Part shown: one piece after another, positions 1-35,575 of the stretch
How the letters are laid out: each line of letters starts with the position of its first letter
How positions within the stretch are numbered: the stretch's first letter is position 1
Source of the DNA: a virus
Lineage: Duplodnaviria; Heunggongvirae; Uroviricota; Caudoviricetes
DNA length: 35,575 bases
Strand: one strand, 5' to 3'
Virus record (IMG/VR): IMGVR_UViG_2579779007_000007
Translations under genes and position numbers: made by a program
Notes under the pieces: generated by a model
What the model was told of the DNA's origin: nothing
What the model saw: the letters and a program-made list of their open reading frames with translations, nothing else
Database searches by the model: none

Positions 1-21
1 ATGCGAGAGACAGTCGAAATT

Positions 22-351
22 ATGCGTTATCCCGTCACTCTTACACCCGCGCCGGAAGGCGGTTATATGGTTTCTTTTGTGGATATCCCTGAAGCGTTGA
101 CCCAGGGCGAAACTGTCGCTGAAGCGATGGAAGCGGCAAAAGATGCTTTACTGACCGCATTTGATTTTTATTTTGAAGATAACGAGCTTATCCCGTTACC
201 TTCGCCATTAAATAGTCATGATCACTTTATTGAAGTACCTTTGAGCGTCGCCTCTAAGGTATTGCTGTTAAATGCTTTTTTACAGTCAGAAATCACTCAG
301 CAAGAGTTAGCCAGGCGAATTGGCAACCCGAATGTAGTCAACCCAAAATAA
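22..351 (+). CDS. hicB: HicB-family antitoxin, N-terminal domain only; ORF ends after 8 unrelated codons, apparently disrupted by the AT-rich element
   Basis: Translation MRYPVTLTPAPEGGYMVSFVDIPEALTQGETVAEAMEAAKDALL... matches the enterobacterial HicB N-domain as recalled. Start of an Xre-like HTH (ITQQELARRIG) is cut off near nt 331. GC drops from about 50% to about 35% after nt 340. Confidence 0.6.
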   Translation: MRYPVTLTPAPEGGYMVSFVDIPEALTQGETVAEAMEAAKDALLTAFDFYFEDNELIPLPSPLNSHDHFIEVPLSVASKVLLLNAFLQSEITQQELARRIGNPNVVNPK

Positions 352-583
352 CTAAAAATTTTGCAATAAAAAGCCCCATCTCAAGGACAAGGCTTAGAAA
401 TCAACTAATTAACATAGTTTCCAGATCAAAGGGGTTATAATGAAATCCATAAAAGGTGATCTGTTAGCTGGGTGCTGTATATCTAAAATGTTACTTAATT
501 AATATCGTTCTGGTGGTTAGCTTTCATCGCATCCCACCATTTTTGAGTAATCTTCATGCTATTGAATTGCATCATTTCACCTC

Positions 584-1363
584 TTACTCTGCGTCTACCA
601 TGTCACATGCAAATTGAGTGTGTTTATATTCAGAATCAAATTTTGGTTCAATTACTTCAAGACGCATGTCACCTTTTTTGCTTACCCAGATGTTATAAGT
701 GTTAACACGTCCAATAGCATCCTGTTTGGATTTACCTTCCATTGCGTTTGGATTCTCTTTAGATGGCTTGAGACTTGATTTATAAACATCATACTTGTCG
801 GAATACACAAAAGATACAGGAACATCGTCTACCATTTTGATCTTAAGTTTACCGCCGTTATTATCAAAAGTTTTGTTTCCGTAGAGTTTATCTTTTACAG
901 CTTCTGTTTCCTCACCATCGATAACTTTCCATGTAAATTTTGTAGTACATGCGTAAATCGCGGTAACATTCAGTTTCTTTACTTCTTCCTGTTTCGGTTG
1001 TTCTTCTTCAATCTTCGCAGAAGTCTCTGAATCGCTCTCTGACGCGGTTTCTTCTTTAGATAATACATTCATCAAGTTTTGGATTTGAGCGTTGTATACA
1101 GCCTCCAGTGGCTGAATCTGCCCGATATTGATCATTGTATCACGAACAGTTTTATTCCAGTTGCGTTGCTCTTGTTTAAGAGACGGATCAATCTTAACAG
1201 CCTTAACATATACTTCATGAAGTTTAGAATCCAGTGCGGAGATTGACTCATTAGCACAAATAAACTTCTCTGATTTGGTTATAGCCTTAGTGCAATCAAA
1301 GGACGCAGCATCAGCACCGAAAGCAGTAGCAGAAAGCACGATAGCAGCGATAATGTTTTTCAT
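584..1363 (-). CDS. secreted protein with N-terminal DUF1311 (LprI-like, lysozyme-inhibitor family) domain and an unknown C-terminal domain
   Basis: 259 aa ORF with signal peptide MKNIIAAIVLSATAFGADAA. Motif C..A.T..E..IC...L..LD..L...Y followed by QR.W...RD is typical of DUF1311. RBS AGAGG upstream. Confidence 0.5.
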   Translation of the reverse strand: MKNIIAAIVLSATAFGADAASFDCTKAITKSEKFICANESISALDSKLHEVYVKAVKIDPSLKQEQRNWNKTVRDTMINIGQIQPLEAVYNAQIQNLMNVLSKEETASESDSETSAKIEEEQPKQEEVKKLNVTAIYACTTKFTWKVIDGEETEAVKDKLYGNKTFDNNGGKLKIKMVDDVPVSFVYSDKYDVYKSSLKPSKENPNAMEGKSKQDAIGRVNTYNIWVSKKGDMRLEVIEPKFDSEYKHTQFACDMVDAE

Positions 1364-1721
1364 TTTATACCTCTTTTGGTATGGACTGACTTTTAGATGC
1401 TTACTTTATTGATTTTTGATATTTTTTCAATTATTGGGATGAGATTTAGTAATTAAATTAAGAAATTAATGCTTGACAAATTAAAAAGGTACTGTTCCAC
1501 GGATGAAATAAAGGGAGTTTTCGGCACCCCGGTATTTGATACGCGTGTGAGATTTTAAAACGTGATCAGTGCAGTCCTAGCGCGGTTGCTACGCGACTAT
1601 TAACCCACTTCCTAGCCCTTACCATTACTGGATCTTTCCCTTCGTTAGAATGCGATTTAGGCGCTTAGATTGTGCGTAAAACCAATAAATAAAATTACGC
1701 AAATTTAATGGAGGATAACCA

Positions 1722-2276
1722 ATGAAAGAAGAATTAACCCTTACAGAAATTTCCCGTTTATACGGCTATTCATTGAATGGTGGCGCTAAGCGATGGATAG
1801 AAAGGGGATTGCCATTTAACACCAATACCCGCCGCGTGCCAGCCAAAGAAGGAACAGAATGGGTCTTGAAAAATATTATCAACCCGCTTAAACAAACTTC
1901 TATCAAAGAACAAATCGATGTAGAGAAATTACGCCGTGAACGTGCTTTGGCAGATGCAGCCGAACGAGAGAACCAGGAAAAAATGAATCTCCTGATTCCT
2001 GTCGGTTATGTAGAACAGGAACTAGCGGAATATTGCGGGAAAGTGAAGCAGACTATTTTGCAGATCGCCACAATTGACGTTTTGGAAGTTCTCGAATCTG
2101 CCACCGACCAGAAAACATTGAAGAACAAATTAAGGGAGATCATCGAGCGTCGTTTAAATGAAGTAGGGGACTTGTTCGAAAATGCTGATTTGGGAGAAGA
2201 CGAGGAAGAAGAATTACCATTAATGGATGAACCGGAAGAAGAACCAGAAGAAGACGATGAATTTGATGTGTCTTAA
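1722..2276 (+). CDS. lambda Nu1-like terminase small subunit (putative)
   Basis: 184 aa. N-terminal winged-HTH-like segment, central EKLRRE..AL.DA segment resembling lambda Nu1, acidic C-terminus. RBS GGAGG. Pairs by family with the gpA-type large terminase at 8493. Confidence 0.5.
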   Translation: MKEELTLTEISRLYGYSLNGGAKRWIERGLPFNTNTRRVPAKEGTEWVLKNIINPLKQTSIKEQIDVEKLRRERALADAAERENQEKMNLLIPVGYVEQELAEYCGKVKQTILQIATIDVLEVLESATDQKTLKNKLREIIERRLNEVGDLFENADLGEDEEEELPLMDEPEEEPEEDDEFDVS

Positions 2277-2327
2277 AATTTCTATACTAAATACATATGT
2301 GAAAGATGTTGAGCTGGTCAACGTCTA

Positions 2328-2363
2328 CGGGGGAGAACATCCCCCGCTTAACCTTTTTCTTAT
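2328..2363 (+). terminator. putative intrinsic terminator after the Nu1-like gene
   Basis: CGGGGG-agaacat-CCCCCG hairpin followed by a T-rich tract that begins 7 nt after the stem. Confidence 0.35.
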
Positions 2364-2377
2364 TTGAGGATTTACCT

Positions 2378-2479
2378 ATGGTTGAATTTTTGATTTATCT
2401 TACTGTAGGATTAACTATCGTATATTCACTGGCACATATTGGCATTTCTGCTGTGTGTAACGCTTTCAAGTATCATTAA
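2378..2479 (+). CDS. small hydrophobic peptide (33 aa, one predicted TM helix)
   Basis: Manual translation MVEFLIYLTVGLTIVYSLAHIGISAVCNAFKYH, with GAGGA about 8 nt upstream. Below the 60-aa ORF-track cutoff. Confidence 0.3.
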   Translation: MVEFLIYLTVGLTIVYSLAHIGISAVCNAFKYH

Positions 2480-2532
2480 TTAAATCGATGAATTGAACTA
2501 TAGATGATGGTCGTGTTCAAAGAGGATTATCT

Positions 2533-2706
2533 ATGGATCTTTTTGTCTACTTTGCTACTCTGCTGTTTTTGACTATCGTCGCTGGCATTAAATTGATTTT
2601 TATATCGCTGGTGGTGTTTTTCAAATTTCTAATCGGTACGCCTTACGGCTGGGTATGCTTCTTTTTGTTTATTCTTTTTAGTTGCTGTAAAAAGGATACT
2701 AAATAA
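2533..2706 (+). CDS. small membrane protein (57 aa, two predicted TM helices)
   Basis: Manual translation MDLFVYFATLLFLTIVAGIKLIFISLVVFFKFLIGTPYGWVCFFLFILFSCCKKDTK, with AGAGGA 7 nt upstream. Confidence 0.35.
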   Translation: MDLFVYFATLLFLTIVAGIKLIFISLVVFFKFLIGTPYGWVCFFLFILFSCCKKDTK

Positions 2707-2864
2707 TAGTGTAATCTGCCTTTTCTCCTTATGGTTATTAACAGGGGATCTTCTTTGAGGATTCCCGATTAAAAGCCATAAAACACACTCCAGTACAGTG
2801 TTTTCATAGTCAGTGATCTATACAACACAAAAACATAACAAGTATAGATTGAGTATTAATCCTC

Positions 2865-2890
2865 CCGCCCCTTCGGGGCGGTTATTTTTC
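2865..2890 (+). terminator. intrinsic terminator
   Basis: CCGCCCC-ttcg-GGGGCGG hairpin followed by TTATTTTT. Confidence 0.6.
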
Positions 2891-2966
2891 TGGCTTTAAA
2901 GAATAATGTAGCATTATGTTCATTATAACCTCATCTTTGTTGTGCAAACCTAACCTAAACTTACTA

Positions 2967-2992
2967 GGGACTCTTCGGAGTCCCTTTTTTTT
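2967..2992 (+). terminator. intrinsic terminator, possibly bidirectional
   Basis: GGGACTC-ttcg-GAGTCCC hairpin followed by eight T. It abuts the stop codon of the minus-strand gene 2991..3233. Confidence 0.6.
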
Positions 2993-3233
2993 ATGCAACA
3001 ATTCGAAGTGTAAGTTTCTTATGTTGTGTAGGTTTAGTTTCATTTCGCCACTCAGGGAATACATGATCCATCATAACCGCATTAGTCTCATCAATCAGCT
3101 TTAAGGACTTTCTCAACGCCTTATTATCAGCTTTAAGAGTTTTAATCTCTGATTCCATCGCTACCATTCTTTCTTTCATTTTGGTAATTTCTAACATCAG
3201 ATTACCCAGAAATTCTTTGTTTTGATTCATCAT
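2991..3233 (-). CDS. hypothetical coiled-coil protein (80 aa)
   Basis: ORF with RBS GAGGGGTGAA. Heptad-rich sequence. Lies 16 nt downstream of the 333-aa gene on the same strand. Confidence 0.45.
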   Translation of the reverse strand: MMNQNKEFLGNLMLEITKMKERMVAMESEIKTLKADNKALRKSLKLIDETNAVMMDHVFPEWRNETKPTQHKKLTLRIVA

Positions 3234-3248
3234 AGATTCACCCCTCTA

Positions 3249-4250
3249 TTAAGCTGCGTATGCGTAGGCGCTGTAGTTGGTGTCGTAGATAGCGTCATGC
3301 AGTGCCATCTGTGCTTCGCGGATCTCGTCTTCGTTTACTTCAATCTCTTCTTGTTCTTCTTCGGTATCTTCCCAAGTGGTTTTGAATTTAGCCATAAAGT
3401 TATTGCGCAGGGATTCAAAGTTAGTAACAGGTGCGGATTTTTCTTCAACCGGAACTACTACCGGATCAGCTTCTTTCTGTTCTTCCTGTTCTACTTTTTC
3501 ACCATTACCCCAGCGATAGTTAAGGAGTTCTTCCAGTTCTTCATCAATGGATTTTTCTTCAACTGCTTCAACTTCAACCGCTGCTACTTCGAAAGTGGTT
3601 TCCTGTGCTGCCAGTTCAGCTTTCAGAGATGCGTTTTCAGCTTCCAGTTCAGCAATGCGTGCTTTCAGTGCTTCAACTTCGGAAGATTCAACCACTGCAA
3701 CTTCTTCTTTAACTTCTTCAACTACTACCGGAGCAACTTCTTTCTGTGCTTCTTTTTTGCAGAAGAAGGAGGAAGTAACCTGTAATGCGTGGTTGTAGAA
3801 GGAACCGCCTTTAGCGGTGTTAACAGTACCAGAAACATCCTTTACAGTGGATTCGGTAGCAACAGTACGGAAGCGTTTTGCGACTTCCTGGGTCTCTACG
3901 CCGTATTCGTTACGCTTGCTCTTGTGATGCATTACAGCACGGAAGCCGGAAGCAGTTTTAACAACAGCCAGATAGTAAGTTTCATCGGCTTTAACAGCAC
4001 GAGCGAAGCAATAAACGGATTCACCTTCTACCAGTGTAGGTTTAACGTGACGTTTGTCGAAACGGTTAGTGATCTGCCATTCAGCACCGTCTTTGATGCC
4101 AGCATTCTGACGCATTTCGGTCAGAGTCTTACCGGATACTACTTCAAAGGATTTGTCTTGTTTGCTTGCTTTACCTTCCATGACGGTAATGTTCAGTTTG
4201 CCGTTGGATTTAATAAACAGGTTGAAGGTGATGCGCTTAGAATTTTTCAT
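3249..4250 (-). CDS. hypothetical protein: N-terminal globular domain, central coiled coil (EALKARIAELEAENASLKAEL), acidic C-terminal region
   Basis: 333 aa ORF with RBS GGAG. Coding-like composition. No family recognised. Confidence 0.6.
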   Translation of the reverse strand: MKNSKRITFNLFIKSNGKLNITVMEGKASKQDKSFEVVSGKTLTEMRQNAGIKDGAEWQITNRFDKRHVKPTLVEGESVYCFARAVKADETYYLAVVKTASGFRAVMHHKSKRNEYGVETQEVAKRFRTVATESTVKDVSGTVNTAKGGSFYNHALQVTSSFFCKKEAQKEVAPVVVEEVKEEVAVVESSEVEALKARIAELEAENASLKAELAAQETTFEVAAVEVEAVEEKSIDEELEELLNYRWGNGEKVEQEEQKEADPVVVPVEEKSAPVTNFESLRNNFMAKFKTTWEDTEEEQEEIEVNEDEIREAQMALHDAIYDTNYSAYAYAA

Positions 4251-4295
4251 TTATAAATACTCCTGAATGCTGTGTTAGTTTTAATTGTTCATATC

Positions 4296-4330
4296 AAAAG
4301 CCTCCTTGCGCCAACAGGGAGGCTTTTTTA
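4296..4330. terminator. bidirectional terminator-like hairpin between the 60-aa and 333-aa genes
   Basis: AAAA-GCCTCC-ttgcgccaacag-GGAGGC-TTTTTT: an A-run before and a T-run after the stem. Confidence 0.4.
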
Positions 4331-4367
4331 TTTTTAAAGCCATCATATAATTCTCAGTGAAAGGTTA

Positions 4368-4550
4368 TTACCAGACCTCGGCGGTAATCTTTACTTTAAT
4401 ATCATACTTCTTTAAGAGTTTGTGGAAGGTTGATTGATCAATACCTTCACCTTTAAACCATTCACCCATCACTACATCAGGTGTCAGTTCAAAATAACGC
4501 TTTGCCATTTCTAAAACGATTTCACGAGTGAACTTAACAGGTCGTGCCAT
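4368..4550 (-). CDS. small HTH DNA-binding protein (60 aa)
   Basis: Strong RBS AGGAGGA. Pattern FTREIVLEMAKRY...GIDQSTFHKLLKKY resembles IS/phage-type HTH. Confidence 0.5.
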   Translation of the reverse strand: MARPVKFTREIVLEMAKRYFELTPDVVMGEWFKGEGIDQSTFHKLLKKYDIKVKITAEVW

Positions 4551-4907
4551 CTTATATCCTCCTAAATCTGGAATAATGATTTCTTAAAAAAGAGCTTTTC
4601 GCTCTGAACAATTCTATTTATAAAATGTTTTTCGAAAAACCCTGTAAAACCACTGTATATCCGATCAGTGGGAGCACGAATTGCTAAAGAGAAGATTAAT
4701 AATTAATCAATTCGTACATTATTCAATCGAATAAGCACTGTATGTTTAGCCAGTTCTGTATGAATTAACAGTGAGTCAGGGGATTTTCAGAAGTGAACAA
4801 TCATTTCATGCATGTATTTATACACGAAAAAATCTTGCGTATCATCAATATGGGGATTGTTTCGAAAATTTCAACCCCTACCAACGAGAAAAAGCATAAA
4901 ATAATCC

Positions 4908-4921
4908 TTGACAGTTGTCAA
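4908..4921. promoter_or_regulatory. palindrome TTGACA-gt-TGTCAA (back-to-back -35-like hexamers or operator)
   Basis: Perfect 6-bp arms. A leftward -10 candidate TATGCT lies 17 bp away on the minus strand, positioned to drive the 4550-to-2991 cassette. Confidence 0.3.
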
Positions 4922-4946
4922 TACACTTGATCTAAGCGAGAAATGA

Positions 4947-4969
4947 CTATCAAAATTTTTGTGTGAAAA
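4947..4969. repeat. direct repeat copy 1: CTATCAAAATTTTTG-TGTGAAAA
   Basis: Near-identical 22-23 bp copy at 5096..5117. A DnaA-box-like TTATCAACC sits between them at 4983..4991. Confidence 0.5.
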
Positions 4970-5095
4970 TGGCGGATAACGATTATCAACCTTTATAACC
5001 TATTATAGCACGGCGACCTTTTGATAATTCTTTTTAAATCATGCATTTACGGCGGTTTTTGGTGATTTTCTGGTTAAATAATATACAAGAATTTT

Positions 5096-5117
5096 CTATC
5101 AAAATTTTTGATGAAAA
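5096..5117. repeat. direct repeat copy 2: CTATCAAAATTTTTG-ATGAAAA
   Basis: See copy 1. This copy directly abuts the iteron array. Confidence 0.5.
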
Positions 5118-5118
5118 A

Positions 5119-5239
5119 CCTACACTACAAACCTACGCTTTAAAGGGATTGGCCTACACTACACTAGCCAGTAAACCTACACTATAACACCCTCAAACCT
5201 ACACTATGAAACCTACACACCTACACTAACCCTACACTT
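5119..5239. repeat. iteron array: about 8 direct copies of CCTACAC(T/G)(A/T) in about 120 bp
   Basis: Copies start at 5119, 5132 (variant), 5153, 5176, 5198, 5212, 5220 and 5231. Several spacings are 21-23 bp. Preceded by an AT-rich tract, inside a 1.27-kb stretch with no ORF of 60 aa or more. Confidence 0.7.
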
Positions 5240-5584
5240 CAATCTCATAAGTGTATGATCTTGAAAGACATTTCACCCCACAGACCATAGAATATAAAAT
5301 TCGAACTAACGTTCTCCTTTTTGCTCGTTTTCTCTCACTACGTTCAAGAAAGATCTCGCAAAAAGAATACGGCGTAGCCGTGCGCGAAGCGCCCATCAAC
5401 ACCTTCTAAGACCTGCAAGCAGGATTCGAAAGGGATTGGATAGTTCGCTTCGCTCACGTTCACGCCTACGGCGTTCACTCGCTTTTGAAAGGATTTTCTT
5501 AGAAAGGGATTTAATACTAGTTACTAACTGATTCTAGTAAACGAACGAAGTGAGTAACAATCACTTTCTAGAAAGGTATTGGTT

Positions 5585-5613
5585 ATCCCTTCGGGATTGC
5601 AACCTTCGGTTGC
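5585..5613 (+). other. two tandem GC-stem hairpins with TTC(G) loops (candidate structured RNA element)
   Basis: ATCCC-ttc-GGGAT immediately followed by GCAACC-ttc-GGTTGC. No clean T-run follows. Confidence 0.35.
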
Positions 5614-5817
5614 TAAATTGCTTCCTGATTATTATTTCTCCAAAAGAAAGATTCTTATATTCTAAAGATACTTCTTCGTTTTGATGATGATTTAATCAAA
5701 CCATGAAGGAGGGCTTTAGCCCGACTGAATACAATCACCTTTCATAATAACAAGAATTTTCTCTTTATAAATAATAGTGAACTTACTTGATTCACTTTCT
5801 TTTAGAGGATTTCCACT

Positions 5818-6285
5818 ATGAACCATAAAATGACTACCACTACTCCTTTTATCCTTCTGGGTCTGGATTCTGATAGCTTCCACAATGACAAGTTAATGAA
5901 GATGTTCCGTGAACGTGGTTATAACATCCTTTTCAACTCTGATGAATCCCATTTCTCTAGTGCATGGTATGCGTTTTACCGTAATAAGAAGCCGACCATT
6001 GTAGTTAACTGCTTCACCGATGAAGAACGCTTAAAGTACCAGGATCTACCAGCAATTATTGTCCGTGATGATCTGCCGTTTCAAGTCCGTTCCGGTGACA
6101 TTGATCTGGGTAGCTTCGTTACTGTCTATGAACTGGATGAAGCAATGTTTAACTACGGCAAAGAAACCGCTCAGGAAGCCCCAGAAGAAGATGAACAAGA
6201 CGAAGATGACGACGACTACGCACCAATCTGTTTTTCTTCTCAGAATGGCTTCTACGGTTACGACGAAGGCTTAGATATGCTGTAA
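5818..6285 (+). CDS. hypothetical acidic protein (155 aa)
   Basis: RBS AGAGGA. N-terminal alpha/beta-like segment (PFILLGLDSDSF...), then a strongly acidic stretch EEDEQDEDDDDY. Confidence 0.55.
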   Translation: MNHKMTTTTPFILLGLDSDSFHNDKLMKMFRERGYNILFNSDESHFSSAWYAFYRNKKPTIVVNCFTDEERLKYQDLPAIIVRDDLPFQVRSGDIDLGSFVTVYELDEAMFNYGKETAQEAPEEDEQDEDDDDYAPICFSSQNGFYGYDEGLDML

Positions 6286-6320
6286 GTTAGGTCAACCCTT
6301 TGGCGTCTTGTCAAGGGGTA

Positions 6321-6349
6321 TTGACAAAAATTTCTGACTTTTTTATGAT
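6321..6349 (+). promoter_or_regulatory. sigma70-like promoter TTGACA-17 bp-TATGAT
   Basis: Consensus -35, 17-bp spacer, 5/6 match at -10. An inverted TTGTCAA lies just upstream (6309..6315). Positioned to drive the 6408 ORF and the Rha gene. Confidence 0.5.
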
Positions 6350-6407
6350 TGTCGCACTTGACAACTTTAAACCTATTTGACCTAGATTTGTAAATGGGAT
6401 GTTAATT

Positions 6408-6554
6408 ATGAACACTACTAAGAAAATTGATGGACGTAAAACCCCGAACCGCAAACCGTGGACCCCAAACCTGAATTTCTCAATGGTTGACTTCCATGAA
6501 CGCCAGCGTCGCATTCAAGAAGAAATTGATCGCGCGATTGCTGAATCTAAATGA
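6408..6554 (+). CDS. small basic protein (48 aa), hypothetical
   Basis: Manual translation MNTTKKIDGRKTPNRKPWTPNLNFSMVDFHERQRRIQEEIDRAIAESK. Its start region resembles the Rha start (ttaattatgaaYact...). Confidence 0.3.
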   Translation: MNTTKKIDGRKTPNRKPWTPNLNFSMVDFHERQRRIQEEIDRAIAESK

Positions 6555-6580
6555 GATAAAAACTTCTTATAAATAAAATT

Positions 6581-6602
6581 GTTCCGGTGATGCTGCCGGA
6601 AC
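6581..6602 (+). promoter_or_regulatory. perfect hairpin GTTCCGG-tgatgctg-CCGGAAC just upstream of the Rha RBS
   Basis: 7-bp perfect stem with no T-run after it, so possibly an attenuator, processing site or protein-binding palindrome. Confidence 0.3.
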
Positions 6603-6651
6603 TAGGAGGATCAATATCATTATCGCAAAACCGTTTAAGGGGAATTTAATT

Positions 6652-7458
6652 ATGAATACTGTTACTGCTATGAATACTACTAAAACCGCTTCCGTGTCTC
6701 TGGTTGTTGATAACACCAAACCGCTGACCATGTCTTCTCGTCAGATCGCTGAATTTACCGGAAAGAAACACTTTCACGTAAAACGCGACATTCGCGAAAT
6801 GCTGATTACCTTAGAATTAGATGAATCCAAATTTGGATGCATCTTTTTTGATCAATATGGACGCGAGCAAACAGAATATCACTTGAATGAAGAACTGACT
6901 CTGACTCTTGTCACTGGTTACAATATCCAGATGCGAAACGCGGTTATTCAGGAATGGAAGCGACTGAAAGAAGAAAATGAAAAACTTCGCTCTACTCCGG
7001 TTAACCCGTATGCAGACTTTGAAGAAACCGACTGGATCGAACTGGCGTTAAAGAAAACTCGCGAGAACAAGCAACTGATTACTCTACATCATCGCAAATC
7101 CGTAGATAGCCATTCAATGACGCGTTTGTTAGGTGCTAAAAAGGGCGCTACGAAGGTTAAAGAAGCACTGACGGCCTTACGTACTGCCGGATACATTGAG
7201 CGCGTCTATGATGAAAATAACAAGCCGTGTGGGTATGTTGCTAATGATTCCGCGATACCGTTTTGCAGCATGAACGCTCACTATCAACTTTCTTTCACTG
7301 TTGATGTGCTTCCGGTGCTGGTTGAATTGGGTGTTCTTGAAGAAGAACAAAAAGCAGCTTTGACACTGCCTAAACCGAATAACACGATCATGATTCAGAA
7401 TAAAGCGACTATCATGATTCGTCAGAATGTTGGATCGCTAGAACACTTCGGACTGTAA
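6652..7458 (+). CDS. rha: Rha-family phage regulatory protein (antirepressor-like)
   Basis: 268 aa. N-terminal SSRQIAEFTGKKHFHVKRDIREM matches the Rha-domain signature. RBS AAGGGG. Confidence 0.7.
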   Translation: MNTVTAMNTTKTASVSLVVDNTKPLTMSSRQIAEFTGKKHFHVKRDIREMLITLELDESKFGCIFFDQYGREQTEYHLNEELTLTLVTGYNIQMRNAVIQEWKRLKEENEKLRSTPVNPYADFEETDWIELALKKTRENKQLITLHHRKSVDSHSMTRLLGAKKGATKVKEALTALRTAGYIERVYDENNKPCGYVANDSAIPFCSMNAHYQLSFTVDVLPVLVELGVLEEEQKAALTLPKPNNTIMIQNKATIMIRQNVGSLEHFGL

Positions 7459-7466
7459 TAATTTTT

Positions 7467-7491
7467 GCCCCTGAATTTCAGGGGCTTTTTT
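7467..7491 (+). terminator. intrinsic terminator after rha
   Basis: GCCCCTGAA-(a)-TTCAGGGGC followed by TTTTTT. Confidence 0.7.
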
Positions 7492-7503
7492 GTATCTGTA
7501 GGT

Positions 7504-7532
7504 ATAAAAAAAGCCAACCCCGAAGGATTGGC
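7504..7532 (-). terminator. intrinsic terminator for the minus-strand 85-aa gene
   Basis: On the minus strand: GGCCAATCC-ttcg-GGGTTGGC followed by seven U. Convergent with the rha terminator. Confidence 0.5.
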
Positions 7533-7540
7533 CTAGAGAA

Positions 7541-7798
7541 TCAAATTCCTGTTGCTTCTACCATTTCACCATCAACCTGAACAAAGAATTTCAAATCAAC
7601 TTTATGAAGGGATTTGTATAGCTGGGCTATGGATAAGCCATGCTCATTTAATACCCGCTCTTTGTTCTCTTTACCTTTCGGTGCTTGATAGTACGCTTTT
7701 ACAATCGCTGCCAGTTGTTCACGATTAAAACGGGCAGGGCGACCGCGAGTAGCTTTAGTAGTCATAGTCATTTTCTCCAAATTAAAGTGAATGTTCAC
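7541..7798 (-). CDS. small DNA-binding protein (85 aa), HTH-like
   Basis: TRGRPARFNREQLAAIVKAYY...GLSIAQLYKSL pattern. Starts 2 nt after the stop of the upstream 201-aa gene. Confidence 0.5.
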   Translation of the reverse strand: MNIHFNLEKMTMTTKATRGRPARFNREQLAAIVKAYYQAPKGKENKERVLNEHGLSIAQLYKSLHKVDLKFFVQVDGEMVEATGI

Positions 7799-7800
7799 CT

Positions 7801-8406
7801 TTATTTAGAGGACTTACATTTTATCGGAAAAAGTTCTCCATCGTCAACCGACATAAAGAACTCTGCCTTAATCCCGTACTTCTTCAACCGTGAATAATAT
7901 GTACCCCGACTAATATCAACCTTGCGCAGCACTTCGAAGAACTCTTTAGGATTCCTGTAATAGTGGCTATATCGCACGTTAGCGAGTTCTACAAACAATT
8001 CCCTTGTATCACCATAGCCTTTCTTGAAAGCCACGTTACGATAGCGTGTAATGGCATGATTCAATCTCTTCTGTTTAAGCACTTCCCTGATCGGCTTCCA
8101 CTGCAACCGATAGATAGGACCGTCATCAATGCGATAATAACGCTTGATATCAAAATCAAACCAATCTCGGACTCTCCGAAACTCTGTATGTGATGTTCTA
8201 TGCTTCTTAAAGAAGTTGTGAACGTCTCTATAGCCATTATCACGGTAAAATTCTATTAAAATCTCTTTCGCTTCCTCACGGCTAAACCCAGATGTTGTGT
8301 AATCGGTCTTTAAGTGCTTATGTTTTACTGGCAAACGATATTCATGATCGGTACAACAAGACAAGGCTAATTCTACTTCATCTCTTTGTTGCTGATTAAT
8401 TAGCAT
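7801..8406 (-). CDS. hypothetical basic protein (201 aa) with C-terminal HTH-like segment
   Basis: Rich in R/K/Y. C-terminal ISRGTYYSRLKKYG is HTH-like. Divergent from the large terminase gene. Confidence 0.55.
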   Translation of the reverse strand: MLINQQQRDEVELALSCCTDHEYRLPVKHKHLKTDYTTSGFSREEAKEILIEFYRDNGYRDVHNFFKKHRTSHTEFRRVRDWFDFDIKRYYRIDDGPIYRLQWKPIREVLKQKRLNHAITRYRNVAFKKGYGDTRELFVELANVRYSHYYRNPKEFFEVLRKVDISRGTYYSRLKKYGIKAEFFMSVDDGELFPIKCKSSK

Positions 8407-8492
8407 ACACCCTCCTTAAATCTTAATACCGTATTTATCAAAATATCAACAATTTAATAAATACCTTCATATTTCGTAATGAGGGTAATTAC

Positions 8493-10400
8493 ATGAAACT
8501 GATTTCTAATAAGGCAAAATTAAAAAAGATTCTCAGAAATGCAGCCAAATATATTACGCCACCGCCTAAACTCCTTCCATCGGAATGGTGCGAAGCGAAT
8601 CTAACGCTAGTCGATGGTCCTCGTGCTGGGGATAAAGTTAAATTGCTGTCATTTCAGAAAGGCATGATTGATGCTCCTTTCCTTGAGAAGAAAAAGAAGT
8701 ACGTTTTTTGTACGAGTGCGCAGATCGGAAAGACGACCATCATGTCAGGGATCATGTTTAACCAGATGGCAAACGATCCGTGTAATATCATTATCGGGCA
8801 AAGTACCGCTAAAGAAGTGGCTATGTACTTGAATACTAAGATCCGTCCTTCTATTGAAGCATGTCCGGCATTACAGGAAGTGGTAACAGATAAGAATGAT
8901 CGTAATGCGGTAAACAACAATAACCAGATTCAGCTAAAAACAAACCATTTCCTTTACATGGTTTCTTTGACCAGTCCTTCAAGTTTGCGCGGGCGTACTG
9001 CCAAGTTAGGGATTGTAGACGAATGCGACGCAGCAACAATCACCGAAGAAGGTTGCCCGGTGGCACTAACTGCAAACCGTTTAACTACCTTTGGTGATGA
9101 AGCTCGATTGATTGTTTCTAGTACCCCGACCAATAAGCTGGGAATCATTAACCAGCAATGGTTATCAAGTGATATGCGTATGTTTTTTGTTCCGTGTCCT
9201 CATTGCGGGGAACACCAGGTGATCGAGTGGGAAAACGTTCAATTTGAATGGCGTAACATTGATGGTAAGAACTTACCCGATCCTGATACCGCTCGTTATA
9301 TTTGCCCCCACTGTAAGAACGCATGGACAGAAGGGGAACGAATCAGGGCAGTAGCGCAAGGCGAGTGGAGAGCAACCCGTGAAAGTGAAGTAGCAGGATT
9401 CTGGATCAGTCGTCTGTATTCACCTTTCAGCACGATCCGCGCTTGTGTGGTTGATTTTAGTCATGCGTGGCAATCCTTTGATTTACAATCCTTTTTTAAC
9501 ACCGTGTTAGGCAAGGTATACGACGATCAGGACACGGCAGTAGAAGCAAATGAACTGGAACAACTCAAAACAGATGTTTCTATCGAGAATATCCCTGATG
9601 ACGTGATTTTCTTGTGTGCGGGTACTGACCAGCAATTAGATCGCGCAGAAACTACGATCATGGGCGTGGCAAAGGATAAGATTTATATTCTGGATCACCG
9701 CAGCTTTTACGATCATAACTGTGAACGATATGAATCACCTGTATGGGATAGATTAATCAACTTCCATAAAACCAAATTTACTACTGTATCGGGTGATCGT
9801 GTTCCTATGCTCGCCAGCTTCCTTGATACATCGAACGGTCGATTCACTCAAGCTGGATACCGTATTTGCGGCAAGTGGAAGAACTTACACGCTATCAAAG
9901 GTAGTTCTGCTGGTAACGCTCCGATCATTCCGGTTAAACCTACCCGCACAGGTGGTCATGAATTGCTTATGCTGGGCGTTAACGTTGGGAAATCCGCTGT
10001 TCGTGAAATGCTGGTTAGAAACCTGAAAGATAATCCTCATATTGGCTTAGAAATATCAGAAACCATTCCTGATGATTATCTCGATCAGCTTTTGAGTGAA
10101 TCCATCAAGCGTACTACTACTGGCGTGCGTTGGGTGAAAAATCCAGGTAGTACCCGAAACGAGGCTCTCGACTGTCTGGTTTATAGCTATGCTGCTTCTC
10201 GCTACGTTCTTTCAAAAATGTCATGGGATAAACTCATTGCAATGAAAGACAGCTTAAACCGTGTTGTCGAAGAATCCGTAGAAGCTCCTAAATCGCAATC
10301 TGACGAGCAAATCGAAGAAAATAAGCCAATCACACGACCACAACGTAAAAACATCGCCAGACGCCCAAATAGAGGCCGTAGCTGGGTAACATCGTTCTAA
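8493..10400 (+). CDS. terL: terminase large subunit, lambda gpA family
   Basis: 635 aa. Recalled gpA-family blocks: [45 protein letters not shown]. Confidence 0.9.
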
Positions 10401-10472
10401 TAACTCGCCGTCCTTCGGGGCGGCTTACTCCTAAATATTGTTAATCCAATAACAATTAAATAAGGGGTAATT

Positions 10473-10967
10473 ATGAGTTTAGAACTAATTCCCTTAGTAA
10501 TTCGTAAAGGTGAAAAAATCACGCTGGCGAATGAAGAGGGTGTAACAATTCAGGTAGGAAATAGTAAAGGTATCATTTATCAGGTTGATGATACTCCGGC
10601 TAATCATGAGATTAAAACCTTAGATTTTGCCGAAGGTAAATATACCATCGTAACCACTTTGGAAGAAGAACTGGTATCAATGCAGGAATTAACTGTTTTA
10701 CCAGTATTCGCCAAACAATCCAAAAAAGAATATCTGCGGGAAACTATCGCCTTAATCGAGCAAGTTATTTTCGCCCGTTTATCTGGGGACGAAGCCGCAT
10801 TATCTCAAATGACAGTGAAAGGGAATACTTTCGCCTATGAGTCATTAGGTGTTCTCCAGCAATTAAAGACTGATTATGAACGTCAGTTATCAAAATTAAT
10901 TCAAGCCGAACGACGTAAACAGGGAATTAGCCCGATTAAAAATATTAAAGTACGTCTTACGCGATAA
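10473..10967 (+). CDS. hypothetical head-associated protein (164 aa)
   Basis: Sits between terminase and portal, with the AAGGGGTAAT-type RBS common to the late genes. Confidence 0.55.
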   Translation: MSLELIPLVIRKGEKITLANEEGVTIQVGNSKGIIYQVDDTPANHEIKTLDFAEGKYTIVTTLEEELVSMQELTVLPVFAKQSKKEYLRETIALIEQVIFARLSGDEAALSQMTVKGNTFAYESLGVLQQLKTDYERQLSKLIQAERRKQGISPIKNIKVRLTR

Positions 10968-10977
10968 GGGGTAAATC

Positions 10978-12489
10978 ATGTTTAATCTTTTTCGACGCAA
11001 AAAGGCGGTAGAAACTCCAGTTAAAACTAATCACCGCCAACAACAACCAAAAATTTTCATCGACAAACAAGTAGAAAAATTTCAGAAAGATTTGTCTAAG
11101 CGTTCTTTGGGCTTAGTCGGTGATCGAATTGATGGGCAGCTTCAACAAGATACTATCACCGGAACGTTCAATAAGGCTCTCAAATCGAACGGTAAGCGCC
11201 TTTATGATCAGGGTCGTACTCTGGCCTTAAACACTTCCGTAGGCAGTCGATACACGCAATACATCACCGATATGGTGGTAGGTACTGGCCTAGATCCGAA
11301 GCCGTCAATCGTTAAATCAAATGGCAAACTTGATAGCGCACTGAATAAGCAGATCGAGAATGCTTTCTGGAAGTGGGCGCAGAATGCTAAACGCTTCTCT
11401 CGTAACGGTCGCTTTAACTTCCGTGAATTGCTGGTAATGGCTGAACGTGAGCGCGTTATGGGTGGTGAGTGTTTCATCGTTTTAACTAAAGAAAACAATG
11501 AGTTAAATGTTTCTATCCTGTCTGCTGATAAGTGCGACTGGACTCTCAACCGTGAAGTGAGCAAAGAACGTGCGATATATCAAGGTGTGGAGTATGCCGT
11601 AGAAACGATGAAGCCCGTGGCATACTGGTTTCGTAAAGTCAACCTACTGACTCAGACCTACACTGGTGATAACTATCGCGTCGATGCTTCGCAAGTATGC
11701 CATTATTATCAACCGCTTACCGCCGAATCCCTGCGTGGTGTGACTGACTTCCTGCCAGTGATTAAGGATATCGCACATCAAGATGCATTCCGCGAAACTG
11801 CGATCATCCAGAAACGCATTGCAGCTAGCTCTATGGGCTTTATCGAACGTCCGAAAGATTCTGGTGACGATTTTGATACTGGTGAAGAGGATGAACAATA
11901 TCAAGCGCCGGAAGTAGTACAGGACTTTGCACCGGGTACTATTCAGGAATTGCCGGAAGGGGCAACGATTAAGTCAATTCAGAGCGCCCAAAGTGGCGAT
12001 GACTTTAACAGCTTCAATGATGCGATGTTTACTAGCGTATCAATGGGCTTAGGCGTGTTTAAACAGGGCTTAACTGGTGATACCAGCCAGATCAACTACA
12101 GCGCAGCCCGCTACGGCGAATTGCTTCAACGCACACGAGTTAAAGCACTGCAAAACAAATTAATTGAAACAGTGGTATTGCCAATTTTTGAAGCATATCT
12201 ACGCCATTATTCCGCGCGTGGTATTGTTCCGATTCGTATTACTGCAATTCCGCATATTATCGACAACACTACTATTATTCGTCCGCGTTTTGAATCCGTC
12301 GATCCTATTAAAGACGTAAACGCTGATATTGCTTTAATTGATAAAGGACTTAAATCACGTACTGCCGTTATATTAGAACGTGGTGATGATCCTGAAAAAG
12401 TATTCTCAGAGATTCAAGCCGAAAAGAGCGCACTAAATATTATCGTTGATGGTGAGGGTGAAGAAAAAAATTCCCCAGCCGATCCCTAA
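10978..12489 (+). CDS. portal protein (lambda gpB-like)
   Basis: 503 aa, position after terminase, C-terminal block resembling lambda-type portals. Confidence 0.8.
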   Translation: MFNLFRRKKAVETPVKTNHRQQQPKIFIDKQVEKFQKDLSKRSLGLVGDRIDGQLQQDTITGTFNKALKSNGKRLYDQGRTLALNTSVGSRYTQYITDMVVGTGLDPKPSIVKSNGKLDSALNKQIENAFWKWAQNAKRFSRNGRFNFRELLVMAERERVMGGECFIVLTKENNELNVSILSADKCDWTLNREVSKERAIYQGVEYAVETMKPVAYWFRKVNLLTQTYTGDNYRVDASQVCHYYQPLTAESLRGVTDFLPVIKDIAHQDAFRETAIIQKRIAASSMGFIERPKDSGDDFDTGEEDEQYQAPEVVQDFAPGTIQELPEGATIKSIQSAQSGDDFNSFNDAMFTSVSMGLGVFKQGLTGDTSQINYSAARYGELLQRTRVKALQNKLIETVVLPIFEAYLRHYSARGIVPIRITAIPHIIDNTTIIRPRFESVDPIKDVNADIALIDKGLKSRTAVILERGDDPEKVFSEIQAEKSALNIIVDGEGEEKNSPADP

Positions 12490-12534
12490 TAACCAACGGG
12501 GGCGCAATGCCCCCAATTAATTAAAGGTGATTAA

Positions 12535-14547
12535 ATGCTTAAATTTCGCCGCGATCTTAACGGTTACGGTGGAGTTATTAATGAAGGGCATAACGATCAA
12601 TACGAATTTGAAATTGCTTTCTCAAGTACACAGCCTTATCAGCGCCAATTTTGGGATGAGCAAAATCAAGAAATGGTGGTATTAGATGAAATTCTGGTAC
12701 ATACACCGGAAGCGGTTGATCTGTCTCGTCTGAATAATAACGCTCCGTTGCTGTTCAATCACAATTTCGATAATCACATTGGTGTAGTTTGTAACGCTCG
12801 AATCGATGCGGATAACGTAGGTCGTGCTCTGGTTAAGTTCTCCAAGCATGGGACTTTGGCTAATGATATTCGTAATAAAGTCATTGAAGGTACGATGGAA
12901 AAAATTTCGGTCGGCTATGACATTAAAGAATATCACATCGACTACACCAAAGGACAATTGATTGTTACTAAGTGGGCACCCTATGAACTCTCATTTGTCA
13001 CCGTTCCCGCAGACGATACGGTCGGTTTAAATCGCTCTCTAAATACTATCACAGTTAATTTGGAGGCTAAACGCGATATGACTAAAGAACAAATCGAAGA
13101 AATCAAAGAAGAACAAGAACCCGCTCAGGTTGAAGAAACTCCGGTAGAAGAAAATAAAGAACCGGAAGTTGAAGAAACTCAAGAGCGCCAAGTTGAAGAG
13201 AATAAAGAAGATGAAAATCTCGAAGACGGAAAAGACGCTGAACATCCTGAAAGTGTTGATGATGATAGTTCAACTGTTCGGGAAACAGAAGAAGTAAAAG
13301 AAGAACGTGAAGCTGCTCCGGTTGAAGAAGAAAAAACCGAGGAAGTGGCTGAACGTTCCGAAGAAGACGAATTAGAAATTCGCGAAATTGCACGCGAGTT
13401 AAATATTAACGAAGACGATGAAGAATTTAAACGCGCATTGGCAAATAAAGAAATTACGCCGGAAGCATTCCGCACTAAGGCACTAAATAACATTACCAAT
13501 GCTCAACGTAATAACGAACAAATTAATAAGGAACAAATCATGGAAAAAACTTTCGATCTTAATAACGTAATCCGCTCCCTGGTAGATGGCGACGTGCTCG
13601 GCGCTAACGAAGCTGAATATTCCGCAATGGCTGCTACTGCAACTATGCAGCGTGGTCGTGCTGCTCGTGGTGGCTCTGTATTCGTTCCGGCTGCTGCTAT
13701 GCGTGCTGCTGCTGATGGCAACACCAAAGCTAATCTGGTTGCTATCACTGACGAAAAACTGATGACTGAATCCTACATCGAAATGCTGATGCCTCAGAGT
13801 GTTTTAGGCCGCCTCGGGGTGACTGTTTATAGTGGCTTGACTTCTCCGACCGCTATTCCAAAAATGACTAAATCCAGCGTTGACGCTTTCGGATTCGTAG
13901 ATGAAAATGGCGCTGCCCCCGAGTCACATGCGGAATTTTCGAACGTGAAACTGTCTCCGAAAACTTTTGCTGGTGGCAACCCGATCAGCCGTCAGTCGCT
14001 GAAAACCGTTCCGGGCATCGCTACCCTGATCACCGATCACATTAACAAATCTGTTCGGATCAAACTGGAACAACTGATTCTGTCTGATAAAGAAAATGCT
14101 CGTGGTCCGGCTGGTCTGGTTAAGCAACTGGTAGACGCTAGCCGCGTTACCAAGAAAGCTGCTTTCTCTTATAAAGATTTCCTCAAGGAGATTGCTCAGC
14201 TTACGGACGCTGGCGTTCCTGCTCAGGCGATCAAGTTTGCGATGAGCGGTGCAACTGCTGCTGAACTGGAATCTACCCTGAAAGATAACGGCGTTTCCGG
14301 TTATATCATCGAAAACGGCAAACTGGCTGGTTACGAAGTAGTTACTTCTGGCGTTATTCCGGCAGATCACATCGTTCTGGGTGACTTCTCCGGTATTACC
14401 ATCGGTGAGTGGGGCGGTCTGGAACTTGACATGGATCTAACTACATATCGGGATCGTGGGGCGGTAGTGCCTAGAATCTTTGTAGATTTGGACTACGTTG
14501 TAGCACAGCCGGAAGCGCTGAAAGTTCTTCACATCTCCGCTGACTGA
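12535..14547 (+). CDS. fused prohead protease (HK97/S78-like) - acidic scaffold-like linker - HK97-fold major capsid protein
   Basis: 670 aa. Residues 1-170 match the S78 prohead protease pattern, residues about 180-330 are E-rich, the C-terminal 340 aa are HK97-MCP-like. Ends with TGA. Confidence 0.8.
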   Translation: MLKFRRDLNGYGGVINEGHNDQYEFEIAFSSTQPYQRQFWDEQNQEMVVLDEILVHTPEAVDLSRLNNNAPLLFNHNFDNHIGVVCNARIDADNVGRALVKFSKHGTLANDIRNKVIEGTMEKISVGYDIKEYHIDYTKGQLIVTKWAPYELSFVTVPADDTVGLNRSLNTITVNLEAKRDMTKEQIEEIKEEQEPAQVEETPVEENKEPEVEETQERQVEENKEDENLEDGKDAEHPESVDDDSSTVRETEEVKEEREAAPVEEEKTEEVAERSEEDELEIREIARELNINEDDEEFKRALANKEITPEAFRTKALNNITNAQRNNEQINKEQIMEKTFDLNNVIRSLVDGDVLGANEAEYSAMAATATMQRGRAARGGSVFVPAAAMRAAADGNTKANLVAITDEKLMTESYIEMLMPQSVLGRLGVTVYSGLTSPTAIPKMTKSSVDAFGFVDENGAAPESHAEFSNVKLSPKTFAGGNPISRQSLKTVPGIATLITDHINKSVRIKLEQLILSDKENARGPAGLVKQLVDASRVTKKAAFSYKDFLKEIAQLTDAGVPAQAIKFAMSGATAAELESTLKDNGVSGYIIENGKLAGYEVVTSGVIPADHIVLGDFSGITIGEWGGLELDMDLTTYRDRGAVVPRIFVDLDYVVAQPEALKVLHISAD

Positions 14548-14676
14548 ACTAGCGTAGAACCTTCTGAACCTTCCCCCGATTTGGGGGAAGAAAATCTGAT
14601 TCCATCTCAGGAAGAAGAAGTTCAAGAGGTTACGGCGAAAGCCACAGTTAAAAAACAACGTAAAACTAAAGAATAA
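14548..14676 (+). other. in-frame 42-codon extension after the capsid TGA (candidate readthrough segment)
   Basis: Same frame as 12535..14547, no ATG. Encodes TSVEPSEPSPDLGEENLIPSQEEEVQEVTAKATVKKQRKTKE, then TAA. Confidence 0.45.
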
Positions 14677-14681
14677 TAATT

Positions 14682-14710
14682 AGCCCTGCCTTAACGGTGG
14701 GGCTTTTTTG
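14682..14710 (+). terminator. intrinsic terminator after the capsid extension
   Basis: AGCCCTGCC-ttaac-GGTGGGGCT followed by TTTTTT. Near-identical copy at 20632..20660. Confidence 0.7.
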
Positions 14711-14739
14711 TATGTAAATACTCCATAAAGGGGGTAACT

Positions 14740-15030
14740 ATGTTCAAATTATCAGAATCACAATTATCAAGAATGTTTAAGAGTGCTCCTGTATTTTCGG
14801 TGGAAGGTGGTAAATCAATTCGTGCTTATCATGAAATTACCACTACCGACGAACAAGGGGTAATTACAGAATCAGAATTTCTATTTTGTCGTGAGGGAGA
14901 CTTAAATCAGGGTGATGTTGTCATTGTAGACGGTGAACGCTTCAAAGTTCAATACGTTAAGCGCAATGGTGATAATACTTCTGATTGCTTTATTGCTCGT
15001 GCAGGGGGTACACATGCTCGCTACCGTTAA
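14740..15030 (+). CDS. head-tail connector/adaptor protein (putative, 96 aa)
   Basis: Position after capsid gene, RBS AAGGGGGTAA. Confidence 0.55.
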   Translation: MFKLSESQLSRMFKSAPVFSVEGGKSIRAYHEITTTDEQGVITESEFLFCREGDLNQGDVVIVDGERFKVQYVKRNGDNTSDCFIARAGGTHARYR

Positions 15031-15439
15031 TAATATGCCTAGACTGAAAATCAAACGCGCCTTGCAGGATATTATCGAACAAGATTTAGGTCTGGCTTTA
15101 AACGTAGAACAAACTCAGCAAGGCTTTATTAGTGATGACGTGGTTTGTTGGATTACCGGAATGAATGAGACTTACAATAGGGTCCGTGGTGGTAATGCAA
15201 TGCAAGCTGAATGCGTTATCGAAATGCAGTTGTATTCTCAGAATCATGAAACCAAAATTCATGAGGGTATTTGCCAGATAATCCAGATTCAGCCAGATAA
15301 CCCACGTTTTAAAGATTTGGGCTTCTCAATTTCAGATATCACTCCAGTAGCCTCTAATACCGATTATGACGATGATTCTAGTGATGGGGGTATCGTTGGG
15401 ACACTTAGCCTTAAATTTTCTTATCTAGCGCGTTTTTAA
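15014..15439 (+). CDS. head-tail joining / tail completion protein (putative, 141 aa)
   Basis: Start chosen at the ATG preceded by AGGGGG, overlapping the upstream stop. The ORF-track start at 14933 is probably too far upstream. Confidence 0.5.
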   Translation: MLATVNNMPRLKIKRALQDIIEQDLGLALNVEQTQQGFISDDVVCWITGMNETYNRVRGGNAMQAECVIEMQLYSQNHETKIHEGICQIIQIQPDNPRFKDLGFSISDITPVASNTDYDDDSSDGGIVGTLSLKFSYLARF

Positions 15440-15448
15440 GGGGTAATA

Positions 15449-16282
15449 ATGAATATTACACAAGATAACTTAGATATTTTCACTGGATCACATGTTGAAG
15501 TGTCGATCTCTAACCAGATAGACAATCAGGTCGACTTTTTCGATCCTAGCTTTAGTTCTATGGAGAACATCGCAGCATTCCCTACGCTAACCGAATCCAC
15601 AGAGATAGAAACTCTGGAAGAGTACGATCAGGACGCTACGGGGAAACTTGCTGGTTATCGTAGACTGGAACCGACAACACTCACATTAAACCGTGTTCTT
15701 GACGATGAACATCAAGCAATGTTGATGAAAGCGGTAGAGGATAAAACACCTTTACGCTTCCGTATGTTCTATGTTGTGAACTCTGGCTATAGTGCTGCTA
15801 ACACTGGTTACTATGTCATCTATGACGCTTATGTCACTAGTCACAAAACCCGTGGCGCAGATAACAAAGCTGTAACACTGGAATTTAAACTTGAACCAGA
15901 TGGCGGGATTTTGGCAAGGGGTATAGCGACCGAGGGAAAAATTCTGCGACAAGGGGATTATGGCGTAGGTGCAGGTGTACATCCATTCACGGGTCCAATT
16001 GATAGTGATGCTTTAGCAGGAAACCGTTTCGTAACTTACAAGGGAACTGCTAGCGGTAATCCATACTCAGCCGACACATCATTAATTCACCTTCAAGCTA
16101 ATGAGCATGGCGCATGGCAATTAACCTGTAATACTTCCGGTGCACCACGTTTACGTGTCCGAAATATTCAGGAAAACGGTCGCTCTGAATGGATCAAGGT
16201 ATATTCCACCAATGAGAAACCGACACCTAGCGAAATTGGCGCAGTGGCTAAGACTGACCGGATCGATTTCGGCGAATACTAA
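15449..16282 (+). CDS. tail-tube-like protein with C-terminal fibre-like extension (paralog of the 20030 gene)
   Basis: 277 aa. N-terminus (NLDIFTGSHV...GKL...LTLT) aligns with the 156-aa protein at 20030. C-terminus carries KPTPSEIGA, also present in the tail fibre. Confidence 0.55.
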   Translation: MNITQDNLDIFTGSHVEVSISNQIDNQVDFFDPSFSSMENIAAFPTLTESTEIETLEEYDQDATGKLAGYRRLEPTTLTLNRVLDDEHQAMLMKAVEDKTPLRFRMFYVVNSGYSAANTGYYVIYDAYVTSHKTRGADNKAVTLEFKLEPDGGILARGIATEGKILRQGDYGVGAGVHPFTGPIDSDALAGNRFVTYKGTASGNPYSADTSLIHLQANEHGAWQLTCNTSGAPRLRVRNIQENGRSEWIKVYSTNEKPTPSEIGAVAKTDRIDFGEY

Positions 16283-16315
16283 AGGATTCTCCTACCTAAA
16301 TAAAACATGAACGTT

Positions 16316-16346
16316 GGGAGGTTAACGCCTCCCTTATTCCTGTTTT
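16316..16346 (+). terminator. putative intrinsic terminator
   Basis: GGGAGG-ttaacg-CCTCCC followed by a T-rich tract. Confidence 0.45.
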
Positions 16347-16364
16347 ATAGTGAGGTGATTCTAG

Positions 16365-19300
16365 ATGCAATCAATCCAATTTAAACGCACACAAACGGCT
16401 GGTAAAAAGCCGACGCCGGAACAATTATCACAGGGTGAGATCGCCTTACAACTGGCGGACCATGTGATTTACACCAAAGACAAAAATAATAACGTAGTCC
16501 AAATTAGTGTTTCTCCAGAAAAACACGCTGAACTTAACACTAAAGTAGACAATAACAAAACTAGCACTGACCGTGTTATTGCTTCCAACAAACAAGAGGC
16601 CGCTAATAATCTGGCTAGTGCTAAAGCTGAACTGAATCAGACTATTACCACGAAAGATACAGCGACCAATAAGCGCATTGATGCTACCAACACCACTGTT
16701 AGTAACTTAACCCAGACAGTTACGGCAAATAAAACCGATGCCGACACTAAGATCAATAACCTTACGGGGACCGTATCTGCGAATAAGACCGCAATTGAAA
16801 GAACCGTTGCCGCAAACAAATCTGATGCAGATAGCAAACATGCAGCTTTAACGAAAACGGTCACTGACAATAACACCGCGATTAACAACAAGGTTAATAC
16901 CACTAACACCAACGTTAGCAACTTAACTAAAACTGTTACTGCAAATAAAACCGATGCAGATAACAAAATTTCTAGCTTAACTAGCGCGGTTGCAGCTAAC
17001 AAGACAGCGATCGAAAAGACTGTTTCCGACAATAAGAAAGACGCGGATACTAAGATTACCAATCTTACTGGCACTGTTAATAGCAACCATACCGCAATTA
17101 ACAACAAGGTAGACCAGAATAAATCTTCTACTGATGCCGCAATTGCAGCCGCTAACAAACGAATTGATGGTATTGAAGGTAGCAATGATGCTCTTTACAT
17201 CAAGAAGAATACCAATACTAAGCATGGTGGGTATCTGTTAAGCAAGACAGCTAACTATCTGGAAGACCAGACATCACGAGATCTTAACTACTTTGGTGCT
17301 TTCCGTACCAATGGTCAAGATGGACTCATGGATCTAACTCTTAACGTTCCTCACTCTTCCGGTAAAGCGCACGGTCGCGGATTTACTTTCCGTTATGCGT
17401 CTGGTGGATCTCGTGTTGAAACCTATGGTTTTGATAGAGAAGGACAGAAGAACTTTAGCTATAAGATGTATCACGAAGGTGATAAACCGACTCCTGCTGA
17501 AATTGGCGCATATACCAAAGGCGAAATTGATAAGATGTTTATTAAAAATGTCACAATGTCTGTTCCTTCTGGTAGTGAATCCCGTGCTTATTTCAAGATT
17601 GCTACGGCTACGATCCCACAAAATGGTCGTATGGTAATGCTTCGTATCTTCGGTGGTAATGGTTATAACGTTAACTCCTATGATCAGGTTGATTTCCTTG
17701 AAATTGTTATCCGTAGTGGTAACGATAGACCTAAAGGTGTTAGTGTTGCTGCATATCGTCGAAATGCTCTTAACGTTCATCAAGTATTTGCGGTTAATAC
17801 TTCCGGTGATAACTACGACATTTACGTTAACTACGGTCGTTATACTGATAACGTTATTGTCGAATATGGTAAGACTAGCGGTGTTTCACTGACTGTTCAT
17901 GACACCCCAGATATGACTAACGTTAAGCCGTCTACTGGTGTTACAGATGGACGTGTTATTACAATGTTCAATACCGAAAACAAGGCCGGAACGTTGATGT
18001 TTGATAATAACGGTCAGGGAACATATGATATTGTCAGTTTGAATAACGATTCAGGTACTGGTAAAAAATATCTGCGTAAATTCCGTAGTAAAGCCGCAGA
18101 AACAATCTGGCATGAAACTGTTCAAGGTAACGTATATCGTTTAGCGACTGGCACTACCGATTCTAGCGAAGTTCTACGAATCACTGGTCGCACTATGTAT
18201 ACTGGTAAAGCTGTTTTTGATGCCGGATCTAATACTATTCGTATGCAGCGACCGAATGGTCAAAGTAACTATTTGGAATATTGGGATAACCGTAACGGTG
18301 CAAATAAACGTCAAGGTTGGATCGGTTATGGAAATGCCGATACTAACGCTATGCAGATGTATAACGATAGCGGTACTAACAATATTGGCTTAGAACAAAG
18401 CGGTCAAATCTCTCTGAATACTGGATCTACTAAAGTAGTTTATACCAACGGCGAGTATGTATCTGCTAACTCAAATGCATTCCGTATGATTTACGGTAAC
18501 TATGGTGCATTCTGGCGTAATGATGGTCAAAACGTATATTTTCTGTCTACTGCCGAAAATGATAAATTTGGTGGTTGGAACGGCTATCGTCCATTCATTT
18601 ACAATCTGGGTAGCGGTAATGTTACTTTGGGTGGTGATGGTAACGAAGGTGCATTAGTCTTAGAACGTGCAAGTCGTGCAGCTCGTTTTGCTGGAAACGC
18701 TTTCATCAAAGGTCAACATTTAACACTTGATGCTGGTGCTGGACAATCCCGCGACTATTTCCGTTTTAACCATTGGGGTGATAGCAATAACGCTCGCGAC
18801 AACATTCTATATCTCGAAGACAGCAAAGGACGCCATTTCAGCACCGAACGTAATATGGCTACAGGTGCATTAAAAGCATACTTCTTAGGAGATCTTGAAG
18901 TTGCTGGTCAAATGCGATGGGGTAAGAATACCGGACAATCTAGCTTCAATATTCGTGCATGGGGTAATGATACTCGTAAACAAGTATTAGAATGCGCAGA
19001 TGAAAGCGGCTGGCATTTCTACACACAGCGTGCTGGCGGTCCTGATACTACCGCAATCGAGTTTAGCGTAAACGGTAAAATTAACGCTCCCCGACTGTCT
19101 ATTAGTCAGGATGCAACCATTCCTAAGTTTAATAGCGGTTTTGGTGTTGGTGTTGCTAACGGATTGGGTGGAAATTCTATTGTTTTAGGCGATAGTGATA
19201 CTGGATTTAAACAAAACGGTGATGGTGTCCTTGATACCTACGCTAATAACGTTAATGTTGTTCGCCATACGTCAGGCGGTGTTACATTTAACCGTCGTGT

Positions 19301-19973
19301 TGTTGTTGCTAACAAAAATGGTTTAGGTTATTCCGATATCTCTGATGTAACTCGTGACCGTGCTCCATTCCTGGTTAACATGGATAGTATTAAGGGGTCT
19401 GCTGCATATTTCCCGATCATCGCTGGTTACAGTAACTTAGGTGATGTTGGTTATCGTCAGTCCTTCGAGTTTGGTTGGACGGGTAGCGGGTCGAATAGCA
19501 CATGGCGTACTGGTATTATCCGTATGCGTGGCGATAACGCCAACGGGCAGCAAGCACGCTGGGAATTTACTATGGATGGTGATTTTACCTGCCCCCGTAA
19601 CGGTAGCTTTAACGATGTTTACATTCGCTCTGACTCCCGTTTGAAGATTAACAAGGAAGAATTACAGGACGGCGCATTAGAGAAAGTAAACTCCCTGAAA
19701 GTCTACACCTACGATAAAGTTAAATCTCTTTCAGATGACACAGTGGTTAAACGCGAAGTAGGTATTATTGCTCAGGATCTGGAAGAAGTGTTGCCGGAAG
19801 CAGTAGGTATTCAATCCACCGAAGATCCAGAACAACCGGAAGCAATTAAGACTATTTCTAACTCTGCTGTTAATGCCTTGATTATTAAAGCGATTCAGGA
19901 AATGGACGCCAAATATCAAGCTAAGATTGAAGCATTGACTAAAGAGATTGCCGAACTCAAAGCAACTAAATAA
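16365..19973 (+). CDS. long tail fibre with C-terminal S74 intramolecular-chaperone domain
   Basis: 1202 aa. Repetitive shaft, KPTPAEIGAY motif, C-terminal YIRSDSRLKINKEEL... matching the autoproteolytic chaperone domain of T5 pb1 and endosialidase-type fibres. Confidence 0.85.
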   Translation: MQSIQFKRTQTAGKKPTPEQLSQGEIALQLADHVIYTKDKNNNVVQISVSPEKHAELNTKVDNNKTSTDRVIASNKQEAANNLASAKAELNQTITTKDTATNKRIDATNTTVSNLTQTVTANKTDADTKINNLTGTVSANKTAIERTVAANKSDADSKHAALTKTVTDNNTAINNKVNTTNTNVSNLTKTVTANKTDADNKISSLTSAVAANKTAIEKTVSDNKKDADTKITNLTGTVNSNHTAINNKVDQNKSSTDAAIAAANKRIDGIEGSNDALYIKKNTNTKHGGYLLSKTANYLEDQTSRDLNYFGAFRTNGQDGLMDLTLNVPHSSGKAHGRGFTFRYASGGSRVETYGFDREGQKNFSYKMYHEGDKPTPAEIGAYTKGEIDKMFIKNVTMSVPSGSESRAYFKIATATIPQNGRMVMLRIFGGNGYNVNSYDQVDFLEIVIRSGNDRPKGVSVAAYRRNALNVHQVFAVNTSGDNYDIYVNYGRYTDNVIVEYGKTSGVSLTVHDTPDMTNVKPSTGVTDGRVITMFNTENKAGTLMFDNNGQGTYDIVSLNNDSGTGKKYLRKFRSKAAETIWHETVQGNVYRLATGTTDSSEVLRITGRTMYTGKAVFDAGSNTIRMQRPNGQSNYLEYWDNRNGANKRQGWIGYGNADTNAMQMYNDSGTNNIGLEQSGQISLNTGSTKVVYTNGEYVSANSNAFRMIYGNYGAFWRNDGQNVYFLSTAENDKFGGWNGYRPFIYNLGSGNVTLGGDGNEGALVLERASRAARFAGNAFIKGQHLTLDAGAGQSRDYFRFNHWGDSNNARDNILYLEDSKGRHFSTERNMATGALKAYFLGDLEVAGQMRWGKNTGQSSFNIRAWGNDTRKQVLECADESGWHFYTQRAGGPDTTAIEFSVNGKINAPRLSISQDATIPKFNSGFGVGVANGLGGNSIVLGDSDTGFKQNGDGVLDTYANNVNVVRHTSGGVTFNRRVVVANKNGLGYSDISDVTRDRAPFLVNMDSIKGSAAYFPIIAGYSNLGDVGYRQSFEFGWTGSGSNSTWRTGIIRMRGDNANGQQARWEFTMDGDFTCPRNGSFNDVYIRSDSRLKINKEELQDGALEKVNSLKVYTYDKVKSLSDDTVVKREVGIIAQDLEEVLPEAVGIQSTEDPEQPEAIKTISNSAVNALIIKAIQEMDAKYQAKIEALTKEIAELKATK
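16640..17170 (+). repeat. intragenic tandem repeats encoding two ~69-aa shaft repeats
   Basis: Repeated NLT.TVTANKTDAD.KI..LT..V.ANKTAIE.TV. The low-complexity repeats create the spurious antisense ORF 16637..17185. Confidence 0.6.
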
Positions 19974-19980
19974 TAAAAGT

Positions 19981-19999
19981 CGGGGGACTAGTTCCCCCG
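19981..19999 (+). other. stem-loop after the fibre gene (weak terminator candidate)
   Basis: CGGGGGA-ctagt-TCCCCCG with no clean T-run. Confidence 0.3.
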
Positions 20000-20029
20000 T
20001 AATAACAATTTTAATTAAGGGGTAATTCT

Positions 20030-20500
20030 ATGTCTCAATTTAATGATATTTTTACTGGTGGTCTGGTAAGTCTGTTCTATCACGCTGATACCACTAACAC
20101 CGCTCTCGATCACTCCGGTTACGAAGAAATTAAAGAGTGTGCTGGTTTTCCTGAAACTGGTATCGAGCGCGGTACTGTAGAAGTTAAATCCTTCTCTTCT
20201 CAGTATAACCGTAAGCTGGTAGGGAAGCTGAACGTTCCTGATCTGACTCTTACGGTGAATTACATCCCCGGGGAGAGTGTCCATGAGAAGCTCATAAAGG
20301 CTGCCGAAGACGGTACTCGAATTCAGATTAAGATTGAATACTATGTTGATGCAGCAAAACAGACTGGTATTCGCACCGCTTTCAACGGCTTCATTTCTAA
20401 AGTTGCTATGAACGGTGGCGATGAAGAAGTGGTAACTAAAGAGTTTACCTTCGCGGTGGACGGAAAGCCGATCAAACAGGAAATCTTCACTGCCGGATGA
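20030..20500 (+). CDS. major tail tube protein (putative)
   Basis: 156 aa, upstream of the chaperone and tape-measure genes. Paralogous to the N-domain of 15449..16282. Ends with TGA. Confidence 0.6.
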   Translation: MSQFNDIFTGGLVSLFYHADTTNTALDHSGYEEIKECAGFPETGIERGTVEVKSFSSQYNRKLVGKLNVPDLTLTVNYIPGESVHEKLIKAAEDGTRIQIKIEYYVDAAKQTGIRTAFNGFISKVAMNGGDEEVVTKEFTFAVDGKPIKQEIFTAG

Positions 20501-20626
20501 ACTAACGAAGAACTTCCTTTAATAGAACCGGAACCACTACCGGAACATGAAGCGGTGGTGATTCCAGAAGTAGAAGAAGTTACGGCGAAAGCCACAGCAA
20601 AACGAGGCCGCAAGGCTAAGAATTAA
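20501..20626 (+). other. in-frame 41-codon extension after the tail-tube TGA (candidate readthrough segment)
   Basis: Same frame as 20030..20500, no in-frame ATG. Encodes TNEELPLIEPEPLPEHEAVVIPEVEEVTAKATAKRGRKAKN, then TAA. Confidence 0.45.
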
Positions 20627-20631
20627 TTTTA

Positions 20632-20660
20632 AGCCCTGCCTTAATGGTGGGGCTTTTTTA
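20632..20660 (+). terminator. intrinsic terminator after the tail-tube extension
   Basis: AGCCCTGCC-ttaat-GGTGGGGCT followed by TTTTTT. Confidence 0.7.
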
Positions 20661-20674
20661 TTGGAGTAATCAAA

Positions 20675-21181
20675 ATGGCAAATGTCGTTAAAGTTCCTGG
20701 CTGGATCGGGTCATCTGCTGTATCGGTGACGGGTAAGCGATGGATGAAAGAAGCACTAACAGCTTTAAAAGTTCCGGCTCCGCGTAATATGTCGGCAATG
20801 GCTGGTCGTGGTATGGATACGGTTGTAGCTACTGCTGCATGGTCTACTTCATTGGGTAATAACTGGGGGGTAACTGCTTCAAACTATCCTGTTTCCGGTA
20901 TGCAAAGCAAAGGATCTATGGAGAACCCCGAAAACGTGGGCGTAGGGCGTCTGATTGGCGTTATCGTTGGTCAATTCAATGGCGGTACTCCTACTATGGC
21001 TGTATATCTCCAGAACGGTAGAGCGGGGAATATAACCGTTAATTTGGGTGGTGCTACTGTCACTGTTCCTTATAACAGTATGCAAAGTGGTTTTCATTAC
21101 TATTGGTTAAGCAATCCTCCGGCTGCTTTCCTCAATAACATTAAGAAGACTGGCACTAAGCAGACTTTGAAAATCTCTTAA
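20675..21181 (+). CDS. hypothetical tail-associated protein (168 aa)
   Basis: ORF with RBS GGAG, located between tail tube and chaperone genes. Confidence 0.5.
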   Translation: MANVVKVPGWIGSSAVSVTGKRWMKEALTALKVPAPRNMSAMAGRGMDTVVATAAWSTSLGNNWGVTASNYPVSGMQSKGSMENPENVGVGRLIGVIVGQFNGGTPTMAVYLQNGRAGNITVNLGGATVTVPYNSMQSGFHYYWLSNPPAAFLNNIKKTGTKQTLKIS

Positions 21182-21223
21182 ATTCTAAATAAACATATCG
21201 AATTAACTTAAGAGGAAACAAGA

Positions 21224-21532
21224 ATGAATATTAATGAAATGCTGAAAGCTCTTTCTCCGAAACGCGAATCTCTGACCATCGGTGGATTCACTTTCTATGC
21301 TCGCCCTATGTCAGTAAAAGAATTTAACGAACATGTTTTCAATACCGATAAAGATGACCGTGATGAACGTTCTATTCTTCGTTGTATTGAAGATGAAGAC
21401 GGTAAACCAGTATTTGAATCTATGGAACAAGTTAAGGCACTGTATACTAACGTCCGCAGTGAATTAATCGGTTTGGTTGCTCAAGCGTCATTGATGCAAG
21501 ATCCGGCAGTAATTGAAAACGAGGTAAAGTAA
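21224..21532 (+). CDS. tail assembly chaperone (gpG-like, putative)
   Basis: 102 aa acidic protein immediately upstream of the tape measure region. Confidence 0.5.
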   Translation: MNINEMLKALSPKRESLTIGGFTFYARPMSVKEFNEHVFNTDKDDRDERSILRCIEDEDGKPVFESMEQVKALYTNVRSELIGLVAQASLMQDPAVIENEVK

Positions 21533-21561
21533 ACCCGCTTCTGTGTTTCTATTTCCGGCAA

Positions 21562-21903
21562 ATGATGAGATCGGGGCTTAGTAAAGATGAAATGGATAAT
21601 ATGCCAATCACTCTGTTTTGGAAATTATATATTTTCGACACCTACTTAGAACCACAAAGCCCCGCGTTTCATGATATGCAGAATGCGATGTTGCAATATT
21701 CCATGTATATGACGTCGCAAGGAATGACACGCGAAACTGCACGCAAACTCAAGCCTAGCCAATTCCAATTAATTAGAGAAGAAAAACTCTTTAAAACTAA
21801 AGAAGAACTGGAAGAAATTGCACGCAAGAAAGAAGAAGAACGTAAAGCGGCAATGCTGAACATGTTTGATCCATCTTTGCTTGAGAAACTCAGAAGCGGT
21901 TAA
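21562..21903 (+). CDS. tail assembly protein (gpT-like position, putative)
   Basis: 113 aa. Its frame is open from 21517, overlapping the end of the previous gene by about 15 nt, but no canonical slippery heptamer is visible. Confidence 0.4.
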   Translation: MMRSGLSKDEMDNMPITLFWKLYIFDTYLEPQSPAFHDMQNAMLQYSMYMTSQGMTRETARKLKPSQFQLIREEKLFKTKEELEEIARKKEEERKAAMLNMFDPSLLEKLRSG

Positions 21904-21914
21904 AGGGGTAATTT

Positions 21915-24347
21915 ATGACAAAACATATAGTAACAATAGAAGGGGATAATAAAGGTCTAAGGAGAAGTACCAATGAAGCCGCCGACCTTCTCGATAGTTT
22001 GTCTGAAAAGGCAAGTAATATTGATTTTGGTGGTGGCTTATCTGGTCTGACTGGATCTCTTCGTGGGATCGCTGGCTCTGCTGGTTTGGCTGCTGGTGGT
22101 ATCGGCTTAGTTGCGACCGCAGTGGTTGCAGCCGCTAAAGCTGGCGCGGAATACGTTAAACAATATTCAGAAGTATCTAAGGCGACCGGACTCTCGATTG
22201 AATCCCTTCAAAGACTGGAAAAGGAATTTTCTGGTACTGGCCTAACAGTTGAAAAATTCGGTGATATCAACAAAGACACCTTAGATAAGATGGGTGATGC
22301 ATGGGCTAACGGTGGTGGTATTGCTGATGACTTAGAATCGGTTGGTCTTAAGTTAGAAAACTATGCTCACTTCATGACTGATCCGCAAGGTGGTATGAAA
22401 GCGGCGATCCAAGTGTTCTATGACATGAAGAAAGCCGGAAAATCAATGGCTGAAATCAAGTTCATGATGGAATCTTTAGCCAGTGATTCAAGTCATATGA
22501 CCAGCCAGCTTGAGAAATATAATAGTGCTCAAGAGGCGATGATCGCTATTCAGAATCAATCTGTTAACGTCACCGAAGAAAACGCTAAAAAATATGATAA
22601 ATTTTCTCAGAATATTAATAAGCTGGAAAATAACCTGAAAGGCGCAGCCATGACCATTTCTGGTCCTTTGGTTGATAGCTTAAACTGGTTATTTGACTGG
22701 TTTAATATTGATTGGGAAAAGAGTTCTCTATTCAGGGCATTAGATCGACTGAATAAAGAAGGCAAGACCGCAACTGGTGGTATTCTTAACGCCAACCATA
22801 AAGACGCTCAAAAGATTATTGACAAGTACAATAAAGAAAAGCGTTGGAATAATCTGGCAGATTGGGAAAAGGCCGCGATACGTGGTGCTGGTGTCGACCC
22901 TCGTACTGCTGGCTTTGATGTTGAAGGATTTAAGAAACGTTTTGGTGGGTCTTATAAAACTTCAAGTGGTGCTCTGATTGTCGTAGATGCAGGTGAACAT
23001 CTAACACGCAAGGCAGATCCTAACACTGATTTGACTATACCAAATAAACCAGTAAGACCAGAATCATTGGGTAAATCTGGCAACGAGAAGAAAGCCGAGG
23101 AAGAAGCCAAAAAGAAAGCGGAAGAGGCAGCTAAAAAGGCTAAGGAAGCCGCAGAAAAAGCACAGAAAGCACGCGAGGATGCAATCAAGCGACTGAATGC
23201 ACTTGATGTTAAATTGCAAGGGCAAGTTGCAGCGTCTATCACTTCTCAAAATAGCCAGTTGCAAAACAGCTTAAAAGATGTGAACGACGCGTTAGCTCTG
23301 GGCTTAATCTCTCAGGAAGACGCAGCCGCGAAACGCCAGGCGCTAATCGATCAGAATACTGAAAACGTTTATAAAATGATGTTGGGTGCTGATCCGATTG
23401 ATGCTCTGAATGCTTTAACACAATTGCAACAAATCAGGGACAACGAGCTAGAAAGCCATAAACGTTTACTTGATGGTAAAGCTATCTCCTACGAAGAATA
23501 TATGCGTCGTGTGAACGATACCGAGCAAAACTATTCTCAGATTGAAAATTCTTTACAGGGAATGGATGGTTATAAAACCAATCAATTAACTAGTGGTTAT
23601 GATTATCAAGACTCAAATAATCCGTTTGCTAAATTTAATGCAATCGATAAAGAGAAATCGGATGCTGAACAAGATTATAAGACCGATAAACTCAAGATTG
23701 ACGGTATTAATGATCCGGCTAAACGGATGGCTGCATTAGAAAAACTCAATGAAAACCATCAAAAACGGATGGCTGCAATTGAAAAGAAATATGCTGATGC
23801 TCGTCAGTCAATAGCTGATGATATGTATGGCGGTTTTGCTGCTGCAATGACTCTCTTCGGGCAGGAAAACACTAAAGCTATGCAGATGGCTTTCAATGCT
23901 CATAAGGCATTCTCCATTGGACAAGCGACGGTGAACATGTGGACGGCTGCTACCGATGCATGGAACGATCCGACCAACGTCACCACAGGTCAAAAAATTG
24001 CTGCTGCTGCATTGGCTGTTTCTCAGAACATGGGGAACATCGCAAACATCAAGTCTACTAACGTTAGCGGTATGGCTCATGATGGTATCGATAACATCCC
24101 TCGTGAGGGTACATGGTTGCTTGATAAGGGTGAACGAGTAGTTGATCAGCGTACTAACGGTGATTTGAAAGACTTCTTATCTGCTCAAAAATCAGGCGGT
24201 GGTAACTCTCAGCCGATTGAAGTTAATGCGCCTTTGAACATTAACGGCAATGTTAATAGCTCAGACAAGATGGTTATGGATGCTATCAAACGTCACGCTA
24301 AGTTAGTTGCTCAGGCGGTAGAAGACGCACAGCGTCGTAAGATGTAA
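21915..24347 (+). CDS. tail tape measure protein
   Basis: 810 aa. N-terminal Gly/Ala-rich hydrophobic segment, long coiled-coil and K/E-rich regions, position before tail-tip genes. Confidence 0.85.
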   Translation: MTKHIVTIEGDNKGLRRSTNEAADLLDSLSEKASNIDFGGGLSGLTGSLRGIAGSAGLAAGGIGLVATAVVAAAKAGAEYVKQYSEVSKATGLSIESLQRLEKEFSGTGLTVEKFGDINKDTLDKMGDAWANGGGIADDLESVGLKLENYAHFMTDPQGGMKAAIQVFYDMKKAGKSMAEIKFMMESLASDSSHMTSQLEKYNSAQEAMIAIQNQSVNVTEENAKKYDKFSQNINKLENNLKGAAMTISGPLVDSLNWLFDWFNIDWEKSSLFRALDRLNKEGKTATGGILNANHKDAQKIIDKYNKEKRWNNLADWEKAAIRGAGVDPRTAGFDVEGFKKRFGGSYKTSSGALIVVDAGEHLTRKADPNTDLTIPNKPVRPESLGKSGNEKKAEEEAKKKAEEAAKKAKEAAEKAQKAREDAIKRLNALDVKLQGQVAASITSQNSQLQNSLKDVNDALALGLISQEDAAAKRQALIDQNTENVYKMMLGADPIDALNALTQLQQIRDNELESHKRLLDGKAISYEEYMRRVNDTEQNYSQIENSLQGMDGYKTNQLTSGYDYQDSNNPFAKFNAIDKEKSDAEQDYKTDKLKIDGINDPAKRMAALEKLNENHQKRMAAIEKKYADARQSIADDMYGGFAAAMTLFGQENTKAMQMAFNAHKAFSIGQATVNMWTAATDAWNDPTNVTTGQKIAAAALAVSQNMGNIANIKSTNVSGMAHDGIDNIPREGTWLLDKGERVVDQRTNGDLKDFLSAQKSGGGNSQPIEVNAPLNINGNVNSSDKMVMDAIKRHAKLVAQAVEDAQRRKM

Positions 24348-24352
24348 TTAAA

Positions 24353-24397
24353 AGCCCTCATAGTGATAAATAATCATAAAACTATGGGGGCTTTTTC
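24353..24397 (+). terminator. long-stem hairpin plus T-run between tape measure and tail-tip genes
   Basis: 11-bp stem AGCCCTCATAG...CTATGGGGGCT with an 18-nt loop, then TTTTT. Confidence 0.4.
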
Positions 24398-24398
24398 T

Positions 24399-24959
24399 AT
24401 GTTCAAATCCAAGAATATTAAAATCACAGATTTTACTCTTAAATCAAAACAACCTTTCTTCAAGGCGCAATCTATCTCCGGTAAGTTCCAGCGTCGCTTT
24501 ACTGGCATCCATTTTTACGAAGCAGAATTTACCGCGAATTACATGGCTCAGGATATTAACGAAGTAAAAGAATTTGTAGCACGTCACCTTTTTGGTCGTC
24601 CTTTTAGTGTGCCACTGTCTTACTTTTCAAAATATACAGGTGATGTACGCCAGATGGTAACGGCTGCTGCTGGTACTGCTCGCGGTGGGCGTAAGGTGAG
24701 AATCTCCAACTTCACCGGAACACTGAAAGCGGGAACTGTCATCCAGTTTGAGAACCACAAGAAAATCTACACGATCACCGAAGACGTGAAATCAGGTGGT
24801 GAAATGAAACTCTTCCCTAACTTGCGTCAGAACGTCCTGGCGGGTGAGGTGATCAAGTATCAGAACGTAGAAGGTGAATTTGTTCTCAAAACTGAAAATA
24901 TCGATTGGAAGATCGCCCAGATTGGCAAGATGAAATTCGAATTAGTGGAGAATGTATAA
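24399..24959 (+). CDS. minor/distal tail protein (gpM-like position)
   Basis: Start placed at the ATG after the hairpin (MFKSKNIKITDF...). The ORF-track start at 24363 lies inside the hairpin. Confidence 0.5.
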   Translation: MFKSKNIKITDFTLKSKQPFFKAQSISGKFQRRFTGIHFYEAEFTANYMAQDINEVKEFVARHLFGRPFSVPLSYFSKYTGDVRQMVTAAAGTARGGRKVRISNFTGTLKAGTVIQFENHKKIYTITEDVKSGGEMKLFPNLRQNVLAGEVIKYQNVEGEFVLKTENIDWKIAQIGKMKFELVENV

Positions 24960-25612
24960 TGGCAACTATTCAGGAATCATTCAGCAAACTATGCACTAAT
25001 CTTGACTTCATCGAGGTCTACAACGACCAGACAGGTCAGAACGTGTCTAGATTGACGCTACCGCAGCTTTTTTCCACTGGATCGATGTTTCACATTATCG
25101 AAGTGATTACAGCGTCAGGGGACGTTCTACGGCTTACTGATGGGTATTTCGATTTGGACTATAACGGATTTACGTATCTCGCAACGGGTGATTTTCTTCA
25201 AATCTCATCGAATACCGAAGAGAAGGAGATCAACAACAACGGGATCAACGTAACCGTTTCTAACGTTCGCGAAGAATACATTACTCTCATTCGAAACAAG
25301 CAATTCGATAAATCAGATGTGAAAATCGAGATGGTGTTCCTGAACCCCAACACGGGCAAAGTTGAAACCACTTACCCTGTTTTCCGTGGGGTAGTCGATT
25401 CCATCGGGATTAACATCGAACATGAAGATGATGAGTGTAAAAACGAATCAGAATTTCAGCTTAATAGTATCTGGGAAGTTCTAGATAAAAACGCTCGTAG
25501 TCATGCCTCCGATGGTATCCACCGATCCTATGTTGGAAACGAGAACGATCTATTCTTCTCTCGTGCCGGGAAGTGGCAAAGCGAGTCGAAGTGGTTTAGC
25601 TCTAAGAAATAA
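24959..25612 (+). CDS. minor tail protein (gpL-like position)
   Basis: ATG overlaps the upstream TAA (TAATG) and gives MATIQESF... Call is by gene order. Confidence 0.5.
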   Translation: MATIQESFSKLCTNLDFIEVYNDQTGQNVSRLTLPQLFSTGSMFHIIEVITASGDVLRLTDGYFDLDYNGFTYLATGDFLQISSNTEEKEINNNGINVTVSNVREEYITLIRNKQFDKSDVKIEMVFLNPNTGKVETTYPVFRGVVDSIGINIEHEDDECKNESEFQLNSIWEVLDKNARSHASDGIHRSYVGNENDLFFSRAGKWQSESKWFSSKK

Positions 25613-25658
25613 TCCCTTCTCCCTAAGCCTAGTAAATAACAGCATGGAGGTATTCAAC

Positions 25659-26078
25659 ATGCTAAAAACTAGGCTTATCACCGATTACATCAATTCTTTA
25701 ATAGGTCAGGAGTTCGTTCAGGGTGAGAATGATTGCAATCTCATTGCATGTAAGATCATCGATATTCTCGCTGGTACTGACCTATATAATTCTCTTTATA
25801 AAAAATATTCAACTAAAGAAGAAGGCTTGAAAATCTGCAAAGAATTAAGCGGGTATTCAAATATCCTTCAACCAATTAAGAAACATTTCAAATTAGTCAC
25901 TGATGATTTACAGGACGGCGACTTACTGGTCACAGCCCACAAATTAGGAAACCGTAATTATTATTCCGTAGTTCCTCATTATTCCGGTTATGGCCTCGTT
26001 GAAGAAGATGGTATCTGGATGACCATTCCTGTTTCAGACATTGACTATGAACAAGTTTATAGATTCGGGGGTGAATAA
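25659..26078 (+). CDS. tail assembly protein with NlpC/P60-like Cys-His motif (gpK-like)
   Basis: Start at the ATG preceded by GGAGG. Motifs QGENDCNLIAC and VVPHYSGYG. Stop overlaps the next start. Confidence 0.5.
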   Translation: MLKTRLITDYINSLIGQEFVQGENDCNLIACKIIDILAGTDLYNSLYKKYSTKEEGLKICKELSGYSNILQPIKKHFKLVTDDLQDGDLLVTAHKLGNRNYYSVVPHYSGYGLVEEDGIWMTIPVSDIDYEQVYRFGGE

Positions 26079-29000
26079 TGGGATTTGAAATATTAGTAGG
26101 CGCGGTTATTGCTGGTGCGTCTGCTGGGATGGCTGCTGCTGCAACATTTTCTGTTATGACCGCAGTCGCTATCGGTATGGCTGCTGGTGCAATGACCTTG
26201 ATCGCTTCCACTGTAGGCGCACCAAAAACACCGAAAGTACAAAGCCCAGATAATGCGGTGACACTAGGAACATCAAACGATCCGAAGACAGTATTACCCG
26301 TTCTTTTCGGTACTACCCGCACGGGTGCAATCTGCGTTTACAAGGCAATTTCTAAGCAAGAAAACAATAAGTTAGTGCAAATCTTCGCTATTGCCGAGGG
26401 TGAAATCGACCATTACAAAGCACTCTTTATTGATAATAAAAATGTTCTTGTTGGTAAGAACATGACGATCCGTGATGGTATTCTCGATAAGGGCAACATT
26501 AAAGAAGAATATCGTAAAGTATTAGAAGTCGAGTTCCGCACGGGCAAGAATCCTAACACCGCTTTGTCGCTGGCAAAACGTCACTTAGGGTCAGACTGGA
26601 ACGACAACTACAAAGGCAATGGTATTGCAACCATGTGTATTGTGTTACGTCGTGATGACAAATCTCTTGCTGCTGGTGTTGATATTCTCCAGCCTAATAG
26701 CCAGGTGGCAGTAGACGTTTGCGGGTTAAAGATTCGTAACCTTGAAACCAATGCTATTGAGGCTAGCACTAACGGCGTGGACCAGATTTTCCATTATCTG
26801 ACAAATACAAAATATGGTCTTAGTGTACCAATTGAAAACATCAACGTTGATTCATTCCTGAAAGTACGTAAACAAGTACGCCAGATGGACCTACATTCAA
26901 ACGGTGCATGTGATCCGAACGCCAGCTTTAAAGAGAACTTGACCAGTCTTATGCAGACTTTCGGCGGGGTGATGTTCGAATCCTTCGGAAGAATTACCCT
27001 GAAACTGGATGCTCCTGATATTGTTAAGCATACCTTCAATGAAGACAATATTATGATGGGTAAGGTATCACTGAAAACAGGTGGCACTAACGGTTATTTC
27101 AATACCATTAACGCGATGTATCAAGAACCATCAATCGACTATTCAGAGCAAATGCTACGTTATCCGGCTGATGCTGAAAACGATGCTACTATTCGTCAAG
27201 ATGGTCGAATTATCGCTAAAGATATTGAATATCGTTTTGTTAAGTCTAAAGCCCAGATTGATAAACTTGCGAGTATTGAACGAAATAAATCTCGTATCAC
27301 TCAGGTTATCAGCTTTATGACTACTGACGCATTCACTGCCGAAGTTTGGGATGTTATCAGCGTAACCTATGATGAATTGAAACTGAATAATTCCTTATGG
27401 CGTATTACTGCAATTGATCGCTCGATTGATTCTGGTATTGCTGGGATGATGACTATCACCGCTACAGAATATAATTCTCAGGTTTATACTGACCTGAACT
27501 ATGCGGCTAACCCAGATAACCGACCAAGTGGTTTACCGGATTCAATGACAGTACAGAAGCCTACTAATTTCAGAATTAAGGCAACTGGCGAGACGATTTA
27601 CGGTAAAAACGTTACTTTGACATGGGATGCGCCGGAAGATTTTAACCGTTATGGTTTTCAGATTGATTACCGTGTAAGCGGATCACCTAACTGGATTAAG
27701 CTGGGACAGACTTCACAGCAAATTTTCAGTGTCAATGCACTGGCAAAAGATCGTTCTTATGATTACCGAGTTTGTGCTTTCGGTATCATCGCTCGATCCG
27801 ATTGGGTAGAACTGGTTAACCAGAATCCGACTGTTACCTATGAATTGCCGACTCCGGTTATTCGAATCAAAAATCAGGGTAGCACGCCTGGTACTTTCGA
27901 AGGCAATGATCTGATTATCGAATGGGAAAATCAGCAACAATTAGATGTTGAGATCAACGGTGAAACTAACAAGTTTAGTGACCTGTTTGAAGCATACATT
28001 ATCAAGGTGACTAACAAGGCTGGTAAGTCTATTCAGTACCGTACCCGCGATCCTGAATCATGGACTTATACGCTTGATATGAACCAGTTTAACGGCCTTT
28101 CGCGTCAACTGACGGTAGAAGTATCAGCTAAGGGCTATAACAACTCAGAGAGCGCCCCAGCGCGTTTAGTGGCTATCAACCCACAACATAAGCCAATGAA
28201 AGGTTTTAGTGCGCGTGGTGGCTTTAATACTGCGTTTGTTAGCTGGGCGGATGACGTAGAACATGACTATGCAGGGTCAATCATCCAGTATGCAACCGAC
28301 AACACTTTCTCAGATGCAAGGGCAGTAAGTACGAATAGTGTTAGCCATACTTCCTTTGATATTGCTGACGGTGATTATTATATCCGTGGTGCTCACTACG
28401 ATATTTTCGGTATGGATGATGCTGTTTGGTCTGAACCGTATTTCATGCAAATGAAATCTACCATTAGCTGGGACGATCAGGACAAAGAAGCACTGGAAGA
28501 TCTGATCGGTTTACAAGATCGCTTAGATGAAACTATCGCGGATGCTATTAAGCAAGCTGGCGCTAATGCCGATGCTAAAATTGATGCAATGCATAAGCAA
28601 ATCACTACCGAGACGGGTAAAACTGTTCAAGCCTCAGCCGATACCTTAAAGAGTCTGATTGCTTCTGGTGATAAGGCAAGTTCAACTAAGATTGATCAGG
28701 TTAAAGCTGAACTGAAAGGCGATATCACCAAAGAAGTTAGCGCCTCCGCTACAACCCTGAAACAAGCTATTGCTACCAGTGAAGCAGCAAGCGCAAGTAA
28801 GATTGACCAAGTTCGGGTAGAAATGGATGGCAAGATTGCTGGTGTGAATCAGGAAGCGGACGTTAAGATCGATGCTTTGAAAGGAACCATTAACAGCAAA
28901 TACAATCTAGCGGTTAATGCAGATGGTCGCGTGGCTGGTATTCACATGAGCGCAACTAACGATCCGGCACAACCGACTAAAATCATCTTTACGGCTGATA

Positions 29001-29854
29001 AAATTGCTGTAGCTCCGCAGAACGGGACCGATGTTTGCCCGTTTGGTATCGAAGGTAACAAGGTTTATCTCGATAATGCGATGATTCGTAATGCTGCAAT
29101 TGGCACAGCCCAGATTAATGATGCGGCAATTACTACCGCTAAGATCGGCAATGCTGCAATTAACAGCGCGAAGATTCAGGACGGGGCGATCACCAATGCG
29201 AAGATCGTAAACGGTGCTATTGATAACGCCAAAATTGGTAACTATATCCAGTCTTCCAACTGGAACGGATCAACCGGATGGCATATCAACAAGAACGGGT
29301 CCGCTACGTTCATGAACGCTACCGTTAAAGGTAATATCACGGCTGATTCTGGTACTCTGAACAACGTCACGATTAACTCTAGCTGTGTTATTAAGGGTAT
29401 GCTTGAAGCTACTCAGGTTAAGGGTGATTTCGTTAAGGTGATTGGTCGTAAGTTCCCACACCGTGATGTTAACGTTGATAATGGTTATGGCGGCTATCCG
29501 CAAGGTACAGTAACCGTTCGCGTTGAAGATGATCACAAGTTCGATCGTCAAATCGTTATTCCGGCGATTAGTTTTGGTGGATTGCGAGCGCGTGAAGGGT
29601 CGAACAATAATACCTATTACGACACCTGTCGCCTGATTGTTCGTAAGAATGGGTCAGAGTTGTATAATAGGGCGTATGGCGGTAATACTGGTCTTTACTC
29701 AGGTGTTATTGATATGCCAGCGGGTAAAGGTGCTGTGACCTTGACCTTTGAAGTGCAATCAAGCGCAATCAACAACTGGACGCCTAGCACATGGATCAGT
29801 GATTTAACTGTAATGGTAACTAAAAAAGCCACTACGGGTATTACTGTTTCTTAA
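26078..29854 (+). CDS. central tail fibre / host specificity protein: gpI C-domain-like N-terminus fused to gpJ-like body
   Basis: 1258 aa. N-terminal Gly/Ala-rich hydrophobic segment plus PVLFGTTRTG resembles the lambda gpI C-terminal half. FN3-like repeats. C-terminal DDHKFDRQIVIPA...VIDMPAGKGAVTLTF...VMVTKKATTGITVS resembles the lambda J receptor-binding domain. Confidence 0.85.
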   Translation: MGFEILVGAVIAGASAGMAAAATFSVMTAVAIGMAAGAMTLIASTVGAPKTPKVQSPDNAVTLGTSNDPKTVLPVLFGTTRTGAICVYKAISKQENNKLVQIFAIAEGEIDHYKALFIDNKNVLVGKNMTIRDGILDKGNIKEEYRKVLEVEFRTGKNPNTALSLAKRHLGSDWNDNYKGNGIATMCIVLRRDDKSLAAGVDILQPNSQVAVDVCGLKIRNLETNAIEASTNGVDQIFHYLTNTKYGLSVPIENINVDSFLKVRKQVRQMDLHSNGACDPNASFKENLTSLMQTFGGVMFESFGRITLKLDAPDIVKHTFNEDNIMMGKVSLKTGGTNGYFNTINAMYQEPSIDYSEQMLRYPADAENDATIRQDGRIIAKDIEYRFVKSKAQIDKLASIERNKSRITQVISFMTTDAFTAEVWDVISVTYDELKLNNSLWRITAIDRSIDSGIAGMMTITATEYNSQVYTDLNYAANPDNRPSGLPDSMTVQKPTNFRIKATGETIYGKNVTLTWDAPEDFNRYGFQIDYRVSGSPNWIKLGQTSQQIFSVNALAKDRSYDYRVCAFGIIARSDWVELVNQNPTVTYELPTPVIRIKNQGSTPGTFEGNDLIIEWENQQQLDVEINGETNKFSDLFEAYIIKVTNKAGKSIQYRTRDPESWTYTLDMNQFNGLSRQLTVEVSAKGYNNSESAPARLVAINPQHKPMKGFSARGGFNTAFVSWADDVEHDYAGSIIQYATDNTFSDARAVSTNSVSHTSFDIADGDYYIRGAHYDIFGMDDAVWSEPYFMQMKSTISWDDQDKEALEDLIGLQDRLDETIADAIKQAGANADAKIDAMHKQITTETGKTVQASADTLKSLIASGDKASSTKIDQVKAELKGDITKEVSASATTLKQAIATSEAASASKIDQVRVEMDGKIAGVNQEADVKIDALKGTINSKYNLAVNADGRVAGIHMSATNDPAQPTKIIFTADKIAVAPQNGTDVCPFGIEGNKVYLDNAMIRNAAIGTAQINDAAITTAKIGNAAINSAKIQDGAITNAKIVNGAIDNAKIGNYIQSSNWNGSTGWHINKNGSATFMNATVKGNITADSGTLNNVTINSSCVIKGMLEATQVKGDFVKVIGRKFPHRDVNVDNGYGGYPQGTVTVRVEDDHKFDRQIVIPAISFGGLRAREGSNNNTYYDTCRLIVRKNGSELYNRAYGGNTGLYSGVIDMPAGKGAVTLTFEVQSSAINNWTPSTWISDLTVMVTKKATTGITVS

Positions 29855-29873
29855 AAATTTAATTTTAATAATT

Positions 29874-29916
29874 AATCCCGCTTAATTCTTTTGAGTTAGG
29901 CGGGATTATTTTTATC
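29874..29916 (+). terminator. strong intrinsic terminator after the J-like gene
   Basis: Roughly 15-bp stem (AATCCCGCTTAATTC...GAGTTAGGCGGGATT) followed by TATTTTTAT. Confidence 0.65.
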
Positions 29917-29958
29917 TAAATAATTCTGCCATTAAATTATAAAAATATCGGGGGCGTA

Positions 29959-30237
29959 ATGACTGAAATTATATATGGCGGTATCGGTGTTATCGCCTTA
30001 ATTTGCGGTGGTCTTTGGAGACTTCACCGAAATCAATTAGCAACTGAAAATAGATTGTCGAAATTGGAATCCAGCGACGCATTGTTAAACCAGAAGTTTG
30101 AGACGATGCAGAATAACCATACTCAGATTGCTGAACGTGTTTACCAAATGGAACAAACACTACACGGTATAGAGAAGAAAGTGGTTGCGATGGACGCCAA
30201 ATTTGACCAAGTTCTCGACATACTCAAACAAAAATAA
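29959..30237 (+). CDS. membrane protein with N-terminal TM helix and coiled coil (holin- or i-spanin-like)
   Basis: 92 aa: IIYGGIGVIALICGGLW followed by a heptad-rich region. RBS GGGGG. Confidence 0.5.
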   Translation: MTEIIYGGIGVIALICGGLWRLHRNQLATENRLSKLESSDALLNQKFETMQNNHTQIAERVYQMEQTLHGIEKKVVAMDAKFDQVLDILKQK

Positions 30238-30255
30238 TAATAAAGGGGTGAATAT

Positions 30256-30426
30256 ATGAAGAATAAACTTAAGAAATATTTTGGTTATCTCTTGATTGTC
30301 GCCCTCACTTATAACGTAGCTATTAGACCTCTGCTAACGTCCTTTGGGCTTGAACTCCCGGCTATGACCGTGGATGAACAATTGCTAAGGACACTGGCGG
30401 GGGTCTTTTCGTTATTAGGGGGCTAA
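30256..30426 (+). CDS. small membrane protein (56 aa), holin-like candidate
   Basis: Manual translation MKNKLKKYFGYLLIVALTYNVAIRPLL... RBS AGGGGTG. Stop is 1 nt before the next start. Confidence 0.4.
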   Translation: MKNKLKKYFGYLLIVALTYNVAIRPLLTSFGLELPAMTVDEQLLRTLAGVFSLLGG

Positions 30427-30427
30427 C

Positions 30428-31111
30428 ATGGCAACCAGTACCAATAAACGAAACGCTCTAAGGACTAAGAAAGCGTTACGGCAATGGTCTGAAAAGGCAA
30501 CCGATACATTCGAAAAGGCACTAGGGGAAGGGGCGATCTTTGCTTCCAGAGCACTCCAGAAGAAGATTAACAAGAATGTTGATAGACCTACTCGATGGAC
30601 TCAGCAAGCTGTAGGTAATACCAACTACAAGAACCGATCAGGGACGAGACACCAAATCTTCATCAAGGGCGCAAGGGATAAGGACAAGAAGATCGGCAGT
30701 CAGGATGACTATCTGAAACACTATTTCGATGGGGGAAAAATCAATAAGCTAGTTCCAATCGCCAACGGTAAGGTCTTAGACGCCCACGGGAACATTAAGG
30801 CCATCAAAGGCGGTAAGATGATGCGTAACATCGAAAACGGCAACTTCATCAAGGTAGAGAACAAGGAAGGGACTTTTATCATGAAGAAGTACAAGCCTAA
30901 GAAATCCCGAACCAAACGCGCTAAGAATGGATCGGCGGTGGCAAAACGTCGCTTAGAGAAACGCATACAGAAACAGAGTAAGCGAATCGTTGCCGTTAAA
31001 TCGGATAAAATTTCTACTCGTTATTCGACGCTAGGATCGTGGGAAAGCAACGAGGAAATGATGCTTAAGAACATTAATAAGCACATTAAATCGCGCATGA
31101 GATACGTTTAA
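30428..31111 (+). CDS. hypothetical highly basic protein (227 aa)
   Basis: Very K/R-rich ORF with no family recognised, placed among the lysis genes. Confidence 0.6.
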   Translation: MATSTNKRNALRTKKALRQWSEKATDTFEKALGEGAIFASRALQKKINKNVDRPTRWTQQAVGNTNYKNRSGTRHQIFIKGARDKDKKIGSQDDYLKHYFDGGKINKLVPIANGKVLDAHGNIKAIKGGKMMRNIENGNFIKVENKEGTFIMKKYKPKKSRTKRAKNGSAVAKRRLEKRIQKQSKRIVAVKSDKISTRYSTLGSWESNEEMMLKNINKHIKSRMRYV

Positions 31112-31149
31112 TCCATAAATACCCTCATAGAATCTTATGGGGGTATAAC

Positions 31150-31497
31150 ATGGCTAAAAATATTTTCACTGAATTTCCTACTTATCCGGTCGATCAGCTT
31201 TCCGGTATTTTTATTAATGGCATTAGTCCAGAATCAATGACTTATGATTTTGAGGCGAAGAGAGTTAAACATAAACAATATAAAGAATGTATCCGTGACC
31301 ATGAAAAGGGGACCGTGTTTTGTGTCGCTACATTGGCTAAACGTCCTAAGTATCGTTTTCGTGTCGGGCAAGAAGTCGATGTAGTTAATCCTTATAGCTT
31401 TAATTGTCTGGGCGATGCACGCGCGGTGTGTGTAGGTACTGCTCCTTATTATATCAAGGGTATGCGCTTTATTGGTTATATCTTCGAAATGATCTAA
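31150..31497 (+). CDS. hypothetical protein (115 aa)
   Basis: ORF with RBS GGGGGTATAA. Confidence 0.55.
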   Translation: MAKNIFTEFPTYPVDQLSGIFINGISPESMTYDFEAKRVKHKQYKECIRDHEKGTVFCVATLAKRPKYRFRVGQEVDVVNPYSFNCLGDARAVCVGTAPYYIKGMRFIGYIFEMI

Positions 31498-31506
31498 GGG
31501 GGTAAT

Positions 31507-31860
31507 ATGTTAAGCAAACATTTTTCTCGCAAGGAATTTAAATGTAAATGCGGAAAATGTGATTATGATACAATCGACGCTGAATTACTGGTAATTCTTG
31601 AGGATGTACGAGAGCACTTCGGTAAACCAGTGATTATTAACAGTGGCAACCGTTGCCCGACTCATAACAAGAATGTAGGCGGGGCAGCCAATAGCTATCA
31701 CGTTCGAGGCCGTGCGGCTGACATTGTTATCAAGGGTGTCTCACCTGATATTGTTCATGCTTATCTTGATGGGAAATATCCTACTCAATACGGCTTAGGA
31801 AAATATAAAACATTTACGCATATCGATTCCAGATCAAAAAAATCACGGTGGAATGGATAA
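31507..31860 (+). CDS. peptidase M15-family peptidoglycan peptidase (putative endolysin)
   Basis: 117 aa. SYHVRGRAADI and a downstream His match the M15 zinc-peptidase H..G.A.D pattern, the class that includes T5-type endolysins. Confidence 0.65.
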   Translation: MLSKHFSRKEFKCKCGKCDYDTIDAELLVILEDVREHFGKPVIINSGNRCPTHNKNVGGAANSYHVRGRAADIVIKGVSPDIVHAYLDGKYPTQYGLGKYKTFTHIDSRSKKSRWNG

Positions 31861-31864
31861 AACA

Positions 31865-31892
31865 AAAGCGCCTCTGGTGGGCGCTTTTTTGT
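31865..31892 (+). terminator. intrinsic terminator after the endolysin
   Basis: AAAGCGCC-tctggtg-GGCGCTTT followed by TTTTTT. Confidence 0.65.
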
Positions 31893-32071
31893 TAGAATAT
31901 GCTGGCGACGTTAGCTATATTTCTGACCATTTTTTCATTATAGACAAATATACCGCAGACGATAAAGTCGTTTTTGACGAAGTAGATCCGTCTCTGGTTG
32001 AAGTAATGAAAGAACCGGAAGACCTAGAGCTTGATTTAAGCCAATTATAGACTCTCTAACGCAATTAAATT

Positions 32072-32100
32072 AAAAAGGGGTACGGATGTACCCCTTAAAG
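32072..32100. terminator. bidirectional hairpin between convergent transcription units
   Basis: AAAAA-GGGGTAC-ggat-GTACCCC-TTAAAG. Confidence 0.45.
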
Positions 32101-32132
32101 CGTTTGGTTCGTTATACGGCGATTTAGGCCGC

Positions 32133-32390
32133 CTATGATTTATTTTCTTGTTCTATGAAAATCTTTCTCACCTCATCAGAATAAATGTCTAGTGATTCCT
32201 CATAACATTTTCTGTATTCATCGTAATTACTGGTGGTCTTTTGACATAGCAATTTCAATGTCTTATGTGCTCCATCAATGAAAGCATCTTCTCTATAGGT
32301 TAGCGGTCTACGCATTTCTTGGTCTACGGTTGCCAATGCCAAGCAAGAATTCATAGATAAAATCAAACCTAAAATCTTAATCATCTTCAT
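32133..32390 (-). CDS. small secreted protein (signal peptide, about 85 aa)
   Basis: MKMIKILGLILSMNSCLALA-TVDQ... Begins 4 nt after the recombinase stop on the same strand. The ORF-track start at 32405 is a TTG. Confidence 0.5.
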   Translation of the reverse strand: MKMIKILGLILSMNSCLALATVDQEMRRPLTYREDAFIDGAHKTLKLLCQKTTSNYDEYRKCYEESLDIYSDEVRKIFIEQENKS

Positions 32391-32394
32391 TAGC

Positions 32395-34074
32395 TTAAAT
32401 TCCAAATTCTTGTAATGGACCTGGTATTTCTTCTTCTGGTTTCCAGTTCTTATCTGTCAGCATGTCTAAACATGGATGCAGAACAAGCCCGTTACTCTCC
32501 AGAATCTGCCTATCATTGATAGTCTTCAAATCAACGAAGATCCGGCCTTTCCTCGGTCCTCTTGAATTTTCTATTACAACTCTCTGGGTCTTGCCATCGA
32601 TGTATTCCAGTACAAACAAGTTTTTGTACTTGTCAATCCTGCTACACCCGATCCGTTTTAGAGCTTGCTTAATCTTAAACCGGACCTTAATGCGATCCTC
32701 GTTGTAAACATCTTCTAAATCAAATTCTGCGAGCTTCTCCCAGCCTTGAGAGTCAACAGAATACATTTCCTCTTCTGCCATCTTAAGTTGATTGTAGAGT
32801 GTTTCACGCTCGCTATTGAGGGTAGTAATCTGATCGGCTAGCTCCTTCGTTGCTCCTGTCATAGCAGAAAGGGTAATCAGGTTATCAATCTTGCGTGATA
32901 TTTCATCAATCTGTACTTTCAAAGCCGGAACCGGATTAGCCTTATCTTCAGCAATCCAGATTTTATCAGCCAGCAATTGCAATACAGCTTTCTCTAATTG
33001 GTCGCCGCGAAAACTCCAGTTTGTATGCACACATTCAATACGACTAGAGCGCATTGCATCGCATGAATAACGATATTGGTTAGGCCGTCTGTTTGTTCCT
33101 TTCACCTTAACCATAGCGGAACCGCAATGTTCACATTTCAATAGACCAACACCACTAAGCAAGGGAATAGGTTTAGCTTCTTCTTTGTCTCCAAAGTTAC
33201 ATGCTCTAACACCAATGCTTTTCTTAAGGTGATAAAACTCAGCGTCATCTAGCACACGAGGATAATAATCCTTTAACTCATACTTAACGCCATCTACAGA
33301 GATTTCCTTGATACCAATCAAAGCGCGGGTATGGAACAACCTTTCAATCATTGCCCGTGACCAGTTTGAATGCCTCTTGTGACTTGCGGCTGGTGGTGGT
33401 GTGTATGTCGCGTTAAGGTGATCCAGTATCTCGGCGGTTGACCGTCCATTCCTGCGTAATTCCACAACTTCCTGAACAATAGGGAAGAAGACCGGATGAG
33501 GAAGCACATAACCAGATGTGGTATCAGTCCACCACATATTCTTTCCAATTTCCTCGATTGCAACAGCCGGATTTTGTGGATTTTCTTGATGAGCTTTAAT
33601 CTTAATCAGTGCGCTTGAGTTAGTACGATTGCGCTTAGTCTGGCTTTCCTCATTACCACGGATGAATAAAAGGATGGAGAACATCAGGTCCATCGGGTTA
33701 GCGGTAACAGTATCAAGCGAGTAGATCTTGTTATCCATGCCAGTAACAATGGTTATCCCCCTACGGATGATTGAAAGGAATAACTCCTGCGCACTGACAA
33801 TATCGGCACGGGATAAACGGTCCAAGTTTTCGATGAATAGCCAGCTACCAACAGGAACGGATCTACCTATTGCATCAAGGAAACGAGATAGCGCCCCTGT
33901 TTTGGAGTTAGCACCCTTAAACGCAGATACACCCAGATCCTGATAATCATTTACCAGTTCAAGGTCATACTTTACCGCAATCTCTCTAGCCATCCTGATT
34001 TGTCGTTCATAACTCGAACCATCATTCTGACGCATAGACGAGAAGCGAATATACGAATACAGTTTAGTTTTCAT
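32395..34074 (-). CDS. large serine recombinase (candidate integrase)
   Basis: About 560 aa. N-terminal resolvase-type motif YIRFSSMRQ, recombinase domain, zinc-ribbon cysteines (CEHCGSAM...YRYSC), C-terminal coiled coil. ATG start at 34074; the ORF track uses a TTG at 34089. Confidence 0.85.
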   Translation of the reverse strand: MKTKLYSYIRFSSMRQNDGSSYERQIRMAREIAVKYDLELVNDYQDLGVSAFKGANSKTGALSRFLDAIGRSVPVGSWLFIENLDRLSRADIVSAQELFLSIIRRGITIVTGMDNKIYSLDTVTANPMDLMFSILLFIRGNEESQTKRNRTNSSALIKIKAHQENPQNPAVAIEEIGKNMWWTDTTSGYVLPHPVFFPIVQEVVELRRNGRSTAEILDHLNATYTPPPAASHKRHSNWSRAMIERLFHTRALIGIKEISVDGVKYELKDYYPRVLDDAEFYHLKKSIGVRACNFGDKEEAKPIPLLSGVGLLKCEHCGSAMVKVKGTNRRPNQYRYSCDAMRSSRIECVHTNWSFRGDQLEKAVLQLLADKIWIAEDKANPVPALKVQIDEISRKIDNLITLSAMTGATKELADQITTLNSERETLYNQLKMAEEEMYSVDSQGWEKLAEFDLEDVYNEDRIKVRFKIKQALKRIGCSRIDKYKNLFVLEYIDGKTQRVVIENSRGPRKGRIFVDLKTINDRQILESNGLVLHPCLDMLTDKNWKPEEEIPGPLQEFGI

Positions 34075-34081
34075 ACCATTT

Positions 34082-34123
34082 CCAAACAAAAACGCCCCTA
34101 CCGCGTATTATAACGATAGGGGC
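34082..34123 (-). terminator. minus-strand terminator upstream of the recombinase
   Basis: On the minus strand: GCCCCTATCG-loop-CGGTAGGGGC followed by GUUUUUGUUUGG. The loop contains TATAAT. Confidence 0.4.
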
Positions 34124-34137
34124 TAGGTGATTAAAGA

Positions 34138-34557
34138 TTAAAGAATTTCACGGCAGCTAATCAGGGAATAAGACGTATCACCTTTTTTAACATCAAATAT
34201 AGGCGCGCCATCTACAGAATGCAGATATTTGATGTAGGATTTACCATCTTCGGAACCATAATATTCTTCTTTCTCGTTCTTATCTTCTTTCAGTTTTGGG
34301 CTTTTGATTGTTTTATCAAATACCGGATCGTTGAAAGCAAATTGACTATTATCATCATTCACTCGAACCTTTACACCGATAAAACCACGGTATTTGCCAG
34401 ACGGCGCATGATAATAACGGTCGCCATCACTCAGGTAGCGTGTATCATCTCCTTTATATTCGAAGTAGGAATTGCACACATAATAGGTATAGGTATTAGC
34501 ATTCGCAGCACCAACCAAACCCAGAGCAAGAACAACACCAGCGATAATCTTTTTCAT
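34138..34557 (-). CDS. secreted hypothetical protein (139 aa)
   Basis: Signal peptide MKKIIAGVVLALGLVGAANA. RBS AGAGGA. Confidence 0.6.
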   Translation of the reverse strand: MKKIIAGVVLALGLVGAANANTYTYYVCNSYFEYKGDDTRYLSDGDRYYHAPSGKYRGFIGVKVRVNDDNSQFAFNDPVFDKTIKSPKLKEDKNEKEEYYGSEDGKSYIKYLHSVDGAPIFDVKKGDTSYSLISCREIL

Positions 34558-34602
34558 AGTAGAATTTCCTCTTGTTGTTTGAATTACGATATATTTATAT
34601 CA

Positions 34603-34725
34603 TTAAAAGTTAATGCTAATAATCAGACCAAACACAACCGCACCAATCAAATCAATCCAGTTAATACACAGCGAATATTCTTTCTTGAATGTCTTAGATG
34701 AAATGCCATCATGAAATTGTTTCAT
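34603..34725 (-). CDS. possible small membrane peptide (40 aa)
   Basis: Manual translation MKQFHDGISSKTFKKEYSLCINWIDLIGAVVFGLIISINF. RBS-like GGGGTGA very close to the ATG. Confidence 0.2.
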   Translation of the reverse strand: MKQFHDGISSKTFKKEYSLCINWIDLIGAVVFGLIISINF

Positions 34726-34865
34726 TGCTCACCCCATACTAACGACAATATAAGAAAGACTAATCATGGTTGTGAGACTACCTCCCACGAATGAGATAAA
34801 AGCTAACATGTTTGATTCTCCATTTAAAAAGCGGTGGGAATTACACCCACCAAATTAGAAATTAA

Positions 34866-35303
34866 TTAAGCGCGAACGATGGTCAGAGTATCCAGCAAAC
34901 CTTTTTCGTATAATTCGAAACACGTTTTATATTGCTCAATCTTCCAACCGTAGCGGGTGATCTTATTCAGTAGAATAATCACGGTATTCTCATCTAGGTA
35001 TTGTCCTTGCTTACCAATTACATATGACTCGCGGGATAGTCTCAGCTTACGGAAACCTTTAACACCTAATTCCTTAGCCACCGCTTTAACCTCGTTAATC
35101 TCACCTTCTGCGGCTACATATTCAGCGTCGATAATCTCAGTTGATGATCTCAGTGCTACCAGAACTAAGGCCATTGCTTCTTCTTCGGTACGAGCAACAC
35201 CAGCTTTCTCGAAAGTCATCTCACCAAATTTACGAGTCATAATATTGAACATTGTCTGTATTCCGTTTAAATCGGCGGGAATAGTACCCGCCAAATTAGA
35301 CAT
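34866..35303 (-). CDS. hypothetical protein (145 aa)
   Basis: ORF whose start overlaps the upstream stop (TAATG). Confidence 0.55.
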   Translation of the reverse strand: MSNLAGTIPADLNGIQTMFNIMTRKFGEMTFEKAGVARTEEEAMALVLVALRSSTEIIDAEYVAAEGEINEVKAVAKELGVKGFRKLRLSRESYVIGKQGQYLDENTVIILLNKITRYGWKIEQYKTCFELYEKGLLDTLTIVRA

Positions 35304-35575
35304 TACTTCTTGCTGATAAACTCTTTAGCGATAAAGTTGATTACTTCTTTCAGCTTCTTGTCTGTATCGATGCACGCTGGTAATTCTTCTTTAATATCCT
35401 GCGGCAGATACACATTGCCTTTAAAGTGGAGGAAACCATCATTACCAATCATGTAGGAGAACATCCATTCACAATCGTTATCCGCTTCCCAGAACGCCAC
35501 GGTCTCATCCCCAATCAAGGTAATGTCCATGTTGCGACGCGCTGCGTAGTTGATGATTGCTTTACCGATGTTCAT
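35303..35575 (-). CDS. hypothetical protein (at least 90 aa; may extend beyond the window edge)
   Basis: ORF reaches the window boundary. Confidence 0.45.
   Translation of the reverse strand: MNIGKAIINYAARRNMDITLIGDETVAFWEADNDCEWMFSYMIGNDGFLHFKGNVYLPQDIKEELPACIDTDKKLKEVINFIAKEFISKK

Follow-up and report, generated by a model that had tools for sequence, protein, structure and literature searches.

Conserved TTGAC hexamers flanking a promoter upstream of rha suggest an early control region in an uncharacterised prophage family

What controls the rha gene of the prophage described here, and is the DNA in front of it the tightly regulated antirepressor-type switch that an earlier sequence-only reading had proposed? 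The window, by which we mean the whole analysed stretch of 35,575 nucleotides, is an entire prophage of ~35 kb that is inserted in E. coli hicB, lies between both halves of that gene and carries a serine integrase. Relatives of this prophage were found in 58 of 5,426 complete E. coli genomes, as well as in Shigella and many Salmonella genomes, and none was found in the GTDB representative genomes that were scanned. Lysogens include E. coli CE0007a (NZ_CP119011.1) and H2 (NZ_CP028733.1), and DEC5A and ETEC isolates are among the 58 carriers. A DNA search of INPHARED recovered no close isolated phage relative, and in the corresponding protein search the large terminase and the capsid reached at most 43% identity. 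Pfam, PHROG and other family searches of the prophage proteins detected no homologue of CI, Cro or N and no recognisable replication gene. The whole window had no Rfam match at the gathering score, and positions 4200-8600 had none even at E-values up to 1. A survey of the literature on the prophage, on hicB insertion and on a defined mechanism for Rha likewise found nothing specific.

The core promoter, which we term P_R (6321-6349, + strand), combines a -35 element TTGACA (6321-6326) with a -10 element TATGAT (6344-6349) across a 17-nt spacer. The near-consensus promoter of the sequence-only reading can thus be read directly in the DNA; matching at 11 of 12 positions, it is the best promoter match of the region, and its start site is inferred at ~6356-6357. 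It has hexamers and spacing appropriate to sigma-70, is intergenic, sits 59 nt upstream of the first start codon and is oriented toward the genes. Matches of this quality are not rare by composition, as shuffled windows held a mean of 1.2 of them (at least one in 71% of the windows), and about one per window is expected by chance. P_R is kept in 20 of the 21 IMG/VR relatives, and in the Salmonella and L079 relatives its -10 becomes TGATAGCAT or TGCTATCAT, an extended -10, which argues that the promoter potential is preserved. P_R is a conserved promoter of predicted sigma-70 type, and this assignment is backed by position and conservation, not by composition. The operon predicted under P_R comprises a small exchangeable ORF (48 aa here) followed by rha, and is closed by a strong intrinsic terminator at 7467-7493 (+ strand; GCCCCTGAATTTCAGGGGC and then TTTTTTGT); the same terminator scan placed the end of a convergent operon at 7534-7511 (- strand). 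Position, orientation and these predicted operon limits all agree with the proposal that the promoter drives the 48-aa ORF and then rha.

The inverted repeat reported for this promoter is also present: TTGTCAA (6308-6314) is followed after 6 nt by TTGACAA (6321-6327), and a third TTGACAA lies downstream at 6358-6364. The pairing of its arms as an operator palindrome fared less well. Among the relatives the gap between TTGTCAA and the -35 is either 6 or 7 nt and only the gap to an upstream GGTCAA (6290-6295) is fixed, so that the left arm would pair with GGTCAA and not with the -35. A better reading of the "palindrome" is that the -35 hexamer adjoins one arm of a putative bipartite element, TTGACA-N13-TTGACC. 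One copy of this element, U1 (6290-6314, - strand, TTGACAAGACGCCAAAGGGTTGACC), extends from ~-66 to -42 relative to the inferred start and contributes, as its proximal hexamer, the left arm of the supposed palindrome. A second copy, U2 (6358-6382, + strand, TTGACAACTTTAAACCTATTTGACC), presents the U1 pattern inverted at ~+2 to +26. Neither hexamer of U1 changes in any of 20 distinct E. coli-type sequences or in the Salmonella and L079 relatives, with the 13-nt spacer between them varying, and the U2 hexamers of the E. coli-type relatives are invariant around a variable spacer in the same manner. The Salmonella type keeps the proximal TTGACA of U2 and has its distal site as an inverted GGTCAA over the ribosome-binding site; given this different placement, the bipartite 'unit' may over-read what are independent hexamers.

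A conservation footprint across 20 distinct relatives nevertheless separates the hexamers sharply from their surroundings: of the 36 positions in six hexamers only 1 varies, whereas 42 of the remaining 74 intergenic positions do (Fisher p=5e-9). Their clustering is unusual as well, with five TTGAC[AC] hexamers within 100 nt (P ~1.5e-4) and TTGAC[AC]-N13-TTGAC[AC] found exactly twice in the window, against an estimated chance expectation of ~0.02 per window; TTGACAA as such shows no excess, the window having 7 copies where 7.9 would be expected. The earlier description of a promoter flanked by -35-like elements is therefore borne out by conserved hexamers on both sides that stay invariant amid variable spacers. 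A motif repeated at putatively regulated promoters and conserved above its surroundings is what repressor operators should present, and in this phylogenetic footprint the hexamers behave like protein-binding sites and look like candidate operators. The units lie on either side of the -35 and -10 elements and leave these free, not the arrangement most often found for repressors, and the putative bipartite operators embed the sigma-70 -35 consensus. A possible sixth half-site, TTGTCG at 6349-6354, was rejected, as it reads TTATCG in most relatives.

The same hexamers recur at a divergent promoter, P_L (4893-4921, - strand; TTGACA-17-TATGCT, with TATACT in most relatives), which lies 1.4 kb to the left of P_R and has the layout GGGGTAT-TTGACA-N31-TTGACA in common with it; the interval holds iterons and the gene for a 155-aa acidic protein (5818-6285). 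Here unit U3 (4908-4932, + strand, TTGACAGTTGTCAATACACTTGATC) is a one-mismatch copy of the bipartite pattern, and the pattern becomes exact in three relatives (L012, L019 and L021) in which the distal hexamer is TTGACC. Within U3 lies a palindrome, TTGAC-N4-GTCAA, which coincides in part with the -35 and spacer of P_L; its arms are kept in the E. coli, Salmonella and L079 relatives, and its centre varies among them (AACT, AAGT, ATGT, GGCT, ACCA). The palindromes at 4908 and 6309 had been likened to each other as repressor operators, a comparison that fails on geometry: the former is head to head (TTGAC-N4-GTCAA) whereas the latter is tail to tail (GTCAA-N7/8-TTGAC), so the two are not copies of one palindromic operator. 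With regard to SOS control, the LexA box CTGT-N8-ACAG has no match around P_R (6250-6660), and its only intergenic match (4756-4771) falls in the P_L leader; the predicted SOS-type boxes belong to P_L, not to P_R.

Could these hexamers be something other than phage-repressor operators, namely sites for a host factor of the FNR/CRP family, or additional -35-like hexamers at which RNA polymerase is simply recruited or trapped? The FNR consensus is TTGAT-N4-ATCAA, and the P_L palindrome has FNR-like spacing; furthermore, the hexamers equal the sigma-70 -35 consensus and a phage repressor was not found. However, the fifth position of the half-site differs from the FNR consensus, the arrangement at P_R is tail-to-tail or direct and hence not FNR-like, and the extra hexamers have no usable -10 at 16-18 nt (by scan and by eye). 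Moreover, one set of hexamers at two divergent early prophage promoters is the classical signature of immunity operators. We accordingly regard host-factor or polymerase-binding hexamers as very improbable.

The first gene of the operon, ORF48 (6408-6554, + strand, ATG at 6408), encodes 48 residues with a net charge of ~+4 and is annotated as a gene in RefSeq. It is intact in 9 sequence variants, and against L003 it differs by 7 synonymous and 6 non-synonymous codon changes (counted by eye on the alignment), so the small basic ORF described downstream of the promoter is present and carries a coding signal. A 57-aa ORF of the Salmonella type has the motif VDFxERQRRIxE[DE]IDR in common with it, and other relatives have ORFs of 59 or 110 aa in its place, giving at least four interchangeable cassettes, unrelated or half-related, at the first-gene position. 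ORF48 is, as judged from these comparisons, coding but an exchangeable cassette, and being one of so many would not be an integral part of a switch. It matched no Pfam or PHROG family, and no ribbon-helix-helix (Arc/MetJ) match emerged even at E-values up to 1. The resemblance noted between its start region and that of rha is real but modest (6393-6416 against 6637-6660, 20 of 24 nt); ATGAAYACT occurs three times (6408, 6652 and 6670), the start of rha being in its turn a tandem duplication of 18 nt, which is single in some relatives.

The second gene, rha (6652-7458, + strand, with an alternative start at 6670), encodes 268 residues, and its assignment to the Rha family stands: Pfam PF09669 (Phage_pRha) matches residues 27-106 over profile positions 1-90 of 91, with 49.1 bits against a curated cut-off of 29.9 (E 8.9e-13). 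The score against the NCBIfam subfamily TIGR02681 (33.4 bits) is below its cut-off of 45.95, and at the level of its domain only, the predicted protein is a divergent member of the family. PHROG matches are confined to residues ~5-151 (best E 6e-19), with the C-terminal 117 residues unmatched, and the closest PHROG families are named 'anti-repressor'. An AF2 model displays the N-terminal pRha winged helix (~27-110, pLDDT 75-90) and a second, winged-helix-like element of the form helix-helix-strand-strand at residues 153-197. Just 9 cluster representatives out of 1.8 billion carry the C-terminal domain, for which a sequence search of the PDB returned only noise; Foldseek found no significant fold match for the model, its best hit having an E-value of 0.1 and all hits being generic winged-helix proteins. 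Among otherwise near-identical prophages the N-terminal domain is swapped between at least five types, with the C-terminal domain conserved. Binding of Rha to the iterons was rejected, as the iteron type (A or B) is independent of the N-domain type, and an action at the late-operon intergenic region found no support, that region being invariant across Rha types.

These properties bear directly on the antirepressor question, for which the immI region of P22 (Pant-arc-ant, with Mnt and Arc operators) is the obvious model. Transferred to the present locus, ORF48 would act as an Arc-like autorepressor with the palindromes for operators, and Rha would be the antirepressor, a protein that inactivates the prophage repressor. 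The gene order, with a strong promoter, a basic ORF of ~50 aa and an 'Ant'-labelled protein, resembles that of P22; the closest PHROG names are suggestive; and the PNLNFSM stretch of ORF48 loosely resembles, by eye, the Arc beta-strand PQFNLRW. However, ORF48 lacks a ribbon-helix-helix or other family match and is exchanged for the unrelated 59- and 110-aa ORFs with the operators unchanged. The matches of Rha are limited to its N-terminal DNA-binding domain, and Pfam, PHROG and C-domain searches found no ANT (PF03374), KilA-C or P22 Ant-like domain. A CI-like target repressor was not found, and none of the 60-, 85-, 155-, 201- and 333-aa neighbours covaries with the N-domain type of Rha, as an antirepressor-repressor pair should. 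The SOS-type boxes, finally, are at P_L instead. A P22-like switch is hence decidedly unlikely. The antirepressor label derives only from the family names of an N-terminal DNA-binding domain, and the search for its counterparts returned no repressor partner, no covarying neighbour and no LexA box at P_R. P_R itself is a credible control region on the sequence evidence, the features of which do not demonstrate an antirepressor-switch role.

An alternative that gives more weight to the exchangeable first gene comes from anti-CRISPR biology. Operons have been described in which small anti-CRISPR genes stand upstream of a conserved aca regulator gene (PMC8633003), and Aca2 is an autoregulator that represses anti-CRISPR transcription (PMC6765145). 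By analogy, the operon under P_R would be an autoregulated early cassette whose strong promoter fires when the phage enters and expresses a small swappable gene for anti-defence or host takeover, and Rha, via its conserved C-terminal winged helix, would shut its own promoter at the TTGAC repeats. The architecture agrees with that of acr-aca operons: at least four unrelated or half-related cassettes occupy one position, the operators are invariant, the Rha C-domain is conserved, and a second winged-helix-like element is predicted in it. Yet no cassette matches a known family, the Rha model is of moderate confidence with no significant fold match, and Rha goes unmentioned in a 2026 survey of Aca families. 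Furthermore, the hexamers are also present at P_L, which suggests a genome-wide early regulator over a local autoregulator. We consider the acr-aca analogy unlikely. The same low likelihood attaches to its fullest form, in which Rha would be no antirepressor but the autorepressor of an entry-phase cassette operon in a CI-less lineage, its orphan C-terminal winged helix would read TTGACA-N13-TTGACC, the first genes of 48-110 aa would be new anti-defence or host-takeover proteins, and the swapped N-domain would be a second, diversifying module for DNA or target recognition.

Between the cassette and rha lies a further conserved element. An AT-rich box, the R box (6558-6584, + strand, AAAAACTTCTTATAAATAAAATTGTTC), directly follows the stop codon of the cassette and is found in all relatives, whichever cassette is present. 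It is identical at 24 of 27 positions to a - strand copy at 4632-4606, and its 18-mer occurs twice in the window, against 0.31 expected; the 18-mer is restricted to these prophages, other IMG/VR matches being chance ones in AT-rich phages. Members of the family are ~90% identical overall, so the conservation of the box may partly reflect shared ancestry. The box leads into the perfect hairpin that had been noted between the small ORF and rha, and which is present as described (6581-6602, + strand): GTTCCGG (6581-6587), an 8-nt loop and CCGGAAC (6596-6602), with a dG of -13.1 kcal/mol and a z of -2.8. The relatives display four stem variants, all stable (-13 to -21 kcal/mol, z -2.8 to -4.8), and varying loop sequences; variant b contains G-U pairs and folds at -21.1 in the sense strand against -9.8 in the antisense. 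The stem is followed by TAGGAGGATC, and the T-run that marks an intrinsic terminator is absent in all four variants; the terminator scan lists the hairpin on the - strand only, where variant b folds poorly. By these comparisons the R hairpin is a predicted sense-RNA stem-loop, not a terminator.

The combination of box and hairpin occurs in three copies, before rha, a 60-aa gene and the 155-aa gene. The L copy (4585-4632, - strand) belongs to the P_L leader, ahead of the 60-aa gene (4550-4368), and consists of the box and AGAGC-GAAAA-GCTCT followed by T6; a variant, AGGGC/GCTCT, keeps pairing via G-U, and B-type relatives have the stem GAGCG/CGCTC with T7. The M copy (5765-5796, + strand) comprises TTATAAATAATAGTGAAC, a hairpin and then TTTCTTTT. 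Its box is degenerate, with 4 mismatches to the 18-mer (13 of 18 positions identical to the R box in our own alignment), and its hairpin is weak and not significant alone (z -0.7); the L hairpin is also weak. Several other identities for these elements were considered. A canonical sigma-70 promoter in the box was rejected as the main reading, there being no conserved -35 and the best -10-like sequence, TAAAAT/TAGAAT, being lost in TCATAAATAAAAATG and TAGAAG. An opposite-strand terminator is disfavoured, since the G-U pairs function in the sense strand only. An integron attC-like site was rejected because the core sites are in the wrong order and no IntI was seen (by eye). The AGGAGG after the hairpin was dismissed as the ribosome-binding site of a hidden ORF, as it has no start codon, stops close the frame in L004 and the motif is absent in Salmonella.

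Taken together, we think it rather probable that this DNA serves an uncharacterised temperate prophage family as its rightward early promoter-operator, with a phage regulator, an RNA stem-loop and early Rha involved. The TTGAC hexamers would be operators of one phage-encoded regulator, comparable to an immunity repressor of the lambda or P2 type, by which both promoters are shut at once: at P_R it would bind on either flank of the polymerase site, and at P_L it would cover the -35. Rha would be a DNA-binding regulator produced early from P_R, and the stem-loop would act in the mRNA, most likely determining how the cassette and rha segments are processed or how stable they are relative to each other, and not stopping transcription. 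The best candidates for the regulator would be a tandem-repeat protein of 201 aa (8406-7801), one of the small paralogues of this protein, or the C-terminal half of Rha, which is conserved; none of these has a recognised DNA-binding family or fold match. The 201-aa protein is 87-98% conserved in the E. coli relatives, is predicted to contain two repeats, each of three helices and a beta hairpin, and had no protein match in INPHARED and no fold match in the PDB or BFVD; its secondary structure and weak repeat suggest that it may be helix-turn-helix-like.

The prophage family is present in ~1% of complete E. coli genomes and in many Salmonella, yet its regulators are unrecognisable by homology, and a promoter-operator map with precise, conserved hexamers offers a direct handle for finding the immunity repressor. 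The map of P_R and P_L would also allow a test of what a Rha-family protein does, this family being very common in phages, and new anti-defence genes may reasonably be sought at the exchangeable first position of the operon, behind its strong early promoter. Current ideas are not overturned by the locus, which would represent a new version of the familiar early-promoter/operator theme.

How, then, does this version compare with known ones? P22 immI likewise places a strong promoter before a basic ORF of ~50 aa and a larger protein that databases label an antirepressor. In the present prophage, by contrast, the small ORF is exchangeable and has no ribbon-helix-helix signature, the C-terminal domain of Rha is unrelated to Ant, and neither an mnt gene nor an antisense sar-like element was seen in Rfam and family searches. 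The N-terminal domain of Rha is homologous to the Rha proteins of phi80 and P22 (PF09669), whereas the last 160 residues make up an orphan domain with almost no occurrence outside this prophage family. Aca operators are inverted repeats in a strong promoter, and in acr-aca operons, as here, a strong early promoter bearing repeats is followed by small genes that vary and then by a conserved gene for a DNA-binding regulator. The present operon differs in that it has no member of a known Acr or Aca family, in that its regulator is of the Rha family and has two domains, and in that the repeats recur at a second promoter. In lambda, nut sites consist of boxA and a boxB hairpin downstream of pL and pR. 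The present modules also place a linear conserved box before a hairpin in both early transcripts, the right copy coming after the first gene, but the L hairpin bears no relation to the R hairpin, the loops lack the conservation that nut sites should have, the box is not boxA-like (~8 of 13 positions, by eye) and the searches found nothing resembling N; a closer match to boxA is located elsewhere, at 4693-4681. In phage P2 the operator of the C repressor has two direct repeats, one on each side of the early promoter and separated by about two helical turns. It differs from the present one in having an unrelated sequence and a single pair, as opposed to two pairs placed inverted on either side of the core promoter, and no P2 C-like protein was found here; in both, the halves are direct repeats (~19-22 bp apart) around the core promoter and not a palindrome. 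The immunity region of lambda (pL/pR, OL/OR) has three tandem 17-bp palindromes and a repressor gene between its promoters, whereas the present region, with no CI, Cro or N homologue, has direct pairs of the 6-bp TTGAC[AC] 19 bp apart plus one 14-bp palindrome, and iterons and the 155-aa acidic protein between the promoters. Nevertheless, as in lambda, two divergent early promoters, here 1.4 kb apart, have a short motif in common and the first gene to the right is small, a layout that suggests one repressor for both promoters.

Exact-protein look-up and an E. coli collection together identify the window as a complete ~35 kb prophage that interrupts the antitoxin gene hicB, with one half of the gene on either side. 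The prophages of strains CE0007a and H2 show 99.9% identity to it, relatives are present in 58 complete E. coli genomes out of 5,426, and homologues of its Rha protein occur in Shigella, Salmonella and other Escherichia species. No near match was found among 50,697 deposited phages, the closest isolated phage showing only ~43% identity in terminase and capsid; the prophage is an enterobacterial one, fairly common and unstudied. It encodes a large serine integrase (32395-34089) and, at 8493-10400, a large terminase of the gpA type, and it has genes for the tail and for lysis; with Pfam, PHROGs and NCBIfam, neither CI, Cro, Q or N nor a replication protein was recognisable in it. The gene of a 184-aa protein (1722-2276) lies across the early region from that of the large terminase, at a distance of 6 kb; the N-terminus of the protein is Nu1-like, matching a PHROG small terminase weakly (E 1.5e-11), and its tail is acidic. 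At the host junctions hicB is split (window 1-351 and host flank beyond 35575) and the toxin gene hicA is intact; the truncated HicB retains its N-terminal part and loses its C-terminus, and integration may alter hicAB toxin-antitoxin regulation.

We read 4700-7700 directly for each item of the sequence-only reading, which had described a near-consensus promoter overlapping an inverted repeat, with an additional TTGACA just downstream. These elements are present. The rightward early promoter, P_R (TTGACA 6321-6326, 17-nt spacer, TATGAT 6344-6349), is the region's best consensus match (11/12); TTGTCAA (6308-6314) is followed after six bases by TTGACAA (6321-6327), and the further hexamer lies within TTGACAA at 6358-6364. 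Part of this pattern is no more than chance, with matches of at least 11/12 averaging 1.2 in shuffled windows and TTGACAA not enriched in the window (7 found versus 7.9 expected). The unusual part is how the hexamers are arranged locally: TTGAC[AC] occurs five times inside 100 nt (P ~1.5e-4), and exact TTGAC[AC]-N13-TTGAC[AC] occurs twice, in inverted orientation, against an estimated chance expectation of ~0.02 per window. Across the whole window, promoter-like hexamer pairs of at least 10/12 are depleted (7 versus ~15 in composition-matched shuffles).

A footprint comparison covered 21 related IMG/VR loci, three Salmonella loci and one more distant locus, L079. The promoter region is kept in 20 of the 21 IMG/VR relatives, the exception, L004, being a deletion derivative. 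Among 20 distinct sequences, six hexamers (GGTCAA 6290-6295, TGTCAA 6309-6314, TTGACA 6321-6326, TATGAT 6344-6349, TTGACA 6358-6363 and TTGACC 6377-6382) vary at 1 of 36 positions, compared with 42 of the 74 remaining intergenic positions (Fisher p 5e-9). Salmonella and L079 have different spacers yet retain the first three hexamers and the +2 TTGACA, and their -10 is TGATAGCAT or TGCTATCAT, an extended -10 that preserves promoter potential. This conservation is good evidence that the promoter and its hexamers are functional.

The hexamers pair differently from the palindrome originally proposed. The reverse complement of 6290-6314, TTGACAAGACGCCAAAGGGTTGACC, and the sequence at 6358-6382, TTGACAACTTTAAACCTATTTGACC, which is inverted relative to it, both have the pattern TTGACA-N13-TTGACC; relative to the inferred P_R start site, these two units lie near -66/-42 and +2/+26. 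The gap from TGTCAA to the -35 is 6 nt in most relatives and 7 in L005, L015 and Salmonella, whereas that between GGTCAA and TGTCAA is constant in all relatives compared; the left palindrome arm thus belongs with the upstream hexamer, and the right arm is simply the -35. TTGTCG (6349-6354) was ruled out as an extra arm, being TTATCG in most relatives. The palindromes at 4908 and 6309, which the sequence-only reading likened to repressor operators, differ in geometry: the former is head-to-head and the latter tail-to-tail, so they are not copies of one palindromic operator.

A copy of the TTGACA-N13-TTGACC unit with one mismatch, TTGACAGTTGTCAATACACTTGATC, overlaps the divergent leftward promoter, P_L (TTGACA-17-TATGCT, 4921-4893, minus strand); in three relatives the distal hexamer of this copy is TTGACC. 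The palindrome TTGAC-N4-GTCAA also overlaps P_L, its arms kept and its centre variable among E. coli, Salmonella and L079, and the layout GGGGTAT-TTGACA-N31-TTGACA is common to both promoters. Motifs common to two divergent early promoters are a classical signature of immunity operators, and we infer that the TTGAC hexamers are candidate operators.

The P_L leader contains one exact LexA-type box, CTGT-N8-ACAG (4756-4771), and two with one mismatch each (4738-4753 and 4653-4668). Their arms are kept and their spacers vary among relatives including Salmonella, where two are exact; P_R has no CTGT-N8-ACAG. These boxes suggest that the leftward unit, from the 60-aa gene onward, is under direct SOS control, and DNA damage, if it acts directly on the prophage, would act on this unit and not on rha. 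The same leader carries a boxA-like sequence, TTCTCTTTAGCAA, at 4693-4681 (minus strand); its counterpart in one Salmonella relative, GCTCTTTAGCAA, differs at one position from the final 12 bases of the rrn boxA consensus. Eight nt further on is a hairpin, CCACTG-N10-CAGTGG (4668-4647), and the two form an invariant block upstream of the L terminator, possibly an antitermination site of the nut or rrn kind. As this hairpin overlaps one LexA-like box, the antitermination and LexA readings compete.

The promoters are separated by a 1.27-kb non-coding stretch (4551-5817) with iterons of three kinds: AAACCTACACTA in five to six copies (5116-5242), TTNGAAAGGGATTNNATA in three (5425-5585) and AGAAWTNNCTATCAAAATTTTTG in two (4939 and 5088). 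Many relatives have ~8 copies of TTTTTGCCCCTGAA(A) in their place. Iteron type follows the variant of the 60-aa gene (type A with v1 and v3, type B with v2, in a small sample), not the Rha type, and the stretch is probably a replication origin with its specificity protein. Between the early promoters also lies the gene of a 155-aa protein (5818-6285), with two variants among relatives, a beta-alpha-beta N-terminal part predicted by eye, a very acidic tail (EEDEQDEDDDDY...) and no family match; it may be a DNA mimic, or a protein resembling an SSB tail.

The P_R operon comprises the 48-aa ORF, an AT-rich box with a hairpin, rha and a strong terminator (7467-7485), facing a convergent minus-strand operon (201-aa and 85-aa ORFs) that ends at 7534-7511. 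The 48-aa ORF lies behind the promoter as described (ATG 6408 to 6554), and the reported duplication of its start region at rha is borne out by 20 of 24 common nt. ATGAAYACT occurs three times because the rha start has an 18-nt tandem duplication, single-copy in some relatives. The ORF is coding: it is intact in nine variants, differs from L003 by 7 synonymous and 6 non-synonymous codon changes (counted by eye from the alignment), and has the C-terminal motif VDFxERQRRIxE[DE]IDR in common with a 57-aa Salmonella ORF. It is, however, one of several exchangeable cassettes: other relatives have a 59-aa or 110-aa ORF between the identical upstream leader and downstream box. No cassette ORF has a family match. 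In L004 (3500-4010), a deletion with CGTGAACGTG microhomology at its junction removed P_R and left a fusion ORF, running from the 5' portion of the 155-aa gene into the 59-aa cassette, directly 5' of the box and rha. In the terminator of rha, GCCCCTGAATTTCAGGGGC, the type-B iteron sequence (compared with L008 2341-2520) is present as an inverted pair, and a related palindrome, ACCCTGAAATTCAGGTT, lies inside the box-hairpin loop of L079 (~3410-3440), suggesting a small mobile or reused palindromic element.

The perfect hairpin reported between the 48-aa ORF and rha has a 7-bp stem (6581-6587 with 6596-6602) and an 8-nt loop. The 27-nt box, 6558-6584, recurs with 24/27 identity at 4632-4606 (minus strand), followed by a different hairpin, T6 and the 60-aa gene, and a third, degenerate copy with a weak hairpin (5765-5796) precedes the 155-aa gene; the box 18-mer is restricted to this prophage family. 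At the rha position the stem has four versions among relatives, GTTCCGG/CCGGAAC, CCGCGCGCC/GGCGTGTGG, GTGTCC/GGACAC and GTACCGAT/ATCGGTAC, all stable, with folding energies from -13 to -21 kcal/mol and z from -2.8 to -4.8. The second folds at -21.1 in sense and only -9.8 in antisense because it uses G-U pairs. This sense-strand folding, together with variable loops and the absence of a T-run from all four versions, shows the element to be a sense-RNA structure and not a terminator; the differing hairpins and unconserved loops likewise rule out a lambda-type nut site. Our preferred reading, held with low confidence, is an intercistronic stability or processing element made of an AU-rich single strand and a stem-loop. 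The main alternative is that the box is an activator-dependent internal promoter whose transcripts start with a 5' hairpin; as the invariant core is only ATAAATA and a conserved -35 is absent, a canonical sigma-70 promoter is unlikely.

The assignment of the 268-aa product of rha (6652-7458) to the Rha family is upheld by a Phage_pRha match at residues 27-106 (E 9e-13). Rha/"Ant" family matches are confined to this N-terminal domain, and the protein scores below the NCBIfam subfamily cut-off. The AF2 model (mean pLDDT 66), which has no significant Foldseek match, contains a confident winged helix (27-110) and a second, helix-helix-strand-strand element (153-197); the C-domain, an orphan, has 9 cluster representatives out of 1.8 billion. 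In loci L001-L021, prophages otherwise ~90% identical, the N-domain (about residues 27-105) comes in at least five interchanged types and the C-domain in two, between flanks that, like the first 26 residues, do not vary. No nearby cis element (iterons, late-operon intergenic region or P_R) and no neighbouring protein covaries with N-domain type, which leaves no positive evidence for an antirepressor role.

As candidate regulators, the 201-aa, 85-aa and 60-aa proteins (8406-7801, 7798-7541 and 4550-4368, minus strand) have in common a weak paralogous domain of ~55 aa, present twice in the first. They form an orphan family, its 36 clusters coming from E. coli, Salmonella and Proteus. Of the early proteins, the 201-aa one is the most conserved (87-98% among E. 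coli relatives). Its AF2 model, a confident one (pLDDT 75), consists of two repeats, each with three helices and a beta hairpin; there is no family match, and no Foldseek match in PDB or BFVD. Speculatively, such a tandem-domain protein would fit direct-repeat half-sites.

Among the defining features of known systems, only the Rha domain was found, and those of the lambda-type, P2-type, P22 immI and acr-aca arrangements were not; the likeness to P22 immI and to acr-aca operons is superficial. That this is a regulatory region of the prophage is a well-supported reading of the conserved sequence, and it would work in the manner of lambda- and P2-type early promoter-operators.

Follow-up and report, generated by a model that had tools for sequence, protein, structure and literature searches.

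A conserved orphan pair of small basic HTH-like proteins encoded divergently from the large terminase gene in an enterobacterial prophage lineage: candidate regulators of a compact promoter region

The two minus-strand genes that lie directly upstream of the large terminase gene (terL) in the 35,575-nt stretch of viral DNA analysed here (the window, essentially the whole of which is a 35-kb E. coli prophage) belong, always at one position, to the conserved core of a prophage lineage and are no mobile insertion. Their products, p201 and p74, make up a protein family that is new and of narrow distribution, and whose general type is familiar: the small basic HTH-like phage proteins. The description of the locus in the initial annotation, as a two-gene operon of DNA-binding type that diverges from terL, stands, the operon having its own promoter and terminator (Table 1). 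Our tentative interpretation, plausible but held at somewhat less than an even chance, is that p201 and p74 are lineage-specific DNA-binding regulators of the divergent region that carries their own promoter and that of the late genes. The finding is modest (an orphan regulator-like pair, and no new kind of system), and it corrects the annotation: the smaller protein has 74 aa and not 85 aa, the genes belong to a three-gene paralogous family, and no mobile element is present.

The prophage uses hicB as its insertion target, the 5' part of which occupies positions 1–351 of the window and the 3' part of which lies beyond the prophage; the E. coli strains H2 and CE0007a are 100% identical to the window across positions 6600–10500, with identity holding over 6600–12489 as well. 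From the left end, the gene order runs from an LprI-like gene (minus strand) through a Nu1-like small terminase (terS) candidate (plus strand) and a leftward operon, p60–p333–p80, to an iteron-bearing stretch of 1.27 kb that is poor in ORFs; next comes the rightward operon p155–p51–Rha, and then the minus-strand p201/p74 pair. After the pair come terL, a head–tail joining protein, the portal, a protease–capsid fusion, tail genes and lysis genes. The terL product is matched by Pfam GpA_ATPase (1.9e-55) and GpA_nuclease (2.7e-44) and by phrog_15 (8e-133). Rfam returned zero matches within the window, a search of the literature on the hicB prophage or the RefSeq protein accessions found nothing relevant, and the genes upstream of the nearest cultured-phage terL, that of DCP80 (43% identity), are not comparable.

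Table 1. Positions in the window of the features discussed in the text, with the strand and basis of each assignment.
Feature	Position	Strand	Basis or location
Nu1-like small terminase candidate, 6.2 kb upstream of terL	1722-2276	+	phrog_57 E 1.5e-11, nearly full length
p60, third module gene (paralogue), first gene of leftward operon beside iteron region	4368-4550	-	
Box upstream of p60	4821-4808	-	
Intrinsic terminator of p201-p74 operon	7534-7511	-	10-bp stem then T run
p74, 74-aa basic protein, single module	7541-7765	-	homologue starts, RefSeq call, AF2, hhalign
p201, 201-aa basic protein	7801-8406	-	ORF, AF2 model, hhalign, codon-position conservation
Divergent control region, 86 bp	8407-8492	.	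sequence, promoter scan, conservation
Sigma-70-like promoter TTGATA-18-TAAGAT	8449-8420	-	promoter scan
Box ATAAATAC	8438-8431	-	
IHF-consensus-like TATCAACAATTTA	8444-8456		control region
Box ATAAATAC	8457-8464	+	
terL leader hairpin (UACCUUCAU / AUGAGGGUA), predicted to sequester terL Shine-Dalgarno	8462-8487	+	computed folding
terL, gpA-type large terminase, first gene of head-tail operon	8493-10400	+	Pfam, PHROG matches
terL-type element, second copy (ATAAATACCCTCATA + SD-sequestering hairpin), directly 5' of lysis cassette	31115-31149	+	
Large serine recombinase	32395-34089		right end of prophage; phrog_95 2.9e-58

As first described, the pair lies on the minus strand and is transcribed away from terL (ORFs at 7801–8406 and 7541–7798), ends in a minus-strand terminator of its own, and is separated from the terL start (ATG at 8493) by a gap that had been put at about 86 bp and is exactly that. 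The smaller gene model requires revision. The 85-aa ORF that had been proposed is almost certainly an over-extension of a true small gene encoding 74 aa: homologues of p74 are 74–75 aa long and all start with MTTK, as does RefSeq WP_024233626, and a GGAG stands 9 nt 5' of the p74 ATG (7765); the GTG at 7798 that opens the longer ORF is without a Shine–Dalgarno sequence. A start at ATG 7765 places the cistrons 35 nt apart, without stop/start coupling, and the translational coupling claimed for them is not borne out, p74 having its own ribosome-binding site; the two genes are probably co-transcribed. The p201 start is preceded by a strong Shine–Dalgarno sequence (AAGGAGG, 8417–8411), and all 36 of its homologues are labelled 'hypothetical'. 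Both proteins are basic (pI 9.6 for p201, 9.75 for p74), in keeping with what had been said of the 201-aa protein, in which two copies of a module take the place of the lone C-terminal HTH formerly ascribed to it. Across 39 related sequences, identity at codon positions 1, 2 and 3 is 0.88, 0.90 and 0.75 for p201 and 0.85, 0.90 and 0.68 for p74; because third positions are the least conserved, we take both to be real genes under purifying selection. The terminator of the Rha gene (plus strand, 7467–7485) opposes that of the pair.

A single module of ~60 aa, comprising three helices and a β-hairpin, accounts for p201 (two copies), p74 (one) and a third protein of the prophage, p60 (one). In p201, an N-terminal segment of ~35 aa is followed by module A (~36–104), a basic linker (105–130, pI 11.6) and module B (~131–196); the AF2 model (pLDDT 71) predicts two repeats of three helices plus hairpin, spanning residues 43–100 and 135–194, with the linker disordered and the N-terminal segment at low confidence. 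The p74 model (pLDDT 75) places helices at residues 15–27, 32–41 and 46–55 and strands at 61–64 and 67–70, after a disordered arm that contains RGRP, such that the same H-H-H-E-E order is predicted three times by AF2; the third helix of p74, SIAQ(L/F)YKSLHK, is nearly invariant across homologues. Profile alignment (hhalign) relates module A to module B at E=6e-6, p74 to modules A and B at 1.7e-6 and 1.8e-6, respectively, and the p60 family to p74 at 96.6% probability (E 5.8e-10), to module A at 2.7e-8 and to module B at 2e-7. An HMM of the module matched exactly p201, p74 and p60, both in the window and in each complete related locus, and had no match in ~110 unrelated viral contigs (fetched for another reason). 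Foldseek searches with both AF2 models against the PDB, and with p201 against BFVD, returned nothing at E<0.4 (best 0.64 and 0.47, respectively), the weak top matches of p74 (E≥0.64) being HTH or winged-helix proteins, among them HigA, SSV1 F-93 and the DNA-binding domains of LysR and ArsR. Since no significant family or fold match was obtained, "HTH-like" is used here as a statement of topology and not of proven family membership, and we infer DNA binding by p201 and p74 from their predicted topology and charge only.

That no family could be assigned at first sight is confirmed by exhaustive profile, sequence and structure searches. Pfam, PHROGs, NCBIfam and PADLOC yielded no family for p201, p74 or p60; the best Pfam match, that of p74 to HTH_Tnp_1 (E 0.08–0.12), scored 13.1–13.6 bits against a gathering cutoff of 24.1, and the matches to HTH_7 (E 0.15, in 1 of 11 members) and to WH_Rok are likewise sub-threshold. 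In 50,697 phage records, neither megablast nor tblastn found a match to the region, p201, p74 or terS, and the p201 profile, run exhaustively as an HMM over 1.8 billion cluster representatives, recovered its own cluster and fragments only. A search with a pooled-module profile detected no remote relatives, while PDB sequence searches with three profiles gave chance matches only (designed repeat proteins, for example). The module family is, on the sequences searched, without relatives beyond this prophage lineage, and the profile and structure comparisons that had been suggested as a check disclosed no homology of p201 or p74 to a known phage core function.

Within the lineage, the locus is constant. 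One gene order, terL / spacer / p201–p74 / Rha-type gene ... p60 ... terS, is shared by 34 IMG/VR contigs, by E. coli prophages that occupy a different attachment site and have a p201 of just 51% identity, and by Proteus columbae and two Salmonella lineages; the pair always diverges from terL, across a spacer of 70–103 bp (34 IMG/VR loci, E. coli, Salmonella, Proteus). A comparison for presence or absence, advised at the outset, found it at the same position in every relative examined. Among 5,426 complete E. coli genomes, the p74–p201–spacer block occurs in about 54 and the terL–portal block in 55, which corresponds to carriage of the prophage by about 1% of them; the two blocks are contiguous among the comparable matches listed, the few records that appear on one list only being truncated matches. 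With 87–96% identity within the hicB group, p201 is the best conserved gene on the early side, where its neighbours are mosaic (Rha 35–90%, p155 57–99% and p60 54–100% identity, with p333 replaced outright). The steadiness of p201 while early genes swap points to a role that goes with the conserved late module, and not to an immunity determinant. Two levels of identity are seen among terL alleles (~92% and ~58%) and two allele classes in p74 (~90% and ~66%); independent assortment is seen between the alleles of p74 and p201, and between either set and those of terL, and co-variation thus lends no support to a specific partner.

No stretch of the neighbourhood is better conserved than the spacer. 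Across 39 relatives its core has an identity of 0.917, compared with 0.75, 0.68 and 0.57 for third codon positions in p201, p74 and terL, respectively, and it is nearly unchanged even beside the 51%-identical p201. Its two ATAAATAC boxes stand 18 bp apart here; in the related loci L032 and L036 they are separated by 1 bp, whereas Proteus has 26 bp between them and one Salmonella lineage 34 bp. The idea that the inverted repeat GTATTTAT/ATAAATAC forms one operator for a dimer was rejected on account of this arm spacing (1/18/26/34 bp between lineages); given the variability, each box is a unit in its own right, conserved along with the leader downstream of it. Enrichment of the GTATTTAT 8-mer alone is weak (5 occurrences vs 2.1 expected). 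The box may serve as a −10-like element (TATAAA with a discriminator), as a site for protein binding, or in both ways. A possible IHF site within the spacer was likewise considered and left as weak: the consensus fits, and the pattern is not enriched (7 found vs 3.2 expected).

Related elements recur elsewhere in the prophage, at positions that look like promoters. Exact occurrences of ATAAATACNNNCAT (a pattern defined post hoc, after two copies had been seen) number three against 0.05 expected, and lie upstream of terL, the lysis cassette and p60. The lysis-cassette copy is ATAAATACCCTCATA at 31115, 27 nt ahead of the first gene of the cassette, and is kept in relatives L048, L050, L054, L098, L103 and L121, also where the upstream gene has been replaced. 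A box is also present upstream of p155 in relatives, at which point the window has TTTATAAATAAT (at 5764), and a variant, ATAAATAA, of the form (A/C)TAAATA(A/C), is found at 1685–1692, 29 nt before terS. The leaders downstream of the terL and lysis boxes are each predicted to fold into a hairpin that pairs the Shine–Dalgarno sequence with CCYTCAT; the computed stability is −10.4 kcal/mol for terL (z −3.7, with 0 of 200 shuffles equally stable) and −15.3 kcal/mol for the lysis leader (z −4.3). Because its box is shared with terL and its leader hairpin is similar, the lysis cassette is probably part of the same regulon.

These features can be assembled into a model for regulation by p201 and p74. 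The two genes would be transcribed leftward from a promoter placed back-to-back with that of the terL (head–tail) operon, in one 86-bp region, and their products would bind AT-rich sites there, the candidates being the ATAAATAC boxes and the intervening TATCAA repeats. Binding would set the level of p201 and p74 themselves and gate transcription of the late operon, by either activation or repression; with boxes only 18 bp apart, RNA polymerase should not occupy both promoters simultaneously. Late-gene regulation was among the roles originally envisaged for the pair and is the best remaining one, on grounds of position and conservation, without a contribution from homology. Consistent with it are the predicted fold (three helices plus hairpin), the basic character of the proteins, the RGRP arm and near-invariant third helix of p74, and the sub-threshold matches to HTH_Tnp_1, HTH_7 and WH_Rok. 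The constant position divergent from terL, the conservation of the spacer above flanking third codon positions, the occurrence of one box at terL, the lysis cassette and p60 (with the lysis copy conserved in relatives) and the stability of p201 amid early-gene mosaicism point the same way, as does the weakening of the alternatives by a terS-like gene elsewhere and by an iteron type that tracks the p333 slot. Against this, neither protein has homology or a significant fold match to any characterised regulator, box spacing is variable, and the boxes may be mere −10-like elements for the host sigma-70. Furthermore, the reader of the box could be another protein (Rha or p60, for instance) or none, and no co-variation of p201 or p74 singles out a specific partner.

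A more ambitious version of the regulator model, which we consider improbable, would make p201, p74 and p60 a self-contained, lineage-specific transcription system that reads (N)ATAAATAC boxes, which are T4-late-like and have no evident −35, and drives or gates every operon of the phage. The two-module p201 would then be an adaptor or a sigma-like specificity factor for late promoters, and the back-to-back boxes in the terL/p201 spacer would act as a mutually exclusive switch.

Of the alternatives to a regulatory role, that of a packaging accessory survives best, though we think it unlikely. In such a role, p201 and p74 would bind DNA near cos or the terminase and aid assembly of a gpA-type TerL with a distant TerS, in a manner likened to that of the N-terminal winged helix of Nu1, or of IHF at cosB. 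The pair directly adjoins terL without exception, terS is unusually far from it (6.2 kb), the AF2 modules are winged-helix-like, and the box of the terL and lysis promoters is found at the p201 promoter too, such that co-expression with late genes is possible. The idea, which had been raised for this locus from the start, is nevertheless weakened by the separate Nu1-like small terminase conserved in the prophage, a full-length terS-family protein being present in all relatives. The pair also lies on the strand opposite the packaging genes, its alleles do not co-vary with those of terL (92% vs 58%) or of terS, and the spacer is AT-rich, unlike the G+C-rich segment 5' of terS, where cos would be located by analogy with lambda. 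Searches with the terS family profiles of PHROG and Pfam gave no match to p201 or p74 at E≤1, and we think it unlikely that either protein is the small terminase itself, given its strand opposite to that of terL and the other terS candidate in all relatives.

Participation in some other DNA transaction, be it replication or partition control at the iterons or control of serine-integrase directionality or excision, appears rather unlikely. It would be in keeping with p60 heading the operon beside the iteron array, with the tandem winged-helix-like modules of p201, which recall iteron-binding Rep proteins, and with the use of a serine integrase in a prophage where no directionality factor was identified; yet the pair has no linkage to int, and known serine-integrase directionality factors bind integrase rather than DNA. 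Four iteron types occur among relatives (CCTACAC, TTGCCCCTGAA, TCCCCG and ATCCCTAG). The type co-varies with the gene in the p333 slot, and p201 alleles are common to different types, with allele P0036 identical in L037 and L038 despite their CCTACAC-type and TTGCCCCTGAA-type iterons. As an iteron-binding Rep initiator p201 was rejected, since its specificity fails to co-vary with the iteron sequence; Foldseek gave no match of p201 to RepE, pi or RepA. The presence of a Nu1-like terS elsewhere, together with the lack of co-variation between iterons and p201, argues against small-terminase and replication-initiator roles alike.

Still less probable, in our judgement, is a "moron"-like module expressed in the lysogen (a repressor, an exclusion function, or a toxin–antitoxin or defence pair) and independent of the lytic programme. 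The pair is indeed self-contained, having a promoter and a terminator to itself, and it is set on the other strand with a lytic operon on either side; p74 weakly resembles HigA antitoxins (Foldseek E 0.64). Morons and immunity or defence cassettes are, however, highly polymorphic, whereas the pair has been neither lost nor replaced in any relative; no early-side gene is better conserved than p201, whose promoter overlaps that of terL. Neither protein matched a defence or toxin–antitoxin family in PADLOC, Pfam or NCBIfam.

The mobile, homing or IS-like module suggested at the outset, a remnant left by insertion of an IS-like OrfA or a homing endonuclease ahead of terL, is contradicted and can be given next to no weight: set against the sub-threshold match of p74 to HTH_Tnp_1 (E 0.08–0.12) and its RGRP arm plus HTH, a combination that Hin and IS3 OrfA also have, are the lack of presence/absence polymorphism in about 90 related prophages from three genera, the lack of a transposase or nuclease domain (Pfam) and of flanking inverted repeats, the purifying selection on p201 and p74, and the integration of the paralogues within the phage's own regulatory region.

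Should the regulator model hold, a widespread, unstudied group of enterobacterial prophages would control its late genes unusually, by means of a private family of small modules that bind DNA and of a divergent promoter region that is both highly conserved and very compact. The group, found also in Salmonella and Proteus, has repressor, replication and late-control genes that are all unannotated, and a defined protein–DNA pair would provide a handle on this phage lineage.

Several known systems invite comparison. Like the HTH of Hin/resolvase and IS3 OrfA (HTH_7, HTH_Tnp_1), p74 and p60 have a basic arm (RGRP and ARP, respectively) and three short helices, and their motif G-[IL]-S-I-A-Q-L-Y-K (GLSIAQLYK) is in register with GIGVSTLYR of Hin; unlike them, the module has an extra C-terminal β-hairpin and no attached recombinase or transposase. 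The similarity to the Hin DNA-binding domain is not significant, the in-register alignment reaching an hhalign probability of 2.6% (P 0.018). With lambda Nu1, p201 and p74 have in common that a winged-helix-like protein is encoded beside a gpA-type large terminase; they differ in their opposite strand and in having no terS match, a separate Nu1-like protein (phrog_57) being encoded 6 kb away. The tandem helical-plus-hairpin modules of p201, in a phage with an iteron array, bear a likeness to RepE, pi and RepA, from which they are set apart by the lack of a fold match and by a size approximately half that of Rep winged-helix domains.

Two further parallels lie with late-gene control, and we treat both as leads only. 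The (N)ATAAATAC box resembles the T4 late promoter consensus, TATAAATA. Mu C/Mor, P1 Lpa and P2 Ogr are small, phage-encoded proteins that bind DNA, and the late promoters on which they act have a −10-like box but lack a good −35. Compared with these, p201 and p74 are without similarity in sequence or fold, and their genes are transcribed divergently from the promoter that is their putative target.

A large serine recombinase integrates the prophage in hicB (seen for the whole window and for loci L001 and L002), and its carriage amounts to 54–57 of 5,426 complete E. coli genomes (~1%). In the prophage we found nothing recognisable as a repressor, a replication protein or a directionality factor. 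The iteron array is built from seven exact copies of CCTACAC in a single orientation plus one variant, spaced at roughly 11/22 bp; across the window the heptamer occurs 11 times where 1.9 copies are expected, a count reached in 0/100 shuffles. A second repeat, AGAAAGGGATTGG, is present in about four copies. The array could be an origin, a centromere or an array of operators.

Next to it lies the leftward operon that opens with p60, a small paralogue of p74 and of the modules of p201 (p74 and p201 being the basic proteins encoded divergently from terL), for which we observe two allele classes at about 55% and 80–100% identity. Among the related prophages (L003–L040) the iteron sequence itself varies, being CCTACAC, TTGCCCCTGAA, TCCCCG or ATCCCTAG (the last present as 13 copies in Proteus), and the iteron type changes in step with the protein whose gene follows p60; the window version of this protein, p333, is confined to phages of the CCTACAC type. 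Such co-variation makes the downstream protein the likely iteron binder; it belongs to no known family.

The repeat TATCAAAA is also over-represented in the window (11 observed against 3.3 expected; 0/100 shuffles), with six of its 11 copies lying in non-coding regulatory stretches, including the spacer between terL and p201 and both iteron flanks.

Features of the prophage, in window coordinates
Feature	Position	Strand	Remarks
Nu1-like small terminase candidate	1722-2276		phrog_57, 1.5e-11
p333	3249-4250		
p60	4368-4550	-	60 aa; RefSeq WP_000113735
Iteron array	5119-5237		inside ORF-poor gap 4551-5817
AGAAAGGGATTGG repeat	5142, 5429, 5499, 5572		
TATCAAAA repeat	862, 1414, 4292, 4948, 5019, 5097, 8148, 8436 and others		
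terL leader hairpin	8462-8487		z -3.7
terL	8493-10400	+	gpA-type
Strong hairpin then U-run	24350-24400		3' of 810-aa gene; dG -21 kcal/mol, z -5.3
Lysis-cassette leader hairpin	31119-31146		z -4.3

In the leaders of both terL and the lysis cassette, the Shine–Dalgarno sequence pairs with CCYTCAT within a hairpin; the leader stem of the related locus L028 carries CTCT in place of CCTT with pairing preserved, and that of Proteus is weaker. The stem of the hairpin 3′ of the 810-aa gene (CCCTCATAG/CTATGGGGG) is related to that of the lysis leader, and its loop contains ATAAATAA; this element is possibly an internal terminator or attenuator within the tail operon.

Comparison of L003–L040 reveals two highly divergent terL alleles (~92% versus ~58% amino-acid identity to the window), on either side of which >90% identity is retained, in the spacer and p201 as well as in the 164-aa gene that follows, a pattern that points to recombination with breakpoints exactly at the gene borders. 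A further gpA-type terL, 43% identical to that of this prophage, heads a terL–portal–capsid block at the start (1–9611) of the 141-kb record of Escherichia phage DCP80 (PQ671644.1), classified in Straboviridae; such a block is unexpected in a T4-like phage, and the record may be a chimeric assembly. In the prophage, the small terminase candidate and terL stand 6.2 kb apart, with regulatory genes and early genes in both orientations lying between them, and this split, kept in all relatives, is an uncommon arrangement among lambda-type terminases.

Follow-up and report, generated by a model that had tools for sequence, protein, structure and literature searches.

A candidate programmed UGA readthrough cassette on the major capsid and tail tube genes of a temperate Escherichia coli siphophage

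The stop codon of the Q-beta coat gene stands in a UGA-A context, as do the two stop codons described below. In this Allolevivirus of E. coli, the coat-gene UGA is sometimes decoded as Trp, by about 1 in 15 ribosomes, and the resulting A1 protein is present at about 12 copies per virion, its extension starting with a Pro-rich flexible or polyproline segment (PMC8067240). In an E. coli reporter, UGA readthrough was about 2-4%, with Trp-tRNA(Trp) and RF2 in competition (PMC10570021). In the Listeria phages PSA, A118 and A500, Cps and Tsh both yield frameshifted, C-terminally extended minor forms, and the tsh shift site CCC_UGA adjoins a UGA (PMC5009743). Gene 10B of T7 and T3 is of the same class: recoding at the 3' terminus of the major capsid gene leaves a minority of subunits extended. 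SPP1 gp17.1* belongs with the frameshift-derived long tail proteins. In the bacterial SECIS system (fdhF type), UGA recoding needs a hairpin about 11 nt downstream. In eukaryotic systems, stem-loop stimulators of UGA readthrough were described by Firth et al. (2011) for alphaviruses, furo-, pomo-, tobra- and pecluviruses and Drosophila kelch; these have a 7-9 nt spacer and an 11-12 bp stem, the arms of which enclose a less conserved, partly structured 'loop', and they are backed by synonymous-site conservation and compensatory changes (PMC3159437).

The window analyzed here is a 35,575-nucleotide stretch of DNA from a tailed phage (IMG/VR record IMGVR_UViG_2579779007_000007), and its relevant features are listed in Table 1. 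The capsid gene encodes 670 aa and ends in GCT GAC TGA, with the TGA at 14545-14547. Because Pfam matches to Peptidase_S78 (residues 40-162) and Phage_capsid (residues 412-666) flank a Glu-rich middle, the product was assigned as a protease-scaffold-capsid fusion, in agreement with an earlier note on this DNA. That note had also described 42 open codons without ATG behind the TGA, running to a TAA at 14674, and a strong terminator after them. The open codons were confirmed on re-reading, and the terminator (hairpin AGCCCTGCCTTAACGGTGGGGCT plus T-run, 14682-14704/14710) was the second-strongest + strand site between 8 and 27 kb. The extension is composed of an acidic Pro/Glu-rich linker, a VTAKATVKK core and a Lys/Arg tip.

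A second copy of the module follows the tail tube gene, the product of which matched Phage_TTP_12 above its Pfam cut-off and Phage_TTP_11 just under its cut-off. Here the 3' end reads GGA TGA, followed by 41 in-frame codons (TNEELPLIEPEPLPEHEAVVIPEVEEVTAKATAKRGRKAKN), no start codon among them, and TAA at 20624-20626. The two extensions are alike at the DNA level, terminators included: GTTACGGCGAAAGCCACAG is identical in both, and the tube-side terminator (20631-20655) is near-identical to the capsid-side one. Both stops read TGA ACT A. The homology of the tube extension and the shared stop context had been claimed earlier and held, as did the dominance of TAA in this phage: the 32 + strand ORFs end in TAA (29), TAG (1) or TGA (2), and 15 of 17 late genes end in TAA, the other two being the TGA-terminated capsid and tube genes, both with an extension. 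A small minus-strand ORF (7541-7798) is also TGA-terminated. Hairpins directly after stops were seen at other genes of the phage as well. PGAP annotation stops the capsid and tube genes at TGA and misses the extension. As the capsid and tube modules are related copies and not independent draws, the case rests on comparative data.

Table 1. Positions of the capsid and tail tube genes, their extension modules and the associated RNA features in the window
Feature	Position	Strand	Basis or remark
Protease-scaffold-major capsid fusion gene, TGA end	12535-14547	+	ORF and translation, Pfam, PHROG 617 major head protein
Candidate recoding site, UGA then A	14545-14548	+	TGA in 49/49 distinct modules
Capsid extension, 42 in-frame codons (TSVEPSEPSPDLGEENLIPSQEEEVQEVTAKATVKKQRKTKE)	14548-14673	+	Open in frame 0 alone, all variants
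Spacer of 10 nt, UGA to closing helix	14548-14557	+	Equal spacing in all linker types
Closing helix 5' arm, capsid (AACCTTCTGAAC)	14558-14569	+	Pairs with 14620-14631 at 11/12 positions; covariation
Inner hairpin CUUCCCCC-GAUUU-GGGGGAAG, encodes PSPDLGEE	14570-14590	+	MFE fold
Closing helix 3' arm, capsid (GTTCAAGAGGTT)	14620-14631	+	Pairing and covariation
Near-invariant core ACGGCGAAAGCC, GGC-GAAA-GCC mini-hairpin, encodes TAKA	14632-14643	+	Nearly identical in all modules
Tandem TAA TAA closing capsid extension	14674-14679	+	Sequence reading
Terminator-like hairpin and T-run	14682-14710	+	Second-strongest + strand site in 8-27 kb
Tail tube gene (lambda-like TTP), TGA end	20030-20500	+	Pfam Phage_TTP_12, PHROG 158
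Second module copy: UGA-A, 41-codon extension, TAA	20498-20626	+	18 distinct tube variants, all TGA ACT
Closing helix 5' arm, tube module (AACTTCCTTTAA)	20511-20522	+	Pairs with 20570-20581
Closing helix 3' arm, tube module	20570-20581	+	Pairing with 20511-20522
Near-invariant core ACGGCGAAAGCC, tube module	20582-20593	+	Alignment of both copies
Terminator-like hairpin and T-run after tube module	20631-20661	+	Strongest + strand site, 8-27 kb
Predicted capsid junction with Trp at UGA: LHISAD-W-TSVEPSEPSPDLGEENLIPSQEEEVQEVTAK		+	Conceptual translation
Predicted tube junction with Trp at UGA: IFTAG-W-TNEELPLIEPEPLPEHEAVVIPEVEEVTAK		+	Conceptual translation

The proposed case resembles Q-beta in that a leaky coat-gene UGA in E. 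coli would give a minor, C-terminally extended coat protein. Q-beta, however, is an ssRNA phage with a folded readthrough domain of roughly 196 aa and no described 3' stem, whereas the present phage is a dsDNA tailed prophage with a low-complexity tail of 28-45 aa and a conserved downstream helix, and carries one cassette on both capsid and tail tube. No homology to the Q-beta A1 readthrough domain was detected by Pfam or by exhaustive search with the extensions (0 matches). The 41-42 aa extensions matched no Pfam family and contained no domain by that search; PF02178 (AT-hook) matched only a tip variant that the window does not carry, KKVGRPPKAK, at E = 0.039 and 14.2 bits, below the cut-off of 17.4. 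With the 42-aa extension as phmmer query, 1.84 billion protein representatives yielded no match, which is uninformative, as a short low-complexity query has little power.

Relatives of the module were collected from viral contigs, E. coli prophages and metagenomes. The 129 instances comprised 49 distinct DNAs (25 on capsid lineage A, 6 on capsid lineage B and 18 on tube genes), and as the extension sequences are related and mosaic, these counts are not independent events. The two capsid lineages are 38% identical. The stop before the extension was TGA in 49/49 distinct modules, with A at +4 and T at +6 throughout, and the codon after it was ACT in 41 and AAT in 8; tube alleles without the extension terminate in TAA. 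An alignment of related phages had been suggested in the earlier note, and it returned the TGA and an in-frame extension in every module carrier. The E. coli host assumed there was confirmed, and prophage sequence in E. coli H2 and CE0007a is 100% identical to the window over the 4-kb terminase-portal segment compared. About 1% of the complete E. coli genomes carry a prophage of this family.

Among the sequences compared, the reading frame is conserved together with the TGA. Extension lengths fell into ten classes of 84-135 nt, each divisible by 3. Stops were absent from frame 0 of the 49 distinct extensions and numbered 104 and 194 in frames +1 and +2. A coding signature was found in frame 0, with a pN/pS along a minimum spanning tree of 0.55, vs. 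0.94 and 1.04 once the frame is shifted; a modest signal of this kind is in line with a disordered tail. Polymorphic sites per codon position numbered 24, 27 and 27, and the lack of a third-position excess is explained by the extension variants being mosaics of swapped segments, for which pN/pS along the tree is the more informative measure. Judged from these alignments, amino acid constraint in the linker is weak. The VTAKATAK core and the Lys/Arg tip were kept across all variants, the tip by differing codons and residues (KKQRKTKE, KKERKTKAK, KKVGRPPKAK, KRGRKAKN, KRSRKAKD).

Two other routes into the extension were considered and rejected. Internal initiation was discarded, as ATG is absent and the TTG/GTG positions are not conserved and lack a Shine-Dalgarno sequence. 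A slippery-site frameshift was discarded, as the extension lies in the zero frame and stops close both remaining frames in every variant. Frameshift systems move the ribosome by +1 or -1, and in many of them the added part is a folded Ig-like or FN3 domain; in this phage, in contrast, the extension stands in the zero frame behind a UGA, no shift is needed and no domain was detected. At the level of gene arrangement, a putative extension behind both the capsid and the tail tube gene fits the paired extended forms of the PSA type.

Phages of capsid lineage B share DNA homology with the window from position 14541, 4 nt before the TGA, over 6.6 kb downstream at 92.5%. The body of their capsid gene has no DNA-level homology to the window capsid gene, and the TGA and frame are nonetheless kept. 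As read from this alignment, the capsid gene was swapped with the DNA junction at the stop, preserving both the TGA and the frame. Searches for closer and more distant relatives gave the following. No near-identical phage was found by megablast against 50,697 phage records, and the best isolated relative, DCP80, is 40-46% identical and has neither TGA nor module. No intermediate relatives were found in species-representative genomes, where the search returned only capsids 24-28% identical, from other Gammaproteobacteria and from Betaproteobacteria. Among distant capsid relatives (40-47% identity), comparable short tails of Ala, Glu and Lys are either part of the gene itself or lie in the -1 frame behind an A-run, DCP80 being one candidate for the -1 arrangement. 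On a more tentative reading, the wider capsid family has three interchangeable routes to an equivalent basic tail, by encoding it directly, by -1 frameshifting or by UGA readthrough.

Word-indexed and exhaustive protein searches turned up no homologue in which a sense codon replaces the TGA, and the word-indexed one, run with the capsid C-terminus, W and the extension, returned 4 partial capsids covering the capsid part alone. That the extension was only ever found behind a stop would suit a decaying relic, in which an ancestral longer gene was hit by a sense-to-TGA mutation and the tail went unused. This is very improbable, since there is no decay among 49 diverged variants, the arrangement recurs in three unrelated gene contexts and in no variant has the TGA given way to TAA, the stop that the phage prefers.

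A conserved RNA helix downstream of the UGA, which the earlier note had overlooked, strengthens the 'programmed' reading at the level of sequence. The helix closes around the variable linker, and at least six sequence versions preserve its pairing by compensatory changes. In register, 7.9 of 9 positions were paired, vs. 2-5 out of register; across modules, 90.5% of cells were paired, vs. 23-48% in slid controls. Both sides change in 6 of the 9 pairs, and 41 doubly changed cells were observed vs. 13.4 ± 4.9 in shuffled alignments (0 of 500 shuffles reached 41). Mean pair probability of the closing helix was 0.83, exceeding 0.5 in 45/48 modules. Folding z-scores of the extension region were -5.1 and -3.3, and capsid-type extensions were more structured than their synonymous recodings (z = -3.6, -2.9 and -3.4). 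The inner-hairpin stem is invariant in nucleotides in all long capsid variants, the sole change seen being in the loop, and the core is near-identical across modules at synonymous sites too. Some compensatory helix changes are non-synonymous, e.g. AATTG/TAGTT to AATCG/TGATT. On account of the stretches invariant at synonymous sites and of these amino acid-altering changes, RNA-level selection on the extension appears strong, and could be the main constraint.

The strong folding (z = -5.1 and -3.3), the covariation, in which some compensatory changes replace amino acids, and the synonymous-site invariance of the core and inner hairpin would all suit an untranslated, structured 3' UTR and terminator cassette with an incidental open frame, which could serve the two late genes of highest expression as mRNA stabilizer, processing site or attenuator. 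The DNA-level homology of the copies, terminator included, and the presence of the two strongest late-region terminators at these sites also favor it. Structure by itself, however, leaves unexplained the 0 stops in frame 0 vs. 104/194 in the others, the divisibility by 3 of all ten length classes, TGA in 49/49 despite the TAA preference of the phage, and the pN/pS of 0.55 in frame 0 alone. The Lys/Arg tip is moreover kept with differing codons, and variant L115 retains the extension with a different terminator. We regard an untranslated cassette as unlikely.

Dedicated decoding of the UGA, by selenocysteine with a SECIS-like hairpin, by a suppressor tRNA or by a reassigned code, is suggested by the position of the hairpin about 10-11 nt after the UGA, which resembles the E. 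coli SECIS spacing. A SECIS needs a conserved SelB-binding apical loop, whereas the apical region here is hypervariable: because it differs fully among five linker types (GAAA tetraloop, GAUUU loop and others), a conserved loop of this kind is lacking. No Rfam family matched at gathering thresholds over the window (noise alone at E <= 10 around the site), the window has 0 tRNA genes, suppressors included, and its long genes have no internal in-frame TGA under table 11. Dedicated decoding is accordingly extremely improbable.

In its layout the helix agrees with the stem-loops of Firth et al., which were validated by experiment. As in that class, the stop is followed by a conserved stem with compensatory substitutions, and the 10-nt spacer, the 9-12 bp stem and the enclosed region of 4 to about 50 nt are similar. 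The Firth class differs in acting on eukaryotic ribosomes with eRF1 at UGA-C, with stimulation measured, whereas here bacterial RF2 and UGA-A would be involved and the stimulator is putative.

The terminators raise a further alternative, in which readthrough does happen and the selected effect is cis-regulatory, not the peptide. Ribosomes passing the UGA would open the helix and mask the 5' arm of the terminator, and so tune downstream transcription or mRNA stability. The end of the extension always lies a few nt from the terminator stem (TAA 2-5 nt ahead of it), linker residues are weakly constrained, and the terminators stand in the middle of the late operon, with downstream genes still in need of expression. 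Proximity is not special, though, as other genes of the phage also have hairpins right after their stops, and a few per cent readthrough gives a small regulatory range. Conservation of the VTAKATAK core and the Lys/Arg tip in all variants with different codons, and similar tails encoded directly on every subunit in distant relatives, count against this alternative. A purely cis-regulatory effect is quite unlikely.

Programmed UGA readthrough, from a cassette on the capsid and tube genes of a temperate E. coli siphophage, is the best reading and in our judgment a probable one. It had been proposed in the earlier note for the capsid gene, and every sequence-level prediction that could be tested (TGA, frame, indels, pN/pS) came out in its support. 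From these patterns we infer that readthrough occurs; its level, the inserted residue, stimulation by the helix, and the surface exposure and function of the product are predicted as follows. A portable 3' recoding cassette would be joined to the major capsid and tail tube genes. Most ribosomes would terminate at the UGA, giving the ordinary subunit, and a minority would decode it as sense, most likely by near-cognate Trp-tRNA(Trp) beating RF2, by analogy with the known leakiness of UGA in E. coli, and go on for 28-45 codons. Leakiness would be set by the UGA-A context and probably raised by the helix 10 nt past the stop, the start of which would lie at the mouth of the ribosomal mRNA channel while the UGA occupies the A site. 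The predicted product is a sub-stoichiometric capsid or tube subunit with a flexible acidic Pro/Glu linker and a conserved, Lys/Arg-rich VTAKATAK(K/R) tip. The tip is probably shown on the exterior of head and tail, and as a guess at its function, could help the virion stick to polyanionic surfaces.

More tentatively, the self-contained, recombining cassette (UGA-A, 10-nt spacer, helix, linker, basic tip and terminator) may be the first structure-assisted near-cognate readthrough signal to be described in bacteria, one that phages would pass from one structural gene to another, unrelated one so that a fixed share of head and tail subunits is decorated. No case of stop-codon readthrough in tailed-phage capsid or tail genes was found in the literature searched. 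To our knowledge, frameshifting is the sole form of recoding known from the ends of phage capsid and tail genes, and coat-gene UGA readthrough is known solely from small RNA phages. We know of no 3' structure reported to stimulate near-cognate readthrough in bacteria, and the literature searched likewise showed none. If the reading is true, the cassette on capsid and tube would extend the decoding modes of dsDNA phages by one and would be the bacterial equivalent of the 3' stem-loops that stimulate readthrough in eukaryotic viruses. Whether mRNA structure can tilt the competition of RF2 with tRNA would then be directly testable in E. coli, and the cassette would offer a ready-made, low-copy display site on both head and tail.

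The window is E. coli prophage DNA: the chromosomes of strains H2 and CE0007a match positions 8493-12489 at 100% identity, and among 5,426 complete E. coli genomes 55 contain relatives. The window begins in a truncated hicB antitoxin gene (window 1-351; L042 4548-4859), and the prophage therefore appears to be integrated in or beside hicB of the hicAB locus. In H2 the prophage adjoins truncated hicB, and PGAP stops both the capsid and tail tube genes at TGA, with the extension unannotated. No close isolated phage was found, the best being DCP80 (PQ671644.1), whose capsid and tube (40-46% identity) have TAA stops and no such extension module. The 141-kb DCP80 record is placed in Straboviridae (genus Gaprivervirus). 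Within its first 25 kb, however, are a lambda-like terminase, fused protease-capsid, tube and tape-measure module resembling the window prophage; its classification may be wrong, or the record a chimera. The window held no tRNA genes and matched no Rfam families.

The earlier note had proposed programmed UGA readthrough from a capsid gene ending in TGA, an open frame running on to TAA before a terminator, and a tube gene as the sole other TGA-ending late gene, with a homologous extension. These observations were confirmed: 15 of 17 late genes end in TAA, the other two (capsid and tube) in TGA, and the two 3' regions share DNA homology from TGAACTA via an identical GTTACGGCGAAAGCCACAG to the terminator. 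The capsid-gene protein comprises Peptidase_S78 (residues 40-162, prohead protease), a Glu-rich, scaffold-like middle and Phage_capsid (residues 412-666, HK97-type).

Gene ends, extensions and helix arms in the window, with variant arm pairs and -1-frame tails of distant capsid relatives (5' and 3' arms separated by a slash)
Feature	Position	Sequence	Remarks
Capsid fusion gene	12535-14547	ends GCT GAC TGA	670 aa; ORF/translation
Capsid extension	stop TAA TAA 14674-14679	TSVEPSEPSPDLGEENLIPSQEEEVQEVTAKATVKKQRKTKE	42 codons after TGA, same frame
Terminator-like hairpin and T-run	14682-14710		directly after capsid extension
Tube gene	20030-20500	ends GGA TGA	Pfam Phage_TTP_12 above cut-off, Phage_TTP_11 just below; PHROG 158
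Tube extension	TAA at 20624	TNEELPLIEPEPLPEHEAVVIPEVEEVTAKATAKRGRKAKN	41 codons; then terminator near-identical to capsid one
Helix arms, window capsid	14558-14569 with 14620-14631	AACCTTCTGAAC / GTTCAAGAGGTT	
Helix arms, window tube	20511 onward with up to 20581	AACTTC / GAAGTT	
Helix arms, variant		AACCATCTG / CAGACGGTT	
Helix arms, variant		AATTGCCGGAA / TTCCGGTAGTT	
Helix arms, variant		AATCGCCGGAA / TTCCGGTGATT	
Helix arms, variant		AACAACC / GGTTGTT	
-1-frame tail, L036 and L040	L036 ~4950-5030	TSLRKAKAKAKAKAETAE	after GAAAAAC
-1-frame tail, L039		L036/L040 tail minus 12 nt	after A8 run
-1-frame tail, L038	~8975-9065	NGSLINTGEQASPAKVKKPRALKVK	after GTAAAAAC
-1-frame tail, DCP80 (L001, PQ671644)	7770-7900	...DAAPVKKSKSASG	after GAAAAG

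Several other features of this region were recorded. The sole other TGA-ending ORF among those examined is a GTG-start candidate of 85 aa (minus strand, 7541-7798). Positions 15449-16282, which precede the fibre gene, encode a second tube-like protein of 277 aa, whose N-terminal domain matches PHROG 158 (E = 5.5e-8), the major-tail-protein family of the tube; its DCP80 counterpart is 698 aa. The tube gene and its terminator lie between a 1,202-aa T4-like long tail fibre (16365-19973; Gp34_trimer and Peptidase_S74 chaperone domain) and a gp38-like adhesin (20675-21181), an unusual gene order in a siphovirus tail module. Two small ORFs in frames 0 and -1 (21224-21903) separate the tube region from the tape measure gene. 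With GTA AAG TAA closing the first of them and the -1 frame open from 21517 onward, A_AAG plus stop (21526-21532) may be the frameshift site of a G/GT tail chaperone.

To gather relatives, IMG/VR was scanned with a peptide pattern and with a DNA pattern of the invariant core, and the DNA pattern was also applied to metagenomes. The extension was recovered in 129 instances (49 distinct DNAs) behind three gene kinds: capsid lineage A (25 distinct), tube (18) and capsid lineage B (6), a second protease-scaffold-capsid fusion whose capsid domain is only 38% identical to that of lineage A. TGA preceded 49/49 distinct extensions, with ACT (41) or AAT (8) as the next codon and a varying codon before it (GAA, GGA, GAC, GGT, TCT, GCT, GAT, GAG). 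Lengths were 84, 99, 108, 117, 120, 123, 126, 129, 132 and 135 nt, every one divisible by 3. Across the 49 variants frame 0 held no stops, against 104 in frame +1 and 194 in frame +2, neither of which was ever open, and pN/pS on a minimum spanning tree of variants was 0.55 in frame 0, the shifted frames giving 0.94 and 1.04. The linker was freely variable in sequence yet remained Pro/Glu-rich, and the C-terminal tip was Lys/Arg-rich throughout by differing codons and residues (KKQRKTKE, KKERKTKAK, KKVGRPPKAK, KRGRKAKN, KRSRKAKD, KRGRKPKE). Relatives with another tube allele (59% identity) stopped at TAA and had no extension.

In the capsid-B phages, portal and capsid bodies were unrelated to the window at the DNA level, and homology started at 14541, 4 nt before the TGA, continuing 6.6 kb downstream at 92.5%. 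This mosaic junction was seen in three relatives (L071, L045, L121; 89-92% for kilobases downstream, 80% in L045), and as it falls exactly at the stop, recombination still kept the TGA and frame. Two metagenomic relatives, L115 (~7900-8000) and L112, kept TGA and extension with different terminator hairpins (AAGCCATCCTTCGGGGTGGCTT; AGCCCTGTCCTTGTGATGGGGCT), so extension and terminator are separable. A decaying relic was excluded, as there was no decay across the three gene contexts. The conserved TGA, frame statistics, pN/pS, tip and junction are hard to explain unless the frame is read by ribosomes.

Folding of the extension RNAs was unusually strong. Dinucleotide shuffles, terminator included, gave z-scores of -5.1 and -3.3; relative to synonymous recodings, which preserve the peptide, z-scores were -3.6, -2.9 and -3.4 (the three capsid types) and -1.9 and -1.2 (the two tube types). 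The outermost helix, a layer absent from the earlier note, has anchors that do not vary with linker type: its 5' arm begins at +14 (U of UGA = +1; spacer 10 nt) and the 3' arm ends directly before the invariant core A[C/A]GGCGAAAGCC, a GGC-GAAA-GCC mini-hairpin. Pairing was kept by at least 6 different sequence solutions, with 7.9/9 positions paired in register vs. 2-5 shifted, and 7.9 pairs in observed arm combinations vs. 6.1 in unobserved ones. For covariation, the alignment was anchored at UGA and core by the analyst's choice, on related sequences with some arms shared; 90.5% of its cells were paired (23-48% in slid controls), both sides changed in 6/9 pairs, and 41 cells were doubly changed vs. 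13.4 ± 4.9 shuffled (0/500 shuffles reached 41). Mean pair probability in thermodynamic ensembles was 0.83, exceeding 0.5 in 45/48 modules. An untranslated structured 3' UTR would account for this helix, for synonymous-site invariance and for the shared terminator, but would leave unexplained that TGA is universal, that pN/pS is frame-specific, and the frame statistics. In KK(V/A)GRPPKAK tip variants, which are not those of the window (L003, L009, L011, L014), GGTGG-GACGT-CCACC changes to GGCGG-GTCGC-CCGCC, a compensatory pair (Val-to-Ala and synonymous Pro) that points to another small RNA hairpin close to the extension end.

The reading as programmed readthrough is supported by comparison of sequences and strengthened by the conserved helix, and products of readthrough are probably made and favoured by selection. 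An A 3' of UGA reportedly favours leakiness, as Engelberg-Kulka in 1981 and Kopelowitz in 1992 are said to have found. UGA is the leakiest E. coli stop, with Trp-tRNA(Trp) vs. RF2 giving reporter readthrough of ~2% at 37 °C and ~4% at 25 °C (PMC10570021), and the Q-beta coat UGA is read through ~1 in 15 to give the minor coat protein A1 (PMC8067240). Here, a few per cent of ribosomes would decode the UGA (14545-14547 and 20498-20500) as an amino acid, probably Trp, and translate to the TAA. With UGA in the A site, the helix from +14 would lie at the mRNA entrance and probably tilt the competition against RF2; we infer that it stimulates readthrough. If, as guessed from genome sizes of 35-44 kb, the capsid is T=7, a few per cent would correspond to ~5-20 extended copies in each head and a handful in each tail.

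In HK97-fold coat proteins that serve for display (T7 10B, P22), as in lambda-type tube proteins, the C-terminus faces outward. The tube matched positions 15-158 of the 376-position PHROG 158 profile, which evidently includes members with large C-terminal additions, and the tails are therefore probably external. Each would be an acidic, flexible linker whose cationic tip could attach to polyanions (such as LPS, capsule, mucus or DNA); such an adhesive function is the least secure part of the account. GRPP tip variants had a weak AT-hook likeness (E = 0.039, below the Pfam cut-off).

The proposed outcome, a minor C-terminally extended capsid and tail subunit via recoding, resembles T7 10B and is closest to Listeria phages PSA, A118 and A500, with both cps and tsh recoded (PMC5009743). 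The proposed decoding event resembles that of Q-beta A1, to which the extensions have no homology and in whose family they do not belong. The architecture is that of the UGA stem-loop class of eukaryotic viruses (UGA, ~8-10 nt spacer, ~10-12 bp stem, variable partly structured enclosed region), shown to boost readthrough of UGA by as much as 10-fold in alphaviruses and inferred for several genera of plant viruses (Firth et al., PMC3159437). Frameshift class membership was rejected, as the extension lies in the zero frame, and SECIS membership likewise, there being no conserved apical loop; selenocysteine, suppressor tRNA or code change at UGA failed their defining tests. No report of stop-codon readthrough in tailed-phage capsid or tail genes was found in the literature searched, whose coverage is incomplete and leaves absence unproven.

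Capsids 40-47% identical to that of the window end in TAA. Three encode short Ala/Glu/Lys tails directly (GTPAEAKAAKQ, GTPAEAPAEAKAGK and GEAEAGETRKAK, in L035, L037 and L041). In the remaining distant capsids the -1 frame is open for a similar Lys-rich tail, which follows an A-run where the conserved Glu-Lys or Val-Lys codons lie and ends at TAA, just before the terminator in L036/L039/L040 and L038; such tails are candidates for extension by -1 frameshifting or transcriptional slippage and would parallel the readthrough tail. Readthrough could also be purely cis-regulatory, ribosomes at a TAA 2-5 nt before the terminator stem modulating termination; this fits the open frame and weak linker constraint, but leaves the conserved basic tip and the directly encoded tails unaccounted for. 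The distant relatives suggest, short of proof, that direct encoding, -1 shifting and UGA readthrough are alternative routes to an equivalent tail in this capsid family, much as Ig-like extensions are indifferent to decoding mode (Atkins et al. review, PMC5009743).

Follow-up and report, generated by a model that had tools for sequence, protein, structure and literature searches.

A protease-scaffold-capsid fusion gene of an Escherichia coli prophage and the conserved in-frame cassette behind its putatively leaky UGA stop codon

The gene described here occupies positions 12535..14547 (+) of a 35,575-nucleotide stretch of caudoviricete DNA (IMG/VR record IMGVR_UViG_2579779007_000007), hereafter the window, which is 100% identical to E. 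coli CE0007a. It is a single ATG-initiated ORF of 670 aa terminating in TGA, and PGAP annotates it in CE0007a as a single CDS of 670 aa under the name "phage major capsid family protein", a label that hides both a protease and a scaffold. The genes run in the order terminase, head-tail joining protein, portal (10978-12489) and, directly next, the fusion gene; tail genes are also among the neighbours, and the region is devoid of a separate protease or scaffold gene. Most of the region is found in 44 of the 5426 complete genomes of E. coli that were compared. The identical protein and more than 100 protein clusters of 93-98% identity and 657-672 aa derive from assemblies of E. coli, Shigella, and E. 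albertii that are independent of one another. DNA of the capsid region found no match by megablast in 50,697 phage records and therefore no isolated close relative is available. Relatives were also absent from the species-representative genome collection in both scans, so intermediate relatives were taken from IMG/VR. The preliminary description of the sequence had recognized one 670-aa ORF with a protease, a linker, and a capsid part, a reading that profile, structure-prediction, and fold-search evidence now backs. An AlphaFold2 model, the structural check suggested there, shows four segments rather than three, namely a prohead protease, an acidic spacer, a delta-like scaffold domain, and an HK97-fold major capsid protein.

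By sequence and predicted fold, the N-terminal segment (residues ~22-165; 12598..13029, +) is an S78 prohead protease of the HK97 gp4 type, with predicted activity on the capsid precursor. Pfam Peptidase_S78 (PF04586) matches residues 40-162 (E 1.8e-10; 41.7 bits versus a cut-off of 21), and TIGR01543 matches the fusion protein with an E of 3.8e-9, under its equivalog cut-off. Alignment with HK97 gp4 pairs His76, Ser125, and Glu151 (codons 12760-12762, 12907-12909, and 12985-12987, +) with His65, Ser114, and Glu141, of which we take His65 and Ser114 to be the catalytic residues described for HK97. All three positions are invariant across 81 homologues, down to ~22% identity. The model of this domain (pTM 0.73) retrieved T4 gp21 (5jbl) as the top three Foldseek matches, with a probability of 1.0, TM scores of 0.50-0.56, and modest E-values (2.6e-3), followed by weaker matches to herpesvirus assemblins/proteases.

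The stretch between protease and shell, formerly taken as one scaffold-like linker, probably does contain the scaffold but is not a single unit. Residues ~166-272 (13030..13350, +) make up a disordered, strongly acidic spacer, with pLDDT below 50 over residues 166-183 and 191-272 and many indels in relatives; residues 171-335 are 29% Glu with a net charge of -36, and the core (184-283) reaches 38% Glu. Residues ~273-394 (13351..13716, +) are instead predicted with pLDDT 67-85 to form helices (276-288, 296-303, 309-339, 342-351, 357-372, and 386-394). This folded helical domain (~276-394), which in the model resembles the HK97 delta domain, is the likelier scaffold of the two. A break follows at residues 393-412 (13711..13770, +), where pLDDT again falls below 50 and where residue 11 of the stand-alone capsid protein of roseophage R4C (8gta, 268 aa) aligns with residue 411 of the fusion protein. 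Both the event and the site of a maturation cleavage are predicted from these features, which place it in the zone of residues ~393-412, after the helices of the scaffold and before the shell fold. Three overlapping ORFs on the opposite strand (13039..13245, 13103..13393, and 13179..13499, all within 13039..13499, -) occupy mutually exclusive frames, and nothing supports their status as genes. The DNA opposite them is 66% purine and GAA-rich, with 43 GAA codons, which leaves its complement poor in stop codons; they are thus compositional shadows of the spacer, as spurious as originally proposed.

The HK97-fold major capsid domain spans residues 413-670 (13771..14544, +). Phage_capsid PF05065 matches residues 412-666 (E 2.6e-25; 89.8 bits versus a cut-off of 24.2), the fusion protein matches 8gta in sequence with an E of 1e-24, and Foldseek places the shell domain at TM 0.75 to 8gta and TM 0.71-0.74 to HK97 Head II. 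Judging from a weak and hence tentative BLAST alignment (E 0.001), Ala461 lies opposite the HK97 crosslinking residue Lys169, so that a chainmail of the HK97 type, with its Lys169-Asn356 isopeptide crosslink, is not indicated by the sequence. A Lys at the HK97 Lys169 position is not needed for PF05065 membership.

The fusion of protease and capsid is not novel but defines a large, named family, represented by PHROG 617/4523 and NF045541 and comprising hundreds of 50%-identity clusters. The phrog_617 profile matches the protein end to end (E 7e-94), with residues 23-665 aligned to positions 26-621 of the 626 in the profile, and PHROG 4523 bears the name "major head and protease protein". The NCBIfam model NF045541 (scaf_prot_MCP2, "prohead protease/major capsid protein fusion protein") matches the N-terminal half only (E 2e-37) and scores 129 bits versus a cut-off of 525, which assigns our protein to a different subfamily of the same architecture. 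At E<=1e-30 we counted 493 clusters (50% identity); lengths of 565-893 aa were found for 149 of the 150 best-scoring 50%-identity cluster representatives, and a frame of 600-690 codons is kept in ~76 of 80 viral-contig loci from IMG/VR. The five distant phage relatives examined were all fused. Such fusions have been described (PMC9671004, PMC8601537) and published as common among small-genome siphoviruses. Those of small siphoviruses/hapunaviruses include phiHAP-1, VP882, vB_EcoM-ep3, the Rhodobacter clusters RcA/RcC, and Microbacterium cluster EE. As here, they consist of one ORF directly after the portal gene, with the S78 protease, a variable linker, and PF05065 in that order, and they share 26-43% identity with the window protein over both domains. 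In contrast to the window gene, the distant members examined lack UGA-A and an in-frame extension and mostly end in TAA. The initial contrast with lambda and HK97, which use separate genes, is thus true but not surprising given the size of the family, and the fusion itself matters little, adding one more member to a well-populated group. HK97 has the protease family (its His, Ser, and Glu residues align) and the shell fold in common with the window protein, and its gp5 likewise joins a helical N-terminal scaffold, predicted here and presumably removed by the protease, to the shell domain in one chain. However, HK97 encodes gp4 and gp5 in two genes with a sub-stoichiometric protease, whereas here the protease is attached 1:1 via the ~100-residue acidic spacer.

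What follows the capsid gene sets this locus apart. The TGA (14545-14547) and the A after it (14545..14548, +), a stop context that we propose to be leaky, are followed by 42 in-frame sense codons (TSVEPSEPSPDLGEENLIPSQEEEVQEVTAKATVKKQRKTKE; 14548..14679, +, including the stops) and then by TAA TAA (14674-14679); the UGA extension noticed earlier is thus present. Among 30 genes in the window, 28 end in TAA and two in TGA-A, these being the capsid and the tail tube genes. Each of the 54 related capsid loci has TGA-A, invariably preceded by an Asp or Glu codon, whereas relatives without the extension mostly stop at TAA and never end in Asp/Glu. The extension falls into seven length classes, every one a multiple of three, and its frame 0 is always open while the other frames always hit stops. 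It also adjoins a capsid lineage that is only 38% identical, and it is missing from relatives whose gene stops at TAA. Twenty-nine nucleotide variants of the extension encode 28 peptides, and variable sites are distributed 7/11/12 over the codon positions; this lack of a synonymous-change excess means that only the frame and the composition of the extension are conserved. The short constitutive Ala/Lys/Pro tails of relatives at ~40% identity were rejected as homologues of the extension, being too short and too dissimilar. In a single locus (L002) the stop is TAG and the extension is out of frame, which is explained by an A-run immediately before the stop that has one base fewer than in L017.

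A second copy of the cassette lies behind the tail tube (major tail) protein gene (20030..20500, +; 156 aa; phrog_158 E 2.3e-21; PGAP "phage tail tube protein"), which also ends in TGA-A. This copy (20501..20659, +) comprises 41 in-frame codons (TNEELPLIEPEPLPEHEAVVIPEVEEVTAKATAKRGRKAKN), a TAA (20624-20626), and a terminator (20632-20659), and at this place TGA-A is retained in 24 of 24 related viral contigs and in the window itself, followed by 36, 39, or 41 in-frame codons. The cassettes after the two genes are homologous; in each, a Glu/Pro-rich spacer leads into a basic tail (VTAKATAK..RK.K), closed by a stop and then a terminator, which at the capsid gene is a Rho-independent hairpin that marks the 3' end of the cassette at 14682..14709 (+). 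The window contains exactly two occurrences. Their homology begins at the stop codon, implying that the in-frame state was inherited with the cassette and not selected twice independently. Capsid and tail loci taken together fall into ten classes of length, each divisible by three. The eight indel events inferred within the extensions were likewise all multiples of three (P about 1.5e-4), whereas those immediately beyond the second stop are single bases. Four non-homologous versions of the spacer contain 48-55% Glu/Pro/Asp in frame 0 and 0-10%, with stops, in the other frames. On sequence grounds, this UGA extension is the best-supported unusual feature of the locus, with the cassette repeated after the tail tube gene and the frame kept across 79 related loci (54 capsid and 25 tail), many of which are closely related and so not independent samples.

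We consider it likely that the gene as a whole encodes a self-contained head-assembly polyprotein made as a processed precursor. We infer that precursors would co-assemble on the portal into a procapsid, giving each shell subunit a protease and a scaffold of its own on the inner side. The protease domains would then cleave the scaffold/shell junction (residues ~393-412) or a site close to it and digest the first ~400 residues, yielding a mature shell protein of ~29 kDa and freeing space for DNA. Such polyprotein processing is the normal behaviour expected of the family of "major capsid and protease fusion proteins". A different account of the ORF, in which a frameshift or a lost stop has artefactually joined separate protease, scaffold, and capsid genes or left a pseudogene, has next to no probability. 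Nothing was found in its favour. In one genome (L003) an IS1 insertion splits the gene, and PGAP labels the two parts as pseudogenes of an "HK97 family prohead protease" and of a "major capsid protein". Intact ORFs of 657-672 aa in the more than 100 protein clusters from independent assemblies, together with relatives down to 23% identity that keep the fused frame, already refute it; the sequencing error named in the preliminary description as the way in which its reading could fail is incompatible with these intact E. coli and Shigella copies. It is also improbable, although less so, that in-frame starts at Met182 or Met336 additionally give a protease-less scaffold-capsid protein, comparable to lambda C/Nu3, which would leave the protease on a minority of shell subunits. 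An SD-like GGAGG lies 11 nt before Met182 and an AGGA before Met336, and the product starting at Met336 would have 335 aa, near the 385 aa of HK97 gp5. Yet the spacing at Met182 is long, neither Met is kept in the divergent relatives L016, L018, and L019, our search of the fusion gene and its relatives for conserved internal initiation sites returned none, and no other support for this arrangement emerged.

As for the cassette, the conserved stop context and frame suggest that the UGA-A of the capsid gene is probably leaky and gives rise to a few extended capsid subunits. We infer that a small share of ribosomes would insert an amino acid at the UGA, probably Trp by comparison with Qβ, and read on through the 42 codons, thereby adding the Glu/Pro-rich spacer and the basic tail to a few capsid subunits per virion; the tail tube cassette would likewise extend a few tail subunits. 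We incline slightly towards the broader proposition that programmed UGA readthrough, and not frameshifting, extends both proteins by means of one portable, duplicated cassette that recombines between divergent capsid lineages. Readthrough with Trp would give rise to the stop-spanning tryptic peptides VLHISAD-W-TSVEPSEPSPDLGEENLIPSQEEEVQEVTAK (capsid) and QEIFTAG-W-TNEELPLIEPEPLPEHEAVVIPEVEEVTAK (tail tube). A point against readthrough is that UGA termination is more efficient in wild E. coli strains than in K-12. Other routes to a translated extension were examined and rejected. No in-frame start codon for the extension is conserved across the related loci, and the sole candidate for a separate start, a TTG at 14581, is devoid of an SD, reads TCG in L017, and is missing from the short variants. 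A suppressor tRNA was dismissed as well, as the search for tRNA genes in the window found none. The main competing view holds that the post-stop sequence is an untranslated 3' cassette of hairpins and a terminator, which would make the mRNAs of the two virion genes with the highest expression more stable or else attenuate them, its open frame being functionless and any readthrough incidental noise. Each version of the sequence indeed has a conserved hairpin. In the window, an 8-bp G+C-rich stem-loop (CUUCCCCC-GAUUU-GGGGGAAG; 14570..14590, +) begins 22 nt past the UGA, and in long-form loci its stem is invariant, with all three substitutions confined to the loop. In short-form loci an unrelated hairpin of 11 bp sits 10 nt past the UGA and shows a compensatory change; the compensatory changes comprise U-A to C-G in L055 and GGA-GAAA-UCC instead of GGC-GAAA-GCC in L015. 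A 19-nt core is invariant in both cassette copies, the analysed fragment folds at z = -5.5, and the missing synonymous excess and the closing terminator fit this view too. Conserved hairpins, compensatory changes, and the core indicate a role at the RNA level, to which some of the conservation could be due. Nevertheless, we regard the purely untranslated cassette as rather unlikely. It accounts poorly for indels in multiples of three next to single-base indels immediately downstream, for four unrelated spacers that are open and Glu/Pro-rich in frame 0 only, for the closure of this frame by a tandem or second stop, and for UGA-A in all 79 loci where 28 of 30 window genes use UAA. RNA function and translation of the cassette are, moreover, compatible and not mutually exclusive. 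The hairpins also invite the idea that the UGA is decoded as selenocysteine, with a downstream hairpin acting as a bacterial SECIS element. A stable hairpin occurs ~10-30 nt past the UGA, a spacing loosely like that of the E. coli fdhF SECIS, and both capsid-gene hairpin loops begin with G. E. coli SelB, however, requires a GGUC-type loop and a bulged U, which none of the hairpins has; the three differ in sequence, loop (GAUUU, GAAA, and a 10-nt loop), and distance from the UGA, Rfam returned no family at E<=1 within 12300-15000, and a structural role of selenocysteine in a disordered tail is implausible. We therefore hold selenocysteine insertion to be highly improbable. Turning back to readthrough, the conserved hairpins may tune its level. 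The more specific notion of a hairpin stimulating readthrough at a fixed distance was weakened by the occurrence of the three versions at 10, 22, or ~30 nt past the UGA, and a longer stem around the 8-bp hairpin, seen in the window sequence, was discarded because it is lost in most relatives.

The predicted readthrough has a precedent in the A1 protein of Qβ, which is made by UGA readthrough at a frequency of about 1 in 15 (PMC8067240). A1 is a minor, C-terminally extended coat protein arising at the UGA of the coat gene with insertion of Trp, and its extension begins with a proline-rich spacer (PMC8067240), features that the readthrough predicted here would reproduce. However, Qβ is an ssRNA phage with a folded extension of ~200 residues needed for infection, whereas the cassettes belong to a dsDNA tailed prophage and encode extensions of 27-45 residues, probably disordered, on two different structural genes. 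A second parallel is offered by T7/T3 (10B), Lactobacillus A2, and Listeria A118, A500, and PSA, where the major capsid gene is recoded at its 3' end, so that a minority of the subunits in the virion are C-terminally extended. In A2 and the Listeria phages, frameshifting lengthens the product of the major tail gene as well as that of the capsid gene (PMC5009743). The shifts in these phages are -1 or +1 and frequently append an Ig-like domain, whereas the extension described here is in frame behind a UGA, short, and charged, and belongs to a homologous cassette duplicated with its terminator behind both genes. Our search for readthrough in capsid or tail proteins of tailed phages, in literature of incomplete coverage, returned only one candidate, which proved to be the tail-chaperone frameshift.

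Readthrough-made coat proteins are known in RNA phages and in plant and animal RNA viruses. In tailed phages, recoding at the ends of major capsid or tail genes is, to our knowledge, known only as frameshifting. The cassette would give both head and tail a few flexible extensions of positive charge, which could plausibly mediate weak adhesion to cell surfaces. If readthrough does occur, a conserved readthrough cassette would reside in a common E. coli prophage, present in ~1% of complete genomes, and would provide an easily tested bacterial example. It would do so in the best available genetic host, as a natural system for the effects of UGA-A context and hairpins on RF2 termination. Annotation pipelines would then overlook one constituent of the virion in dozens of complete genomes of E. 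coli and in many additional drafts, because the 130-190-nt gaps after both genes are left unannotated.

The fusion gene occupies positions 12535..14547 on the plus strand, exactly as given in the preliminary description, and comprises 670 codons from an ATG start to a TGA stop. Two Pfam domains in the product scored above their curated thresholds, Peptidase_S78 (residues 40-162) and Phage_capsid (PF05065; residues 412-666). The stretch between these domains is strongly acidic (29% Glu and a net charge of -36 over residues 171-335), with a core of 38% Glu (residues 184-283) encoded nearly throughout by GAA. The three antisense ORFs at 13039..13499, previously regarded as spurious, are mutually overlapping and differ in frame; the sequence opposite them is 66% purine, and they are compositional shadows. 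A frameshift or missed stop, the sequencing error envisaged earlier, is excluded. The window matches a prophage of E. coli CE0007a at 100% identity, PGAP annotating a single 670-aa CDS there, and the artefact reading is disposed of by the occurrence of the identical protein and >100 further clusters (93-98% identity, 657-672 aa) in independent E. coli, Shigella, and E. albertii assemblies. At one locus (L003; E. coli FXCREC043, NZ_CP195866, 1136-3916), IS1A has inserted in the acidic spacer and split the gene; PGAP names the halves, both pseudogenes, "HK97 family prohead protease" and "major capsid protein," thus independently confirming the identity of the two ends.

Structure prediction, proposed in the preliminary description as a check, resolved the protease, the middle segments, and the capsid shell separately. 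The AlphaFold2 model, based on an alignment of 81 diverse homologues, contains four segments: a β-rich protease domain (residues ~22-160; pLDDT 70-90), a disordered acidic spacer (166-272; pLDDT <50), a helical bundle with one helix 31 residues long (276-394; pLDDT 67-85) and, past a low-confidence break (393-412; pLDDT <50), the capsid shell domain (413-670; pLDDT 80-93). The shell fold matched the roseophage R4C capsid protein (8gta, TM 0.75) and HK97 (TM 0.71-0.74). The protease domain, modelled separately (pTM 0.73), best matched T4 prohead protease gp21 and, more weakly, herpesvirus assemblins. Its His76, Ser125, and Glu151 align opposite His65, Ser114, and Glu141 of HK97 gp4 and are invariant among homologues down to ~22% identity. 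Pfam, the model, and the fold matches thus support a protease, a scaffold-like linker, and a capsid protein in a single polypeptide. The linker is not one unit, since the model divides it into a disordered acidic spacer and a helical domain that is folded. As modelled, this helical domain (276-394) more likely corresponds to the HK97 delta domain than the spacer does. Residue 11 of the stand-alone R4C capsid protein (268 aa) aligns at residue 411; this alignment start and the pLDDT break put the predicted maturation cleavage somewhere in residues ~386-412. A mature shell protein of ~29 kDa is expected from the 74-kDa precursor.

Following the HK97 paradigm, from which we infer the mechanism, precursors would assemble at the portal with their N-terminal ~400 residues facing inwards. 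Brought to high concentration by assembly, the protease domains would then cleave where scaffold meets shell and break down the internal parts, whose fragments would exit, and the shell would expand during DNA packaging. Ala461 (window 13915-13917) lies, in a weak alignment, opposite the crosslinking Lys169 of HK97, which suggests that the capsid probably does not form HK97-type chainmail (isopeptide crosslinks). A nested, protease-less product is possible from in-frame starts at Met182 or Met336, both accompanied by SD-like motifs, but is unsupported because neither start is conserved in divergent relatives.

Protease-capsid fusions are very common and ordinary. The PHROG 617 profile was matched end to end (E 7e-94), and PHROG 4523 is named "major head and protease protein." The NCBIfam model "prohead protease/major capsid protein fusion protein" was matched (E 2e-37) at a score under its cut-off, and our protein therefore belongs to a different subfamily. 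Fused relatives were detected by tblastn in phiHAP-1, VP882, and vB_EcoM-ep3, as well as in Xanthomonas, Ralstonia, Rhodobacter, and Synechococcus phages. An IMG/VR scan yielded 80 loci (98% to 23% identity), ~76 of them with a 600-690-codon frame spanning both domains. Of the 150 best matches in a library of 50%-identity clusters, 149 measured 565-893 aa, and 493 clusters reached E<=1e-30. The fusion has been described as common in small-genome siphoviruses (PMC9671004) and noted in Rhodobacter cluster RcC (PMC8601537). The gene lies directly 3' of the portal gene, and no separate protease or scaffold gene was found among the neighbouring genes. In HK97, by contrast, gp4 and gp5 are separate genes, as the preliminary description held; the sole change here is the covalent joining of the protease upstream of the scaffold-bearing capsid gene. 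The named fusion families, together with HK97 gp4/gp5, are closest to this fusion. Around these modules, a G+C-rich hairpin (CGGGGGCGCAATGCCCCCA; 12497-12515) in the 45-nt portal-capsid gap scanned as terminator-like on the minus strand only. In phiHAP-1 (NC_010342, ~3377-3595), the 283-nt "gap" 3' of the capsid gene contains a terminator, behind which lies an ORF of ~73 codons (MATAKPSSRVAVVSLGG...) that has a good ribosome-binding site but no annotation. The 141-kb record of Escherichia phage DCP80 (PQ671644) may be a chimeric assembly, since it is classified as a T4-like Gaprivervirus yet begins at its left end (1-6929) with a terminase, portal, and fused protease-capsid module of siphovirus type. 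Directly past its capsid stop, an ORF of 28 codons (MERAISPMSLGAEALDAAPVKKSKSASG) starts from an ATG of its own in another frame.

The locus departs from the fusion family in its UGA extension. The capsid TGA is followed by 42 sense codons (TSVEPSEPSPDLGEENLIPSQEEEVQEVTAKATVKKQRKTKE), TAA TAA, and a terminator. An open run of this length is weak evidence by itself, as it occurs at 26% of random positions in the window. At all 17 further E. coli and 37 IMG/VR loci compared, however, the stop is TGA-A, preceded by an Asp or Glu codon, and the extension is open in frame for 27, 28, 33, 42, 43, 44, or 45 codons up to a double stop. The sole apparent exception is E. coli ETEC1703 (NZ_CP122923, ~3490-3520), whose pre-stop A-run has 5 A versus 6 in a near-identical locus, so that TAG becomes the annotated stop and the extension is no longer in frame; this reflects either a homopolymer sequencing error or a genuine inactivating mutation. 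The extension recurs behind a second capsid lineage, only 38% identical. It is absent from ~40%-identity relatives and all more distant ones, whose ends are mostly TAA and never Asp/Glu. No start codon within the extension is conserved across the compared loci, and the window has no tRNA gene.

Among 30 plausible window genes, 28 end in TAA and 2 in TGA. The only other gene ending in TGA-A encodes the tail tube protein (20030..20500; phrog_158; PGAP "phage tail tube protein"). It continues for 41 in-frame codons (TNEELPLIEPEPLPEHEAVVIPEVEEVTAKATAKRGRKAKN) to a stop and a terminator nearly identical to that of the capsid gene (gene plus cassette, 20030-20659). Homology between the two 3' regions extends from stop codon through terminator T-run, and the window contains exactly two copies of this cassette. 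In 24 of 24 related viral contigs, the tail gene has TGA-A and 36, 39, or 41 in-frame codons; that of one distant relative ends in TAA-T without an extension. A 19-nt core (GTTACGGCGAAAGCCACAG; 14629-14647 and 20579-20597) is identical in both cassettes and invariant among divergent versions. It holds a small GGC-GAAA-GCC (GNRA) hairpin, found in one locus (L015) in the compensatory form GGA-GAAA-TCC. The constraint may act either on RNA or on the peptide (VTAKAT). The tail module order is itself unusual: a 277-aa protein (15449-16282) whose N-terminus resembles a major tail protein (phrog_158), a 1202-aa tail fibre (16365-19973), the tail tube gene, and a Gp38-like adhesin (phrog_1121; 20675-21181). 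An exchanged host-range module is suggested by DNA identity of 77-87% between pieces of 983-19077 and RB49-like T-even phages.

On balance, we lean modestly towards functional UGA readthrough. All eight indel events inferred across both extensions are multiples of three (P ~1.5e-4 if frame were irrelevant), whereas single-nucleotide indels occur a few bases downstream of the closing stop. In four non-homologous spacer versions, frame 0 encodes 48-55% Glu/Pro/Asp, compared with 0-10%, and stops, in the other two frames. UGA-A is present at 79 of 79 loci in a genome otherwise using UAA. Against translation, 29 nucleotide variants specify 28 peptides, nearly every variant altering the peptide, and no third-position excess was found among extension variants. 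The frame relation also travels with the cassette, because homology begins at the stop codon. The invariant core with its GNRA hairpin likewise counts against translation, as do conserved RNA hairpins with compensatory changes: one of 8 bp located 22 nt 3' of the UGA in long capsid-gene forms, an unrelated one of 11 bp at 10 nt in short forms, and one of ~12 bp ~30 nt 3' of the tail UGA. Such RNA elements could adjust the readthrough level, stabilise the 3' end, or do both. That they lie at varying distances from the UGA is evidence against a SECIS element and against any simple stimulator acting from a fixed position, and an Rfam search of 12300-15000 gave no match at E<=1.

Two precedents come nearest to the extension. 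One is Qβ A1, which arises when ribosomes read through a UGA with Trp at ~1 in 15 and whose added part opens with a polyproline spacer (PMC8067240). The other is a set of capsid and tail proteins extended by frameshifting, known from T7/T3, Lactobacillus A2, and Listeria A118, A500, and PSA (PMC5009743). We found no report of stop-codon readthrough yielding extended capsid or tail subunits in a tailed phage, in a literature whose incomplete coverage leaves absence unproven. The UGA-A cassette common to capsid and tail tube genes is a credible new variation on a known recoding theme, and one that can be tested cheaply. Percent-level readthrough would give each virion a handful of extended subunits in the head and a few in the tail, all of them bearing a flexible acidic/proline spacer with a terminal basic patch. 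Speculatively, such extensions might serve weak surface adhesion, like the Ig-like extensions of other phages.

What the first reader, a model, noticed from the sequence alone, without database searches (positions are those of the whole stretch)
14611..14710. The extension tip and terminator form a duplicated ~95-bp module conserved at protein level
14629..14647 and 20579..20597 share an identical 19-nt core GTTACGGCGAAAGCCACAG (VTAKAT). Downstream codons differ mainly synonymously or conservatively (cgt/cgc Arg, aaa/aag Lys twice, K/R, T/A), and the terminators AGCCCTGCC-ttaa(c/t)-GGTGGGGCT are near-identical. Synonymous divergence in a coding-like pattern favours selection on the peptide over a purely RNA-level 3-prime UTR element, though recent gene conversion between the copies is an alternative.
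Basis: seen in the sequence. Interest (0 to 1): 0.6.

Follow-up and report, generated by a model that had tools for sequence, protein, structure and literature searches.

The report
Leaky-stop tail on capsid and tail-tube genes
In this E. coli prophage, the major capsid gene and the tail-tube gene each end in a leaky TGA stop followed in frame by about 40 codons for a flexible acidic linker with a shared basic tip and a shared terminator, so a few subunits of head and tail probably carry the same extra peptide; this would be stop-codon readthrough in a DNA phage, but it has not been shown experimentally.

Summary
The 19-nt core occurs exactly twice in the window (0 expected). The two ~100-nt modules are 76/102 identical while their flanks are unrelated. 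They sit at the two best terminator-like sites of the late operon.

Support for translation comes from 93 copies (E. coli genomes, IMG/VR, metagenomes):
- The stop is always TGA followed by A(C/A)T, and frame 0 stays open for 27-45 codons.
- The other two frames always contain stops (checked on the first 72 copies).
- All linker and tail length classes measured differ by multiples of 3.
- These are the only two TGA stops among 24 plus-strand genes in the window.
- The five relatives that lack the extension end in TAA.

Best reading: programmed UGA readthrough, as for Qβ A1, makes minor long forms of capsid and tube protein carrying a disordered acidic/proline linker and a Lys/Arg-rich tip. This parallels the frameshift-made long forms in T7, SPP1 and Listeria phages. 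No protein evidence exists, and I found no description of it.

The parts
12535..14547 (+). Prohead protease–major capsid protein fusion gene (670 aa), ending in TGA at 14545-14547
   Evidence: Pfam Peptidase_S78 and Phage_capsid; phrog_617 major head protein. PDB 8gta_A major capsid protein, E 3e-25. PGAP annotates the gene as ending at the TGA.
14545..14550 (+). Candidate leaky stop in context TGA ACT
   Evidence: TGA followed by A(C/A)T in all 56 capsid copies examined. One of only two TGA stops among 24 + strand genes.
14548..14673 (+). In-frame extension of the capsid gene, 42 codons: TSVEPSEPSPDLGEENLIPSQEEEVQEVTAKATVKKQRKTKE
   Evidence: Translation. Frame 0 open in every relative (27-45 codons). 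TGA-to-core distances 33, 54 and 81 nt, all multiples of 3.
14570..14590 (+). Hairpin inside the linker: CTTCCCCC-GATTT-GGGGGAAG
   Evidence: Fold of 14545-14625: -28.4 kcal/mol, z -3.15. The stem is invariant in all long-linker relatives, so covariation cannot be tested. Role unknown.
14629..14647 (+). 19-nt core, copy 1 (codons V T A K A T + G)
   Evidence: Exact duplicate, 0 expected by chance.
14674..14679 (+). Tandem stops TAA TAA that close the extension, 2 nt before the terminator stem (the extension's own stop, 14674-14676, lies 5 nt before it)
   Evidence: The gap between the extension's stop codon and the terminator stem is 5 nt in 39 of 41 capsid copies.
14682..14709 (+). Intrinsic terminator after the capsid extension
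   Evidence: 9-bp stem with 6 GC pairs, 5-nt loop, T-run. In relatives the stem is kept while the loop varies (TAAC, TTAAC, TAGT, GTTATT).
20030..20500 (+). Tail-tube protein gene (156 aa), ending in TGA at 20498-20500
   Evidence: Pfam Phage_TTP_11/12 and phrog_158. The AlphaFold model of a 90%-identical relative matches the lambda gpV tube domain (7t2e, 8k36).
20498..20503 (+). Candidate leaky stop in context TGA ACT
   Evidence: TGA ACT in all 37 tail-tube copies that carry the module. The four tube genes without the module end in TAA.
20501..20623 (+). In-frame extension of the tail-tube gene, 41 codons: TNEELPLIEPEPLPEHEAVVIPEVEEVTAKATAKRGRKAKN
   Evidence: Translation. 36-41 codons in relatives. 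TGA-to-core distances 63, 72 and 78 nt. Predicted disordered, pLDDT 40-45, in the equivalent model.
20530..20565 (+). Hairpin inside the linker: GGAA-C-CACTACCG / CGGTGGTG-A-TTCC
   Evidence: Fold of 20498-20578: -20.0 kcal/mol, z -3.0. No compensatory changes and 8 of 96 cells unpaired among relatives. Absent in the 36-codon variant.
20579..20597 (+). 19-nt core, copy 2
20624..20632 (+). Stops TAA TTT TAA that close the extension
20631..20659 (+). Intrinsic terminator after the tail-tube extension
   Evidence: 10-bp stem with 6 GC pairs, 5-nt loop, T-run; the best-scoring site of the region. The hairpin sequence is the same in all 31 tail-tube copies listed; 3 of them have one T fewer in the T-run.

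Best explanation
Both genes end in a deliberately weak stop, UGA followed by A. Most ribosomes terminate there and make the normal capsid and tail-tube proteins. A small fraction decode the UGA with a near-cognate tRNA (Trp-tRNA in E. coli), continue for 41-42 codons, and stop at tandem UAA codons 2-5 nt before an intrinsic terminator. The long forms carry a disordered tail: an acidic, proline-rich linker, then V-T-A-K-A-T, then a Lys/Arg-rich end. Because the C-terminus of this tube fold points outward, the long forms would co-assemble with the short ones and display the same basic tip on the outside of the tail tube and, by analogy with T7 10B (not tested here), of the capsid, a few copies per virion. 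The tip plus terminator is one 3' cassette that was duplicated between the two most highly expressed structural genes.

Shown here: the sequence anatomy and its conservation. Inferred: that the readthrough product is made, that it is incorporated into virions, that the capsid extension is external, and any role such as weak electrostatic adhesion to anionic surfaces (LPS, capsule, mucus, DNA).
For: 1. Both extensions are in frame with a TGA.
2. In 93 copies (56 capsid, 37 tube) from E. coli genomes, IMG/VR and metagenomes, the stop is always TGA plus A(C/A)T and frame 0 is open for 27-45 codons. Frames +1 and +2 contain stops in all 39 distinct sequences checked.
3. The stop-to-core distances are 33, 54, 81, 63, 72 and 78 nt, and core-to-stop distances are 45, 48, 51 and 54 nt, with the terminator a fixed 5 nt further on. 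Every length difference is a multiple of 3.
4. In the window, 22 of 24 + strand genes end in TAA or TAG, often TAA TAA. Only these two use TGA. Highly expressed genes normally avoid UGA, the leakiest stop (PMC4989110).
5. Relatives without the extension end in TAA: the tube genes of L005, L008 and L036, and both genes of phage DCP80.
6. Four very different tail sequences (KKQRKTKE, KKERKTKAK, KRGRKPKE, KKVGRPPKAK) all stay about 45% Lys/Arg in frame 0 against 20-37% in the other frames. The linkers are about 50% Glu/Asp/Pro in frame 0 against 2-9%.
7. UGA readthrough by Trp-tRNA runs at about 2-4% in E. coli K-12 reporters (PMC10570021).
8. The tube protein models as a lambda gpV-like tube domain, and the extension starts where the gpV tube domain ends and is predicted disordered. 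In gpV an outward-facing Ig-like domain follows at that point (from memory). Most library homologues of the tube domain carry long fibre modules at their C-terminus. The C-termini of T7 10B and lambda V are used for display (PMC6971447).
Against: There is no protein, ribosome-profiling or virion evidence. Residue-level constraint is weak: dN/dS is 0.67 and 0.43 with no third-position excess, and synonymous sites in the extension are more conserved than in the gene bodies. The core shows only replacement variants. An open frame of this length has a chance probability of 0.06-0.27 for any single variant class, and the copies are related, so the counts are not independent. No natural variant with a sense codon in place of the TGA was found. 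The one apparent fusion, P0001, is a gene-calling artefact. Wild E. coli have a more active RF2 than K-12 (from memory), so readthrough may be below 1%. The tube extension is dispensable in some relatives (L005, L008). The external location of the capsid C-terminus rests only on analogy with T7 and P22.
Confidence: 0.65

Rival explanations
1. RNA-only element. The conserved core, A-rich spacer and terminator form a 3'-UTR module, either an mRNA-stabilising end or a 3'-UTR-derived, Hfq-type small RNA whose seed is the 19-nt core. Any translation of it is noise.
For: The core has no synonymous variation, and synonymous divergence in the extension is lower than in the gene bodies. The terminator and the sequence after it are the most conserved part of the region, 94-98%. 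The layout of core, A-rich spacer, GC hairpin and U-tail resembles an sRNA 3' module. The linkers contain strong hairpins, z -2.3 to -4.9.
Against: It does not explain why all 93 copies keep the core and basic tail in frame with the stop across six linker lengths and four tail lengths. It does not explain why the stop is always TGA+A, or why extension-less relatives use TAA. It does not explain why divergent tails keep Lys/Arg, including CGN Arg codons that are not A-rich. There is no Rfam family. The low diversity is regional and not specific to the core. A dual role is not excluded.
Confidence: 0.12
2. The open frame matters but the peptide does not. Ribosomes that read through travel to within 5 nt of the terminator hairpin and interfere with its folding or protect the 3' end. 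The readthrough rate would then tune transcription into downstream genes or the stability of the mRNA.
For: The extension's stop codon sits a fixed 5 nt before the terminator stem in 70 of 72 copies. The frame is kept while residues evolve fast, dN/dS 0.43-0.67. Terminator and extension travel together as one cassette.
Against: A stop codon close to a terminator is the normal layout at the end of any coding region. The compositional pattern (acidic/Pro linker, V-T-A-K-A-T, Lys/Arg tail) is frame-specific and is kept in unrelated sequence variants, which a pure ribosome-traffic role does not need. At 1-4% readthrough the effect on termination would be small.
Confidence: 0.12
3. Vestige or conversion tract. 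An ancestral longer C-terminus was cut off by a nonsense mutation, or a 3' end was copied from one gene to the other. The similarity would reflect recent recombination rather than function.
For: There are clear past exchanges between the two sites. The short capsid linkers start N/T-N-E-E-L-P like the tube linker. GCA AAA CGA GGC CGC AAG is shared by capsid (L002, L004) and tube copies. VTEKST occurs on the capsid in L006 and on the tube in L007. The prophage group is mosaic.
Against: A dead tail would accumulate stops and frame-breaking indels. None is seen in 39 distinct sequences from the first sample or in 21 further metagenome copies. Two different genes both keep TGA. Within 20 genomes the two copies do not homogenise.
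Confidence: 0.06
4. Another decoding route for the TGA: selenocysteine insertion, a suppressor tRNA, or a frameshift or hop.
For: A hairpin lies downstream of the UGA in most variants.
Against: There is no tRNA gene in the window and no Rfam hit, including SECIS families. The hairpins differ in sequence and loop, start 13-29 nt after the UGA, and are missing in one variant. The extension is in the zero frame, so no frameshift is needed.
Confidence: 0.02

Closest known systems
Qβ coat/A1 readthrough protein (ssRNA coliphage)
   Same: An E. coli phage coat gene ends in a leaky UGA. About 5% of ribosomes read through and add a C-terminal extension to a minority of capsid subunits (PMC7026636 Table 1; PMC6971447). 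[quoted passage not shown]
   Different: Qβ is an ssRNA levivirus with an unrelated coat fold. Its extension is a folded 196-aa domain essential for infection. Here the host is a dsDNA tailed prophage, the extension is 41-42 aa and predicted disordered, it is present on two different structural genes, and at least the tube copy is dispensable in some relatives.
Listeria phages PSA, A118 and A500: long and short forms of both capsid (Cps) and tail (Tsh) proteins
   Same: Recoding at the 3' ends of both the major capsid gene and the major tail gene of one siphovirus gives C-terminally extended minor forms (PMC5009743).
   Different: Those phages use +1 or -1 ribosomal frameshifting at slippery proline sites. 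Here the extension is in the zero frame behind a stop. From memory, the Listeria extensions are longer and are not the same peptide on head and tail.
T7/T3 capsid protein 10A/10B and SPP1 tail-tube gp17.1/gp17.1*
   Same: A minor long form of the most abundant structural protein is made by recoding near the gene's end. It is non-essential, lies on the outside, and is usable for display (PMC5009743, PMC6316719, PMC6971447). As in T7, a terminator follows the capsid gene (from memory).
   Different: They use frameshifting, not readthrough. The T3 and SPP1 extensions are Ig-like or FN3 domains, whereas this one is a short charged peptide.
Lambda gpV C-terminal Ig-like domain and other constitutive tail-tube decorations
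   Same: The tube fold is the same, and the extension starts at the position where the gpV tube domain ends. From memory, gpV's outward-facing Ig-like domain follows there.
   Different: The gpV domain is present on every subunit and is folded. Here the extension would be on a small fraction of subunits and unfolded.

Membership tests
Programmed UGA stop-codon readthrough (Qβ A1 type) | An open reading frame continues in the zero frame directly after the stop codon | tested here: met
   for the window; 93 of 93 related copies.
Programmed UGA stop-codon readthrough (Qβ A1 type) | The stop is the leaky codon UGA and is conserved with its 3' context | tested here: met
   TGA + A(C/A)T in all copies, including an invariant T at +6, which is a synonymous site. 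These are the only two TGA stops of 24 genes. Extension-less relatives use TAA. That a 3' A favours readthrough is recalled from Engelberg-Kulka (1981), not tested here.
Programmed UGA stop-codon readthrough (Qβ A1 type) | The extension evolves as coding sequence | tested here: inconclusive
   Frame and length classes are kept in multiples of 3, and the composition is frame-specific. However, dN/dS is 0.43-0.67 with no third-position excess.
Programmed UGA stop-codon readthrough (Qβ A1 type) | The extended protein is made and is present in virions | not testable with these tools
   Needs proteomics, western blots or ribosome profiling.
Frameshift-derived long forms of capsid and tail proteins (PSA/A118/A500, T7 10B, SPP1 gp17.1*) | The extension lies in the +1 or -1 frame and is reached at a slippery site | tested here: not met
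   The extension is in frame 0, and frames +1 and +2 contain stops in all 39 distinct sequences.
Frameshift-derived long forms of capsid and tail proteins (PSA/A118/A500, T7 10B, SPP1 gp17.1*) | The extension is a folded Ig-like or FN3 domain (not true of T7 10B) | tested here: not met
   41-42 aa with no Pfam domain; pLDDT 40-45 and no secondary structure.
Intrinsic (Rho-independent) terminator | A GC-rich hairpin immediately followed by a T-run, kept in relatives | tested here: met
   The top two sites of the scan. Among relatives the stem is kept while the loop varies. Termination activity itself was not tested.
AT-hook DNA-binding motif | A G-R-P core flanked by basic residues, scoring above the Pfam threshold | tested here: not met
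   The two window peptides give no hit. Only the KKVGRPPKAK flavour of relatives scores 13-14 bits against a cut-off of 17.4.
3'-UTR-derived small RNA | A conserved seed plus terminator whose conservation is independent of the upstream reading frame | tested here: not met
   The frame relation to the stop is kept in all copies. There is no Rfam family. Whether a discrete RNA exists was not testable.
Bacterial selenocysteine insertion (SECIS) | A conserved hairpin with a defined loop at a fixed short distance after the UGA | tested here: not met
   There are three unrelated hairpins at 13-29 nt, and one variant has none. No Rfam hit.

The most novel reading that the evidence does not exclude
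A tailed dsDNA phage uses programmed UGA readthrough, so far a hallmark of RNA viruses and Qβ, on both its capsid and its tail-tube gene to display one shared flexible cationic peptide on head and tail. The dose per virion would be set by the host's tRNA-Trp/RF2 balance, so the cell's physiological state would be written into the surface of the progeny. The hairpins embedded in the linkers would tune this.
Probability: 0.4. Interest if true: 0.75.

Novelty: new variant of a known kind. Interest (0 to 1): 0.62.

Why it matters
Recoding that gives long and short forms of phage capsid and tail proteins is known only as frameshifting. Reviews list readthrough in bacteria as Qβ plus isolated cases. 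A conserved, annotation-invisible UGA-readthrough cassette on the two most abundant virion proteins of a widespread E. coli prophage group would do three things:
- It would add a new recoding route to tailed-phage biology.
- It would show that gene callers systematically miss such C-terminal isoforms; PGAP leaves about 130 nt 'intergenic' here.
- It would give a simple natural system for studying how UGA leakiness, which varies with temperature, cAMP and RF2 allele, changes virion surfaces.

It is directly testable with one inducible lysogen. If the peptide proves irrelevant, the cassette still illustrates how a 3' end (tip plus terminator) moves as a unit between highly expressed phage genes.

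Tried and rejected
1. My first protein search used a query whose first ~77 residues I mistyped; they are not from the window, and only the C-terminal ~125 residues were real. Its one interesting hit, P0001, looked like a natural Trp fusion of tube and extension. The DNA has TGA, so it is a gene-caller artefact.
2. A second search with the true capsid C-terminus plus extension found no fused protein.
3. Megablast, blastn and tblastn against 50,697 phage records found no close relative and no copy of the module. The nearest isolate, DCP80 (40-46% identity), has TAA stops and no extension.
4. The genome-contig scan with the capsid protein found nothing. The exact 19-mer gave only two chance hits in Bacteroidota.
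5. Rfam gave no family and there is no tRNA in the window.
6. The AT-hook idea is sub-threshold, and only in a flavour that is absent from the window.
7. I considered the linker hairpins as readthrough stimulators. They are thermodynamically notable but have no covariation, start far from the stop, and are absent in one variant. I left them unexplained.
8. I looked for within-genome homogenisation by gene conversion and did not see it in 20 genomes.
9. A scan for sRNA-target complementarity returned only trivial self-matches and was dropped.
11. Engelberg-Kulka (1981) could not be read.
12. Six literature searches found no report of readthrough in tailed-phage capsid or tail genes.

Full report
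WHAT THE WINDOW IS. The window is 100% identical to a prophage of E. coli CE0007a (NZ_CP119011.1). Its + strand carries a lambda-like late operon:
- gpA-type large terminase, 8493-10400
- lambda-family portal, 10978-12489
- a 670-aa prohead-protease/HK97-type major capsid fusion, 12535-14547
- two small head-tail genes
- a 277-aa protein with a tail-tube-like N-domain, 15449-16282
- a 1202-aa T4-like long fibre, 16365-19973
- a 156-aa lambda-gpV-like tail-tube protein, 20030-20500
- a gp38-like adhesin
- tail chaperones, a tape-measure protein and tip proteins

About 55 complete E. coli genomes carry relatives at 80-100% identity. No sequenced isolated phage does.

THE OBSERVATION. The 19-mer GTTACGGCGAAAGCCACAG is present exactly twice, at 14629-14647 and 20579-20597. 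There is no further match at up to 3 mismatches, and shuffles gave none. Each copy is followed about 35 nt later by a nearly identical hairpin plus T-run. These are the two best terminator-like sites between 8 and 27 kb. Over about 100 nt the two modules are 76/102 identical, while the DNA before each stop and after each terminator is unrelated.

THE POINT THE FINDING DOES NOT STATE. Each module is the end of an open frame that continues in frame 0 straight through a TGA stop. The capsid gene reads ...HISAD-TGA-TSVEPSEPSPDLGEENLIPSQEEEVQEVTAKATVKKQRKTKE-TAA-TAA. The tube gene reads ...IFTAG-TGA-TNEELPLIEPEPLPEHEAVVIPEVEEVTAKATAKRGRKAKN-TAA. Both have the context TGAACTA. PGAP ends both genes at the TGA and leaves the rest as intergenic.

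COMPARATIVE EVIDENCE. I collected 8 E. coli prophage loci, 58 IMG/VR loci and 27 metagenome loci found with the core 19-mer. Of the metagenome hits, 21 are true copies and 8 are chance hits in unrelated genes. The total is 56 capsid and 37 tube copies. In the first 72 copies there are 23 and 16 distinct extension sequences.

In every copy:
- The stop is TGA followed by A(C/A)T.
- Frame 0 is open for 27-45 codons (capsid) or 36-41 codons (tube).
- The module follows only these two genes, never any other.

In the 39 distinct sequences of the first 72 copies, frames +1 and +2 always contain stops.

The distance from the stop to the core takes six values (33, 54, 81; 63, 72, 78 nt). The distance from the core to the closing stop takes four values (45, 48, 51, 54 nt). 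The terminator lies a fixed 5 nt further on. Every length difference is a multiple of three.

In the window, 22 of 24 + strand genes end in TAA or TAG, seven of them with TAA TAA. The only two TGA stops are these two.

The five related genes that lack an extension all end in TAA. They are the tube genes of L005, L008 and L036, and both genes of phage DCP80.

No database protein has a sense codon at the stop position. The one apparent fusion was a metagenome gene call that read TGA as Trp.

HOW CODING-LIKE THE SUBSTITUTIONS ARE. They are only weakly coding-like.
- Nei-Gojobori dN/dS is 0.67 (capsid extension) and 0.43 (tube extension). The preceding 100 codons give 0.33 and 0.09.
- Variable sites are spread evenly over the three codon positions.
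- Synonymous divergence is lower in the extension than in the gene bodies.
- The 18-nt core varies only by replacements (T>K, T>M, A>E, A>V, A>S, T>P) and never synonymously. With six variant kinds this is not significant.
- The whole stretch from the tip through the terminator and the next gene's start is a low-diversity block, 94-98% identity, next to a hypervariable linker. The low synonymous divergence is therefore regional.

What is conserved is composition. The linker is about 50% Glu/Asp/Pro and the last ten residues are about 45% Lys/Arg in frame 0, far more than in the other frames. This holds across four unrelated tail sequences: KKQRKTKE, KKERKTKAK, KRGRKPKE and KKVGRPPKAK. That is the signature expected of a disordered, charge-patterned peptide.

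GENE CONVERSION. The two sites have exchanged pieces in the past. The short capsid linkers begin like the tube linker. One capsid tail flavour is nucleotide-identical to the tube flavour. A rare VTEKST variant occurs at either site. In 20 genomes that hold both copies, however, each site keeps its own lineage of variants. The identity of the core in this window therefore reflects retention, not recent homogenisation.

MECHANISM (INFERRED). UGA is the leakiest bacterial stop, and highly expressed genes avoid it (PMC4989110). In E. coli K-12 reporters it is read by Trp-tRNA at about 2% (37 °C) to 4% (25 °C), modulated by cAMP, tRNA-Trp and RF2/RF3 (PMC10570021). From memory, Engelberg-Kulka (1981) linked an A after the UGA, as in the Qβ coat gene, to such suppression; I could not open that paper. 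Assuming a T=7 head (about 415 subunits) and about 30 tube hexamers (810-aa tape measure), 1-3% readthrough would put a handful of long subunits on each head and tail. That estimate is my inference.

LOCATION OF THE EXTENSION.
- An AlphaFold model of a 90%-identical tube-plus-extension sequence folds as a tube domain. Its best PDB matches are lambda gpV (7t2e, 8k36, 8iyd).
- The extension has no structure (pLDDT 40-45) and starts where the gpV tube domain ends. From memory, gpV's outward-facing Ig-like domain follows at that point.
- Most library homologues of this tube domain are N-terminal anchors of 750-1560-aa fibre-like proteins. The C-terminus therefore points outward.
- For the capsid protein (related to PDB 8gta) an external C-terminus is only an analogy with T7 10B display (PMC6971447).
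- A role in weak electrostatic adhesion is a guess. The AT-hook resemblance is sub-threshold and absent from the window's own peptides.

RNA FEATURES. Rfam finds nothing. Three unrelated linker classes each contain a strong hairpin 13-29 nt after the UGA, with z from -2.3 to -4.9. There is no compensatory covariation, one stem is invariant, and the 36-codon tube variant lacks a hairpin. I cannot assign these hairpins a role. An RNA-only reading, or a reading in which only ribosome traffic up to the terminator matters, remains possible. Neither explains the frame-specific composition together with the exclusive use of TGA+A.

COMPARISON WITH KNOWN SYSTEMS. In outcome it works like the long and short capsid and tail proteins of Listeria phages PSA/A118/A500, T7/T3 10A/10B and SPP1 gp17.1* (PMC5009743, PMC6316719). 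Those use frameshifting, a defining feature that was tested here and not met. In decoding it works like Qβ A1 (PMC7026636), but in a dsDNA tailed prophage, on two genes, and with a short unfolded peptide. Six literature searches found no description of readthrough in tailed-phage capsid or tail genes. The searched library excludes most subscription journals, so this absence is not proof.

VERDICT. The duplicated module is real. It is best read as a shared 3' cassette, consisting of a basic peptide tip, tandem stops and a terminator, at the end of UGA-readthrough extensions of the capsid and tail-tube genes. I rate it a new variant of a known kind. My confidence in the readthrough reading is about 0.65 and interest is about 0.6. 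It awaits a simple proteomic test.

Noticed in passing
window 15449-16282; proteins P0021-P0148: A 277-aa protein with a tail-tube-like N-domain sits just before the 1202-aa fibre gene. Most library homologues of the 156-aa tube protein are ~140-aa tube-like N-domains of 750-1560-aa proteins; of four long ones checked against Pfam, three end in fibre modules (Peptidase_S74, Phage_tail_C_2). These look like fibres anchored to the tail by a tube-like ring domain.
   Followed up: partly
window 16365-21181; L005, L008: The tube gene is sandwiched between a T4-like long fibre and a gp38-like adhesin in a lambda-like siphovirus prophage. In L005 and L008 the adhesin-type genes come before a tube gene that ends in TAA and lacks the module.
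   Followed up: partly
window 14570-14590 and 20530-20565; relatives L003, L043: Three unrelated linker classes each contain a strong hairpin 13-29 nt after the UGA (z -2.3 to -4.9), without covariation support and absent in one variant. Their role is unknown.
   Followed up: yes
L011 (PQ671644.1, positions 1-22000): 'Escherichia phage DCP80' is filed as a 141-kb Straboviridae genome, yet it starts with a lambda-like terminase/portal/protease-capsid/tube module 40-46% identical to this prophage. It may be a chimeric assembly.
   Followed up: no
L010 / P0001: A metagenome gene call translated the tube gene's TGA as Trp, apparently using a code-4 model on a short contig, and so produced a spurious 198-aa fusion protein in the protein database.
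   Followed up: yes
L006 8811-10055: A GIY-YIG nuclease gene is inserted between the 277-aa gene and the fibre gene in one relative. It is probably a homing endonuclease.
   Followed up: no
window, + strand gene ends: There is a strong preference for TAA: 21 of 24 genes, plus one TAG. Seven genes have an immediate second TAA.
   Followed up: partly
window 12497-12515 and 19981-19999: GC-rich 7-bp hairpins lie at the portal/capsid and fibre/tube junctions. The scan flagged them on the - strand; on the + strand they lack a T-run. They may be processing or stability elements.
   Followed up: no

What the first reader, a model, noticed from the sequence alone, without database searches (positions are those of the whole stretch)
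15449..20500. Two paralogous tail-tube-like genes flank the tail fibre gene; the first shares a KPTP(S/A)EIGA motif with the fibre
The N-terminal 150 aa of the 277-aa protein align with the 156-aa tail-tube protein (DIFTG, GKL, LTLT, AED blocks). Its C-terminal domain ends with EKPTPSEIGAVAKTD, echoing DKPTPAEIGAYTKGE in the fibre (around nt 17470-17540). This suggests a duplicated [tube-like + fibre] module inserted upstream of the canonical tube-chaperone-tape measure block, with the tube paralog possibly acting as a fibre-anchoring or decoration subunit.
Basis: seen in the sequence. Interest (0 to 1): 0.5.

Follow-up and report, generated by a model that had tools for sequence, protein, structure and literature searches.

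The report
Tube-like anchor for T4-type fibre
In an E. coli prophage with a long flexible tail, an old duplicate of the tail-tube protein carries at its end the same connector piece that phage T4 uses to join two parts of its long tail fibre, so it most likely plugs the neighbouring T4-type fibre into the tail, a way of attaching side fibres not described before.

Summary

The motif is not specific evidence. It is a generic linker repeated 3-10 times in hundreds of enterobacterial tail fibres.

The informative part is the C-terminal 100 aa of the 277-aa protein. It is homologous to the C-terminus of T-even gp36, ending in the same ...IDFG(E/T)(Y/F)-COOH peptide. The fibre starts with the gp37 N-terminal domain, the part that binds gp36 in T4.

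A Proteus relative has the fibre split into two genes. The break recreates the same pair of ends.

The layout terminator, anchor, fibre, tube is conserved in every informative related locus across Enterobacterales. Anchor length varies from 275 to 1209 aa.

Best reading: a tube-fold ring subunit that anchors a T-even-type distal half-fibre through a gp36/gp37-type joint. Its position in the tail (tip end or neck end) is unresolved. All evidence is computational.

In passing: the capsid and tube genes both end in UGA followed by homologous in-frame extensions, which suggests readthrough. Many relatives lack a tape measure gene.

The parts
15014..15439 (+). Tail terminator (141 aa), immediately upstream of the anchor
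15449..15928 (+). Anchor protein, N-terminal tail-tube-fold domain (aa 1-160)
15929..16255 (+). Anchor protein, gp36-like module (aa 161-269): conserved Gly-rich stretch GDYGVGAG..GNRFVT, a small beta domain, then the W-K-V-Y-x3-EKPTPSEIGA linker (nt 16213-16243)
   Evidence: Invariant residues in 43 homologues. aa 180-277 align end to end with RB49 gp36 aa 396-496 (31% identity, E 1e-5). The profile hits fibre proteins and the cluster representative found at the gp36 position of a T4-like fibre operon, P0229. AF2 confidence is low for aa 164-204.
16256..16282 (+). Anchor C-terminal peptide DRIDFGEY plus stop: proposed docking end for the fibre N-terminal domain
   Evidence: [ILV]D[FLA]G.[FYL]-COOH is kept in all homologues of 275-1209 aa, whatever is inserted before it. 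The same type of end is found in T4 gp36 (..VQDFGYY) and RB49 gp36 (..VIDFGTF), and in the 198-aa proximal fibre piece of Proteus locus L010 (..IMDFGTF).
16316..16333 (+). Weak terminator-like hairpin between the anchor and fibre genes
   Evidence: GGGAGGTTAACGCCTCCC followed by TTATTCC.
16365..16529 (+). Fibre, gp37-type N-terminal domain (aa 1-55: MQSIQFKRTQTAGKKPTPEQLSQGEIALQLADHVIYTKD...)
   Evidence: 32% identity, E 8e-15 to T4 gp37 aa 4-66; 37% to RB49 gp37. tblastn of the first 60 aa hits 1262 phage records; the 30 sampled rows are mostly ~165-176-kb genomes, many annotated as long tail fibre distal subunit. The domain is conserved at the start of the fibre gene in all related loci.
16530..17231 (+). 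Fibre, Ala/Thr/Asn-rich repeat rod (aa ~56-289), probably coiled coil
   Evidence: Direct repeat family D1, 38-nt units. Corresponds to the separate 198-aa gene in Proteus L010.
17232..19973 (+). Fibre, gp37-like body: knob with KPTPAEIGA (nt 17480-17510), Gp34_trimer domain (aa 656-746), S16-gp37-like tip segment, C-terminal Peptidase_S74 chaperone (aa 1089-1147)
   Evidence: Pfam, PHROGs, PDB sequence hits 4uxe, 5nxh, 6f45. 73-84% nucleotide identity to gp37 of Krischvirus and other T-even phages over nt 17232-19904.
20030..20500 (+). Major tail tube protein (156 aa)
   Evidence: Pfam Phage_TTP_12 26.4 bits (cut-off 26.1); Phage_TTP_11 27.9 bits (cut-off 28.4). phrog_158 2.3e-21. Followed by a strong terminator, as the capsid gene is. 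Precedes the chaperones and tape measure gene.
20501..20626 (+). In-frame 41-codon extension after the tube UGA (TNEELPLIEPEPLPEHEAVVIPEVEEVTAKATAKRGRKAKN*), homologous to the extension after the capsid gene (14548-14676)
   Evidence: (repeat D2).
20631..20655 (+). Intrinsic terminator, near-identical copy of the one after the capsid gene (14682-14704)
20675..21181 (+). gp38-like adhesin (168 aa), partner of the gp37-type fibre tip, here placed after the tube gene
   Evidence: Pfam Gp38_N 4.2e-15. phrog_1121 'tail fiber adhesin' 2.9e-35. Present in the 21 loci whose fibres are closest to this one and absent in the 14 others.

Best explanation
The 277-aa protein is a fibre anchor made of two parts.

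Its first 160 residues are an old duplicate of the phage's own tail tube protein. They most likely take a place in a ring of the tail tube stack.

Its last ~100 residues are the C-terminal module of a T-even gp36-type fibre connector: a small beta domain, the KPTP linker, and the terminal ...IDFGEY peptide.

The fibre encoded next door starts with the gp37-type N-terminal domain. In T4 that region is where trimeric gp36 binds. So the anchor replaces the whole gp34-gp35-gp36(N) proximal apparatus of a T-even long tail fibre. It plugs a gp37/gp38-type distal half-fibre straight into a siphovirus tail.

Shown: the paralogy, the tube fold, homology of both junction ends to gp36-C and gp37-N, strict adjacency and conservation, and a natural split of the fibre that recreates the same pair of ends.

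Inferred: that the two ends bind each other here, that the tube domain sits in the tube stack, and the stoichiometry. gp36 is a trimer, so six anchor subunits would carry two fibres.

Unresolved: which ring. My estimates:
- About 0.4 for a ring next to the distal tail protein, as for T5 p140.
- About 0.3 for a ring under the tail terminator, as gene order suggests.
- About 0.1 for scattered along the tube.
For: (1) Tube paralogy and fold. Anchors and tubes form two clades across 14 genomes, indicating one old duplication.

(2) gp36-like end. Anchor aa 180-277 align with RB49 gp36 aa 396-496, 31% identity, E 1e-5, both running to the C-terminus. A profile of anchor aa 160-277, searched against 1.8 billion proteins, finds P0229. 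P0229 occupies the gp36 position of a T4-like gp34-35-36-37-38-holin operon and ends ..VIDFGTF. T4 gp36 ends ..VQDFGYY.

(3) gp37-like start of the fibre: E 8e-15 to T4 gp37 aa 4-66. The first 60 aa hit 1262 phage records; the sampled rows are mostly T-even-sized genomes, many annotated as the distal subunit.

(5) Natural experiment in Proteus prophage L010. The proximal 198-aa gene ends ..IMDFGTF. The distal 675-aa gene starts with a new copy of the gp37-N domain (51% identity to window fibre aa 1-51), then continues at window fibre aa 291 (E 4e-25).

(6) In all 60+ related loci with enough sequence, the anchor is immediately followed by a fibre gene with this N-terminal domain. Anchors of 275 to 1209 aa all keep the terminal peptide after a variable fibre-like insert.

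(7) The 277-aa form is conserved at 275-278 aa and 48-97% identity in E. coli, Shigella, Salmonella, Providencia and Proteus, and at 281 aa in Edwardsiella.

(8) A separate tail terminator and a separate distal tail protein exist, so the anchor is neither of these.

(9) Precedent: T5 p140 is a tube-protein duplicate whose ring carries the fibre-anchoring collar (PMC10038345).
Against: No experiment and no multimer model supports the contact; it rests on homology and gene context.

That the C-terminus of gp36 is the part that meets gp37 in T4 follows from fibre polarity. It is not stated in the text I read.

The AF2 monomer model is only moderate (pLDDT 67.7), and the conserved aa 164-204 are below 50.

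Foldseek against viral models aligns the whole protein with ordinary two-domain major tail proteins of the tube plus Ig/FN3 type. A plain decoration role therefore fits the fold.

A six-fold ring does not naturally carry trimeric fibres.

The co-variation of C-terminal variants with fibre N-terminal variants may only reflect shared ancestry.

The 277-aa protein has no Pfam or NCBIfam match.
Confidence: 0.7

Rival explanations
1. Decorated minor tube subunit. The 277-aa protein co-polymerises with the 156-aa tube protein along the tail. Its C-terminal beta domain is a surface decoration or weak adhesin, like the Ig-like domain of lambda gpV or SPP1 gp17.1*. It has no direct link to the fibre.
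For: It retains the complete tube fold with only 8 gap positions relative to the tube. Foldseek aligns the full length with two-domain major tail proteins. It has the same ribosome-binding context as the tube gene, TTAAGGGGTAAT.
Against: The C-terminal module is homologous to a fibre connector end (gp36), not to Ig or FN3 decoration domains. Homologues carry up to 1000 aa of fibre rod and still end in the same peptide. The gene is always adjacent to a fibre gene with the gp37-N domain. The Proteus split reuses the same pair of ends.
Confidence: 0.12
2. Assembly factor only. The protein uses its tube-like domain and gp36-like end to help fold or deliver the fibre, and it is not kept in the virion.
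For: Fibre genes are often accompanied by assembly proteins. There are no virion data.
Against: The fibre already has its own intramolecular S74 chaperone. A complete tube fold conserved across genera has no obvious chaperone role. gp36, the homologue of the C-terminal part, is a structural component of the T4 fibre.
Confidence: 0.05
3. Decaying remnant of a longer tube-fibre fusion, cut at the KPTP recombination hot spot when the T-even-type fibre arrived. No present function.
For: Longer relatives exist, of 342-1209 aa. The fibre body shows recent exchange with Krischvirus.
Against: Length is fixed at 275-281 aa in six genera with 48-97% identity and many invariant residues. The terminal peptide after the motif is retained. 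No frameshifts were seen among the full-length loci, apart from one split copy in L074.
Confidence: 0.03

Closest known systems
T5 p140 (minor tail tube protein) with the p132 collar, which anchor the L-shaped fibres pb1 (PMC10038345; DT57C LtfC in PMC10713586)
   Different: p140 is a tandem double tube domain forming a trimer. It has no decoration and needs a separate Ig-like dodecameric collar into which the fibre N-termini are woven. Here there is a single tube domain, covalently fused to a gp36-type connector end. The duplication is independent, since the protein is closest to its own phage's tube. No additional gene lies between the terminator and the tube other than the fibre; no search for a p132 homologue was run.
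T-even gp36 / gp37 junction of the long tail fibre (T4, RB49)
   Same: The C-terminal module and ...DFGx(F/Y) end of gp36 are present in the anchor. The gp37 N-terminal domain is present in the fibre. The gene order connector-then-gp37 is the same. A gp38-type adhesin and an S74-ended gp37 are present, as in RB49-like phages.
   Different: The gp36 N-terminal domain (MADLK.GST.GGS.IW.QGN) that meets gp35/gp34 is replaced by a tube domain. There are no gp34 or gp35 genes. The host virion is a siphovirus with a lambda gpJ-type central fibre. The gp38 gene lies after the tube gene.
Other described side-fibre attachments in siphophage-type tails: Ur-lambda Stf N-terminal Ig dodecamer around the distal tail protein; monocin distal tail protein galectin domain; F-pyocin fibres on the central fibre helix (PMC13455828)
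   Same: Side fibres added to a lambda-like tail tip with a gpJ-type central fibre.
   Different: None of these uses a tube-fold subunit that itself carries the fibre stem.
Major tail proteins with C-terminal Ig/FN3 domains (lambda gpV; SPP1 gp17.1*)
   Same: A tube domain followed by a small C-terminal beta domain.
   Different: In those phages the decorated protein is the major tube protein itself, or a frameshift variant of it. The domain is an Ig-like decoration, not a fibre connector. Here it is a separate paralog next to a fibre gene.

Membership tests
Siphophage tail tube protein (lambda gpV-like; Pfam Phage_TTP_11/12, phrog_158) | Tail tube fold | tested here: met
Siphophage tail tube protein (lambda gpV-like; Pfam Phage_TTP_11/12, phrog_158) | Sequence match to a curated tube family model | tested here: inconclusive
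   The 277-aa protein has no Pfam or NCBIfam hit, but hits phrog_158 at E 5.5e-8 and its own phage's tube at E 5e-13.
Siphophage tail tube protein (lambda gpV-like; Pfam Phage_TTP_11/12, phrog_158) | Gene directly precedes the chaperone pair and tape measure gene, and is followed by a strong terminator (the major, highly expressed subunit) | tested here: not met
   This holds for the 156-aa gene, apart from the inserted gp38 gene. It does not hold for the 277-aa gene, which is followed by a weak hairpin and the fibre gene.
T5 p140-type minor tail tube protein | Arose by duplication of the phage's tube gene | tested here: met
   The duplication is independent of T5's.
T5 p140-type minor tail tube protein | Tandem double tube domain, undecorated, surrounded by a separate p132-type Ig collar | tested here: not met
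   Single tube domain of 160 aa with its own C-terminal module. No additional gene lies between the terminator and the tube other than the fibre. No homology search for p132 was run.
T5 p140-type minor tail tube protein | Forms the ring between the last tube ring and the distal tail protein | not testable with these tools
   Needs cryo-EM or a multimer model. Relatives without a distal tail protein or tape measure gene still keep the anchor.
T-even gp36 (distal connector of the long tail fibre) | C-terminal module ending ...KPTPx(E/D)(I/V)GA...(I/V)DFGx(F/Y)-COOH | tested here: met
   BLASTP E 1e-5 to the RB49 gp36 C-terminus. Same end type as T4 (DFGYY), RB49 and L075 (DFGTF).
T-even gp36 (distal connector of the long tail fibre) | Encoded immediately upstream of a gp37 homologue carrying the gp37 N-terminal domain | tested here: met
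T-even gp36 (distal connector of the long tail fibre) | gp36 N-terminal domain (joins gp35 and the proximal half-fibre) | tested here: not met
   The N-terminus is a tube domain. No similarity to gp36 aa 1-60. No gp34 or gp35 genes in the window.
T-even gp36 (distal connector of the long tail fibre) | Trimer bound to the N-terminal region of gp37 | not testable with these tools
   Only single-chain prediction was available. The T4 fact comes from PMC3004832.
Tail terminator (lambda gpU / T5 p142) | Terminator fold, one gene between the head-closure protein and the tube | tested here: not met

The most novel reading that the evidence does not exclude
The anchor ring sits directly under the tail terminator, as gene order suggests, rather than at the tip. 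In the many relatives that have terminator, anchor, fibre, tube, DUF6950 and a gpJ-like protein, but no chaperones, tape measure, distal tail protein or hub-N protein, the whole tail would be a stack of only a few rings. That would be a short-tailed virion built from siphovirus tube parts and armed with T-even-type fibres: a morphotype transition caught in one prophage family. The anchor would be the universal socket that lets gp37/gp38 host-range cassettes move between virulent T-even myophages and temperate phages.
Probability: 0.15. Interest if true: 0.85.

Novelty: new variant of a known kind. Interest (0 to 1): 0.6.

Why it matters
How side fibres are fastened to long non-contractile tails has been worked out for only a few phages: T5, Ur-lambda, monocin and F-pyocin. 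The T5 authors note that their solution is restricted to T5-like phages.

This prophage family occurs in about 1% of complete E. coli genomes and in several other Enterobacterales. It seems to use a different solution: a tube-protein duplicate that itself carries a T4-type fibre joint.

If this is right, it explains how a temperate siphophage can use, and recently exchange, gp37/gp38 receptor-binding cassettes with virulent T-even phages (73-84% nucleotide identity). It also offers a compact, defined socket for engineering host range: roughly 100 residues plus an 8-residue tail.

Tried and rejected
- NCBIfam scan of the anchor, fibre, tube, terminator and relatives found nothing.
- A PDB sequence search with the anchor family profile gave only chance hits. 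The same was true for the terminator family.
- Profile-profile alignment of the anchor C-domain against fibre aa 251-412 supports only 21 columns. The idea of a shared domain between anchor and fibre, beyond the linker, was dropped.
- 'The anchor is the tail terminator' was rejected once the 141-aa neighbour proved to have the terminator fold.
- Frameshift or readthrough fusion of the anchor and fibre genes was rejected. They are in different frames, and the intervening frame-0 ORF ends at 16310.
It was redone with database homologues.
- For the UGA extensions, selenocysteine was considered and rejected. A hairpin lies 22 nt after the capsid UGA but is absent from the short capsid variant and from the tube copy.
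- No suppressor tRNA and no Rfam element are present in the window.
- Substitutions in the extension show no third-position bias (7:10:11), so that test is inconclusive.
- A protein search for a sense-codon fusion of capsid plus extension returned nothing because of the word index.
- A 16-mer scan of IMG/VR found no fused variant.
Full report
**What is there.** The window is a 35-kb prophage inserted in hicB of E. coli CE0007a (100% identity). Related prophages occur in 55 of 5426 complete E. coli genomes.

The late operon reads in this order:
- terminase;
- a 164-aa head-tail joining protein;
- portal;
- protease-capsid fusion (670 aa);
- a 96-aa head-closure protein;
- a 141-aa protein;
- the 277-aa protein (15449-16282);
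- a 1202-aa fibre (16365-19973);
- the 156-aa tube protein (20030-20500);
- a gp38-like adhesin;
- two chaperones;
- tape measure protein (810 aa);
- distal tail protein;
- hub-N protein;
- DUF6950;
- a gpJ-like central fibre with the lambda gpJ receptor-binding domain.

The KPTP(S/A)EIGA motif is present in both proteins. It is 84% identical over 31 nt and occurs nowhere else in the window.

**The motif is generic.** Profile-profile alignment supports only 21 shared columns between the anchor C-domain and the fibre. A profile of anchor aa 160-277 was searched against 1.84 billion representative proteins and found 390 clusters. About nineteen have the domain at position ~160 behind a tube domain. 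The rest are long tail fibres with several matched stretches each, in which the '(V/I)Y(H/S)xxNKPTxx(D/E)(I/V)GA' motif recurs. The motif therefore marks a common fibre module and gives no specific link between the two genes.

**What the C-terminal part is.** Alignment of homologues of 275 to 698 aa shows a fixed plan:
- a tube domain;
- a conserved stretch GDYGVGAG...GNRFVT...NPF...WQ...RVR...W.KVY..EKPTP.EIGAV;
- a variable insert of 0 to ~420 aa of fibre-like repeats; about 900 aa in P0090 and P0091;
- always a terminal peptide [ILV]D[FLA]G.[FYL]-COOH.

One hit without a tube domain, P0229, ends ..KPTPREVGAVPLNAVIDFGTF. It lies at the gp36 position of a T4-like long-tail-fibre operon, gp34-gp35-P0229-gp37-gp38-holin. 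RB49 gp36 ends identically, and T4 gp36 ends ..VQDFGYY. Anchor aa 180-277 align with RB49 gp36 aa 396-496 at 31% identity and E 1e-5, both running to the C-terminus.

**What the fibre N-terminus is.** Its first 63 residues match T4 gp37 aa 4-66 (E 8e-15) and RB49 gp37. The first 60 aa hit 1262 phage records; the sampled rows are mostly ~165-176-kb genomes, many annotated as the distal subunit. [quoted passage not shown] The pair 'anchor C-terminus plus fibre N-terminus' is therefore homologous to the gp36/gp37 junction.

**A natural experiment.** In Proteus prophage L010 the fibre is split into two genes.
- The proximal 198-aa piece has the gp37-N domain and the repeat rod, and ends ..LIMDFGTF.
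- The distal 675-aa piece starts with a second gp37-N domain (51% identity to window fibre aa 1-51). It then continues at the equivalent of window fibre aa 291 (E 4e-25).

The break was repaired by adding exactly the two elements that also flank the anchor/fibre boundary. That is what one expects of a docking pair.

**Conservation.** In 63 IMG/VR loci and a further set of genome and metagenome loci, every locus with enough sequence has the same order. The terminator comes first, then the anchor (275-1209 aa), then a fibre gene with the gp37-N domain. An optional assembly or gp38-like gene follows, and the tube comes last.

Anchors and tubes form two separate clades, so there was one old duplication. 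The 277-aa form is stable in length across six genera.

In E. coli there are two fully linked haplotypes:
- Haplotype A (21 loci): anchor 88-100% identical to the window's, gp37-type fibre, tube allele A ending in TGA plus an extension, gp38 after the tube.
- Haplotype B (14 loci): anchor 79-84% identical, a different fibre, tube allele B at 58-60% identity ending in TAA, no gp38.

The tube gene therefore lies inside the host-range cassette. The fibre body (17232-19904) is 73-84% identical in DNA to gp37 of Krischvirus and other T-even phages.

**Mechanism proposed.** The tube domain takes a place in a ring of the tube stack. The gp36-like module projects outward and trimerises. Its terminal peptide and last domain dock the gp37-N domain of the fibre. 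The fibre's S74 chaperone is cut off, and gp38 caps the tip.

The homologies and contexts are shown. The contact, the ring position and the stoichiometry are inferred.

For position, the T5 precedent (p140 next to the distal tail protein, PMC10038345) and the reach of a roughly 70-80-nm fibre on a roughly 120-nm tail favour the tip end. Both lengths are my estimates, from the T4 half-fibre and from tape measure length. Two observations favour the neck end or leave it open: gene order, and retention of the anchor in relatives that lack a distal tail protein and a tape measure.

The fold alone also fits a decorated tube subunit, which I keep as the main rival.

**Comparison with what is known.** Published side-fibre attachments in such tails are:
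- the T5 p140/p132 collar;
- the Ur-lambda Stf Ig dodecamer around the distal tail protein;
- the monocin distal tail protein galectin domain;
- the F-pyocin central-fibre helix (PMC13455828; PMC10713586).

None is a tube-fold subunit covalently carrying a fibre connector. Only one relative turned up in the phage collection. It is a 698-aa fusion in the record of phage DCP80, annotated hypothetical. I rate the finding a new variant of a known kind.

**Seen in passing.** The capsid gene and tube allele A both end in TGA followed by homologous in-frame extensions and near-identical terminators.
- Across 38 capsid and 21 tube instances the stop is always TGA.
- Extension lengths vary (28-45 and 36-41 codons), always in frame and without internal stops.
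- The cassette follows capsid alleles as divergent as 38% identity.
- Tube allele B and distant relatives end in TAA and have no extension.

This suggests programmed UGA readthrough that adds an acidic-then-basic tail to a fraction of capsid and tube subunits. It parallels the frameshift-extended capsid and tail proteins of Listeria phages (PMC5009743). Substitution patterns do not confirm purifying selection.

A monophyletic, widespread set of relatives lacks chaperones, tape measure, distal tail protein and hub-N genes altogether.

Noticed in passing
window 14545-14704 and 20498-20655: The capsid gene and the 156-aa tube gene both end in TGA-ACT. Each is followed by a homologous in-frame stretch of about 41 codons (..EEVTAKAT(V/A)K..RK.K*) and a near-identical terminator (94-nt repeat, 79% identity). 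In 38 capsid and 21 tube instances from relatives the stop is always TGA. Lengths vary only by whole codons, there is no internal stop, and no start codon lies inside the capsid-gene extension of the window. This is probably programmed UGA readthrough giving C-terminally extended capsid and tube subunits. The codon-position test was inconclusive.
   Followed up: partly
L008, L009, L054, L055, L057, L061-L065, L069, L073, L080, L081 (downstream of the tube gene): A monophyletic and very common subgroup of this prophage family goes straight from the tube gene to DUF6950 and the gpJ-like gene. It has no chaperones, tape measure, distal tail protein or hub-N gene, yet its ORFs are intact and diverged. 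The terminator protein P0238 is listed in 493 index blocks. Possible readings are a short-tailed virion or a satellite that borrows tail parts.
   Followed up: partly
window 20675-21181: The gp38-like adhesin gene lies after the tube gene here. In distant relatives the gp38-like gene lies between the fibre and the tube (for example L053, L056, L058, L059, L061, L070). In E. coli, anchor, fibre type, tube allele and gp38 presence are completely linked in two haplotypes, so the tube gene travels inside the host-range cassette.
   Followed up: partly
window 17232-19904 and 983-1369: There are two traces of recent DNA exchange with virulent RB49-like (Krischvirus) phages. The fibre body is 73-84% identical to T-even gp37 genes, including Krischvirus. 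A 385-nt piece of the minus-strand ORF 584-1363 (annotated as LprI family) is 95-97% identical to a hypothetical gene of these phages.
   Followed up: partly
L010 9882-12516 (Proteus mirabilis prophage): The fibre is split into a 198-aa proximal gene ending ..IMDFGTF and a 675-aa distal gene that begins with a second copy of the gp37-type N-terminal domain.
   Followed up: yes
L001 (GenBank PQ671644, Escherichia phage DCP80) 1-22000: A 141-kb record classified as Gaprivervirus (Straboviridae) begins with about 22 kb that is syntenic with this siphovirus-type prophage family (terminase to tape measure, with a 698-aa anchor). The record may be a chimeric assembly.
   Followed up: no
window 15430-15451 and 20015-20032: Both tube paralogs are preceded by the same ribosome-binding context, TTAAGGGGTAAT.
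   Followed up: no
window 16716-17110: The N-terminal rod of the fibre is built from diverged 38-nt-core repeats at spacings of 54, 75 and 87 nt, encoding Ala/Thr/Asn-rich 'TVTANKTDAD'-type units (family D1).
   Followed up: no
L002 5323-5631 and 40916-41032 (flanks of the window in E. coli CE0007a): The prophage splits the hicB antitoxin gene. It carries a serine recombinase (window 32395-34089, minus strand) and very few recognisable regulatory or replication genes.
   Followed up: no

Follow-up and report, generated by a model that had tools for sequence, protein, structure and literature searches.

How does a lambda-like siphovirus come to carry a side tail fibre of the T-even kind, how would such a fibre be held on the tail, and which part of it meets the host? 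The question is raised by a gene at positions 16365..19973 of the stretch of DNA analysed here (the window; 35,575 nt, IMG/VR record IMGVR_UViG_2579779007_000007). The window is an Escherichia coli prophage integrated within hicB, which is split, and a serine recombinase gene is carried in the same window. Its tail module is lambda-like and non-contractile (tube protein, tape measure protein, J) and is complete, running from terminase to J and a lysis-type gene. Judged by homology, the gene encodes a side tail fibre of this prophage, presumably a trimer. The preferred reading, held at a probability of about 0.6, is that of a gp37-type, self-processing and tip-swapping side fibre that is mounted on the siphovirus tail via an anchor combining a tube fold with a gp36-type end. 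Taken alone the fibre is unremarkable, and the interest lies in the proposed anchor.

A gp37-type fibre gene in a lambda-like tail module

16365..19973, + strand: side tail fibre gene, 1202 aa, gp37 orthologue (ORF, Pfam, phrog, BLASTP)
16365..16517, + strand: gp37-type N-terminal domain, aa 1-51, presumed docking end (T4 gp37, phrog_1699 and Cognac matches)
17232..19049, + strand: gp37-like beta-structured shaft, aa 290-895 (Krischvirus gp37 nucleotide identity; Cognac alignment)
18330-18602, + strand: Gp34_trimer-type domain, aa 656-746 (Pfam PF21446 at 4.6e-26; PDB matches to T4 gp34)
20030..20500, + strand: major tail tube protein, 156 aa (phrog_158 at 2e-21; Pfam Phage_TTP_12)
26078..29854, + strand: lambda-J-like central fibre, 1258 aa (Pfam Ig_GpJ_C 7.6e-34, Phage_Tail_Tip 6e-20)

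The fibre ORF has exactly the bounds given in an earlier note on this DNA. It starts with ATG, has a Shine-Dalgarno sequence (GAGGTG) 7-8 nt 5' of the start, stops with TAA, and has the head-completion genes before it and the tube gene after it. The N-terminus of the product matches T4 gp37 (40% identity to aa 4-50, E 6e-13) and positions 6-51 of phrog_1699 (E 3e-18), and the whole fibre matches phrog_1699 at 1e-127. In BLASTP alignments with gp37 of the Krischvirus phage Cognac, aa 1-51 pair with aa 4-54 at 37% identity and aa 290-1199 are collinear with residues 71-969 at 72% identity, while Krischvirus gp37 genes have 73-84% nucleotide identity to the fibre gene. These matches point to a full-length, collinear orthologue of Krischvirus (RB49-like) gp37. 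The Cognac protein has the same N-terminal domain, shaft domains and tip type and an S74 chaperone with SDSRLK, but the prophage protein carries about 235 extra coiled-coil residues before the shaft. The gp37 orthology is absent from the earlier note.

T-even gp37 belongs to a gp34-gp35-gp36-gp37 fibre on the baseplate of a contractile tail, whereas the prophage fibre does not. In contrast to its Krischvirus counterpart, it would sit on a siphovirus without gp34 or gp35, with a putative gp36 connector fused to a tail-tube paralogue. The PGAP annotation of the prophage contains no gp34 or gp35 gene, and gp36 is found only as this fused C-terminal piece.

The lambda-J-like central fibre that had been reported alongside the side fibre is indeed encoded in the window, and is a second receptor-binding device. 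Ur-lambda likewise carries a side fibre, Stf, on a lambda-like tail beside the J central fibre. In Stf, too, the proximal part is a long coiled coil and the distal part is related to gp37, and the fibre speeds up first contact (PMC12617516). The gene for lambda Stf follows J, and its product folds with the help of a separate protein, Tfa; the anchor is provided by N-terminal collar domains of Stf itself, assembled as a dodecamer where gpV meets gpM (PMC12617516). The prophage fibre differs in that its gene precedes the tube gene, and in its internal chaperone, its gp37-type N-terminus and its separate, putative tube-fold anchor; the PGAP annotation of the prophage contains no tfa-like gene.

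Two further genes, encoding a gp38-like protein and a tail-tube paralogue, are probably parts of the same device as the fibre. Neither the first (20675..21181) nor the second (15449..16282) was mentioned in the earlier note.

The coiled-coil shaft and its duplicated unit

16527..17174, + strand: predicted alpha-helical coiled-coil shaft, aa 55-270, 216 aa (hydrophobic period; no proline)
16677..16892, + strand: 72-aa repeat, copy 1, aa 105-176 (repeat alignment)
16893..17108, + strand: 72-aa repeat, copy 2, aa 177-248 (repeat alignment)

The earlier note had read this gene as a long tail fibre with a repeat-built shaft, and this is borne out: it is a long side fibre, and its shaft is a coiled coil. 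Residues 52-289 (~235 aa, mostly coiled coil) are absent from the gp37 proteins of Cognac and RB49, and the coiled coil appears to have been inserted after the gp37 N-terminal domain. Between aa 55 and 270, where there are no prolines and 3 glycines, hydrophobic residues recur with a period of 3.60 residues (18 per 5 turns), a peak reached by none of 200 shuffles. With this 18-residue period the region forms 12 units of 18 aa, rather than the heptad-like sub-repeats described previously. The coiled coil would supply reach, estimated at about 30 nm.

The two tandem repeats noticed in this region are real, although their unit is 72 aa and not the ~69 aa first given. The two copies are identical at 49 of 72 residues (68%), whereas 10,000 shuffles gave 9 on average and never more than 21. 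Their DNA is identical at 142 of 216 nucleotides (66%), the longest exact match in register spans 17 nt, and nothing was reported by Tandem Repeats Finder. Synonymous sites have reached saturation between the copies (pS 0.83), and the duplication is old. Purifying selection acts on the shaft, where dN/dS is about 0.10-0.12.

The earlier note had also suggested that recombination varies the number of repeats and thereby the length of the fibre. A fuller version of this idea would have an extendable shaft whose length is altered adaptively, with the cleaved C-terminus of the fibre acting as the sole receptor binder. Besides the existence of two repeats, it can draw on a shaft length that varies between allele classes: the KPTPxEIGA landmark falls at four class-specific positions among relatives (aa 374, 346, 370 and 315), and two members of a sister class, L039 and L040, are separated by a clean 55-aa in-frame indel that ends inside a short direct repeat (AAAGTTGATG). 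Its second part is favoured by Krischvirus phages with the same tip type, which have no gp38, so that the tip presumably binds the receptor alone. However, the comparison of copy number that the earlier note had proposed finds the 72-aa unit invariant among relatives, the outcome named there as refuting its claim: both landmarks stand at the same positions, indicating exactly two copies, in 22/22 sequences with this shaft type. The divergence of the copies in DNA (66% identity, exact runs of at most 17 nt, pS 0.83) also argues against the idea, and the 28 aa by which the two E. coli shaft classes differ are different sequence and not a change in the number of 72-aa units. Furthermore, the strongest variation among relatives sits in the tip. 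Adaptive extension of the shaft is consequently considered improbable; what stands of the suggested change in length is the difference in shaft length among allele classes and the one repeat-mediated indel of 55 aa.

Tip, chaperone domain and gp38-like protein

19050..19628, + strand: distal tip, aa 896-1088, putative hypervariable host-range cassette, ends NGSFNDVYIR (comparison with relatives)
19629..19646, + strand: SDSRLK motif, aa 1089-1094 (aligns to S16 gp37 DLNVS^SDRRIKK)
19629..19970, + strand: S74 intramolecular chaperone of 114 aa, aa 1089-1202, expected to leave the mature fibre (Pfam Peptidase_S74)
20675..21181, + strand: gp38-like protein, 168 aa (Pfam Gp38_N, phrog_1121)
20690-20803, + strand: gp38-like attachment domain of T2/T6 type, aa 6-43 (Pfam Gp38_N)

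Across aa 896-1088 the fibre has 3-28% identity to 10 of 12 E. coli relatives. Identity to the relative L005 is intermediate in the first part (55% and 38%), the tip cassette is common to the window and L002, and the tip closely matches that of Cognac gp37 in the BLASTP alignment. This pattern suggests that residues from about 896 to 1088 are a swapped host-range cassette, and host-range variation would thus lie in the tip and not in the shaft. The cassette ends at a junction, NGSFNDVYIR, that is conserved in every chaperone-bearing fibre and is nearly identical in T6 gp37 (...NGSFSDVYIRSDSRLKINKEEL).

The C-terminal S74 intramolecular chaperone with its SDSRLK motif, recognized in the earlier note, is confirmed by Pfam (Peptidase_S74, PF13884; aa 1089-1147, E 1.1e-13, 51.6 bits against a cut-off of 22). 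The domain lies at the extreme C-terminus and extends to the last residue of the fibre. At the chaperone the fibre aligns to S16 gp37 (PDB 6F45_A), which reads SSDRRIKK, while T6 has SDSRLK. Ser1089 and Lys1094 (S-x4-K) are invariant in all relatives that have the domain (about 45), with the third residue varying between S, R, A, G and E, and the domain is 70-100% conserved among relatives (dN/dS 0.1-0.28). S16 gp37 is cleaved at DLNVS^SDRRIKK, exposing a docking surface for gp38, and the T2-like fPS phages have DVYIR^SDGRLKI at the corresponding place (PMC7917993). By analogy, autocleavage of the prophage fibre is predicted between R1088 and S1089.

The small protein encoded downstream contains Gp38_N (PF21721; E 4.2e-15, 55.9 bits against a cut-off of 25) and matches phrog_1121 at 3e-35. 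Its N-terminus aligns to aa 7-50 of T6 gp38, with W10 and W23 kept and the third tryptophan replaced by asparagine. The alignment is limited to the N-terminal ~60 of its 168 residues; the C-terminal domain is unrelated to T6 gp38 and is nearly invariant among 13 prophages. Glycine-rich or polyglycine motifs are not visible in the 168-aa sequence, a PDB sequence search returned no match, and the AF2 model has a pLDDT of 37. Relatives over the full length of the protein have 45% identity to it in Stx phages, and about 36% in two T4-like phages, PEi20 and Kosakonia 305. The gp37-gp38 pairs of T2, T6 and S16 offer a close parallel, combining the same DVYIR^SDxRLK-type chaperone junction with a small Gp38_N protein, but the prophage protein differs from their gp38 in having no glycine-rich motifs or hypervariable segments and a nearly invariant C-terminal domain, and the prophage tube gene parts the fibre gene from the gp38-like gene. 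Krischvirus, in contrast to the prophage, has no gp38 beside gp37.

These comparisons suggest that the gp38-like protein probably caps the cleaved fibre tip. It could instead be an assembly factor like T4 gp38, a binder of some other tail part, or a leftover. Such roles would suit a protein that stays nearly invariant whereas the tips differ, that has no polyglycine motifs, whose gene is separated from the fibre gene by the tube gene in the window, and that is absent from class III relatives though their fibres carry the chaperone domain, while being present in L005, whose fibre has no such domain. Nevertheless, its N-terminal domain is of the T2/T6 virion-attachment type (Pfam 4e-15) and not of the T4 gp38 type, and the docking end on the fibre is conserved in all chaperone-bearing fibres and in T6 gp37. 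The genes are also neighbours elsewhere, the gp38-like gene lying immediately 3' of the S74 fibre gene in the Klebsiella locus L062 and after the tail fibre gene in Stx phages, and the folding function expected of an assembly factor is already supplied by the chaperone domain. A role other than that of a tip adhesin is conceivable, if rather doubtful.

The proposed anchor and the working of the fibre

15449..16282, + strand: proposed fibre anchor, 277 aa (tube paralogue plus gp36-like C-terminus)
15473-15937, + strand: tail-tube paralogue part of the proposed anchor, aa 9-163 (similarity to the 156-aa tube protein)
15986-16279, + strand: putative gp36-like C-terminal connector, aa 180-277, ends RIDFGEY (RB49 gp36 alignment)

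The 277-aa protein is 29% identical to the prophage's own 156-aa tube protein (E 5e-13) and matches phrog_158, annotated as major tail protein. A Foldseek search with its AF2 model, in whose N-terminal domain most 10-residue blocks have a pLDDT of 74-91 and some fall to 51-61, retrieves lambda gpV (8k36_A) with a probability of 1.0, an E value of 2e-8 and a target-normalised TM score of 0.62. By sequence and modelled fold, it is a tail-tube paralogue. Its C-terminus aligns end-to-end with that of RB49 gp36 at moderate significance (BLASTP E 1e-5; hhalign probability 82.7%, E 9.6e-6), and the protein scores 0.0026 against phrog_16472. The terminal residues are IDFGEY in the proposed anchor, IDFGTF in RB49 gp36 and DFGYY in T4 gp36, a shared ...DFG(T/Y)(F/Y) motif. 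Longer members of the family combine phrog_158 (tube) with phrog_16472 or phrog_1425 (gp36) at E values from 1e-13 to 2e-30; their last residues are DFGTF, DAGTF or the like.

In T4, the N-terminus of gp37 is bound by the C-terminus of gp36 (PMC9603124). The two connectors differ at their other end: gp36 is joined through its N-terminus to gp35, at the knee of the fibre, whereas the N-terminal part of the 277-aa protein is predicted to have a tail tube fold. The gene for this protein lies directly upstream of a fibre starting IQFKR... in 48/48 related loci, and the two genes are also adjacent in the diverged loci L059, L060 and L062. From this we infer that the 277-aa protein anchors the fibre.

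Alternatively, the protein may carry a fibre-like domain of a generic kind and serve as a decorated subunit of the tube or as a terminator-like ring. The fibre would then be attached elsewhere, for instance to J or via an Ur-lambda/T5-type collar at the tube-tip junction. C-terminal decoration domains are common in tail tube proteins, the lambda gpV matches in Foldseek include the Ig-like domain of gpV, and collars are what is known to anchor the side fibres of siphoviruses (PMC12617516). For the short, 277-aa protein itself the match to gp36 has moderate statistics, and a KPTPxEIGA-type motif recurs across many fibre modules, this fibre included (aa 374), so that part of the score could stem from a generic fibre motif. 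Yet the gp36 alignment reaches the very last residues, the longer homologues clearly join a tube domain to gp36, and the N-terminus of the fibre corresponds to the gp36-binding end of gp37. In addition, the genes adjoin even in very diverged modules, and scans of five fibre-region proteins found neither a collar-type protein nor a lambda-Stf-type N-terminal collar domain. Attachment by other means is thus held to be unlikely.

The L-shaped fibre of T5 (pb1, with the collar protein p132) and the fibre of DT57C (LtfAB, with LtfC) are likewise siphovirus side fibres of the non-essential type; an intramolecular chaperone forms their C-terminus, and a protein dedicated to the task anchors them. However, the T5 anchor is a dodecameric collar round the tube, while that of the prophage would be a tube-fold paralogue with a gp36 end, and the pb1 structures have no sequence match to the prophage fibre. 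We found no description of a fibre mounted on a lambda-like prophage tail via an extra tail-tube protein with a gp36 connector end.

As for symmetry, there is no obvious match between a hexameric tube-fold ring and trimeric fibres; from six arms, two fibres would result.

In the preferred reading of an anchored, self-processing fibre, the C-terminal chaperone domains would drive trimerisation and tip folding and would then cleave themselves off between R1088 and S1089 via Ser1089 and Lys1094, like those of S16 gp37, endosialidase and T5 pb1 fibres; these folding and cleavage steps are proposed because characterised homologues behave in this way. Cleavage would lay bare the conserved ...NGSFNDVYIR end, on which the gp38-like protein would probably dock by its T6-type N-terminal attachment domain. 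Swapping of the tip cassette, both with other prophages and with lytic phages of the Krischvirus group, would be the main determinant of host range. At the other end, the gp37-type N-terminus of the fibre would bind the 277-aa protein at its gp36-type C-terminus (...RIDFGEY), so that a T-even distal half-fibre would in effect be grafted onto a siphovirus tail by a tube-fold ring. Acting beside the J-like central fibre, it would likely provide a fast, reversible first contact, like lambda Stf and T5 pb1.

That the prophage is decaying and the fibre gene no longer functional is very improbable. Some relatives carry IS insertions in the module, and an isolated phage of this type was not found in the phage collection searched. 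Against this, more than 45 relatives have kept the ORFs intact and in synteny, dN/dS is 0.1-0.28 across the N-terminus, shaft and chaperone domain, and the module in the window is complete from terminase to J and the lysis-type gene, accompanied by the serine recombinase and the split hicB. As a minor observation on the same module, the hairpin 3' of the tail tube gene is the same as the one 3' of the capsid gene.

Gp37-type fibre and its coiled-coil shaft

The fibre module in the window is a T-even distal half-fibre combined with a coiled-coil extension, a proposed anchor of the tube-paralogue::gp36 type and a probable, non-canonical cap that is gp38-like, carried by a lambda-like temperate phage. 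The fibre by itself is an ordinary find, gp37-like fibres with S74 chaperones being already well known. Its ORF lies exactly where an earlier note, made from the sequence alone, had placed it.

16365..19973, + strand: fibre ORF, ATG start, 1202 aa, TAA stop, GAGGTG ribosome-binding site just upstream
nt 16677-16892 (aa 105-176), + strand: repeat copy 1
nt 16893-17108 (aa 177-248), + strand: repeat copy 2
aa 656-746, + strand: Gp34_trimer-type domain, matching T4 gp34 structures

The N-terminal 47 residues are 40% identical to T4 gp37 aa 4-50 (E 6e-13), and the N-terminus matches positions 6-51 of the distal long-tail-fibre subunit PHROG (E 3e-18). The whole protein is collinear with gp37 of Cognac, a Krischvirus (RB49-like T-even phage): fibre aa 1-51 share 37% identity with Cognac aa 4-54, and aa 290-1199 share 72% identity with Cognac aa 71-969 in a pairwise comparison, matching closely in the tip. 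The prophage protein thus qualifies as a complete gp37 orthologue. What it has beyond Cognac gp37 is an insertion of ~235 residues (aa 52-289), largely coiled coil, that separates the N-terminal domain from the shaft.

The long shaft proposed earlier is borne out by coiled-coil periodicity across aa 55-270, where hydrophobic residues recur with a period of 3.60 (18 residues per five turns), a peak reached by none of 200 shuffles. Because this period is not 3.5, a heptad model is ruled out, and the sub-repeats described as heptad-like are instead 18-residue units. The same stretch contains no proline and three glycines; the period and the absence of proline suggest an alpha-helical coiled coil of 12 x 18 residues. 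Two tandem repeats do exist, sharing 49 of 72 residues (on average 9, and never more than 21, in 10,000 shuffles), with a unit of 72 aa and not the ~69 first estimated. They are visible in protein only: the copies are 66% identical in DNA with a longest in-register exact run of 17 nt, the 216-nt periodicity picked up by a DNA repeat search is weak (60-76% identity), and Tandem Repeats Finder detects no tandem array in the DNA. Two antisense ORFs cross the repeat region on the - strand (16637..17185, 182 aa; 16977..17225, 82 aa); their Leu/Val-rich translations look like by-products of biased coiled-coil codon content.

Repeat number was compared across 12 E. coli prophage alleles and 40 IMG/VR loci, copy counts being taken from these genomes and loci instead of the 20 mostly partial proteins returned by a protein search with the fibre N-terminus. 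Among the same-shaft sequences, window included, RIDxIEG lies at aa 266 and KPTPxEIGA at aa 374 in 22 of 22, and because both landmarks hold identical positions, all 22 have two copies. The suggestion that recombination varies the repeat number among relatives is thus contradicted. In fourteen others the shaft sequence is different and shorter, with KPTPxEIGA at aa 346; in the diverged class this landmark lies at aa 370, and in one of its members (L039) at aa 315. L039 and another diverged locus, L040, are near-identical except for a clean in-frame 55-aa indel whose ends fall within the short direct repeat AAAGTTGATG. Repeat-mediated length change therefore exists in the fibre family, though not for the 72-aa unit. 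The copies of that unit are saturated at synonymous sites (pS 0.83), which marks it as an old duplication. The whole shaft is under purifying selection (dN/dS 0.10-0.12); values for aa 271-560 of four relatives (L004, L006, L008, L010) and for the chaperone domain of L006 and L010 are left out, as indels there disrupt the codon register.

Chaperone domain, tip cassette and gp38-like protein

The fibre ends in an S74 chaperone domain, as the earlier note had recognized: Pfam Peptidase_S74 matches aa 1089-1147 well above cut-off (E 1.1e-13), and SDSRLK occupies aa 1089-1094. The last 114 residues align to the C-terminal fragment of Salmonella phage S16 gp37 (PDB 6F45). S16 gp37 is described, with reference to its structure paper, as cutting off its own last 113 residues between the two serines of DLNVS^SDRRIKK, which uncovers the gp38 docking surface (PMC7917993). 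T2-like phages have DVYIR^SDGRLKI at the corresponding gp37 site (PMC7917993). The junction in the window is DVYIR^SDSRLKI, and the T6 gp37 counterpart reads ...NGSFSDVYIRSDSRLKINKEEL. In all those of 12 E. coli prophages and 36 IMG/VR loci that have the domain, the motif keeps its Ser and Lys, and its third residue varies (S, R, A, G or E). The junction match with S16, T2 and T6 and the two invariant residues thus make the predicted autocleavage at R1088|S1089 well supported by homology. PDB sequence searches with the fibre gave no match to T5 pb1 or an endosialidase at the thresholds used.

Upstream of this conserved end, the fibre changes sharply among relatives. An alignment of 13 alleles shows moderate conservation over aa 1 to ~890 and 70-100% conservation in the chaperone domain; for aa ~896-1075, identity to 10 of the 12 relatives is only 3-28%. 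The 13 alleles comprise at least four tip types. The tip of the window is common to only one of the 12 relatives, L002, and Cognac gp37 has the same tip type; E. coli 14EC029 (L005) shows intermediate identity in the first part of the tip (55% and 38%). The variable tip and the match with Cognac point to exchange of a tip cassette, lytic phages included, as what sets host range. The L005 fibre allele (L005 2738-6013, 1091 aa) lacks the S74 chaperone; a different domain forms its C-terminal end (...GRVNPSDYGNFD...), and the gp38-like gene downstream is intact.

A gene for a gp38-like protein lies downstream of the fibre.

20675..21181, + strand: gp38-like protein, 168 aa; Pfam Gp38_N E 4.2e-15, tail fibre adhesin PHROG 3e-35

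Its first ~60 residues align with T6 gp38, keeping the VPGWIGSSAV..TG.RWM motif and two of the three T6 tryptophans; the conserved gp38 tryptophans are prongs that insert into gp37 (PMC7917993). Beyond this stretch the protein has no glycine-rich motifs and hardly varies among relatives. A PDB sequence search with it gave no match, and an AF2 model from a shallow alignment was unusable (pLDDT 36.9). Stx phages carry full-length relatives beside a tail fibre gene (45% identity), and in two T4-like phages, PEi20 and Kosakonia 305 (~36% identity), such relatives are labelled 'gp38'; in a Klebsiella relative (L062) the gp38-like gene directly follows an S74 fibre gene. We infer that the protein caps the cleaved fibre tip. 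The case for a cap is weaker than that for the chaperone, since the gene is absent from the diverged class, is present in L005 beside a fibre lacking the chaperone domain, and is missing from Krischvirus phages with the same tip. No co-variation of gp38-like N-terminal alleles with fibre junction or chaperone alleles was seen. Many diverged relatives (L039-L046, L049, L051) have ~1 kb extra between the fibre and tube genes and no gp38-like gene. The only such segment read (L040 9570-10476) encodes three paralogous ~100-aa ORFs sharing an 'FDIPNGW' motif, which may be fibre-tip accessories.

Proposed anchor protein and mounting on the tail tube

Directly upstream of the fibre, a 277-aa protein (15449..16282, + strand), here called the anchor for its proposed role, is paralogous to the 156-aa tube protein TTP156 (20030..20500, + strand; 29% identity, E 5e-13). 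In its AF2 model the N-terminal domain has blocks mostly at pLDDT 74-91, with dips to 51-61, and Foldseek pairs it with tube proteins, lambda gpV among them (prob 1.0, E 2e-8), a result informative on the tube fold only. A PDB sequence search with the anchor gave no match. The last ~100 residues align end to end with the RB49 gp36 C-terminus (BLASTP E 1e-5), a 14-member family profile aligned to the gp36 C-terminus by hhalign gives a probability of 82.7% (E 9.6e-6), and the region matches phrog_16472 at positions 396-495 of 496 (E 0.0026). The terminal residues are RIDFGEY in the anchor, VIDFGTF in RB49 gp36 and VQDFGYY in T4 gp36. In T4, the gp36 C-terminal end binds the gp37 N-terminal end (PMC9603124).

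An exhaustive HMMER search with anchor residues 154-277 returned 128 proteins; in most of the best 20 of these 128, the domain lies at ~aa 155-275 after a tube-like N-terminus, and the proteins extend to 342-1209 aa. Four family members examined match the tube-protein PHROG and gp36 PHROGs (E 1e-13 to 2e-30) and terminate in DFGTF, DEGTF, DAGTF or DAGEF. In P0048, an anchor-family protein of 971 aa, a tube-like N-terminal domain, below the PHROG threshold, continues into a complete fibre. A search for related loci with P0024, a 1209-aa tube::gp36 fusion, found no viral contig. The anchor gene is directly upstream of a fibre beginning with the gp37 N-terminal motif at 48 of 48 related loci, and this order recurs in the diverged modules L059, L060 and L062. 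With moderate confidence, the fibre is predicted to dock on a tube-fold ring through a joint of the gp36 C-terminus/gp37 N-terminus type.

On a broader scale, we give about even odds (roughly 0.5) to a scheme in which, in enterobacterial siphovirus prophages, a second tube protein carries a gp36-type arm that plugs into a gp37-type fibre, the half-fibre being a portable module. The second tail-tube protein would be built into or onto the tube and bear the arm (~120 to ~1050 residues across the anchor family), whose C-terminal ...DFGxF end would plug into the fibre N-terminus. The T-even distal half-fibre (gp36 C-terminus, gp37 and optional gp38) would be the portable unit, exchanged at ~80% nt identity between lytic myoviruses and temperate siphoviruses.

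The side-fibre anchors known from siphoviruses encircle the tube as collars. In Ur-lambda the collar is a dodecamer at the gpV/gpM junction, assembled from the N-terminal domains of four Stf trimers; T5 and DT57C have proteins dedicated to this role, p132 and LtfC (PMC12617516). The prophage has in common with these systems a non-central fibre and a long proximal coiled coil, and with T5 an internal chaperone, but differs in anchor fold, joint and gene position. Literature searches found no description of a tube-protein/gp36 anchor or of this prophage type, which is not proof of novelty. The anchor family comprises 86 clusters at 90% identity, nearly all annotated 'hypothetical', from E. coli, Shigella, Salmonella, Klebsiella, Enterobacter, Proteus, Providencia and Edwardsiella. 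It may represent a third mode of anchoring side fibres on non-contractile tails, beside the lambda Stf and T5 p132 collars; if so, the gp36 C-terminus/gp37 N-terminus joint on a tube-fold ring would be a handy fibre-swapping socket for engineered particles. A J-like central fibre (26078..29854, + strand) stands beside the side fibre, confirming the two receptor-binding devices expected earlier.

TTP156 is probably the bulk tube subunit, because its gene precedes the same strong hairpin as the capsid gene.

14682-14704, + strand: G+C-rich hairpin with T-run, after the capsid gene
20631-20655, + strand: G+C-rich hairpin with T-run, after the TTP156 gene

The two hairpins are nearly identical (AGCCCTGCCTTAAyGGTGGGGCT) and resemble terminators or stabilisers, each placed behind one of the two most abundant structural genes.

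Prophage context and exchange with Krischvirus

A ~35-kb prophage at 4.297-4.333 Mb of NZ_CP119011.1, from bovine E. coli CE0007a, is 100% identical to the window. The element (window 1-35575; L001) interrupts the hicB gene of the hicAB toxin-antitoxin pair and encodes a large serine recombinase (564 aa, 32395..34089, - strand). Among 5426 complete E. coli genomes, 55 carry related modules. The phage collection contains no record spanning the module, and the sole DNA matches there are Krischvirus gp37 genes (73-84% identity). In 1-kb windows the GC content of the whole module is 39-49%, with no discontinuity at the fibre. An NCBIfam scan of eight proteins of the fibre region gave no match.

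Window 983-1369, within ORF 584..1363 (- strand; 'lysozyme inhibitor LprI family protein' according to PGAP), is 95-97% identical in nucleotides to the Krischvirus hypothetical gene RB49p262. After the fibre, this segment is the second exchange with that lytic genus, and the more recent one. That lytic Krischvirus myoviruses and a temperate siphovirus have recently exchanged an entire receptor-binding fibre, as well as a second gene, is relevant to host-range prediction and phage engineering.

The 670-aa 'major capsid' ORF (12535..14547) is probably a prohead protease/capsid protein fusion; its Klebsiella homologue has Peptidase_S78 and Phage_capsid. Only two small genes separate it from the anchor gene, an unusually short head-tail connector set. 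A 102-aa ORF after the gp38-like gene (21224..21532), with orthologues in three related loci (L003, L009, L011), is named 'cytochrome' by PGAP in some genomes; this is probably a misannotation, because the position of the ORF fits a tail assembly chaperone better, the more likely identity. One relative, L059 (PQ671644.1, Escherichia phage DCP80), is a 141-kb record filed as Tevenvirinae. Its first 18,560 bases (1-18560) hold a head and tail module of the same prophage type, encoding a 698-aa tube::gp36-like anchor and a 745-aa fibre; the record probably reflects chimeric assembly or contamination by a prophage contig.
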